Positions 1 to 31,197 of a stretch of 31,197 nt of DNA are shown here, piece after piece. Both the position numbers and the translations under genes were made by a program. Numbering within the stretch: position 1 is the stretch's first letter; each line of letters begins with the position of its first letter. Source of the stretch: a virus. Its lineage: Duplodnaviria; Heunggongvirae; Uroviricota; Caudoviricetes. Location: IMG/VR virus record IMGVR_UViG_3300028833_000002; one strand, given 5' to 3'. The notes under the pieces were generated by a model. The model saw only the letters and a list, made by a program, of their open reading frames with translations, had not been told where the DNA came from and made no database searches.

Positions 1-18
1 AGTGTCATAATAATAACT

Positions 19-50
19 TCCTTCCGGTTTTAACGTCTTGAACCTGACAT
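19..50 (-). promoter_or_regulatory. Conserved structured 5' leader (copy 1 of 7) ahead of a gene that starts at position 8 and runs off the window
   Basis: Sense sequence ATGTC-AGGTTCAA-GACGT-TAAAACCGGAAGGA. Homologous copies lie at ~1022, 1785, 2629, 3446, 4278 and 4923, each just upstream of a start codon. Confidence 0.75.
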
Positions 51-112
51 TGATAATTTAAATTCTTACTCGGTGAATTTTCGTTTCCTGTTTCCCTTCA
101 CCTTATGTATAT

Positions 113-141
113 ATTATAGCATAGATTTATGTGATTGTCAA
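113..141 (-). promoter_or_regulatory. Sigma-A/sigma-70 consensus early promoter, representative of those ahead of almost every left-arm unit (e.g. 1069-1097, 15501-15529)
   Basis: TTGACA-17 bp-TATAAT with an extended TG and an upstream A/T tract. Confidence 0.9.
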
Positions 142-246
142 GTGTTTTAGAAAAATTTTTTAAAAAGTTTTATATGGAAGAAATGGAAGATTTTGGAAAG
201 TCGCCCGGGCGAAACGCCATAATTTACCAATTATGGTATGTGAAAA

Positions 247-268
247 TGCCGCCCATTTCTGAGCGGCA
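247..268 (-). terminator. Intrinsic terminator hairpin; the same hairpin is reused at ~1956, 3671 and 5082
   Basis: TGCCGC-CCATTTCTGA-GCGGCA followed by a T-rich run on the minus strand, directly downstream of a stop codon. Confidence 0.75.
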
Positions 269-273
269 CGATT

Positions 274-813
274 TTACTGATTCATATACTTTTTGTAAAG
301 GTCAAAGATAATAAGGTGTACGTTGTTTCTATTTACCTTATCGGGGTCGATGTGCTTACAACTTACAGATTTACCAGTTACGGTATTTATAAGCATTATT
401 GTAACGCCATCCCAAATTTTGTAATTGGCTGTCATAATGTAATTACTACGGCAGAATTCTCCACTTAATTCCAGTGTTGCGCCTGCGCCATATCTGCCAC
501 CACTTCCTTCTTGAATAATGTCATTTAAGTGAGAACAAACTTTATTAAACATAACTTCAACTTTATGATGTTCCATGGTACGATAAACCAGTTCCATAAA
601 TTTCTTCTTGTACCAAAAATCGGTTCTTACTGGCTTAGGACGTGGGACATTTACCAACTGGTCAGCGGGAAAACCTACAAAAACACCGGTATCTTGATTA
701 CAACCGACATAACTTTCTATACCTTTATAAGTTGTTTTTCCTATAAAAAGGTAATCACAAGCGCCCTGATGGAATGAATCTCCATTGTTTAATTCTGATA
801 TGTATTTAGTCAT
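274..813 (-). CDS. Hypothetical early protein, 179 aa; shares modules with the 1237 and 3699 proteins
   Basis: ORF with GGAGGG SD, coupled to the upstream ORF. N-terminal ISELNNGDSF resembles LSELKPHDIF in the 1237 protein. Confidence 0.8.
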   Translation of the reverse strand: MTKYISELNNGDSFHQGACDYLFIGKTTYKGIESYVGCNQDTGVFVGFPADQLVNVPRPKPVRTDFWYKKKFMELVYRTMEHHKVEVMFNKVCSHLNDIIQEGSGGRYGAGATLELSGEFCRSNYIMTANYKIWDGVTIMLINTVTGKSVSCKHIDPDKVNRNNVHLIIFDLYKKYMNQ

Positions 814-1013
814 TATTTAACCCTCCTTAATGTCATTCCATCAACAGAAATAGAGTTGATAAAACCTCTTGAAAAGCGTTTTAATGAACAGTAGGTTAAC
901 CATCTCTGCTCTTTGCTCATTAAAGAGTCAAACATTCTGATAGCTACATACTCATGAGGTGAACTATAACTACTTTTTGTCTTGTCTGCGAAAGTAATTT
1001 CATATTTTTCCAT
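813..1013 (-). CDS. Hypothetical protein, 66 aa
   Basis: ATG follows the conserved leader and SD (GGAAAGGA); own promoter at 1069-1097. Confidence 0.75.
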   Translation of the reverse strand: MEKYEITFADKTKSSYSSPHEYVAIRMFDSLMSKEQRWLTYCSLKRFSRGFINSISVDGMTLRRVK

Positions 1014-1236
1014 ATTGGTTATCCTTTCCGGTTTTATGGACTTTTGACCTGTCCTTTTCTATGTTCTTATTATACCATAGTTTAAGACGTTTGTCAATAG
1101 ATTTTTAAAAATATTTTTCGCGGCGAAATATGGTAAGATTGGTAATTTATGGAAAAACGCCCGGGCGATTTGGTAAAATTTTCCAGTTTTGGTATAAGCG
1201 AAAAGCCGCCCTCTTTCGAGAGCGACTTTAAACCTA

Positions 1237-1776
1237 TTATTCCCAAACAGTACAATCGCCTTCAAGGAATGAATAGAATTTCTTGCCTGTATCTTTGCTG
1301 TCATAACCTATATACTTTCCATCGCTTGTTGTGCCAACAAATTCATACTTGCGATCGGTATATAACCTGAAAATATCGTGCGGTTTAAGTTCACTTAATC
1401 TCTTCTTTACTGGAAACTTAGGGCGTTCCACATTATTGTACTTTGCCCAACATACGCCAAAACCAACCTTTGCACTCATGAAATCATTTAGACTGCAATA
1501 AGTGGTAACAAACTTATTACTACGAATATTAATGATACTTGTCTTACGAGTCTTTTTGTCATAAATGAAGCAAAAGTTGCCAAGACTTATATTATCCATT
1601 TGTGCATAATTGGCGCCAGTTTCCAAATCTTCAAGTAAATCAGTAATAAATTCAGCATTACAGCTATTACCGCTTGCGTCGTCTACCTTGAAATCTTCCT
1701 GTACCCTGGAATTCTTTGCCAGTGCGTTTACAAGTGAGTCAAACTGTGAGAGTGCCCAAATAGTAAAATTTTTCAT
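1237..1776 (-). CDS. Hypothetical early protein, 179 aa (paralogue family A)
   Basis: Own promoter, leader, SD and terminator. Motif C-x2-ND-x5-G-x3-CWAKY. Confidence 0.85.
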   Translation of the reverse strand: MKNFTIWALSQFDSLVNALAKNSRVQEDFKVDDASGNSCNAEFITDLLEDLETGANYAQMDNISLGNFCFIYDKKTRKTSIINIRSNKFVTTYCSLNDFMSAKVGFGVCWAKYNNVERPKFPVKKRLSELKPHDIFRLYTDRKYEFVGTTSDGKYIGYDSKDTGKKFYSFLEGDCTVWE

Positions 1777-1985
1777 AGTAAATATCCTTCCGGTTTTTAG
1801 GACTTGAACCTGTCCTTTGTTGTTTTATCTTATGTATATATTATAGCACGAAATCGCGGCAATGTCAATACCTTTTAAAAAAATTTTTATGGTATTTAAT
1901 GGAAAAACGCCCGGGCAGATTGGTAAAAATTACCATCTCAATGGTAAATGGAAAAGCCGCCCATTTCTGAGCGACTTTAGATTTA

Positions 1986-2135
1986 TTACTTTGTAAATCC
2001 CATATCAATTTTTGCCTGTTTTCTTGCCTTCGCACGTTCATTAAGGGCGGTGAGGTAGGCAATCGCCTCCTCCCTTGTTAAAAGATAATGCTTACCCTTT
2101 TTGACAACCGTCATTCCTTTTTTTATCTCTGCCAT
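1986..2135 (-). CDS. Small basic protein, 49 aa (MAEIKKGMTVVKKGKHYLLTREEAIAYLTALNERAKARKQAKIDMGFTK); not in the ORF track
   Basis: ATG 2 nt after the stop of 2138..2620, AGGGAG SD, TAA just before the terminator. Confidence 0.7.
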   Translation of the reverse strand: MAEIKKGMTVVKKGKHYLLTREEAIAYLTALNERAKARKQAKIDMGFTK

Positions 2136-2137
2136 GA

Positions 2138-2620
2138 TTACATCTCCCTTGTAAATACTACTCTATAATTGAAGTATGCTACCTTAAAAACACCATTTTC
2201 AACCAGTTTATCCATTACAGTCCTAAACATGTCGGGGTCGAAACCTATACGATGTGTGTATCTTACATGGGACGCTAAGCTATTCATAAGACTTGACAAG
2301 ATGTACATGCTACCGACTTCTGTATTTTCGATAAGGGCGTTCATGTAAACTTCGTACTTTGTCTTACGATAGTTATTTCTTGCCACACGAGTTTTAGCTC
2401 TCTTAACAGCTCTAACTGCGCTGACAATATCTTCCACAGCGTCTTCGACATTATTGATGTCGTCGATGTCCATCTGTGCCATAGCTTCTGTAGCTTTTTT
2501 TACCTTTACCAGTTCCTGGCAAACGTCTGCCTTCATAGCTTCGTCATTGAGTTCTACTGAAGCTCTATAAGCATAAGGTGAAAAGCGTTCTACTTCTTTA
2601 GGGTTTGAATTTCTAAACAT
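2138..2620 (-). CDS. Hypothetical protein with N-terminal helices and a possible C-terminal winged helix (family B)
   Basis: Own promoter and leader. C-terminal F-x4-DKLVENG pattern shared with 2951..3436. Confidence 0.8.
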   Translation of the reverse strand: MFRNSNPKEVERFSPYAYRASVELNDEAMKADVCQELVKVKKATEAMAQMDIDDINNVEDAVEDIVSAVRAVKRAKTRVARNNYRKTKYEVYMNALIENTEVGSMYILSSLMNSLASHVRYTHRIGFDPDMFRTVMDKLVENGVFKVAYFNYRVVFTREM

Positions 2621-2950
2621 GGTAAATATCCTTTCCGGTTTTAACGTCTTATTACCTGACGATAGTAATTAATTTTCTTAGGGTTTAGGTCGTTTCCCTT
2701 ACCCTGTAATTATATTATATCATATCGGCGGGTATTTGTCAACACTTTTTCTAAAAAAATTTAAAAATATTTTTATGGTAAATATGGAAAATGTTGGTAA
2801 AACGCCCGGGCAAACTGGAAAATTTTTCTATTTATGGATAAAAAAGAATGGACGGTAAAAACCGTCCAAACTTTTAAGAAACAACCATAGGAGGTATGGA
2901 AATATTGGGATGGGACTTTTTGGTGGGAAATCCCTCAGAAACCCATGAGA

Positions 2951-3436
2951 TTAAAAATCTTCAATTAATGAGTAAATCATACCATATTCAGCGCTATACT
3001 GTGTCATAATTTTTCCGGCATTTACAAGTCTATCAATGCACACTTCAAAAACGTGAGTATGTCGGAGAGCTTTGCTGTCAAAATTATGGTCTTTTTTACT
3101 ATAGTCCATACTAAATTCAAGAAAATCAAGTAAATTCCCCTTAGAATACCACTTTCCAGCCTCCATATTTCCAGCAAGCATAGATTCGTATTCACCTAAA
3201 TAGGTTTCATTTCTCTTTACTGCCTTCGCCTTCTTAGCTGAACAGCTGATGTCATAACAGAGCTTAGCCAGTGTGTCAAAATCTTCCTCATTGATAGCGT
3301 TCAGCTCAGTCATAGCTTCCTTGATATTTTTGTTAATATCTGCCATTGACTTCTTTGTCTTTAAAAAGACTTCTGAATGTTTACGAAGTGCAGAGATTTC
3401 AAGTGCCTTTAATGTGATGTTTGATGTTCTTTTCAT
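2951..3436 (-). CDS. Hypothetical protein, paralogue of 2138..2620 (family B)
   Basis: Own promoter and leader. Shares MxRxSN, AKx(1-2)VxRN, NxExGxxY and F-x4-DRLVNAG. Confidence 0.8.
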   Translation of the reverse strand: MKRTSNITLKALEISALRKHSEVFLKTKKSMADINKNIKEAMTELNAINEEDFDTLAKLCYDISCSAKKAKAVKRNETYLGEYESMLAGNMEAGKWYSKGNLLDFLEFSMDYSKKDHNFDSKALRHTHVFEVCIDRLVNAGKIMTQYSAEYGMIYSLIEDF

Positions 3437-3698
3437 GGTAATAGTCCTTCCGGTTTTTAAGTCTTTTAACCTGACTTTAGATTGTTTTAAGGGGGTTTTC
3501 TTTATCCCTCACCTTATGTATATATTATAGCATAGAATAAGACAGTTGTCAATACTTTTTTTGAAAAATTTTTAAAAATATTTTTCGCGGCGAAATGTGG
3601 TAGAACTACCAATTTCTGGTAAAACGCCCGGGCGATTTGGTAAAATTTTCCATTAATGGCATAAAAGAACTGCCGCCCATTTCTGAGCGGCAGAACTG

Positions 3699-4268
3699 TT
3701 AAAGATTTGTATGGTCTACTACGTCTATTAAAGCGAATCTATGTTTCATTACCACATTTGCGGTGCTATGGTAGAACGACTTTTTTGTTCCATTCCATGA
3801 CATTAATGTAACGGCTACATCTCTACTATCTCCTATATTTGGTACTATTGACAACACTATGAAGTTATCGTTCTTGCCAAGATTAACCACATCGCCTACC
3901 TTTAAATTACATACCTTAATTGTAGTTCTAATCATTGGTATTTCTTTTCCCGTATATCGTGCCCAAGCGAGAGCAAGTCCGAGTTTATAATCCCTAATGT
4001 CGTTAAGATTATTAAGACGTGCTTCTCCTCTTCTGCGGGTTCTCGTATTGTAAATTATTGTATCACCGTTTTCTTTTACTGTGATGATAAAATTGCCATA
4101 AACAACAGATGTTCCCAACTTCCATTCAATACCACGAATCGCGCCACGTGCTTTCCCGTCAGAATCTTTACGGTATTTTGATGTCATTGAGCTCATAAAG
4201 TTGTCAAGACTTGTTATCTTGTCATCAACCCACTGGTCAAACTGTCTTTTGTTGTTACAAATTATCAT
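3699..4268 (-). CDS. Hypothetical protein, 189 aa (family A); start revised to ATG 4268
   Basis: ATG 4268 follows the leader and SD. The longer ORF-track start runs through the promoter and repeat. Motif NDIRDYKLGLALAWARY. Confidence 0.8.
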   Translation of the reverse strand: MIICNNKRQFDQWVDDKITSLDNFMSSMTSKYRKDSDGKARGAIRGIEWKLGTSVVYGNFIITVKENGDTIIYNTRTRRRGEARLNNLNDIRDYKLGLALAWARYTGKEIPMIRTTIKVCNLKVGDVVNLGKNDNFIVLSIVPNIGDSRDVAVTLMSWNGTKKSFYHSTANVVMKHRFALIDVVDHTNL

Positions 4269-4460
4269 AGTTAAATTCCTTTCCGGTTTTAGGGACTTGA
4301 ACCTGTCCTTTACTGTAATTATATTATACCACACTTTGCGGCACTTGTCAACACTTTTTAAAAAATTTTTATTGGTATTTTCTGGAAAAACGCCCGGGCA
4401 AATTTCCAAAATCTACCAATTATGGAATATAAGAAAACCACCCCGAAGGGTGGCAATTTC

Positions 4461-4913
4461 TTACATTACTGGATTAACATAAACGGTATGCTTAATGTGG
4501 TAAGTTCTTCCTTTTTCATCTGTGGCAACGATAAAACCGTCATCATCAAGATATTCAGTCGTGTATACCCTGTTTTCATAGATAAATTTTTCAGCCGGCA
4601 TAAGGAAACCTGCTCTAAACCATACTTTGTTAAAAGCCTTCGGCGTGTACTGCACGCCCATGGCTCTCAGTGCAACCAGTATGTAGCCAATGTTCATGTC
4701 ATAAATGTCATTGCTGTTGCACTTAGCTGTGAATACTTTTACATCACCGTTTTTGCTTGTGCGAATCAGCACGCTTGTCACAGCTTCCTCCGTCACGTCA
4801 CAGTTATCATCGAAGCTAAAGGAAAGATTTGGATGCTTTTCCTTGTAGGCGCCAAAATCTGCGAATACTGTCTTTACGAGTTTGTTCATGTCTGAGTAGT
4901 TGTAATTTTTCAT
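4461..4913 (-). CDS. Hypothetical protein, 150 aa (family A-related)
   Basis: Own promoter and leader. Motif AKCNSNDIYDMNIG. Confidence 0.8.
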   Translation of the reverse strand: MKNYNYSDMNKLVKTVFADFGAYKEKHPNLSFSFDDNCDVTEEAVTSVLIRTSKNGDVKVFTAKCNSNDIYDMNIGYILVALRAMGVQYTPKAFNKVWFRAGFLMPAEKFIYENRVYTTEYLDDDGFIVATDEKGRTYHIKHTVYVNPVM

Positions 4914-5124
4914 AGTTATTATTCCTTCCGGTTTTAGGGACTTGAACCTGTCCTTTTCTATACTCTTATTATATCATATCCCGCCGCAAATGTCAACACC
5001 TTTTTGAAAAAAATTTTTTGGTATTTTTTGGAAAAACGCCCGGGCACTTTTCCACAATTTTCCAGTATTACCACAAAAGGAAACCGCCCATTTCTGAGCG
5101 GTTCCCATGGAGGTATATATGGTA

Positions 5125-5487
5125 TTAAGATAATTTCTTTGTTAAGCGGTTTTTAAATTCGATTACATTGAGTTCTTCCTTTAAATCCCATTCTACACTC
5201 TCACATATTCTGCGAAGTTTAATCCATACGCAACCAGCAGTGAGTTCTAAAATGTGGTCATCATCCTCAAATCTTTCCATAGCTTCAATGATAGGTTCAT
5301 AGTTTTTGCGGAACAGGTCTGCGTAATATTCCGGTGAGCCGTCCGGTTCTTCCATGTAATCATCAGCAAGATTGTCAATGACATCCCAAGCTCTCGTGAC
5401 ATCATCGGGTGTATGGCTATTGTCATCATTGATAACTGCTTTAAAAGCATTGATTAAGTCGTAAGTATGTTTAATTCTTAAATCCAT
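5125..5487 (-). CDS. Acidic hypothetical protein, 120 aa
   Basis: GAAAGGA SD before ATG 5487; promoter at ~5535-5562; terminator at 5082-5103. Confidence 0.8.
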   Translation of the reverse strand: MDLRIKHTYDLINAFKAVINDDNSHTPDDVTRAWDVIDNLADDYMEEPDGSPEYYADLFRKNYEPIIEAMERFEDDDHILELTAGCVWIKLRRICESVEWDLKEELNVIEFKNRLTKKLS

Positions 5488-5643
5488 AAAATCAAGTCCT
5501 TTCAAGTGGTTGTTTCTTTTACCCTGTAATTATATTATACCACAACGGGGTATAAAAGTCAATACCTTTTTAAAAAATTTTTTATTGGAAATTTATGGAA
5601 AAACGTCCGGGCAAGTTGGTAGAAAATACCATAAAAATTATGC

Positions 5644-5672
5644 TTGACAATCGCGGCGAAATGTGATATAAT
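5644..5672 (+). promoter_or_regulatory. Plus-strand consensus promoter with the TCGCGGCGAAA motif in its spacer
   Basis: TTGACA 5644-5649, 17-bp spacer containing ATCGCGGCGAAAT, TATAAT 5667-5672. Confidence 0.85.
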
Positions 5673-5699
5673 ATAAATATAGAAAGGATGGTAGTTATT

Positions 5700-6047
5700 A
5701 TGGATACTAAAATAACATGGATAGAAAAAATATTATTGGTATTATTCACACTTGTTATAATATGGTCACTTATTATTGAAATTGATGTTGCGGTTAAATA
5801 TGCAAAAGCACCTACAGTAACTTTTGATTCCCAGTGGATGGAAAGTTTTGCGGAAGAAAATGGAGAAGATGTCATCTACTGGGAAATAGACTGGATAGGT
5901 GATGATGTGTGCCGTAAATATGAATACACAACACGCAAAAAAACAAAAATCCATATTTACTATGAATGTGAAGATTATTCCAGTGGTTTTGAAGTGGTAA
6001 TGAACCCACAAACTGGAAGATGCACAATTTGGGAAAGCGGACATTAA
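5700..6047 (+). CDS. Membrane-anchored hypothetical protein (inverted unit)
   Basis: GAAAGGA SD; N-terminal hydrophobic helix ILLVLFTLVIIWSLII; terminator-like hairpin plus T tract at ~6038-6064. Confidence 0.8.
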   Translation: MDTKITWIEKILLVLFTLVIIWSLIIEIDVAVKYAKAPTVTFDSQWMESFAEENGEDVIYWEIDWIGDDVCRKYEYTTRKKTKIHIYYECEDYSSGFEVVMNPQTGRCTIWESGH

Positions 6048-6201
6048 GTCCGTTTTCTTTTTTTATCCTCAAATGGTAAATTTTACCAAAACGCCCGGGC
6101 AAATTTCCAAATCTTACCATTTTCGCGGCAGAAGAAAAAGGCTGGAAATTATATCCAACCTTTTCCTTTTTATAGAAACAAACAATGGAGGTGTGAAAAT
6201 G

Positions 6202-6531
6202 TCAAATATCTGCCATAAAGTAGATTTGTGGTAAAAATCCACAATATGGATTTGCTCGTCTTAGTTCCTTTAGTAAAGAGTTGAAAACGTCCATATCTTC
6301 ACTCTGAGAATTTTCATTAATAAGTGCATTGAGTTCGTCAAATGAAAATAAGCACTGGTGCATTTTGTTAAATGGATCTTTATCGTCTTCTCCGAACATT
6401 ACCAGTGGAACGCCTAAAAAGGCTTGTGATGAATTTGGTTTTTCATACCAAAAGCCGGGAAAGTATTCCTTAATCCAGTCGGCTTTTTCTAAACTGTTAG
6501 AAACCTTTACGCCAAAAATGAAACCATACAT
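6202..6531 (-). CDS. Hypothetical protein, 109 aa
   Basis: AGGAGG SD; second gene of its unit. Confidence 0.8.
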   Translation of the reverse strand: MYGFIFGVKVSNSLEKADWIKEYFPGFWYEKPNSSQAFLGVPLVMFGEDDKDPFNKMHQCLFSFDELNALINENSQSEDMDVFNSLLKELRRANPYCGFLPQIYFMADI

Positions 6532-6532
6532 A

Positions 6533-6673
6533 TTAAGCCCTCCTTAAAAGTGCCGGAAAGATATTCCAGCTCGCATACTGCTGTGTTGTTAAATTATGGA
6601 GATTTACATCTATGATAGATGCTAAAATCCATACAAGTATTATTACACAAATAACTGTTAAAATCTTTTTCAT
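6533..6673 (-). CDS. Small membrane protein, 46 aa (MKKILTVICVIILVWILASIIDVNLHNLTTQQYASWNIFPALLRRA); not in the ORF track
   Basis: AGGGGAG SD, promoter at ~6699-6727, single TM-like segment, stop abuts the next ATG. Confidence 0.75.
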   Translation of the reverse strand: MKKILTVICVIILVWILASIIDVNLHNLTTQQYASWNIFPALLRRA

Positions 6674-6839
6674 ATTAACTCCCCTTTTCTATATTCTTAT
6701 TATACTACATTTTAAAGAGAATGTCAATAGTTTTTCTAAAAATTTTTTATGGTATTTTATGGAAAAACGCCCGGGCAAATTGGTAAAATATGGTAATTAT
6801 GGAGTAAACAAAAGAGCGGCAATAAATGCCGCCCATGGA

Positions 6840-7169
6840 TTATTCTTCCGCTGCCAAAAATTTCTCCCAGTAGTTTACTATTCTTTTATATTCTTCTGTA
6901 TGGAGTTTTAGTGTCTGTATTTTTCCCTCCATGTAGCAATACCATTCATGAGAATCAACTTCCGGATTATCATAATGGTCAAAATCGGAATCGTAAATAT
7001 CTCCAAATCTTACAAAATCATTCCACTCATCTAAATCGCCAACAATTCGGAATATGCTATCATAGATTAAATGGAAAATAGTGTCAAGAGTCTGCCCTTT
7101 TAGTTCTACTCTTGATGTTTCAATTTCCTTAGTCTGATGATTAAACCATCCAGTTTCTATTATTACCAT
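6840..7169 (-). CDS. Acidic hypothetical protein, 109 aa
   Basis: GGAGGA SD; second gene of its unit. Confidence 0.8.
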   Translation of the reverse strand: MVIIETGWFNHQTKEIETSRVELKGQTLDTIFHLIYDSIFRIVGDLDEWNDFVRFGDIYDSDFDHYDNPEVDSHEWYCYMEGKIQTLKLHTEEYKRIVNYWEKFLAAEE

Positions 7170-7171
7170 AA

Positions 7172-7369
7172 TTATTCCTCCTTACCAAGAACTTCCTCTT
7201 CGTATTCAAGCTCATTACAATATTCATTGTAGCTGTATTCAAGGTTGTAGTTCCAGTCATAGTTGCCGTCTAACAGGTCATCCTTGTGAAGACAAAAGAG
7301 TCTTACACAGTCAGCTTCTGATAAATTTTCACCTAACATTGTTGCATATTCTTCTCTTGATGGTAACAT
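7172..7369 (-). CDS. Small, very acidic protein, 65 aa
   Basis: GGAGG SD precedes ATG 7369; consensus promoter at ~7425-7453. Confidence 0.75.
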   Translation of the reverse strand: MLPSREEYATMLGENLSEADCVRLFCLHKDDLLDGNYDWNYNLEYSYNEYCNELEYEEEVLGKEE

Positions 7370-7584
7370 ATAACATTCCTCCATTTTCTTTGTGGTATCG
7401 GTGTTTCCTTTACCTTATGTTTATATTATATCATATCCCGCCGTAAATGTCAAGTGTTTTTAAAAAATTTTTTAATTGGTAATTTATGGAAAAACGCCCG
7501 GGCAAATTTCCAATATTTACCATTTATACCACAAAAAGAGTGGCGACGTTTCCGCCGCCAAGTTCTACCATATTTGTATTTATC

Positions 7585-7875
7585 TTAGTCTTTTATCTCT
7601 GCAATGTTTGGCGTATTTTTCCGCTGTTCCATTAAAAATGCCGCACAAAGAACTAATTTCACGGCAAAGTGTATTGCCTCACGTGTATCTGTCATAATTT
7701 CTGACACATTGTTTTCAGTAATCTTGATTGTTACCTGATTCTCCTTTTCTTTCCAATCAAGAACTTCAATTGAGCTATGTGTAGCTTCTGAGATTGAGTT
7801 AAATTTTGTAATTGCGTCATAAATCTGCTGAGTGATTGGTCTTGTGAAGTTTGCGTTTACCATTTTACTTGTCAT
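7585..7875 (-). CDS. Hypothetical protein, 96 aa
   Basis: GGAGGT SD, own promoter and terminator. Confidence 0.8.
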   Translation of the reverse strand: MTSKMVNANFTRPITQQIYDAITKFNSISEATHSSIEVLDWKEKENQVTIKITENNVSEIMTDTREAIHFAVKLVLCAAFLMEQRKNTPNIAEIKD

Positions 7876-8155
7876 AATTATTACCTCCGTATCTTAGCGG
7901 GTATCGGCGTTTCCTTTACCCTATGTTTATATTATACCACAGTTTATGATGTTTGTCAACACTTTTTTAAAAAAATTTTTCGGCATTGGAAGAAATGGAA
8001 ATATATGGAAAAACGCCCGGGCAATTTGGTAGAAAATGGTGCACAGTTTCGCGGCGAAAGATTTGTGTATTTTGCGAATAGTATTTATTATGGAACTATG
8101 CTATAATATATATAGTGAAAGAAACAAATAAGCCGATAAGGCGGGAGGAATTAAT

Positions 8156-8320
8156 ATGACTGATTATGAAAAGTGCATGAAATACTGCGAAGAGGAAAGT
8201 ATTGGAACGGTAATAAATGGAGATAAAACTGTAGTAAGTGCCTATGTAATGGGAACTCCGGTTCTTGAATGGCATTTTTCCAAAGATGGAAAATTAATGG
8301 AAACTGTTAATTACAACTAA
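8156..8320 (+). CDS. Small protein, 54 aa (MTDYEKCMKYC...EWHFSKDGKLMETVNYN); not in the ORF track
   Basis: GGGAGG SD after a GCC-GATAA-GGC hairpin; TGCTATAAT upstream; paralogous to the next ORF. Confidence 0.75.
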   Translation: MTDYEKCMKYCEEESIGTVINGDKTVVSAYVMGTPVLEWHFSKDGKLMETVNYN

Positions 8321-8333
8321 GGAGGAAAATGGT

Positions 8334-8510
8334 ATGAGCGATAAAAACTTAATCACCGGACTTGCCAAAAAGTGGGGTAAGTTTTTTACCTCAGAATCAG
8401 ACGGTGAAAACGGAACTTTAGTTAGAATTCACGACACAAAATATAATGGCACAGAATTCCACTTCTCAGAAGACGGGGAACTTCTTGAATACTGGGCATT
8501 CAATATGTAA
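8334..8510 (+). CDS. Small protein, 58 aa (MSDKNLITG...EFHFSEDGELLEYWAFNM); not in the ORF track
   Basis: AGGAGG SD; terminator GCGACC..GGTCGC plus T tract at ~8517-8548. Confidence 0.75.
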   Translation: MSDKNLITGLAKKWGKFFTSESDGENGTLVRIHDTKYNGTEFHFSEDGELLEYWAFNM

Positions 8511-8675
8511 TATAATGCGACCTCAGAAATGGGGTCGCCCTTTTATTTGGTAGAACTGGAAAATTCTGGAAAATCGCCCGGGCAAATTTCTATAAATTAC
8601 CATTCATGGAATAAGAAAACACCGCCAAATTAATGGCGGCATCTCCCATGGAGGTATATGTCAAATTATTGGAAA

Positions 8676-9053
8676 TTACTTTAAGTTGCTTGCATAGATA
8701 AACATTTTACCAAGTATATCATTGCTACCTTTCTGATACCTATTGATAAGTTCTTTAACAGAAAGTAAACCAAAATCAGAATATACTAACTGTTCTGTTT
8801 TATATAAAGTGTTGCCTTCTTCATCTGAATATTCTGAAACTATCAAATCATCCATTGACATGGACAATTCTATATTTTTCAAATATTCTTCTAAGAAATC
8901 CCTGTTAAGAGTTGCTAAAGAAAAGAAGTTCTTTGTTTCACAAAGATATTCCACATGTGCCCATAACGCACTATCATCAATGTCATCAAAATGATGATAT
9001 GTGAATCCCTCTAAATCAAAATCGAATGTTTCAATGGTTAATAACATTTTCAT
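8676..9053 (-). CDS. Acidic hypothetical protein, 125 aa
   Basis: AGGAGG SD, promoter at ~9101-9129, terminator at 8621-8641. Confidence 0.8.
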   Translation of the reverse strand: MKMLLTIETFDFDLEGFTYHHFDDIDDSALWAHVEYLCETKNFFSLATLNRDFLEEYLKNIELSMSMDDLIVSEYSDEEGNTLYKTEQLVYSDFGLLSVKELINRYQKGSNDILGKMFIYASNLK

Positions 9054-9359
9054 AGTAATTCCTCCTGCCCTATGGGCGTTGTCATTTCTTCTATGATTAT
9101 ATTATACCACTTTCAAGGGGTTCTGTCAACAGTTTTCGCTGCAAAAAGTTGTGGCTCTTTTTTGTGTAAATTCACCAATAGACGTAGCTCCCATACAATG
9201 TCATAATTGGAAAATTTTCCCTCAAAATTCATTATACATATAATACCACAACTTTCACTATTTGTCAACACTTCCAGTTTTTGGAAAATCGCCCGGGCAA
9301 ATTACCATATTTTACCATTAATGGGACAAATAAAAAGGAGTGCCGAAGCACTCCCAGTT

Positions 9360-9674
9360 TCATATCTGTTCTGCTAAATCGTGGCAAACCAACATAGCTG
9401 CTAAATATTTGGCAGCATATGGGTGATTAGGAACTTTTGCCAGCTCGCCCGGTAAACGTCTGTTAACCCAGTCTACCACCTCAGCTCCAGCCCTGATGTC
9501 ATCATCGAGATAGTCGAGAACCTCATCAACAGCTTCATCGAGATAGTCGTTGTCAACCGTAAAACGATTGGCAAGATTTGGGATAGCTTTAAGGGCTTCG
9601 TGGTTCTCAGCTTCCCACGCCGCGAACGCATGCATAACTCTTGCTGTAAAAACATACCAAGACATATCTTTCAT
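9360..9674 (-). CDS. Hypothetical protein, 104 aa
   Basis: GGAGGT SD before ATG 9674; terminator GGAGTG..CACTCC. Confidence 0.8.
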   Translation of the reverse strand: MKDMSWYVFTARVMHAFAAWEAENHEALKAIPNLANRFTVDNDYLDEAVDEVLDYLDDDIRAGAEVVDWVNRRLPGELAKVPNHPYAAKYLAAMLVCHDLAEQI

Positions 9675-9923
9675 ACCAATTACCTCCATAGTTTAGTGGT
9701 TTCCTTTATTCTGTAATTATATTATACCATACCCTATTATAAAAGTCAATAGTTTTTTAATGAAATGTTATACAAATTCGCAGTGAAATTTTTGTATACT
9801 ATGCTATTGGTAATATATGGAAAATCGCCCGGGCAAATTTCCAAAATATGGAAATAATGGAGTAAAAGAAAAACTGGGTAAAAATACCCAGTCTTTCAAG
9901 AAACAAACACATGAGGTTGGAAA

Positions 9924-10196
9924 TTACTTTTCTTTTACAGTGATGGAAATGTCAACCAGTTCAAAATCAATTGGGTCTTCTCTGCCAAAATCCCATATTG
10001 CGCCATGGACTTCTTCTACATCAATTCCACATTTTTCTTCAAAATCAAACATGATTTTATCAGAAACTTTAAGACAAAGATGTTTGTCTTCCGGATGGAT
10101 GAAAGTAGTGCCCACTGGCATTAAATCCCACTGTTCAGTTGTCATAGGTCTTACTTCACGTTCAATTGTTATAGTTGTTAATTCCTTCTTAGTCAT
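9924..10196 (-). CDS. Hypothetical protein, 90 aa
   Basis: AGGAGGT SD; second gene of its unit. Confidence 0.8.
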   Translation of the reverse strand: MTKKELTTITIEREVRPMTTEQWDLMPVGTTFIHPEDKHLCLKVSDKIMFDFEEKCGIDVEEVHGAIWDFGREDPIDFELVDISITVKEK

Positions 10197-10215
10197 AGCT
10201 TATTACCTCCTAAAA

Positions 10216-10305
10216 TTATCCAAAAATTACGTTTACTACAGCTATAATAAGCGCTGTTAATCCTGCTGCCTGAGCAAAAGCCTTAATGTCAACAAAATTT
10301 TTCAT
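10216..10305 (-). CDS. Hydrophobic peptide, 29 aa (MKNFVDIKAFAQAAGLTALIIAVVNVIFG); not in the ORF track
   Basis: GGAGGT SD at normal spacing; first gene after a consensus promoter; stop just before the next SD. Confidence 0.7.
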   Translation of the reverse strand: MKNFVDIKAFAQAAGLTALIIAVVNVIFG

Positions 10306-10546
10306 ATTATTTACCTCCATATTCTATTAGGTTTTCCCTTACCCTGTAATTATATTATACCATACCCCTAAGAGAATGTCAACACCTTTTTAATAAAATA
10401 CTACACAAATTCGCAGCGAAATTTTTGTGCAATCTGCTATTTGGTAGAAACTGGAAAATCGCCCGGGCAAATTTCCATAATTTACCATTTTGCGCACGGG
10501 CAAATTACCAAACACCTCCATTTTACTGGAAGTGCTTGGCTTGAAA

Positions 10547-10849
10547 TTATTCCCAGTATTTACTTAATTTTTCTGAGTAAAGCTGACCCTTAAATATACC
10601 ATCATAGAAAAAACCTACCAGAGGTTCAAATATTTCCATTTCTTCCTCCGTTAATCCTGAGAAGTCGCCTGAGAGTGCTTTTTCTACGTCCTTTACAGCA
10701 CCTTCCCAGCACTCATCGAAGTCGTCCATGCTGAGCTTTGCCATTCTTTTCTTACAGATAGGACTCGCAAATTTGGCGCAAGTTGACTCAGTTACAAGGC
10801 TTTCAATTTCTTTGCTCATTCCGATAATTCTTTCTACTGCCATTGTCAT
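10547..10849 (-). CDS. Acidic hypothetical protein, 100 aa
   Basis: GGAGGT SD before ATG 10849; own promoter. Confidence 0.8.
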   Translation of the reverse strand: MTMAVERIIGMSKEIESLVTESTCAKFASPICKKRMAKLSMDDFDECWEGAVKDVEKALSGDFSGLTEEEMEIFEPLVGFFYDGIFKGQLYSEKLSKYWE

Positions 10850-11010
10850 AATAATTACCTCCATAGATATACCATTTGTTTCCTAAAGGGTTTTGTTTCC
10901 CTTACCTTATGTTTATATTATATCATAGTTTAGTATGAATGTCAACACTTTTTTAAAAATTTTTTATTGTCATATTGCACAAATTTCGCCGCGAAAATTC
11001 TATCAACACC

Positions 11011-11080
11011 ATGGCAACTTGGAAATAATTGGAAAATCGCCCGGGATGGCAACTTGGAAATAATTGGAAAATCGCCCGGG
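11011..11080 (+). repeat. Exact 35-bp tandem duplication ending in the boundary-repeat core
   Basis: ATGGCAACTTGGAAATAATTGGAAAATCGCCCGGG twice (11011-11045 and 11046-11080). Confidence 0.95.
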
Positions 11081-11169
11081 CAAATTACCATAAAATGGAA
11101 ATTAAGGAATAAACGAAAAACCGCCCAAAATTTGGACGGTCTTTCAAATTTATGGAGGTGTTGGAAATA

Positions 11170-11385
11170 TCATGCACGGTGGTAGACATTGTAAATTGTA
11201 TCAAGAATGTCCGCCATTTCCCTTTTATTTACAGGTGGAGAAAGCCTGTCAATGCCGCCAAATTCTCCCTTTTTTACAAGAGAAACGGCACCGTTTGCGT
11301 ATTCCAGCTGATAGTAGTCTCTGCCAGTTTTTGCCTTTAAGTTTTCAAGTTTGATGTTGAGTAAAGTTTTAGTAATAATTCCCAT
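11170..11385 (-). CDS. Hypothetical protein, 71 aa
   Basis: GAGGT SD, promoter, terminator. Confidence 0.75.
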   Translation of the reverse strand: MGIITKTLLNIKLENLKAKTGRDYYQLEYANGAVSLVKKGEFGGIDRLSPPVNKREMADILDTIYNVYHRA

Positions 11386-11642
11386 AATAATATACCTCTT
11401 TCCATTATTACCCTTTCGGGTTGTTTCTTTGTTTCTATGATTATATTATATCATATTGGCGGGAACTTGTCAACACTTTTTTTGAAAAAATTTTATTGTG
11501 ATATTATACAAAATCGCGGCGAAATTTTTGTATGGTTTGTTATTGGAAGAAACTGGAAAATCGCCCGGGCAATTTTCCATAAAATGGTAATCCTACCACA
11601 AATAGAATGGAAGCCTTGTTTTACCAAGACTTCCAAATTTAC

Positions 11643-11849
11643 TCAATAAGCCCATTCTCTGTCATTGGAATATAATTCCCATCTTGGGTCTTCCTTTAAT
11701 TTCCTTGTAGTTATGGTATAATCTTCCTCACTCTTAATTTTTCCCATTTCTTTGTAATAATCTACCATTTTAGGAACATCTTCCTCATAATAACATCTTA
11801 TTGGAAACATTTCACCTTTTATCCTTATTTCCCAAACCTTTGCCATCAT
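11643..11849 (-). CDS. Hypothetical protein, 68 aa
   Basis: GAAAGGA SD after a GCC-GATA-GGC hairpin; promoter; terminator at 11609-11634. Confidence 0.75.
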   Translation of the reverse strand: MMAKVWEIRIKGEMFPIRCYYEEDVPKMVDYYKEMGKIKSEEDYTITTRKLKEDPRWELYSNDREWAY

Positions 11850-12101
11850 AATTACCAATCCTTTCCGCCTATCGGCTTTCCTGTTTGTTTCTATGATTAT
11901 ATTATACCATAGATTTATTAGAATGTCAATACATTTTCAGAAAAAATTTATTGTGATATTGCACAAATTTCGCCGCGAAAATTCTACTGGTAAATTATGG
12001 AAAATCGCCCGGGCAAATTTCCAAAAAATGGTAATTAAGGAGTAAACAGAAAGGAAGCCTTGTTTTACCAAGACTTCCAATCTTTGTTATTTTAGGAGAA
12101 A

Positions 12102-12515
12102 TTAGATATAATTCCAGTTTTCTGCCATTTTCTTAAATTCTTCCATTTCTTCCTTGATAAAAGTATTAAAGTTGTCAATATTTGCTATTGCCTTGAATTT
12201 GGAATTAAATACTATTGCTTCCTCATTACCCCAATCACAATGTGGGTCATCCATAAACTTCCAACCGTTTTCTTCCAAAACCTCTTTAAAGTGGGCAATA
12301 TCTACCAAATAACATTCAAAAGCATATATGTCAGCTCTGTTATAATCTGGCATAAAATCCACATTTGTGTCCTTTACAGCTTCTACCATGGCAAGGATTT
12401 CCTCAGCTGGTGTATCACGGGTAATAGTGAATTCCCTGATAATACCATATTTTTCATAGGTTCTGCCGTCTTCTTCATCCACAAAATCTGTCCAGTCAAA
12501 AAGTCTAAATTTCAT
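12102..12515 (-). CDS. Acidic hypothetical protein, 137 aa
   Basis: GGAGGT SD before ATG 12515; terminator at 12053-12078 identical to the one at 11609-11634. Confidence 0.8.
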   Translation of the reverse strand: MKFRLFDWTDFVDEEDGRTYEKYGIIREFTITRDTPAEEILAMVEAVKDTNVDFMPDYNRADIYAFECYLVDIAHFKEVLEENGWKFMDDPHCDWGNEEAIVFNSKFKAIANIDNFNTFIKEEMEEFKKMAENWNYI

Positions 12516-13036
12516 ACAAATTACCTCCATAATTATACCAATTGTTTCCTTTGGGGTTCTTTCGTTCCCCTTACCTTATGTTATTATTATATCATAGAAT
12601 AGGGTATTTGTCAATAGTTTTTCTAAAAAATTTTTGTTGTGATATTACACAAACTAAGGGTAGACTTTTTATGCAACATTTTTCTCCTACTTTCCCATTC
12701 TATACCAGCTCTCATTTTTACTTTTTTACCATATTTTTCCGGTGGAATTTACCATGGAGATTTATAACATAAATAACAATAATTGGAAACTCCTCACTTA
12801 TGGTATAATTGGTAAATTATGGAAAATCGCCCGGGCAAATTTCCACATATTACCAATACATATAATAAACATATTCTACCATAATTTTCTATAAAAGTAA
12901 ATACTTAAACTCCAACTACCAAAAAATGTTTTCACACAACTTTCACATAACTATCACAATTCTATCACATAAATCCATTATAATAATAACAATGAAAGAA
13001 GCAAACACTACGGGCAATTTGGAAAGGAATGGTATT

Positions 13037-13498
13037 ATGAACATCTACAAAGAAATGGAAAAAGAAAACTATCTCAACAGATACAAAAAGTTAGTTTTCA
13101 CTGAAAATCAAATCTATGGTTTCCCTTATGAGTCAAATATCTACATCTACATCACAAAGAATGAATACTTTGACTTCTATCTTAACAAAAGCACTAAGAA
13201 TGACTCAAAAACTCTTGACTGGCGACCGACTAAGAAGTCAATCGAAAGAATGTTAGAAAAAGCGACAATTCTTTGCACAGTAGAAGAATTTGAACAGAAT
13301 TACTGCTACGATAACAACGGAAGAACATTAGAAAAAATGTTATTCACAAAGTTATTAAATCAGACTTATACACCGGACACAGTAAGATTTGATAAAGGCG
13401 CAGACATTACAATTAACAATGTTCCTTATAGTGTAAAATATCTAAGGGGCAGACTCAGTGATATGAAAACTATCGAAACCGCAGAAAATGAAAAATAA
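13037..13498 (+). CDS. Putative PD-(D/E)xK restriction-endonuclease-like protein, paralogue of 14927..15448
   Basis: GGAAAGGA SD before ATG 13037. Motif LCTVEEFE..DNNGRTLE..GAD..YSVK. The fold call is inference. Confidence 0.6.
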   Translation: MNIYKEMEKENYLNRYKKLVFTENQIYGFPYESNIYIYITKNEYFDFYLNKSTKNDSKTLDWRPTKKSIERMLEKATILCTVEEFEQNYCYDNNGRTLEKMLFTKLLNQTYTPDTVRFDKGADITINNVPYSVKYLRGRLSDMKTIETAENEK

Positions 13499-13594
13499 TT
13501 TAACATTAAGCCGCCAAGTAATTGGCGGTTCCTTTTTGCCGTGAAGATTGGAATATATTGGGAAATCGCGGCGAAAAATTAAGAAATGAATCTC

Positions 13595-13623
13595 TTTACT
13601 TTTTTGTAAAAACATGGTATAAT
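13595..13623 (+). promoter_or_regulatory. Plus-strand promoter with no downstream SD-led ORF
   Basis: TTTACT-17 bp-TATAAT with an extended TG. Confidence 0.6.
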
Positions 13624-13947
13624 AGTTTTAGAAAGTTAAGAATACCAATAAATTAGGGTTCTTACCAAATCTCACAAATTTGGAAAAAGTTTCCGGGTGG
13701 AAGCCAGCTCCCATAAACTTCCATTTTTGGTAAATTTTTCCAAAAAGTGCAGCTCCCATTTTCTTCCATTTATGGAAAAATTTCCCTCAAACGTAGCTCC
13801 CATAATCTTCCATATATGGAAGAATCTTCCCATCCTAGCTCTCCTAGAATCTGGTAAAACTGGTAAAATCTGGAGGAATTTACAGGGATATATCTCCAGC
13901 ATAGGAAAAATGTGGAAAATTGCCCGGACAATTTTCCAATATATACC

Positions 13948-14196
13948 GAACTTCTAAGCGGTTCAGGTGAACCGATTTCACCGCTTTAAAGCGCTAAAGC
14001 GCCGGCACGGGCAATTATCCAAATTATGGACTTTACCACGGTAAAGCGCAACACTTTAAAGCGCTAAAGCGGCACGGGCAATTTTCCATATTATGGACTT
14101 TACCGCGGTAAAGCGCAACACTTTAAAGCGCTAAAGCGGCACGGGCAATTTTCCATATTCTGCATGAACTTTTAAGCGGTTCATGTGAACCGATTT
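13948..14196. repeat. ~67-bp tandem repeat (about 2.6 copies, 13984-14159) bracketed by 31-bp direct repeats containing a CGGTTCA-NN-TGAACCG palindrome
   Basis: Units contain CTTTAAAGCGCTAAAGCG, GCACGGGCAATT and the palindrome CTTTACC(A/G)CGGTAAAG. Flanks at 13948-13978 and 14166-14196. Confidence 0.9.
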
Positions 14197-14254
14197 TATT
14201 GAAAAGTGAACCGCCTTGATAATCGACGGAACTTTTCAAGGCGGTTTTATTAAA

Positions 14255-14533
14255 TTACTCAATAATGTATTTGTCACTTTTTGTTTGTTCTGTAAAGCGG
14301 TTTACTCTTGTTTGTATGTAGTCTTTTGAGATAGTCCCAAAGTTTTTTATTGTTGCGATTTCAAGAGTGATAATATTTTTATCGTCAAGTGTTTTTCTAT
14401 ACTCATAAATTTTATCATCGGCTTGTTTTCTGCTACCGTCGCACATTTTAATTAAAACAATGTTTTTTGCTTTATCCTTGATAATGCAAAAGCCGATAAA
14501 AGCACCTTTAAAATTAAAATCCTTAATACTCAT
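14255..14533 (-). CDS. Hypothetical protein, 92 aa
   Basis: GAGGT SD; last gene of a three-gene unit. Confidence 0.75.
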   Translation of the reverse strand: MSIKDFNFKGAFIGFCIIKDKAKNIVLIKMCDGSRKQADDKIYEYRKTLDDKNIITLEIATIKNFGTISKDYIQTRVNRFTEQTKSDKYIIE

Positions 14534-14613
14534 AATTATTATACCTCATTTCTAAATTTTCGGCACTTGTGAGGATTTTTCAACCCTCACAAAATACCAT
14601 TCTGATTTACTGA

Positions 14614-14850
14614 TTAATAAGTTTCATATATTGCTGTACACTGTCTATAAGCACTATCTTTACTAATAACGATATTTGAGTCAATTGTTTCATAACCTCT
14701 ATCCAAAGCACTCATGACATACCAAAACGCCTCCGGCATTGACTCACCTGTTTTATACTTGTATGTTTTGTTTGTGCCTAAAATCCTGTATTCTGTATAA
14801 CTGTTTTCGCTGTTTGTCATGTCTGTAAAGTAATTAGCTAAAATTTTCAT
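14614..14850 (-). CDS. Hypothetical protein, 78 aa
   Basis: GGAGGT SD before ATG 14850. Confidence 0.75.
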   Translation of the reverse strand: MKILANYFTDMTNSENSYTEYRILGTNKTYKYKTGESMPEAFWYVMSALDRGYETIDSNIVISKDSAYRQCTAIYETY

Positions 14851-14926
14851 AATTATTACCTCCGTAAATGTTAACTTGTTTTTTATTGTGTGGTTAGTGC
14901 TCTGACCACTAACCACATCATTCTAA

Positions 14927-15448
14927 TTACATACAATATTCATTGTATAACGCTGTTGCTTTTTCGCTATCAATCTTTATTGTGCTGTTATCAGTGAATT
15001 TTATCTGATATACTCCAAAATCACCGTTTTCTTTGTGGTTTTCGTTTGATTTCTTGTATTCAACTCCAAAGAACTCAAAGATAACCCTTTCGGCAGTATA
15101 GCCGTTATTATCTTTATACTCTGCTTTTTTAGCTTCAAATTCAGCCGCTGAACACAGCTGAATGTCATGGGATAAATCCCATTTTTTAATATCCTTCTTA
15201 CCACATCTGATACGAAGCGCTGGCATGCCGTCGGAGCTAAAACCGCTATAAACTGCGATAGCTTCCTTAGTCCAATCAAGCTCATGAGCCCACATTTTGC
15301 CAGCGTTTTCGTAAACCATGATAAAATCACGGCTGAAAATCTCATCAAGGTAAGCGTCAAGGTATGCCTTGATGTAATCAGTGTGAACGTTTGTCTTCTC
15401 TGAGTTTCTGAACTTGAAACCTGTTGATGTTTTAAAAATTAAATCCAT
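14927..15448 (-). CDS. Putative PD-(D/E)xK restriction-endonuclease-like protein
   Basis: GGGAGGT SD, promoter at 15501-15529. Motif LCSAAEFE..DNNGYTAE..GD..YQIK (E..D..QxK). The fold call is inference. Confidence 0.6.
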   Translation of the reverse strand: MDLIFKTSTGFKFRNSEKTNVHTDYIKAYLDAYLDEIFSRDFIMVYENAGKMWAHELDWTKEAIAVYSGFSSDGMPALRIRCGKKDIKKWDLSHDIQLCSAAEFEAKKAEYKDNNGYTAERVIFEFFGVEYKKSNENHKENGDFGVYQIKFTDNSTIKIDSEKATALYNEYCM

Positions 15449-15701
15449 AAAATTACCTCCCGCCTTTCGGCTGTCTGTGTTTGTTTCTTTCTATGGTTCT
15501 ATTATAGCACGGTTAAAAATGAATGTCAACAGTTTTTTGAAAAAAATTAAGGTTTTTCAAAAAAAATTTTTTCACTTAGCACGGGCATTATAAAATGACT
15601 AATATTGCGACAAAACGGGCGTGAGTATGGTTTTGGTATGAAATGATGACGGGGGGTGCCAAAATTTTGGAAAATGGGAAAATCTCTGACAGCTGCGGTG
15701 C

Positions 15702-15843
15702 CTGACAAAAAACACACACACCAAAAATTTAAACTCGAAGGAAATTCAATAAGACCTGACAAAAAACACACAAGAAATTTTTTTAAAGTCGAAGGAAATT
15801 CTATAATCTCTGACAAAAAACACACGTAAAGTCGAAGGAAAAA
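15702..15843 (+). repeat. ~54-bp-period tandem repeat (3 copies) at the strand switch
   Basis: CTGACAAAAAACACAC at 15702, 15756 and 15810, each followed by TCGAAGGAAA. Confidence 0.9.
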
Positions 15844-15899
15844 TCACAGTCCCTCATGAAATTTTTTATAAACCTAAAACCTAAAAGGAGGTCCCCACT

Positions 15900-16964
15900 A
15901 TGTACAACCTAAACACAAACCTATCCGAGCGAATCGCTCTCGTAAACTCAAATCCCCCAACCACACCGGCCCAAGCGGAACAAGCAGCAAACTATCTTCT
16001 CTATGGAAAAGACTCAACTGGCTTATCCGCTGTAGACCGCAAACTAGTCTATCTCAAACCAAAACACGATTACTCAAAAAACGCCCCATTATCCCTAGAC
16101 GAACTAACCGATTCTCCTACATTTATAGAAACACCATCTACATTTTCGCGCACAAAATACCGCACACCAAAACCATCGTTTAGCCGCGAAGACCAAACAA
16201 ACGCCAATCTACCAAATATCGGAGATTTGTGGCACTCAATAGATGAGGTTTAGAAAGTTCTCGAAAAAACCGACCCAACTTCCAAAAAATACTATGAGTT
16301 TAAGCATTTGCTTGTTGAGCTTCGGAAAGACCAATATCTCTTACGCGACCAAGTTAAATCCCCAATCACCAAAAAACCAGACCACGCTTCAGCTTGGGAG
16401 CCGCAAACCTCTTCTCTCGACACCTGGCCTTTAAGTAGTTCTATTCCCGGTGTTTTGGAAAATCCATTCCATAATGGTGTAAAGGTGGACATACCTCTCG
16501 ACCCGCCGCGAAACACCATTGACCTAACAAACTGGAAGCATATTGCGCAAATAGGATTTGGGTATTGGGAGTTAAAGGATGAGAATAAGCCCCTAATTGC
16601 CCAATTTGACAGATATGTGGAAATGGCCGATTTTAGCGAACAACAAACCATTATATGGGATGGGAAGTTAGCCGGCAAATCGAATTTGGAAATTTTAGCG
16701 GATTTGGAAGCCCATGGCTACTCCCACGCCCCAAACTACATTAGTACGATTTGGACCACATGTTGTAAGAAAGTTGCGGCTTAGGCAGACCTGGTTTACG
16801 ATGAATGGTGTTGTAAGGATTGGGACAAGGCTTGGAAGAGATGTAGTTGTTGTGGGGAATGGAAGATGAGGGATAAGAGATTATGGCACAAGAAAAAGAA
16901 GAACGTTGATGGATGGGCAAATGTTTGTAAGGATTGTGTTGAGGAGAAGAAAAAGAACAAGTAA
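15900..16964 (+). CDS. 354-aa protein with a C-terminal CxxC..CxxC zinc ribbon (TAG=Gln, 2 in-frame TAG); possible late regulator
   Basis: AGGAGG SD. ORF-track fragments 15900 and 16308 share a frame and read through to TAA 16964. KRCSCCGEWK...CKDC. Confidence 0.75.
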
Positions 16965-17068
16965 GACGACCCCTGCTGGCTTCGCCAGCAGGCCCACCCA
17001 GGGTTTAAAAAATTTCGCCGCGAAAGTAGTGTCTAAAATCGCGGCAAGACAGTAAAGGAGTGATTTAA

Positions 17069-17332
17069 ATGGAAAAGGAATTAATGGAACTGATGGTTAA
17101 TGGCTTTCATATGTCAGATATTATCGGTCTTGCGAAATACGTGGGTATAGAGTAGGATGAGTTAAGAGATTTGGTTGGTAAGGTTTTCGCACAAGAAGAG
17201 AACGGAATTTAGAACTTGGTTGTGGAAACTGTAATGAGATTTTCTTTGATGAATAGGTTTCAGAAGAGAAAGGTTATGAAAATGTGCCGCGATATTGTGA
17301 GCGCAAATAAGGAAGCGGATTAGAATGGCTAA
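17069..17332 (+). CDS. Hypothetical protein, 87 aa (3 in-frame TAG)
   Basis: AAGGAG SD; the frame is open apart from TAG and ends at a TAA overlapping the next ATG. Confidence 0.7.
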
Positions 17333-18248
17333 GAAATGTTGCGTTTGTAAGGAAGAGTTGTCGGTGGCAAGGTTTATTGCCACTAACAATCCTTTACTTG
17401 GTGGTTCTCTTCCTATTTGCCGCGATTGTGTGTAGGAATATATTGAGAAGAATAAGGATAATGAATGGAGTGCCGTTGACAGACTTTGTTAGTTGGCGGA
17501 CATTCCTTTTATGCCGGAAGAATTTGCAAAGATATGGAAAGCTGATAGAAATGATGCCTTTGGCACATACTCTTCAATTTTCCGTCAGAAACAGTATGAA
17601 CACCTAAATTGGAAACCATATTAGGACTTGTATATTGAGTTGCAAGACCGTGATAAATTAAGTGCAGTTATCCCGGCGTTAGATGAAGATAAACGGCTTG
17701 AACGTAAGGCTATGTGGGGCCCTCAGTATGATGATGAATAGTTAGAATACTTAGAAAATCTGTATGCCGGCATTTAGAACTCTGTTAATATTGTTAATAA
17801 AATGCACGAAGACCAAGTTAAGAAAGCTTGTAAGTTGGCACTAATTATGGAAGAAAAGCTAAGGGCCGGGGTTGAAATAGATAAAGACTTAAAGGCTTAC
17901 GATACTTTATGTAAGAGTGCTGGTATTACTACTACTGAAATTAAGGACGGTAATGACTTTAACAGTTGGGGCGAAATTTGTGCTTTTCTGGAGAAATTAG
18001 GTTTCAAGCCTACCTATGCTCGTGGCGCGAATAATGATGAAGTTGACAAGTCAATGCGTATTTAGTAGTGTTGGTCAAGATACATGTTCATTAATGAAAC
18101 TGGTATATCTGATGAAATTAAAGAACGTATCGAAGCTCTTAAAACAGCCGACAAACTTACAAACAGTGGCTTTGACTGGGAAGAATACAAAGAAGTCGCT
18201 ACGCAATTCGATGACATGGAAGAAGACGACTTTAAGGTTGAGGTGTAA
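17325..18248 (+). CDS. Putative terminase small subunit-like protein with an N-terminal zinc finger, 307 aa (7 in-frame TAG)
   Basis: MAKKCCVC...ICRDC and WG-x2-Y-x4-LEYLE. Lies immediately upstream of TerL. Function is inferred from position. Confidence 0.6.
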
Positions 18249-18251
18249 GCC

Positions 18252-20409
18252 ATGGTAGCTTTAGATTCTTTAAAAATATTAACAAAAGGTATTAACAAGG
18301 ATACTACTACTAAGTTTTATCGCGGCGATATATAGTTGGAGAAAGGCGCGAAAGTTGATAAGAATAGAATTTAGAGAAATCTCCCATTATACCAGTCTTA
18401 CATGGAATACTTCATGAACTATCCTGATAAATTTGTTGATTTACTTACACCGGTTGATTCTAAGTTCAAACTTAAATTCTTCCAGCGTATGTTCTTAAGA
18501 GCATGTTTGAGGTATGGACGAGTTCTTACTATTGCTCCCCGTGCCGCGGGTAAATCATTTATTTGTATTTTAGCGTTGTTATTGATTTGTATTTTTAGGC
18601 CGAAAAGTACAACGTTTATTTGTAGCCCTGGTAAAGCGTAGTCTGCAAAAATCGCCTAGTAGAAGCTGGCCCAGCTATTCGATATGCTACCAATGCTTAA
18701 GGCGGAAATTGCTGTAGAAAACTATGGTACTGACTATATTAAGATTATATTTCATAACAAATCGAGCTTCGTAGTTGTTACTCCTTTGAATAGTTCAAGA
18801 GGACAGCGTGCTACTGTAGGTATTATAGATGAGTTCCGCTAATTTGTAGATTATTTGTTGAATTGTTTTACATTTATCAAACAAAAAATTAATCTAAAGT
18901 GGTGACGGAATTAAAAGCCAATAAATTGCGGGGACACCCTTAGAGCCTTAATAACCAAACAAAAATAGTGATATTTTTGCGGCGTTCAGTAACGGGAACG
19001 GTATGGTAAAATCATTAAGGATTGGGCAATCAAACGCAGCGAAACCTCAACGAAAGTTGGAGGGACGTTCAACGACTATAATTTGGCAAGGAACTAATTC
19101 CTTATGGTATAGTCTAAACCCCTAAGAAATATCGGGAAACCGAGGGTAATTGGGTATGGACCACGACCCTACTGACATAGCCGAAATCATTTTGCCACTT
19201 CTTAACGTTGACCGACCTATGACGAACGGCGATAAGAACCCACAGGAACCGCAGCAGGTACAGTTATGGATTTCATCTGCTTCGGAAAAGAACACATTCT
19301 GCTATGACAAGACTATTGAACTATTTGAACAATCTGTAATAAACCCAAATAACACGTTCTTCTTTGGTTTTGACTATAGAATTCCAGTGCTCACTGGATT
19401 ACTTTCAAAGACCTACTTAAACGAATTAAAAACTTCTTCTACCTTTGATAGTTTAGGTTTTGCAAAGGAATATATGTCGCGTTTCGTTGGTACTTCAGAA
19501 GACGCATGGTTTGACTTTAATAAGTTGGAATCGGCGCGAAAGATAAATAATCCAGAAACTGTTGCTAATTTTTCGCGCGAAAGTGATAAGGATTGCTTTT
19601 ATATTTTATCTACCGACTTGGCACGAAAAGGTTGTCAATCAGTTTGTACTGTATTAAAGGTCTATCCAACAAATGAAACTTTTAGAATTAAGTTGGTAAA
19701 TATCTACATTTTAGGTGTAACAGAGAGTGAAAAAGACTTTACTCGACAAGTAATCGAGCAAAAACGTCTTATCGCTCAATATAACCCAAGAGCTTGCGTA
19801 ATAGATATTAACGGTGTTGGTGCTCCATTTGGTGATTTAATGATTAAGGAAAGCTACGATGATAAAACCGGTATCACTTATCCACCTTATGGTTTTATGA
19901 ACAGAGATGAATATCTCGCTAACCAACCAAGAGGATGCCAGAAAATACTTTATGGTATCAAAGCTAACGCCCAAATAAACAGCGACATGCACGCTATGTT
20001 ATACTCAAAAATTTATTCGGGCCAGTTAAGATTCTTAATATCAGAATAGCAAGCTAAGAACAAACTCATTTCCACTATCAAAGGAGCTAAGATGTCTCCG
20101 GAAGAACAGAACATCCGTTTAAGACCGCACATATTAACATCTATCCTATTGAAAGAAATTCTTAACTTAAAAATTCGCCCGACTGGTGTAAGCAACCAAA
20201 TCGCGGTAGAACAAATTAACACAAGAATATTAAAGGATAAATTCTCCGCTCTTGAAATGGGCGTGTATTATGTTGTTCAACTTGAACAGGAAAATATGGC
20301 TAAACGTAGAAATCGTGGCTTAGGTAATGGTGCTGCCGGACGTAACTTAGTATTCGCTTCTCGTGGAAGTTCCGGACGTGGAAGGAGTAATACACATAGA
20401 AGGAGGTGA
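18252..20409 (+). CDS. terL: Terminase large subunit, two exons (18252..18839/40 and 19159/60..20409), 6 in-frame TAG
   Basis: Walker A-like APRAAGKS, RG motif (SRGQR), Walker B GIIDEFR, coupling motif ISSA, nuclease motifs STDLAR and VIDINGVG, C-terminal KDKFSA. Confidence 0.9.
18840..19158 (+). ncRNA. Group I self-splicing intron (~319 nt, no ORF) in terL
   Basis: P AAATTGCGGGGA (18923), Q AATCAAACGCAGC (19028), R GTTCAACGACTATA (19067), S ATGGTATAGTCTA (19104). P7 GACTA/TAGTC, P3 GCCAA/TTGGC. IGS GTGGTGACGGAATT (18899) pairs with both exons. Ends in G, and removal restores the frame. Confidence 0.9.
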
Positions 20410-20414
20410 TAGGG

Positions 20415-21989
20415 TTGGATTTAAATAAGAATGTCACTTAGGAATAGCTTTAGGAAATTATGAGGGGTAATAGAGTAGATGTATTTAAAAGTGTTATCCA
20501 AAAGATGATTGCTAAGAATGATGCCGCCTATGAAAAACTTAAAGGCAGAGAATCAACGAAGAGACATTTATCTCATGAATACACTCCAGAAGATATAGAA
20601 AGAATTGTTAAAGAGGGTACATCAATAGAGAAATGTAAATTATCTCAGCACTTCTTTGAAATAAGTGGTTTATATAAAAGAATTATTCTTCATTATTCAA
20701 CTTTCCTAACTTATTCTTGGCTCCTTATTCCTCATGCTAAAGGCTTTAAGGGTAAACTTTCTGAAAAGAGTAATCAGAAGCAATACTATGAAGCCGCAGA
20801 ATTCTGTAGCGATTTTGACATAGAAGATAAATGTACTATGTTTGCTACAAGAGTTTTGGTCGATGGTGGCTATTATGGAATTATTCATGATAATGCTGAA
20901 GGTATTGCGATTCAGACTTTACCATTTGCTTATTGCCGCAGTAGATTTAAGAATAGACAAGACGTTGATGTTATTGAATTCGACCTAAGATTTTTCGATA
21001 AAGAAATTTCTGATGATAAACTTCGCCGCGAAATCTTAAAAGCATATCCATCTGAAATTCAGAAAGGATATAAAAAGTATAAGCGCGAAGGACAAGGCGC
21101 AGACCCTTGGATGTTCATTTCTGAAAAGATTGGTATTTATTTCTGCTATATAAAAGAAACACCATTCTTCTTAGATTTAATTCCTTTAATTGATGACTTA
21201 GAAGACTATAAAGACATTAACAAACAAAGAAACTTACTTGCCCTAAAGAGAATCGTTACGCAGGAAATTCCGCATGATGGTCTTAACTTACTTTTTGAGC
21301 CTGACGAAGCTCTTGAAATTCACGATGGTGTTGTTGAAATGCTTTCGGACAGCCCGGATACTGATGTTATTACATCATATGGTAAGGTTGGTCTTTTAGA
21401 CCTTAGCGGCGAGTAGGGTGATAGGACTGATGTAGAACAGGCCCAGCAATTAGTTTATGATGCTGCGGGTGTAACAAAAGAATTATTCAGTGCAACAACT
21501 CAATTTGGTATGGAAGTTTCTCTTGATAATGACTTATCTATGATGATGATTTTAGGCAGAAAATTCGCACACTTCTTTAGCGTACTTATGAACAATAAAT
21601 TTGGAAATAAGAAAATATCTTTTAATTTTGTAATACTCCCTGTAAGTTACTACAATTTAGATGAATACACATCAAGAGCCAAAGACTTGGCAGCATTTGG
21701 TTATGTATTTCTTACTCCGGTTGCGGCTTCTGGTGTTAACCAGGTTAACCTTAGTGACCTTAAGAGTTTAGAAAACGATGTGTTAGATTTAGACGAAGTG
21801 CTTAAACCTCTCCAGTCTGCGTACACACAATCTGGTAAGACGAACGCCGTTACTGCTTAGGCTACGAAGGACGCTAATAAAACTGCTACTGCAAGTTCTT
21901 CAAGTTCATCATAGTCAGAAAGTAAGAGTACAACATCGACTAGTGAGACTAGCAAATCAAATGAAAAAGGTGGTGAGAATAAAACATGA
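20415..21989 (+). CDS. Putative portal protein, 524 aa (6 in-frame TAG)
   Basis: AGGAGGTG SD and TTG start. Follows terL and precedes the protease. Fragments 20460 and 21510 are in one frame ending at TGA 21989. Confidence 0.75.
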
Positions 21990-23320
21990 GCGTAAGAATT
22001 CCTACAGAAATAGAAGTTTCTCTTTATTCTAAGCCGGAAAAAGTCACAGCAACACTTTCAAAATGCAGAGGGCGTTATTTTTATAGAGGAATGAACCGAA
22101 ATCGTACATATATTACGGACGATTTTGCGAGATAGCTTATTGAGTCTTTACCTTATGCGCCAATTAAGGGTATCTTTAATATGGACGAATTAGATTTTGA
22201 AGACCATGGCTACACAAATTCGGACGGTAAGATTTATGGTATCGTCCCAGAAAATCCAAACTTTGCGTGGGAAAAGCATTTAGACAAAGACGGAATAGAG
22301 AGAGAATATGCGTGCTCAGATGTTATTCTTTTTACTGCCCTCTATCCAGAAGCCAATTTAATTCCTACCAAACCTCAGTCAATGGAAATTTATTCTAAAG
22401 ACTTAGAAGGTGAATGGATGATTTCTGAGGAAGACGGAGAACCGTATTTCCTTTTTAAAAAGGGAAGACTACTTGGCTTATAGGTACTTGGTGACGAAGT
22501 TGAGCCGTGTTTTGAAGGTGCGGCTTTCTTCGAACTAAGAAAAAGAGCCAGAGACTTATATCACTATTTTGAGGAGGAGAGTAAGAAGATGGAAAATGAA
22601 AACAAAGTTCCAGTTGAAAACACTGTAACTCCTGAAGCTCCAGCAGCAGTTGAAGCACCACAGGCTACAGAAGCACCAACTGAAAATACAGTAGCTACAC
22701 CAGAAGCACCAACAGTTGAAGCGCCAGCTGCAGAACCGGAAGCTCCAGCAGTTGATAACACAGTGGCTACACCTGAAACTCCAGCAGAAGAACCAAAGGT
22801 TGCAGAACCAGAGGCTCCAGCAGAAGACTTCGCGGCAAAATATGAAGCTCTTGTTGCTGAATTTGAAACTGCTAAAACAGATTTCGCCGCAAAGATGGAT
22901 GAATTAAACGCAAAGCTTGCAGAAGCTGAAGAAAAAATTAATTCATATTCTAAAACAGTTGAGGAAAAAGATGCTGAAATTGTTAGACTCAACTCAGCAC
23001 TTTCCGACATAAATAATGAAAAGTCAGATTTAGAGTCTTATAAGAAGACTGTAGAAACAGAAGAAAAGAACAAGATAATTGATGAATTCTCTGCTAATCT
23101 CTCAGCAGACCAGATTGCAGAATTTACCGAAAAAATGGCTGACTATTCTGTTGAAGACTTTAGAAAAGAGTTATGCTTCGCGGCATACAGCTCAGGTGCT
23201 TCATTCGGCAAGACAGAAGAACCAGTTCTCATTTATAAGAACGAAGGTTCAAAGGGTGAAATTGATGCCGTTTGTGCACTCATTGAAAATCACATGAAAA
23301 AAGAAGGAGGTAATAAATAA
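21986..23320 (+). CDS. Prohead protease-scaffold fusion, 444 aa (2 in-frame TAG, both in the protease part)
   Basis: ATGA overlap with the portal stop. Motifs NRNRTYI, DHG and GL(Q)VLGDEVEPCFEGA. Continues in frame into the acidic coiled coil. Confidence 0.75.
22589..23320 (+). CDS. Internally initiated scaffold protein, 243 aa (PEAP-rich linker plus coiled coil, TAG-free)
   Basis: GAGGAGGAG SD inside the fusion ORF ahead of ATG 22589. Confidence 0.7.
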   Translation: MENENKVPVENTVTPEAPAAVEAPQATEAPTENTVATPEAPTVEAPAAEPEAPAVDNTVATPETPAEEPKVAEPEAPAEDFAAKYEALVAEFETAKTDFAAKMDELNAKLAEAEEKINSYSKTVEEKDAEIVRLNSALSDINNEKSDLESYKKTVETEEKNKIIDEFSANLSADQIAEFTEKMADYSVEDFRKELCFAAYSSGASFGKTEEPVLIYKNEGSKGEIDAVCALIENHMKKEGGNK

Positions 23321-24060
23321 TGGCACTTGTAAAATTTGACAGAGGCCTCTTCCGTAACGGTAAGAAAGCTTCAGGTAACAACTACGGTCAGATTGAACCA
23401 AACCAGGTATGGTTCACTAGAGCCGGCATGGTAGAAGCACAGTGTGCTCTCGACCCTAAATTTTATTCAGATGAAAAAGTAGGTCCTTACGTAAATGCAG
23501 TAGACGCAACAGGTGCGGCAACAGGTAATAAGATTGTAGCACAGAATGGTGCTTGCGTTCTTGTAAACAAGCCAAACTCACTCGTAACAGTTCCTACAAA
23601 GGCACTTTCAGACCTTGGACTTCCGCTTGGTATGATTTATTCATCAGAACAGATGTATGATGAAAGAGAAAACAACAGAAGAAAGTTCTGCTCAACAACA
23701 AAGGACTTCCTCCCAAGAGTAGGTTATCTCCAGAGAGGTATGAGAATTACAACAAACACTGTTGCTTGGGACACAACAACTTCAATTCAGACAGCAGACC
23801 TTGATAGCAATATCACACTTGACCTTTCAGCTTGCACATCTACAGATGATTCATACTATGTAGTAGCTAACCTTAAGAGATTCCTCGAATCAGGTACATC
23901 TACTCCAGTTTATGCGGCTGTTGTAGAAGGTTCAGATGGTGAACTCGTAATTGGTTATGACATCACAGGTAATGACGCGCTTGGCGGCGTAGTAGCACAG
24001 CTTGTTGCTGTATATGACAACGCAGACAGAACATGCTCATTCATGTTCGAGATTCTTTAA
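23320..24060 (+). CDS. Putative capsid-associated or decoration protein, 246 aa
   Basis: Lies between scaffold and major capsid; AGGAGG SD; high-expression codon style. Confidence 0.55.
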   Translation: MALVKFDRGLFRNGKKASGNNYGQIEPNQVWFTRAGMVEAQCALDPKFYSDEKVGPYVNAVDATGAATGNKIVAQNGACVLVNKPNSLVTVPTKALSDLGLPLGMIYSSEQMYDERENNRRKFCSTTKDFLPRVGYLQRGMRITTNTVAWDTTTSIQTADLDSNITLDLSACTSTDDSYYVVANLKRFLESGTSTPVYAAVVEGSDGELVIGYDITGNDALGGVVAQLVAVYDNADRTCSFMFEIL

Positions 24061-24079
24061 TAAGGAGAGGTGATAATTA

Positions 24080-25252
24080 ATGGATAAGAACGCAATCAAA
24101 GCACTTTATATCCACGCTCTTAGAGGTACTTCTCCTGACGTAACAAAGTACAGCGCAACAGATATAAAGGGTACAATCGCAGATGAATTTAACAAGCTCT
24201 GCGCAACAAGAAAAGATTATGAAGATAACAAATACACAATCTTCCAGATTATGCAGGAATCATTCGATGAAGTTCTTCCTAAGTATGTTGGAGATGCTTT
24301 TGGTGTATTTGCTGAATACAAGACAGTAGGACTTAACCAGAAGTACACATTCAAGGTTAAGAGAGGACGTATGCGTGCAAAGACATTCATCACAGAAGTA
24401 GGTCTTTCAGGTGTATACGAAGCCTTCAGACTTGACCACGACTACTTCGAAGTTGGAGGCAAGGCTTTCGGTGGCGCTGCTTACATTGACTTCGAAAGAC
24501 TCCGTTCAGGTGACGAAGACATCACAGAACCTTTCAACCTTTTAATGGAAGGTCTTCAGGAAGCTATCAACAGAGAAATTGCTAAGGCTCTTATCGCTAC
24601 AGTTCAGAACTCAGATATGCCTATCGCAAACAAGGTTTCTGTTAACGGCTTCGACCCAGCAGCTATGATGAAGCTTATCACAATTGCTAAGACATATGGC
24701 GGCGGTTCAGCAGTAATCCTTGCTACACCAGAATGGGTAGCTGAAATGGGTCCTGATGCAATCGGTATGCCAATCCTTGCTAACCCAGCTTCAAACGCTG
24801 GTTACGCTACACCAGTTTACTCACCAAAGGATATTAATGATATTGCTAATGGTGGTTTCGTAACAACATTCAGAGGTACACCAATCGTTCAGCTTCCACA
24901 GTCATTTGTTGACGAGAACAACGATATGTATCAGATTCCATCACAGTATGCTTTCGTAATGCCGGCAAATCAGGGCGAAAAGATTGTTAAGGTTGTATTC
25001 GAAGGCGAAACACAGATTGATGACTTCAAGAACAGAGACCGTTCAATTGAACTTGAAGTTTACAAGAGATTCGGTGTTGCTATCCTCACTACAAACAACT
25101 GGTGTGTATATGAAAACCTCGACCTTGCATCTAACCCATGCATCATCGACGTTAACAACCTTGGCTTCGTTAACCACCCACACAAACTTGGTAAGGTTAG
25201 TGTTGGTCAGGGAACTGATTACACAGATACAACAAAGATTAACACACTTTAA
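24080..25252 (+). CDS. Major capsid protein, 390 aa
   Basis: Size and position, strong SD, high-expression codons, HK97-like C-terminal FRGTPIVQLP, followed by a terminator. Confidence 0.8.
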   Translation: MDKNAIKALYIHALRGTSPDVTKYSATDIKGTIADEFNKLCATRKDYEDNKYTIFQIMQESFDEVLPKYVGDAFGVFAEYKTVGLNQKYTFKVKRGRMRAKTFITEVGLSGVYEAFRLDHDYFEVGGKAFGGAAYIDFERLRSGDEDITEPFNLLMEGLQEAINREIAKALIATVQNSDMPIANKVSVNGFDPAAMMKLITIAKTYGGGSAVILATPEWVAEMGPDAIGMPILANPASNAGYATPVYSPKDINDIANGGFVTTFRGTPIVQLPQSFVDENNDMYQIPSQYAFVMPANQGEKIVKVVFEGETQIDDFKNRDRSIELEVYKRFGVAILTTNNWCVYENLDLASNPCIIDVNNLGFVNHPHKLGKVSVGQGTDYTDTTKINTL

Positions 25253-25279
25253 TCTTAAAAATCGAATACATAGTAAAGA

Positions 25280-25314
25280 AAAGGTGAGTGAGAGAATTCT
25301 CACCACCTTTCTTT
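25280..25314 (+). terminator. Intrinsic terminator after the major capsid gene
   Basis: AAAGGTG(A)GTGAGA-GAAT-TCTCACCACCTTT followed by a T-rich tail. Confidence 0.75.
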
Positions 25315-25348
25315 ATATATTTAAAGGAGTTAAAAGGAGGAATTTAAT

Positions 25349-25900
25349 ATGTTACAGAGTACAACAAGAATGGTAAGACTTAGAAACACAACAGACAAGA
25401 CAGTAGTGGTTATAGACCCTATTAACAATATCAGAAGAGAATTCCCAAGAAAGAACGTAGTTCAGGAAATCCCATTTGATATGGTAGCACAGCTTTTATT
25501 CCAGACTGGTTTTAGAAATATGATTGAGTCTGGTATGCTTTTTATTGACAGTATGGAAGATAAGATTGACCTTGGCCTTGAAGAACCAGATACAACAACT
25601 CCAACAAATATTGTTGTTTTCTCAGACGAGGAAAAGGTTAAGCTCTTAACTACTGCATCAGTTCCAGATTTTATTGAAAAACTTTCTCACGTTACTTACG
25701 AGGAAGCTGCAGAACTTGCAAAATTCGCGGCGAAAAATGACATCTATAATCCGGAAAAATCAGACATTCTTAAAGAAATTACAGGCCTTGATGTTGTAGC
25801 TATGATTGCTAAGAAAAAGGCTTTTGAAGAAGCTGATAAAAGAGCCGCATCAATGAAAGACGATAGAGAACCAGAGGGTGTATTTAAACCAAGAAGATAA
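25349..25900 (+). CDS. Hypothetical virion-module protein, 183 aa
   Basis: AGGAGG SD, clean ORF. Confidence 0.8.
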   Translation: MLQSTTRMVRLRNTTDKTVVVIDPINNIRREFPRKNVVQEIPFDMVAQLLFQTGFRNMIESGMLFIDSMEDKIDLGLEEPDTTTPTNIVVFSDEEKVKLLTTASVPDFIEKLSHVTYEEAAELAKFAAKNDIYNPEKSDILKEITGLDVVAMIAKKKAFEEADKRAASMKDDREPEGVFKPRR

Positions 25901-25913
25901 TGAGGTGAGATAA

Positions 25914-26390
25914 TTGACAACTTTGATGGATGTTTATGGTGCTTTTCTATCAAAGGTCAACGAAGATGAATGGTCACATTGTTATTCACAGGAAGAACTT
26001 GAATGGTTCATAAAAGACTGGAGAGCCTTCTTAGATTAGGCCCTCCCTTATTTTAAGTTCCCAAGATGTAGCCTTGAAATTGACGAAGCAAATCAGTGCT
26101 TTGTTGATAGCAAGATGGGTAATGAAGAAATTCAGGTTATTTCCACATTCATGAAACAGCAATGGCTAAAAAGAACTGTTGACAGTTGGGAAAACATTAA
26201 GACACAATATGACGAAGCAGACTTCTCACAGGCTAATCTTTTAAAAACATTTATTCAGTTAAAGGATTAGGTTTGCAAAGAAGCGTTAGACTTAGAGAGA
26301 ACATACTATCGTTCAGTCAATAAGTCTCCTTTTAGATATAGACAATTAGCGGGAGGCGGCGGAAAGAATGGACGAAAAATACGTAGATAA
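25914..26390 (+). CDS. Putative head-tail adaptor, 158 aa (2 in-frame TAG); missing from the ORF track
   Basis: GAGGTG SD and TTG start; frame MTTLMDVYGAFLSKV...DFSQANLL is open apart from TAG. Function from position. Confidence 0.6.
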
Positions 26391-26634
26391 GTATAAGGAA
26401 ACTCTTAAAAATCGTTTATACGGTTTACTTTGTGAGAGAGAAAAGGAAGGCTCATGGGAGACATTCCTCGATAATATCCTTATAGACTTAAACAATTTTG
26501 AAAACAAGAAAAAGAGTTTTGATTACTATGTATTATATTCCAAACTATCATCTTGCCGCTTTGTTTCGTATAAATATTACAGGAAGATAATTTTTGAGTG
26601 CATGAATATCATTGATAGGATTGATGTGCTATGA
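26368..26634 (+). CDS. Hypothetical protein, 88 aa
   Basis: GGAGG SD; overlaps its neighbours as expected in an operon. Confidence 0.7.
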   Translation: MDEKYVDKYKETLKNRLYGLLCEREKEGSWETFLDNILIDLNNFENKKKSFDYYVLYSKLSSCRFVSYKYYRKIIFECMNIIDRIDVL

Positions 26635-27371
26635 ATGATTACTTTAATGATGTATATTTAAAAAGAATGAATAGAGATGGTAATAACATATAGGAAAGAG
26701 TAAGGACAGCAAAGGAGCGCGAATTTGAAAAGCTATTTATTTAGAAAACCAAATATCGCGCCGTGATTTATGGTATAAATGACGAAGAAAATGAGATACC
26801 TTGCTCTATCCAACCATCAAAATGGACACAAGATAAGATAGTTTCTAATATATTAGTTCCTTTAAAATTTTCGCGGCGAAATACGGGAGATTTATTTAGG
26901 ACTTTCCAAAAGAACAAAGACGTAGAATATGATAAAATATGGTTGGTGGTTTATGTAAGTGATGACATCACCCACGGCTACCAGTCTTATGAAGCCATTG
27001 AACTTGATACTGTTATTACAATACCAAATCAATATGGCGAAACTCTTTACACAGTTCCGGCGAAAATAGTTAGTGAAACATCTGTTTTCGTTTAGGATAA
27101 ATTAATGTCCTATGGGTCAGTAACATATAGAGAACCATTAGCCCATAGAAAATTCTTTACACAAAATTTTGACTTCCTTACTAAAGACACTTACTTTGAA
27201 TATGAAGGAAGGGGATGGAAGATTTCTGGCAATGACGATTTAAGTATTAAAAATGTAGCAATTCTTTCCTTTGAAGAATCGCTTGTTTCGCCGCCAGAGC
27301 CAAATTCGTCAAGAGACATTTTGGTGGGAGAAGATGATAATTTCTTCTTGAATCATGAGAATAAGAGGTGA
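26631..27371 (+). CDS. Putative neck or head-closure protein, 246 aa (3 in-frame TAG)
   Basis: ATGA overlap; fragments 26763 and 27105 are in one frame. Confidence 0.6.
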
Positions 27372-27376
27372 TTAAC

Positions 27377-27880
27377 ATGGAAGAATCAAAAGTTAACTAT
27401 GGCCAAGAATTTGGAAAAAATTTAATAAAAGTAGCAAAAAGCTTACTTAAGAACTAGGACCTATTAAAACTTCTTGTTAATACCGATGTTGACCCATTGG
27501 GTAAACAGCACCCTGATATAGAGAATCCTATGCGCGAAATTTTTGGCAAACAAATTCGTGTAGTTCCGTTAGTAGAAGCTGTTGATGAAACAACTACAAG
27601 TAAGATTGTAATTGTTTATTCCGGCGGAACGGTATATGACGAAAATGCCACGGTGGAAAGAGCATCTATATTAGTATATATTTATTGTCCTTTTGAGGAA
27701 TGGCTTATTACTGGTGATAACTTAAGACCTCATGCTATCATGGCTGAAGTGCGCAAATCTCTTTAGAATAAACGCATAAATGGTTTAGGAGAGATTAGGT
27801 ATGAAGGCTTTGACTTATCTTCCCTTACGAAAGACGTAGGAAGTTATACAATGAGGTTTACCATTGGCACTTTCAACTAA
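27377..27880 (+). CDS. Putative tail completion or terminator protein, 167 aa (2 in-frame TAG)
   Basis: GAGGTG SD; fragment 27497 is in frame and ends at TAA 27880. Function from position. Confidence 0.55.
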
Positions 27881-28613
27881 TCAAATAAAAGTGGTAAAGG
27901 AACAGGCTTATGGCGGCTATCCTTCATGGTTCTCTAATATCTGTCAAGTCAGACCTATTACCATGGGCGAATTTTTAAGAATGGGTTCAACAACCTATTA
28001 CACACGTTTAGGTTTACTACTCCTTACAACTCCAGAGATTGAAAATATCATCACTGAAAAAGGCCTTAATCCTGAAGATTATGGTGACCTTCGCCCACTA
28101 ACATATTTGCTTAGAAATGCCGAGGCTAGTGATTCGTTTTTGTTAGAACTAGAATCGGCTTTTTCTACCTTTATAGACGAGGAGATATTATTACTCCCAA
28201 AATTAAACGCTGTTCTTGTCGGCTCACCGGAAGATAAGCGACTTATTACTAATGATAATTTTGAAGACTTTCAAACAATTTTGCGACTTTAGAACAGGAA
28301 AGATGTTCCGGAGCCGCCGCCAGAAAACGAATCTGCAATAGCCAAAAAGATGCGTCTGGCAAGAGAAAAGCGCGAAGCAGTAAAGCGCAAATAGCAGTAG
28401 CAAAACGGCGAGGAACAGAGTCTTGAAGATTTACTGGAGATTGCCGAGGTTTTCGGAATTGATTATTAGAATAAATCCCTCTATTGTTTCTATGGTTTAC
28501 TTTCAAGATACCAGCGAAAAGAAAAATGGGATTAGGACTTACATTCGCTATGGGCGGGTGGAGACCCTAAGAACATAAAGCCCGAATATTGGGGCTTATC
28601 TAAAAAAGATTAA
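27864..28613 (+). CDS. Hypothetical virion-module protein, 249 aa (5 in-frame TAG)
   Basis: GAGG SD and TTG start; contains a TAG-CAG-TAG-CAA run; ends at TAA just before the next SD. Confidence 0.7.
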
Positions 28614-28632
28614 CTAAGGAGGTTGAAGTTAA

Positions 28633-31197
28633 ATGGCAGATAATCTTTATGAAAAATTTGGTTCTCGTGAAATCGTTGACCTTATGCTCGAAAGAATCGA
28701 CACAGTAAAGGAAACATACGAATCACGCAGAAATTTTTCAGCATCTTCTATTCTTAAAGGCGCTCTTACAAGAACAATGGTTTACCCACTTGATGAAACT
28801 GGCGCCGGCGCAGAAGAAGGTTTTGAAGCTTATGTATTTAAGAACGCAGATATTCTTACTCATTTTAACTATGATTGCGACGATATAATCGGAGTTAACG
28901 GTATATCAACAGTTACTGATGAAAACCTTACACTCGCAGGAACATACTCAATCGGTGATGAAATTGCTAGTGCTAGTGAAGACTTCACAACAATTTCTAC
29001 ATACCTTAAAACAGGCACACCGGCTAAGATTTTCGGTGCTGACGATGTAACATCTGAATCACTCATTAATGCTGAATCAGGTGCAGCAGTTGAGGCTTCT
29101 GCTCTTTTTGATGCTGGATACGAAGCTGATGACATCACAATTTCAAAGATTAAGCTCACAGGTGAAATAACAGAAGGTGGCGAAACTACACAGGTCTTCA
29201 CAGTTACTTTCACATCTAATCTTATCTCAACAGAGGAAGCTTCACAGGGAGCATATAACATTAACCCTGACTCTTCATCACACTATGTAATGGATGATGA
29301 TAAGACACCGGGCACACATGAATTCTCATATGCTGAACAGGTATGTATGTTATTTGCTAAGAATCAGAACCTTATCACAAAGTCAGGCGCGCGTTATAGA
29401 TTCGCAAATCCTGATACAATGTTCACTGGCATCGAATTCAACGATAACTTTGCCGCTGCTCCTGGTAGCGAAACAAAGATTGTAGTTGTTGGTGTTATTG
29501 GTTCTGTTTCAGAAGGCCTTTACAACATCGTAGAAGTAAATAAAGCAATCAATCAGCTTACAGAATCATATTCTGCTAAGGCTTATGATATTACTTATAG
29601 CGACTACGCAGAACTTCTTGTTGAAAATGAAATGGGATTCTATGTTCCACAGCAGCTCGGTAGTGCTTACAACAAGAAAACTGGCGCAATCACATTATTC
29701 GACCAGAATAACACATATTACGACTTCGCTTCAGCTCGTAAGGGCGTTGATACAGGTATCTACAATGCAGTAAATACTTGGGGCGATGATACACACTACT
29801 CAATCAATGACGCTATTGATGCTCTTAAGCAGAAGGCTAAGACACTTGATGCCGCTGAAGGTTCAAGCGAAACTGGTTTCACAAGAGTATTTGGTGGCTA
29901 CAAGGTAACAGGTAAGGAAACAGTTGCTTCACCAATCATTGACGATATTGCCGCACAGAACAAGTACAACAGCTACACAATCAATGGTGTTGCAGTTACA
30001 GATATTGTTACTGGTAATGCACTTTCTTCACTTTACAACCTTGAAAGCGTGCTTAATGCACTTGCAACAGCTGACACAGACGGACAGGTTGGACAGATTA
30101 GAATCCTTTCTTCTGCAGCAAAGCAGTCAAATAGAGCAATCTATGTTGACCCATCAAGCGGTGCTCTTTCAAATAGCGCACACATTTACTTACTTACAAA
30201 CGTAAATGCTAAGAGCCTTGTAACAGACAACAATGGTATCTTCGAATTCTTCGATAAGGCTGGCAACAAGCTCTTCTATCAGGACAAGGTATTCGCTGGC
30301 ACTTGCAACCTTGCACTTATTACAATCGGTTCTTACGGACTTGTATTTGTAGTTAATAAGTACGGCACAAAGGCAATTAACAAGATTGCTTGGATGATTA
30401 ACGAAAATGGTTACGCTACTGATGCTCACCTCGTAAGAGTTGTTAAGAATGGTCTTATTCACACAGTAGATTGTAACGAATTCGGTACATCATTTGATGC
30501 TACTTGCACAGTTGCTGCTATTAAGACAAGAAAGATTACAAAGAACGTTACTAAGTACACTCCAGTTCTTTACCTTGATACATTAAAGGTTACTAACCTT
30601 AACCAGACAGCTCAGAAGTCACAGGCTGAAGGTGGCCGCGGAAACGGTAAACTTATCACTTGGGACTACGGTAAGGAAATCACACTTCACTTTGAAGATG
30701 CTCTCTTTACACCGGCTTCAATGGCTGCTCTTTGGGCAGGCGGAAATAGCCCAGCAGAAGCTGTTCAGGACACAGACGTTGTAAACAGATACAACAAGTA
30801 CACAGCAAAGAGAAACTTCATTGTACCGGCTGGTAACAGTGAGGGTATCCCATCTGAAGGCGAAGTAACAGCTCAGGCTGTATACATCGACCCAGAAACA
30901 CTTCAGCCATATCAGGATGGTACTCCAATTGCTAAGGGTGAAGTTTACATCAAGTTCACACGTTCAGTTGGCTACAACGGCAACGCAATTGCTAAGGAAA
31001 TCATTGTTTCTGCTGAATCATTCCCAGGCACATACCGTGTAGTTGGTGAAACGGTTGTAAGAAACAAGAAGACAGGTAAAGACGAAAGCTTCCAGATTAT
31101 CATTGCAGAAGCTAAGATGACAAGCGAAAACACAGCAATCGAACTTTCTGCTGATGGTGACCCAGTAGTATTCAGCTTTGACATGGACGTTCAGAGA
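28633..31197 (+). CDS. Major tail (tube)-like protein with a large internal insertion; partial (>855 aa, runs off the window), no TAG seen
   Basis: AGGAGG SD. N-terminal KFGSREIVD. From 30562, PVLYLDTLK...GGRGNGKLITWDYGKEITLHFEDAL. Absent from the ORF track, consistent with no in-frame stop. Confidence 0.65.
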   Translation, partial: MADNLYEKFGSREIVDLMLERIDTVKETYESRRNFSASSILKGALTRTMVYPLDETGAGAEEGFEAYVFKNADILTHFNYDCDDIIGVNGISTVTDENLTLAGTYSIGDEIASASEDFTTISTYLKTGTPAKIFGADDVTSESLINAESGAAVEASALFDAGYEADDITISKIKLTGEITEGGETTQVFTVTFTSNLISTEEASQGAYNINPDSSSHYVMDDDKTPGTHEFSYAEQVCMLFAKNQNLITKSGARYRFANPDTMFTGIEFNDNFAAAPGSETKIVVVGVIGSVSEGLYNIVEVNKAINQLTESYSAKAYDITYSDYAELLVENEMGFYVPQQLGSAYNKKTGAITLFDQNNTYYDFASARKGVDTGIYNAVNTWGDDTHYSINDAIDALKQKAKTLDAAEGSSETGFTRVFGGYKVTGKETVASPIIDDIAAQNKYNSYTINGVAVTDIVTGNALSSLYNLESVLNALATADTDGQVGQIRILSSAAKQSNRAIYVDPSSGALSNSAHIYLLTNVNAKSLVTDNNGIFEFFDKAGNKLFYQDKVFAGTCNLALITIGSYGLVFVVNKYGTKAINKIAWMINENGYATDAHLVRVVKNGLIHTVDCNEFGTSFDATCTVAAIKTRKITKNVTKYTPVLYLDTLKVTNLNQTAQKSQAEGGRGNGKLITWDYGKEITLHFEDALFTPASMAALWAGGNSPAEAVQDTDVVNRYNKYTAKRNFIVPAGNSEGIPSEGEVTAQAVYIDPETLQPYQDGTPIAKGEVYIKFTRSVGYNGNAIAKEIIVSAESFPGTYRVVGETVVRNKKTGKDESFQIIIAEAKMTSENTAIELSADGDPVVFSFDMDVQR

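Follow-up and report, generated by a model that had tools for sequence, protein, structure and literature searches.

What function is served by a short RNA element that stands directly at the ribosome-binding site of one early phage gene after another? The window, by which we mean the whole 31,197-nt stretch of phage DNA analyzed here, had been predicted to hold seven copies of such a leader, each combining a covarying stem with a loop able to pair with its tail. The seven copies lie at 19-4953 as the original prediction placed them, on the minus strand, and their stems, the AGGT-N4-5 loop and the tail AAAACCGGAA(A)GGA all read as it gave them. Exact matches to AAAACCGGAA occur seven times in window positions 1-5400, all on the minus strand (at 22, 1026, 1788, 2633, 3448, 4281 and 4926), and when up to one mismatch is allowed there are 13 in the whole window against 3.5 expected, a number reached in none of 100 shuffles. 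The putative pseudoknot is ∼32 nt in size and directly adjoins the ribosome-binding site, with 15-19 nt separating the ACC from the start codon.

The motif forms the 3′ end of a repeated ∼200-nt cassette, which runs from a terminator through an GCCCGGGCG box, an UP-like A/T tract and a consensus sigma-A-type promoter to the leader. A perfect TTGACA-17-TGnTATAAT promoter lies 14-70 nt upstream of each of the seven copies, and some 27 consensus promoters are found on one strand, with terminators and ORFans between them. A Pfam search of the leader-driven ORFs in 274-4913 gave no match, and a PHROG search of the same ORFs gave a single weak match, of unknown function. Several early units have a hairpin immediately after +1, and in the other early leaders a plain GC hairpin, capped by a GNRA-like loop, stands 0-1 nt 5′ of a canonical GGAGGT SD. 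The cassette has the same organization, in one orientation, as the PeSL of T4-type phages, reiterated terminator/early-promoter/stem-loop cassettes that flank ORFans in plastic early regions (PMC2839356, PMC4122927), a likeness of kind and not of sequence. The stem-loop of PeSL is the terminator of the preceding unit, whereas here the leader pseudoknot stands at the SD, and both hosts and sequences differ. As a separate observation, copy 1 has an extra 5′ hairpin upstream in its long leader.

Table. Leader copies, promoters, terminators and driven ORFs, in window coordinates
Feature	Position	Strand	Details	Score (bits)
Leader copy 1	15-51	-	P1 (A)ATGTC/GACGT(T), loop AGGTTCAA, tail AAAACC, SD GGAAGGA	56
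Leader copy 2	1019-1054	-	P1 GGAC/GTCC, loop AGGTCAAAA, ATAAAACC, SD GGAAAGGA	
Leader copy 3	1781-1816	-	P1 AGGAC/GTCCT, loop AGGTTCAA, AAAAACC, SD GGAAGGA	
Leader copy 4	2626-2661	-	P1 CGTC/GACG, loop AGGTAATAA, TTAAAACC, SD GGAAAGGA	
Leader copy 5	3441-3477	-	P1 AAGTC/GACTT, loop AGGTTAAAA, AAAAACC, SD GGAAGGA	
Leader copy 6	4274-4308	-	P1 GGAC/GTCC, loop AGGTTCAA, CTAAAACC, SD GGAAAGGA	57.9
Leader copy 7	4919-4953	-	P1 GGAC/GTCC, loop AGGTTCAA, CTAAAACC, SD GGAAGGA	
Promoter, unit 1	113-141	-	TTGACA-17-TG-n-TATAAT, 12/12	
Promoter, unit 2	1069-1097	-	12/12, extended -10	
Promoter, unit 3	1840-1868	-	12/12	
Promoter, unit 4	2714-2742	-	12/12	
Promoter, unit 5	3524-3552	-	12/12	
Promoter, unit 6	4323-4351	-	12/12	
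Promoter, unit 7	4968-4996	-	12/12	
Intrinsic terminator of preceding unit	5079-5106	-	5′ boundary of cassette 7	
Similar intrinsic terminators	3670-3693, 2849-2868, 4437-4454			
ORFs driven by leaders	274-813, 813-1013, 1237-1776, 1986-2135, 2138-2620, 2951-3436, 3699-4268, 4461-4913	-		

The claim of covarying stems holds in an alignment of 33 copies from this phage and two relatives, in which 90.8% of the cells are paired and the covariation score is 0.407; shuffles give 0.096 (0/500) and slid registers no more than 0.061. Each P1 pair is represented by two to four pair types, and P2 is 100% paired, with one position GC in 31 rows and CG in two. Within the phage lineage the loop-tail P2 pairing (GGU:ACC) is supported by this sequence comparison, in which the P2 compensation amounts to one evolutionary event. 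The predicted structure, an H-type pseudoknot whose third loop is A-rich, has the topology of preQ1-I.

A search model built from the window copies and run on the 180,579-bp phage genome returned exactly 16 copies (44-58 bits), all on the minus strand in one early-gene block (genome coordinates 130-5659 and 172599-180039), which refutes the proposed confinement of the motif to the first seven units; in each related phage contig there are some 10 or more copies. Nor are loop AGGT and tail ACC invariant, as had been supposed, because the same genome contains a compensated copy with loop ACGU and tail AAAACGG (ACGT/ACGG in the DNA) and two copies with loop AGGAAA. In the latter two only a 2-bp P2, GG:CC, is possible, as is also the case in four leaders of a second phage lineage (L376, loop AAGGAAAA), so that early-gene leaders either can do without P2 or have a loop AGG that some other factor recognizes.

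Upstream of PF06810 scaffold genes, prophages of Negativicutes and Clostridia carry a motif that shares this topology and is similar in sequence; these are unrelated prophages without the phage cassette. P2 in this version takes the forms GGU:ACC, CGU:ACG, CAC:GUG, GAU:AUC, AGCC:GGCU, UUCGU:ACGGA, UUCAC:GUGGA and CGCUU:AAGCG, with pairing kept throughout (class-level permutation test, P = 0.002). Together with the in-register compensation, these many identities support the predicted GGT/ACC H-type pseudoknot adjoining the SD. Loop and helix lengths are constant across versions (L1 0-3, P2 3-5, L2 1-3 and L3 5-8 nt), and little is invariant across P2 classes beyond the helices, an A at the end of L2 and the A-richness of L3, which leaves scant room in the sequence for a ligand-specific pocket. 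Each of five host genomes gave one strong match, the prophage copy, with none in the host chromosome outside the prophage, and a wider survey of 151 Negativicutes genomes yielded matches in three, every one a scaffold leader. The motif is phage-specific. The near-identity of loop and tail between the jumbo phage and the prophages could reflect a shared trans-acting factor rather than the fold alone.

The preQ1-I aptamer is an H-type pseudoknot whose A-rich 3′ tail forms P2 beside the SD (PMC10639078). The present motif is like preQ1-I (RF00522) in its length of ∼32-34 nt, a P1 of ∼5 bp, a P2 of 3-4 bp, a multi-nucleotide L2, an A-rich L3 and a P2 3′ strand at the SD edge, and to this extent of size and topology the resemblance noted in the original prediction stands. 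The defining feature of preQ1-I is an L2-terminal C that pairs with the preQ1 ligand; here nearly every copy has A immediately before the P1 3′ strand, in agreement with the earlier remark that the conserved bases differ. Unlike preQ1-I, the motif is phage-only, occurs in 16 copies per genome and has as P2 a GGU:ACC helix that is free to change identity. No described family was matched when Rfam 15 models were applied at gathering score to the window and 12 scaffold loci, and preQ1 models at E ≤ 10 gave no match on window positions 1-5400 or on 101 nt around a scaffold leader. No queuosine synthesis or transport genes lie downstream, where the genes are ORFans or encode PF06810 scaffold proteins. 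Membership of the preQ1-I family is rejected, as model, gene context and key base all fail.

Two other pseudoknots offer functional parallels. The repZ/repA activator pseudoknot of IncI-alpha and IncB plasmids is required for translation initiation (PMC8053102), and its hairpin loop pairs, as here, with bases just 5′ of the ribosome-binding site, so that by analogy it is a precedent for a positive SD-adjacent pseudoknot. That pseudoknot, as described there, is long-range, dependent on leader-peptide translation and antagonized by an antisense RNA, none of which is seen here, and it has no sequence relation to the leader motif. The gene 32 leader pseudoknot of T4, T2 and RB69, likewise in a phage mRNA leader, controls translation (PMC3014915), but it is a single copy ∼67 nt upstream of the start that nucleates gp32 binding for autoregulation, whereas the present pseudoknot abuts the SD and serves many unrelated genes.

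The motif belongs to 16 units, stands before scaffold genes in unrelated prophages and is missing from host chromosomes, a distribution that speaks against a regulon specific to a gene or metabolite and favors a generic module for translation or mRNA stability. The 16 copies precede unrelated ORFans, and the scaffold-gene copies precede a product needed in high copy; the recurrence of SD-adjacent structure in other early leaders counts in the same direction. Our tentative preference, drawn from sequence comparison, is for a constitutive cis module that would present the SD and stabilize the mRNA, a portable high-expression ribosome-binding module and not a sensor. A compact H-type pseudoknot would form in the 5′ leader of the early mRNA from a P1 stem of 4-5 bp and a P2 of loop GGU with tail ACC, with the A-rich (N)UAAAA between the P1 and P2 strands placed to lie in the P1 minor groove and P2 ending directly at the SD GGAA(A)GGA, which is presumably able to pair with 7-8 nt of the 16S 3′ end. 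As the last module of a cassette driving 16 transcription units, early genes of unknown function, it would be a constitutive, cis-acting influence on translation initiation and mRNA lifetime. The self-contained fold would keep the purine-rich SD from capture by the variable coding sequence, its helix end may be offered for stacking of the SD:anti-SD duplex, and a structured block near the 5′ end might counter 5′-end-dependent decay. In Firmicutes, a strong purine tract resembling an SD, a structure near the 5′ end, or both prolong mRNA life (STAB-SD of cryIIIA, the SP82 early-RNA polypurine stabilizer, 5′ stem-loops); unlike the present leader, these stabilizers consist of a simple hairpin or SD-like tract and have no conserved pseudoknot.

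Confirmation of the fold would establish an RNA motif of only ∼32 nt that is phage-specific, widely distributed and so far undescribed, with clear covariation. Its two settings are very different, the early-gene cassettes reiterated in a 180-kb phage and the scaffold gene in many Firmicutes prophages. Once confirmed, it would also be a second kind of phage translational leader pseudoknot beside that of T4 gene 32 and a compact portable expression part for Firmicutes and Negativicutes. Its natural set of compensatory variants could be used to probe the effect of structure directly 5′ of the SD on initiation and mRNA decay, and if a ligand or host factor were bound, the motif would show how phages time or tune host-takeover genes.

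T4 RegA shuts off early mRNAs, and the leader might similarly be an operator for a trans-acting translational repressor or activator, be it a CsrA-like protein that recognizes AGG in the hairpin loop together with GGA in the SD, a RegA-like phage regulator or a scaffold protein regulating itself, although we consider this unlikely. Such an operator would fit the loop A-GG, invariant in nearly all early-gene copies, and one element common to sixteen mRNAs would suit coordinated shut-off, for which the T4 gene 32 pseudoknot provides a phage translational-operator precedent (PMC3014915). The AGGAAA and AAGGAAAA variants resemble CsrA hairpin sites, ∼20 nt from a GGA-containing SD; the AGGA of that site pattern is found only in variants and most loops are AGGU. 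Against an operator, the ACGU copy, kept in at least four related phages, lacks the GG yet is paired through its compensating tail change, and scaffold-type variants without any GG retain complementarity. The phage has neither a CsrA gene (PF02599) nor the PF06810 scaffold protein, PF02599 was not found in four of the five host genomes carrying the scaffold-type motif, and no phage protein is known in common between the jumbo phage and the prophages.

That the leader is a ligand-responsive riboswitch of preQ1-I-like fold, in which a metabolite or signal of host or phage would stabilize P2 and gate translation of the early and prophage scaffold genes, seems quite doubtful. The preQ1-I-like size and topology, with a P1 of 4-5 bp, a short P2, an A-rich L3 and a P2 3′ strand beside the SD (PMC10639078), are in its favor, and a 3-bp P2 is marginal, as is typical of ligand-stabilized pseudoknots such as preQ1-I. 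The highly conserved A at the 3′ end of L2 occupies the ligand-pairing position, and canonical scaffold leaders contain a local hairpin, CGGU-AAAA-ACCG, that competes for the ACC and would give a two-state system. However, Rfam riboswitch models gave no match, even with E ≤ 10 over 101 nt, the downstream ORFans and scaffold proteins share no metabolic theme, and few unpaired bases are conserved across P2 classes. In the early-gene version we found neither a conserved expression platform nor a conserved alternative fold sequestering the SD, and in several scaffold leaders the SD lies 2-10 nt beyond P2. We attach a similarly low likelihood to a new minimal class of phage aptamer or ribosome-recruiting pseudoknot, preQ1-I-like in fold but with different conserved bases, that would respond to a signal from the host or bind the 30S platform. 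With it one lineage of large phages would gate 16 host-takeover genes simultaneously, and temperate phages would set their scaffold output.

RNase Y and RNase J1 of Firmicutes cut RNA, or are blocked on it, in ways that might make the motif a processing or decay determinant, with a putative RNase Y cut after the G of G|UAAAA or a block to 5′-3′ RNase J1 yielding a stable mRNA that starts near the SD; this is improbable, and it overlaps with the generic module described above rather than excluding it. A conserved G/U-AAAA single strand does adjoin a structure, and the motif lies near the 5′ end of early transcripts and internally in prophage late operons, immediately 5′ of the scaffold/capsid genes whose product is most needed, but formation of the pseudoknot would bury the A-rich loop.

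Least probable, and disfavored, is a plain hairpin without function in a recently duplicated cassette, its complementarity and conservation inherited by duplication or gene conversion, since, although the whole ∼200-nt cassette is repeated and homogenized like those of T4-type PeSL (PMC2839356, PMC4122927) and the nested folding energies of the leaders are weak and not significant, the stems diverge in a compensatory manner while loop and tail are unchanged, unrelated prophages have the motif without the cassette, P2 identity changes in step in many lineages, and orthologous leaders of relatives differ by double P1 changes (GGAC/GTCC versus GAAC/GTTC, and AGTC/GACT versus AGAG/CTCT).

Every gene in window positions 1 to ∼15,500 lies on the minus strand, and within this block the seven leader copies claimed in the original prediction were borne out, with the decamer AAAACCGGAA occurring exactly seven times in 1-5400, throughout on the minus strand. 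When up to one mismatch was allowed, the whole window gave 13 matches compared with 3.5 expected, a count reached by none of 100 shuffles. Read on the sense strand, each copy consists of a 4-5-bp stem (P1), with the same stems as originally listed, the loop A-GGT-N4-5, the second stem strand, 1-2 nt followed by AAAACC, then GGAA(A)GGA and, 7-10 nt further on, an ATG; the loop GGU can pair with the tail ACC (P2). Alignment of the seven intergenic regions placed this motif at the end of a ∼200-nt repeated cassette. The cassette opens with the intrinsic terminator that closes the unit before it, continues through TGGWA/TWCCA boxes, a GCCCGGGCG box that does not vary and a UP-like tract rich in A and T, and then has TTGACA and TATAAT separated by a 17-nt spacer that includes TRTG, with the leader last. 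In a promoter scan each of the seven units had one 12/12 promoter with an extended −10. The leader is short in four units, which places the pseudoknot 14-23 nt past the −10 hexamer, and three units carry an additional hairpin directly after the predicted +1. A second conserved leader element, the 5′-terminal hairpin ATAAGGTGARGGGAAAC...CCC, lies at this point; units 1, 4, and 5, whose leaders are long, have it, as do units lacking the pseudoknot. The palindromic GCCCGGGCG(TTTT) box lies between the TGGWA/TWCCA repeats 60-80 nt upstream of each −35 hexamer and probably acts as a site on the DNA; 23 of its copies have the minus-strand orientation and eight the plus-strand one, with none outside the early block. 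One 3′ UTR contains, ahead of its terminator, a hairpin with an anti-SD-like ACCUCC in the loop.

The virus record that contains the window is 180,579 bp long with a GC content of 36.9%, and the window spans its positions 705-31901. Searching the whole genome with a covariance model (R2) built on the motif gave exactly 16 copies, scoring 44-58 bits, and no other match; the original assignment of the motif to seven units thus stands for 1-5400 and is too narrow for the genome. Approximately 27 consensus promoters lie on the minus strand in two stretches, one at either end of the record. The record is listed under the class with direct terminal repeats, although its first and last 20-1000 bases differ. 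The other early units (window 6700-15530) share the consensus promoter of the motif units and have different leaders, so that the phage has one promoter class with two leader classes. These other leaders are plain GC hairpins with a GAAA, GATA, or CATA loop, mostly 0-1 nt before a canonical SD (GGAGGT, or in several units either GGAGGT or AGGAGG). None of 17 tested proteins from motif-led units received a Pfam annotation, and the same 17 gave a single weak and unannotated match in PHROGs. Large ORFs on the plus strand of window 15900-31197 (table 11 translation) had no Pfam match. Among 50,697 phage records, blastn found no match to the region of the leader copies. The gene MTLRAFYSEVAAN... 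is present twice near the start of the record, copy one running into the record end, and the leaders of the two copies differ (ACGT/ACGG versus canonical).

Positions of features in the window, the phage genome, and related loci
Feature	Position	Strand	Remark
GCCCGGGCG(TTTT) box	window ∼195-215, 1155-1175, 1905-1925		one per cassette
ATAAGGTGARGGGAAAC...CCC element	window 60-105, 2670-2705, 3490-3520	minus	also several later units
CCATACCTCCTATGG hairpin	window 2878-2950	minus	3′ UTR of gene 2951-3436
Terminator after CCATACCTCCTATGG hairpin	window 2849-2868		
Promoters of other early units	window starts 6727, 7453, 7959, 9129, 10382, 10945, 11473, 11929, 12614, 15529	minus	
Consensus promoter stretches	genome 172,687-180,093 and 241-16,233	minus	
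MTLRAFYSEVAAN... gene copies	genome 2-124 and 398-712 (L235)		window 1-8 is the beginning of the second copy
Leader with loop ACGU	genome 130-167		tail AAAACGG
Second phage lineage	L376 (Ga0247611_10005471) 580-4760; L385		11 consensus promoters in 14 kb
GCGCGCAGGAnnTCCTGGGCGT leader	L186, L187, L188, L195, L196, L205, L207, L208, L227, ∼340-400		
Motif-like copy before 86-aa ORF	L094 3565-3602; L130		

Two viral contigs, of 77.5 and 47.9 kb, and five contigs from metagenomes carried many copies of the same cassette. Among 33 distinct copies of this early-gene version, 90.8% of cells were paired, and P1 showed the pair types AU/GC/CG/UG, GC/AU, AU/UA, and CG/GC. The covariation score was 0.407, whereas shuffles gave 0.096 (0/500) and slid registers no more than 0.061. 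Double changes were also seen between orthologous leaders, for example GGAC/GTCC versus GAAC/GTTC and AGTC/GACT versus AGAG/CTCT. P2 is constant as GGU:ACC but for one leader, in which loop ACGU and tail AAAACGG amount to an in-register swap of G:C to C:G, kept by at least three related phages whose P1 stems differ; in two further copies the loop is AGGAAA and only GG:CC can form. Mere duplication is contradicted by this covariation and by the presence of the motif outside the cassette. In a second phage lineage, P1 covaries among four leaders that all share the loop AAGGAAAA and have the tail AAACC(G/A)GAAAGGA; pairing is limited to GG:CC, and these leaders look like CsrA sites.

Viral contigs were first scanned with a loose pattern, whose listed matches were mostly chance singletons, and then, in its place, with tighter patterns, which identified ∼30 single-copy contigs with the form CGAGG-CAGGTGAA-CCTCG-GTAAAAACCGGAAGGAG-N5-8-ATG. 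Nearly all of these copies lie upstream of the gene for a ∼207-aa PF06810 scaffold protein. A few further singletons that have no stem or start codon look like chance matches, and one pair precedes an 86-aa ORF. With scaffold genes taken from species-representative genomes, we found the leader in prophages of Selenomonas, Schwartzia, Megasphaera, Veillonella, Dialister, Acidaminococcaceae, and some Clostridia. In 27 scaffold leaders 97.2% of cells were paired, with a covariation score of 0.188; shuffles gave 0.036 (0/500) and slid registers no more than 0.005. Two scans in which P1 and the A-run were fixed and loop and tail left free, combined with the genome loci, revealed that the identity of P2 varies while its complementarity is kept. 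Most copies have GGU:ACC; the other classes are CGU:ACG, CAC:GUG, GAU:AUC, AGCC:GGCU, ACA:UGU, CGCUU:AAGCG, and CGUU:AGCG, the last with a U.G pair, together with UUCGU:ACGGA and UUCAC:GUGGA, which differ at two compensated positions on an identical P1. Because insert columns were too numerous in the model-guided alignment of the divergent variants to count P2 by column, the classes were parsed by script; in a crude class-level permutation, 9 of 14 were complementary, compared with 4.0 ± 1.5 by chance (P = 0.002). A few leaders are uncompensated (CACGAAA/ACGGG, ACGAAA/AGCGG, and ACUGAA/AACGU). The geometry is constant, with 0-3 nt in the first loop (L1), 3-5 bp in P2, 1-3 nt in L2, and an A-rich L3 of 5-8 nt. 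Canonical scaffold leaders could also form a local hairpin, CGGU-AAAA-ACCG, that competes for ACC, but neither the early-gene version nor the variants can form this competitor, and the covarying pairing is therefore that of the pseudoknot. PF06810 scaffold genes in prophages of other Clostridia and Paenibacillaceae carry a different conserved leader, in which GCGCGCAGGAnnTCCTGGGCGT, a longer hairpin, precedes TATTTTATTGC and the SD; this leader may be a second scaffold-leader motif. The copies before the 86-aa ORF have the loop CAGGTACA, the tail ACAAAACCGGAAGGAGG, and a weak 3-4-bp stem, and may represent a third gene context; the ORF, which has no Pfam match, was read by eye as HTH/XRE-like.

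The early-gene and scaffold versions have in common CAGGU, the A-run, ACCGGA, the overall spacing, and P2 strands 13-14 nt apart, but in a MAFFT alignment their P1 registers are offset by ∼2 nt. A single covariance model was dropped for this reason and two were built, and we treat the two as versions of one motif class rather than as proven homologues. Support for the predicted stem with a loop-tail pseudoknot is strong in the scaffold version; in the early-gene version it is lowered to moderate by the variants with a 2-bp P2.

Together these data show a conserved, phage-specific H-type pseudoknot adjoining the SD, before many unrelated early genes and one gene needed in high copy. We infer that it may serve as a constitutive, portable translation-initiation module, because the early ORFans and scaffold genes have no common metabolic or regulatory theme, the other early leaders of the phage follow the same plan of a helix 0-1 nt before the SD, no SD-sequestering alternative hairpin is common to the copies, and unpaired bases that stay invariant from one P2 class to another are almost confined to the A-rich L3 and the last A of L2. 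GGAA(A)GGA could pair at 7-8 positions with the 3′ terminus of 16S rRNA (...CCUCCUUUCU-3′), and the resulting SD:anti-SD helix may stack coaxially on P2, with the leader insulated from the coding sequence. The shared plan and the 5′-terminal hairpin added in many units suggest selection for SD presentation and transcript protection. The pseudoknot might likewise block 5′-end-dependent decay. A role as a determinant of RNase processing or blocking would overlap with the initiation module.

A riboswitch is kept alive by the short P2, the conserved A, and a topology matching that of preQ1-I aptamers (PMC10639078), from which the motif differs in giving no model match, in having A rather than C at the ligand-pairing position, and in a gene context that does not fit. 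The A-GG loop, which is invariant, and the AGGA variants point to a protein operator, a reading weakened by the compensated ACGU copy and the variants without GG; CsrA itself, absent from the phage and from four of five hosts, is disfavored. Autoregulation by the scaffold protein cannot account for the window copies, since the phage has no PF06810 gene. A host regulon was rejected: the prophage leader was the sole strong match to the scaffold model in five host genomes, where the next-best matches were coding AAAAACCGGAAA with no hairpin, and of 151 sampled Negativicutes genomes three had a strong match, each time a scaffold leader, and none matched the early-gene model. The likeness of GGTTCAAGTCC to a tRNA or T-arm is confined to the GGAC copies, and no tRNA was found.

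The Rfam search called for in the original prediction yielded no relevant match in Rfam 15 at gathering or permissive thresholds, and the motif, a leader pseudoknot next to the SD, fits no described family. Full-text literature searches returned no description of the motif, and neither a scaffold-gene leader pseudoknot nor a phage preQ1-like variant. The nearest functional precedents are the activator pseudoknots of repZ and repA in IncI-alpha and IncB plasmids, which are positive and SD-adjacent (PMC8053102). Among phage leader pseudoknots the nearest is that of T4 gene 32, described in a 2010 review as possibly the sole viral pseudoknot in translational autoregulation (PMC3014915). The window cassette as a whole is similar in kind to the PeSL cassettes of T4-type phages (PMC2839356, PMC4122927).

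Follow-up and report, generated by a model that had tools for sequence, protein, structure and literature searches.

A 46-bp symmetric element precedes the early-gene units of an uncultured phage and coincides with crossover points between relatives

The early-gene array

The genome of an uncultured phage (180,579 bp) carries about 30 early genes, arranged as small units complete in themselves, and a 46-bp symmetric site stands before each unit. This TAG-recoded phage is related to phAss-1, and its virion genes resemble those of SPbeta. Its major capsid protein is nearest to those of phAss-1, Enterococcus phage EF1/VRE9, and the large Bacillus phages Kirov, PBC2, and Thrax3, and the virion genes match SPbeta Yon families. 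The host probably belongs to the Firmicutes. By domain matches, the encoded proteins include a ligase, a RecJ-like exonuclease, and an AAA_24 protein resembling Sak4.

We located the sites in the window (the whole 31,197-nt stretch of DNA analysed) by exact matches to the 8-bp core GCCCGGGC and with a weight matrix built on the flanks alone, leaving the core out. Exact matches numbered 19, from 203 to 12829, where shuffles predict 0.10, and the flank matrix added two one-mismatch sites at 5605 and 13922. Together with a truncated tandem copy (GCCCGGGA) at 11039, these account for the 22 copies listed in the original prediction, which had rightly held the 19 perfect 8-mers to be more than chance. 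Its estimate of 0.44–1.1 kb between copies matches the measured 444–1055 bp between neighbouring sites, and the 15.9–31 kb region, where it saw no perfect core, contained no site by the flank matrix either. It had also proposed a search for copies beyond the window, and the whole genome contained 31 perfect and two one-mismatch cores, or 33 sites by the flank matrix. All 33 lie between genome positions 171660 and 14626, across the assembly junction, and the array extends past the left end of the window. CCCGGG occurred once outside the array block and its 240-bp left border, at genome 73710. The features are as follows, in window coordinates unless noted; no strand is assigned to the dyad elements.

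Genome 171660–180579 and 1–14650: whole array, one block of ~22.5 kb, 33 sites
1–13948, minus strand: early-gene cassette array, window part
113–12614, minus strand: 16 perfect TTGACA-17-TATAAT promoters, one per unit, 15/16 with TG preceding the −10 hexamer; start positions of the first hexamers 141, 1097, 1868, 2742, 3552, 4351, 4996, 6727, 7453, 7959, 9129, 10382, 10945, 11473, 11929, and 12614
184–229: dyad element, core 203–210 (GCCCGGGC), exact match and flank matrix
1140–1185: dyad element, core 1159–1166
1890–1935: dyad element, core 1909–1916
2785–2830: dyad element, core 2804–2811
3607–3652: dyad element, core 3626–3633
4373–4418: dyad element, core 4392–4399
5019–5064: dyad element, core 5038–5045
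5586–5631: dyad element, core 5605–5612 with one mismatch (GTCCGGGC, plus strand), divergent promoters; perfect in the close strain L259
6074–6119: dyad element, core 6093–6100, terminators converging from both sides
6750–6795: dyad element, core 6769–6776
7477–7522: dyad element, core 7496–7503
7996–8041: dyad element, core 8015–8022
8557–8602: dyad element, core 8576–8583
9272–9317: dyad element, core 9291–9298
9808–9853: dyad element, core 9827–9834
10442–10487: dyad element, core 10461–10468
11031–11100: dyad element, core 11074–11081, with the preceding truncated tandem copy
11544–11589: dyad element, core 11563–11570
11988–12033: dyad element, core 12007–12014
12810–12855: dyad element, core 12829–12836
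13903–13948: outermost dyad element, core 13922–13929 with one mismatch (GCCCGGAC, plus strand)

Anatomy of the dyad

A 46-bp dyad with phased TGG/CCA boxes is centred on each core. Across 74 copies from three genomes, the invariant positions were −19/−18/−17, −15, −9, the core, +10 to +12, +14 to +16, and +24 to +26. Boxes recur every 10–11 bp and may flip strand without a shift in position, with TGGTA replacing TACCA at times in the flanks. Of the sites defined by their flanks in four genomes, 31/33, 29/30, 17/17, and 15/15 had a perfect core, while the flanks drift. The palindrome had been called directional; the element is in fact two-fold symmetric over its 46 bp, the genes lie on the minus strand, and direction comes only from the flanking terminator and promoter. 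Ten dyad copies folded as single-stranded DNA gave −3.8 to −10.4 kcal/mol, with z > −1.5 in 8/10.

Promoters, terminators, and spacing

The unit order is terminator, dyad, and a perfect TTGACA-17-TRTGnTATAAT promoter. An independent scan of the window found 18 promoters with 12/12 matching positions within 1–16000, and the array contains 28 genome-wide; an A/T tract precedes each. Consensus promoters with UP-like tracts require no activator. The same 16 kb contained 29 terminator-like sites (9.8 expected). Given these counts, the predicted content of each interval (a full terminator, one or two small genes, leader, and promoter) describes most units and not all. Perfect TTGACA promoters bearing a dyad occurred only in the array, and ~25 host-type promoters elsewhere in the genome, with TTGACT or TTTACA −35 hexamers, were without one.

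The dyad centre is separated from the −35 hexamer downstream by ~45, 65, or 76 bp, and distances from the core end to the −35 hexamer form two main classes, 39–42 nt (29/66 copies) and 60–62 nt (20/66). Lineage L247 has centre-to-−35 steps of 53.5, 63, 73.5, and 84 (period-10.5 concentration R = 0.90). Because the copies derive from one another, such quantised spacing may partly reflect descent and the gain or loss of ~10-bp boxes.

On its other side, the dyad starts ~10 nt past the T-tract of the preceding terminator. In most copies a GC-rich hairpin plus T-run occupies −45 to −30 relative to the core; the T-tract spans −38 to −30 and the outer box begins at −19 in nearly all copies, so a polymerase paused at the U-tract would abut a protein bound there. 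The dyad-bound protein might then be chiefly a roadblock just past each terminator that keeps ~30 very strong units apart, with any effect on the next promoter secondary, and cores between convergent terminators (window 6093) fit such insulation. We consider this doubtful, since the spacing to the −35 hexamer is quantised too, several sites lack an upstream terminator (genome 8719, 11165, and 13533), and the terminators already possess T-runs and GC-rich stems, the longest with 15 pairs.

Replacement of the palindrome in related lineages

Lineages L247 and L249 share the architecture with a different core, the 12-bp AT-containing palindrome CCGTTATAACGG, and with TGAAYA boxes, and L251 shares it with GGCCGGCC. 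G2 mixes two core types. That the layout is kept with other palindromes points to a co-evolving sequence-specific factor. One related lineage (L255-257) has the promoter array with a palindrome in some units only, which indicates that the element is dispensable for unit function and counts against a regulatory role.

Phased A/T tracts broken by GG/CC steps could also act without any protein, by curving the upstream DNA round the host RNA polymerase and boosting the promoter, with the GC core as a clamp or topological boundary. Boxes every 10–11 bp that flip strand in place are typical bendability signals, and Bacillus phage promoters are stimulated by upstream curved DNA. However, the 8-mer is invariant where the flanks drift, replacement by CCGTTATAACGG and GGCCGGCC fits specific recognition and not a generic GC clamp, and the other host-type promoters of this genome do without the dyad, which makes a purely structural element very improbable.

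No DNA-binding family was found among the array proteins tested, which weighs against a regulatory operator. An HTH_36 gene beside the array tail has only 43–52% identity among core-sharing lineages and was missing next to the G1 and G2 arrays, which also weighs against that operator. The protein p173, described below, is a candidate.

Inverted units and the p190/p173 family

Three units are inverted in this genome, each flanked by cores at both ends, and paralogues p190 and p173 lie at the array head:

5586–6119, plus strand: inverted unit; perfect promoter 5644–5672, ORF 5688–6047 (119 aa), terminator 6031–6059
7996–8602, plus strand: inverted unit; ORFs 8156–8320 and 8334–8510, terminator 8517–8538
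12810–13948, plus strand: inverted head unit with p190; ORF 12926–13498 (likely start 13034), terminator 13509–13530
14927–15448, minus strand: p173, p190 paralogue; own perfect promoter 15529–15501, without dyad

The homologue of the p190 head unit in lineage L251 is in sense orientation. Neither p190 nor p173 had a Pfam match. In the p190 model (pLDDT 95.8), the family's invariant residues E100, D124, and K135 are placed on a helix, at the start of a strand, and on a strand, respectively, a predicted helix-strand-strand layout that resembles PD-(D/E)xK nucleases, whose alpha-beta-beta-beta-alpha core carries E...D...(D/E/Q)xK.

Crossovers at the core

Junctions were mapped in G1 and G2, a 97–99% identical pair. 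Their unit order differs through whole-unit insertion, deletion, and reordering; relatives lack a fixed order and have breakpoints at the core, a result that favours the original prediction under the check it had proposed. A 373-bp unit with a core at both ends was inserted by a crossover within the core. The J3 deletion is precise, with its crossover within GCCCGGGCGTTT, but cannot tell passive from active recombination because no identity between the two parents is longer than the core run. Unit-reordering junctions fell at cores or ≤~12 nt away, and by our own count from the alignments ~7 of ~17 G1/G2 junctions lie ≤12 nt from a core, a zone that makes up ~4% of the sequence. Between G1 and G2, and between A and L259, differences end at the core, the right boxes, the promoter/leader, or the terminator.

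One explanation is a dedicated recombination site, where a new phage enzyme would recognise the palindrome, act on its 8-bp core by cutting or strand exchange, and so excise and insert whole units, integron-like without the integron integrase. Whole-unit insertion and precise deletion map to the core, as do reordering and inversions. The c-left junction fell at the core although the promoter regions next to it are identical over a run of 24 bp, and the longest identical run included the core in just 25–37% of random unit pairs. The phage encodes a ligase, and the p190/p173 family, kept at the array head across lineages with different cores, would supply candidate enzymes through its putative nuclease-like layout. 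We nevertheless find a dedicated site unlikely. Six-frame searches found no tyrosine recombinase (PF00589) in the complete genome or in G001/G002, with positive controls, and the complete genome contained no serine recombinase (PF00239) and no integrase or resolvase, which extends to the whole genome the original observation that no recombinase was visible in the window. The p190 model matched no solved nuclease or other fold (Foldseek E > 0.2; VIA best Z 3.7). Where G1-type units meet variant-core units in G2, crossovers lie in the flanks, 2–7 nt outside the core, as expected of a homology search and not of a fixed cleavage point, and ORF-only swaps exchange at leader and terminator rather than at the core. 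A dedicated site would also leave the promoter spacing and the restriction to a single promoter class unexplained. More doubtful again is a full cut-and-rejoin or strand-exchange system, new and dedicated to moving whole early units at the core, with p190/p173 as its possible enzyme and with core and enzyme specificity set per lineage. If true, it would be the functional counterpart of the integron in lytic phages, without an integrase.

A proposed regulatory operator and preferred crossover point

We favour, at a probability of about 0.55, a regulatory operator of immediate-early promoters that is also a preferred crossover point, as a variant of the PeSL cassettes considered below. A lineage-specific putative DNA-binding factor, probably a dimer or tetramer, would most likely bind the 46-bp two-fold symmetric operator and wrap or bend its phased flanks. 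The element marks one promoter class, the ~30 maximal-strength immediate-early promoters of a host-takeover array, with its centre on a fixed helix face relative to the −35 hexamer. Its most likely job would be the joint shut-off of these promoters after the early phase. The factor would reach RNA polymerase from the upstream side and contact or trap it, in the way that phi29 p4 acts at its strong early promoters, and the bound protein would also stop read-through from the preceding unit. Anatomy, class specificity, palindrome replacement between lineages, and crossovers at the core are observed; protein binding, repression, and the recombination pathway are inferred. Flanking boxes that sometimes flip strand are easier to reconcile with indirect readout or bendability than with base-specific contacts, a point against this operator.

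Homology-driven recombination, for which the phage's AAA_24, RecJ-like, and ligase proteins would be available, would insert, delete, reorder, and invert whole units, as with PeSLs in T4-type phages, and the core would be the preferred crossover point because it and the inner flanks are common to every unit and symmetric. The site is probably not retained for recombination: its helical spacing to one promoter class is fixed and other lineages carry unrelated palindromes instead, two observations that argue for a protein-binding regulatory site. The repeat was first proposed as a recombination or protein-loading site of a modular gene-shuffling system, and the recombination part stands insofar as crossovers and three core-bounded inversions map to the core; spacing and palindrome replacement favour the protein-binding regulatory site, which had been named only as an alternative.

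Comparison with known systems

The modular system is not of a wholly new kind, contrary to the original prediction. PeSL cassettes of T4-type phages (RB49/phi1, T4/PST, and KVP40/nt-1) are promoter/terminator units shuffled by recombination, with stem-loops within or beside the promoter, and PeSL-type criteria include excised mini-circles joined at the motif (PMC2839356, PMC4122927). In both systems, a repeated composite motif unites an effective terminator with a consensus host-type early promoter and an AT-rich tract upstream, and stands ahead of small function-unassigned genes in variable regions. Where close relatives differ by an insertion, deletion, or replacement, the difference ends in the motif in both systems, and neither has a known dedicated recombinase. 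Unlike PeSLs, the array has a separate invariant 46-bp symmetric element between terminator and promoter, whole-unit crossovers on or beside its 8-bp centre, and exchange of the element for unrelated palindromes in sister lineages. It is also one contiguous 22.5-kb array, co-oriented save three inverted units, whereas PeSLs occupy scattered regions, and the phage is not a T4-type myovirus.

Integron attC arrays likewise place small gene units between imperfect palindromes at which units are gained, lost, and reordered. The phage genome lacks IntI and any other tyrosine or serine recombinase, and single-stranded folding of the site is weak (−4 to −10 kcal/mol), so the system is not integron-like. 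As originally noted, the attC GTTRRRY core was present in none of the copies; each unit carries a consensus promoter and a terminator of its own, whereas integron cassettes are promoterless and expressed from one common promoter, and inversions occur.

In phi29, the p4 sites are inverted repeats with A-tracts and serve to repress strong early promoters; the site is CTTTTT-15 bp-AAAATG without a GC core, and four sites form one control region (PMC3100819). The dyad resembles them as an imperfect inverted repeat read partly via A-tracts, upstream of or over sigma-A promoters in a Firmicute phage, and as in a p4-type site the 46-bp dyad has A/T tracts and a centre at least ~45 bp upstream of the −35 hexamer. 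It differs in number, with 33 sites, one per unit, against four, and repression here would be by analogy. The p4 family was absent among the families listed in Pfam scans of 110 non-structural ORFs (25 of 57 families in one scan).

The KorB OB sites (plasmid RK2) and the mycobacteriophage L5 stoperators are single short sites repeated 12–30 times at or near many promoters or intergenic gaps for coordinated silencing. They share with the dyad the repetition of a short site many times within one replicon. The L5 sites, however, lack two-fold symmetry and serve a temperate repressor. The complete genome here had no match to ParB_N (PF02195), and the site differs in being symmetric, limited to one early block, and set at fixed helical spacing upstream of promoters.

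Extent of the array

The core palindrome GCCCGGGC occurred 19 times in the 31,197-bp window versus 0.10 expected from dinucleotide-preserving shuffles, the same number and positions as in the original prediction. The window corresponds to bases 705-31901 of the 180,579-bp IMG/VR virus record (36.9% G+C), and a 127-bp terminal repeat indicates that the assembly is circular. Extending the count to the whole genome gave 31 perfect cores, all lying in the stretch that runs from 171660 through the assembly junction to 13533. Outside the array block and its 240-bp left border, CCCGGG was found only once. We also scanned both genome strands with a weight matrix made from the flanks alone, the eight core positions being masked. 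This returned exactly 33 sites and none elsewhere on either strand; besides the 31 perfect cores there were two, at window 5605 and 13922, that each had one core mismatch. The array of 33 sites spans ~22.5 kb, with its right-hand two thirds in the window, and its genes are on the minus strand.

Anatomy of the unit

Order of parts in an array unit, on the gene-sense (minus) strand
First part of the unit: GC-rich terminator hairpin, T-run at -38 to -30 from the core
-19 and -9 from the core: TGG boxes
Between TGG and CCA boxes: core
+14 and +24 from the core: CCA boxes
Between CCA boxes and A/T tract: optional further boxes or a second palindrome, TTTCGCSGCGAAA
Before the promoter: A/T tract
After the A/T tract: perfect promoter, TTGACA-17-TRTGnTATAAT
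Last part of the unit: conserved leader, then 1-2 small ORFs

The boxes are positioned 11.5 and 21.5 bp from the core centre on either side, which makes the element a 46-bp dyad with contacts predicted on one helix face. The dyad has no direction of its own; it is the flanking terminator and promoter, at opposite sides, that set the direction. Some boxes are strand-flipped in place (TGGTA for TACCA), suggesting that the flanks may be read indirectly or via the minor groove. Spacing between the core end and the -35 hexamer is non-random, being 39-42 nt in 29/66 copies and 60-62 nt in 20/66 across three genomes. By analogy with phi29 p4 (PMC3100819), we infer that the dyad may function as an operator, for repression in particular. 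A structure formed by the element itself, as a cruciform or RNA hairpin, is unlikely since the GC stem has only 2-4 bp round a CCGG loop and most copies fold as shuffles do: ten copies taken as single-stranded DNA folded weakly (-3.8 to -10.4 kcal/mol), eight of them no better than shuffled sequence.

Several units have a second palindrome, TTTCGC(G/C)GCGAAA, between dyad and promoter (for example window 1116-1128, 8047-8060, and 11915-11930, within the range 1100-12700). It often adjoins a TATAAT-like word and accounts for a large share of the longer dyad-to-promoter spacing classes. The 5' leaders group into a small number of near-identical families, such as GGACAGGTTCAAGTCC followed by CTAAAACCGGAAGGA (window 19-4953, genome 172-180 kb), with leader identity of up to 269 bp between some units.

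Promoter class

Nearly all perfect TTGACA promoters of the genome are in the array, 28 of them on the minus strand. A further ~25 host-type promoters, on the plus strand at 121-167 kb and on the minus strand at 65-91 kb, share the extended -10, TRTGnTATAAT; their -35 is TTGACT or TTTACA and their spacer is A/T-rich. None of these ~25 promoters has a dyad, so the palindrome marks one promoter class and not promoters generally. The TTGACT/TTTACA units are probably delayed-early or middle.

The phage and its genes

The closest matches to the major capsid protein were from human-faecal phage contigs, phAss-1 (34% identity), Enterococcus phages EF1/VRE9, and large Bacillus phages such as Kirov, PBC2, and Thrax3. 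Virion genes match SPbeta Yon families. Late (virion) ORFs are full-length only if TAG is a sense codon (window 15900-28613; genome 16.6-58.5 and 91-120 kb), as with the 527-aa portal containing 6 TAGs and a 2387-aa protein containing 30. Array genes contain no TAG codons. This recoding matches that of the phAss-1 group (PMC10607447). From the TRTGn extended -10 and the relatives, the host would be a Firmicute.

Beyond the array, the genome encodes Pol III alpha, gyrase A/B, NrdD, ThyX, a Sak4-like AAA_24 protein, a RecJ-like exonuclease, an ATP-dependent ligase, a GIY-YIG/NUMOD1 endonuclease, and several helix-turn-helix proteins. Six-frame scans of the complete genome for a recombinase, which the original prediction had called for, revealed neither a tyrosine nor a serine recombinase; the ParB_N domain was likewise absent from all six frames. 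Pfam scans of twenty proteins from the array and its head, and PHROGs scans of ten, matched only an NT5C-like deoxyribonucleotidase and phrog_20187 (no assigned function), lending no support to array proteins as regulators. The NT5C-like 5'(3')-deoxyribonucleotidase gene lies outside the window at genome 175031-175474 (-) and is 93% identical in G001, a related IMG/VR fragment. We take this array gene to be reminiscent of the pre-early dmp of phage T5.

Conservation and replacement of the core

Nucleotide searches of the phage collection gave no match. Among the matches listed in DNA-pattern scans of IMG/VR and JGI metagenomes were the IMG/VR fragments G001 and G002 and the source contig of G001, and further relatives were reached via protein look-ups alone. 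Public assemblies contain 178 homologues of a conserved 241-aa array protein, which we used as the marker for fetching L240, L246, and more distant loci. G001 has 29 perfect cores and G002 has 30 sites. GCCCGGGC was kept at 17/17 sites in L240 (marker 91% identical) and at 15/15 in L246 (70% identical) with drifting flanks. That the core stays invariant between varying flanks favours selection acting on it over homogenisation of the repeat as a whole. Judging by record names, many relatives may derive from metagenome-assembled data sets of rumen or gut (L249 STEW19-1, L251 TONG22-1); the JGI samples were 3300028591/3300028832/3300028914.

In more distant members, whose marker is 45-51% identical, terminator, phased boxes, central palindrome, boxes, A/T tract, and perfect promoter follow in the same order, but the palindromes are different. 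CCGTTATAACGG is present in 23, 22, and 18 copies in L247 and L249/L250, respectively, flanked by TGAAYA/TTCAT boxes, and GGCCGGCC in 25 copies in L251/L252 with other flanks. The distance from centre to -35 in L247 falls at 53.5, 63, 73.5, and 84 bp. One lineage, L255-257, has the promoter array with a palindrome in some units only. In the nearest named relatives, no comparable palindrome array was seen in phAss-1 (1-50 kb, 116-136 kb) or Enterococcus phage EF1 (46.6-77.2 kb). The constant architecture with lineage-specific symmetric sequences points to the trace of a co-evolving sequence-specific DNA-binding protein. A generic GC clamp is hard to reconcile with palindromes that appear swapped between lineages in a constant layout.

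G002 is a mosaic: 14 of its sites have GCCCGGGC, and 16 combine ordinary TGGAAA flanks with a GGCCGGCC-type core, most of these 16 being on units without a G001 orthologue. Its regions 13995-20000 and 23400-26560 (L037+L038) contain G001-like units (97-99% identical) mixed with foreign units carrying GGCCGGCC/GACCGGCC cores, and one site has a hybrid core, GGCCGGGC. IMG/VR yielded no parent phage whose array had TGGAAA flanks and variant cores throughout. A homologue of the 241-aa protein also occurs in L258 (NCBI GCA_001899395.1, MOYD01000024.1), a 68-kb contig of a genome assembly; the contig carries a TTCAACTTTTCAAC direct repeat in 14 copies and seven perfect promoters, with genes for BrxL and DNA methylase close by.

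Gain, loss, and inversion of units

Since G001 and G002 are 97-99% identical where orthologous, crossovers could be finely mapped, and we drew junctions from this pair and from our genome compared with L259, a close strain. Low-identity BLAST block ends (our genome vs G001 or L240) were set aside because paralogous regulatory-region similarity alone stretches alignments to the core. Unit order is 16-17-18-19-20 in G001, 16-17-X-19-Y-Z-18-20 in G002, and 16-17-X'-19-18-18'-20 in our genome, which shows two further unit moves relative to G001. One G001 unit is deleted in G002 with the switch of parental flanks inside GCCCGGGCGTTT, and an extra 373-bp unit in G002 has a core at both ends, the parental flanks splitting exactly there. 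Three junctions of reordered units are within a few nt of cores. The predicted shuffling holds, with insertion, deletion, and reordering junctions at or near cores. By our count from the G001/G002 alignments, ~7 of ~17 junctions are ≤12 nt from a core, a zone making up ~4% of the array; of the others, one falls in the right boxes, three fall in a promoter or leader, and six within genes.

Inverted units in our genome, each between two cores
Window 5605-6093: plus-strand ORF and terminator, with a perfect plus-strand promoter
Window 8015-8576: plus-strand ORFs and terminator
Window 12829-13922: plus-strand ORF and terminator

Two of the inverted genes have sense-oriented homologues in distant lineages. 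Inversion of a unit requires exchange in a symmetric sequence, and the dyad alone supplies one. L259 (97.6-99.5% identical) differs only by one ORF-body swap with junctions at the gene start and terminator, so directional parts of the module recombine too.

How units recombine

In the mapped deletion, the 12-bp core run was the longest identity between both parents, and a homology-driven exchange would choose the core anyway. The longest shared run covers the core in only 25-37% of random unit pairs, and one junction bypassed a 24-bp identical promoter run, which together imply a use of the core somewhat above what simple homology would give. A dedicated enzyme recombining units at the core is the minority possibility. 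Crossovers between units of different core type fall 2-7 nt outside the core, a pattern more like homology search than cutting at a set point. Given that the genome encodes Sak4-like, RecJ-like, and ligase functions and no conventional recombinase, relaxed homologous recombination is the favoured means of moving units, and it is the mechanism proposed for the promoter/stem-loop cassettes (PeSLs) of T4-type phages (PMC2839356, PMC4122927). The integron analogy drawn in the original prediction fails, and we reject an attC reading: there is no integrase or resolvase, single-strand folding is weak, and, unlike most integron cassettes, the units each carry their own promoter.

Although first taken for a previously undescribed system, the array is of a kind already known from PeSLs. 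It has the same cassette logic plus one symmetric operator-like element per unit, in a TAG-recoded lineage of uncultured phages, probably from the gut or rumen, that is unrelated to the T4-type coliphages. What is new is an invariant symmetric operator-like element in every unit that is swapped between lineages and is a point of crossover and inversion. Early host-takeover regions are home to the fastest-changing phage genes, including those for anti-defence, and to our knowledge their regulation and reshuffling are known in detail for T4-type coliphages only. If one factor binds all sites, it would be a single master switch for ~30 strong promoters and give a handle for finding immediate-early genes from sequence alone. 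Where the operator is also the crossover point, a gained unit would automatically come under the same control, a simple means of keeping new genes correctly timed.

Candidate binding factors

The matched palindromes GCCCGGGC, GGCCGGCC, and CCGTTATAACGG offer a direct route to the binding protein via the protein that co-varies with them. ParB/parS-like loading was rejected given the missing ParB_N domain. An HTH_36 gene at the array tail was unsupported as the factor, since its identity among lineages sharing the core is only 43-52% and it is missing next to the G001 and G002 arrays. The paralogous proteins p190 and p173 (window 13034-13498 (+) and 14927-15448 (-)) are candidates through gene position only, at the array head, which is conserved in G001, G002, and the GGCCGGCC lineage L251. 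Pfam gave no hit. Their family has ~65 cluster representatives from viral metagenomes with invariant G96, E100, D124, and K135. The structure model is very confident (pLDDT 95.8) and places E100, D124, and K135 on a helix, a strand start, and a strand, a layout as in PD-(D/E)xK nucleases. Searches with Foldseek against the PDB, with VIA-wide, and of the ESM Atlas found no solved relative of the fold, and the best matches were three unnamed viral clusters. Between p190 and the next minus-strand genes, window 13595-14247 contains nested repeats with degenerate GCACGGGC-type cores, and its counterpart in L251 (4506-4758) has four GGCCGGCC cores interleaved with GTTAGCATATGCTAAC palindromes.
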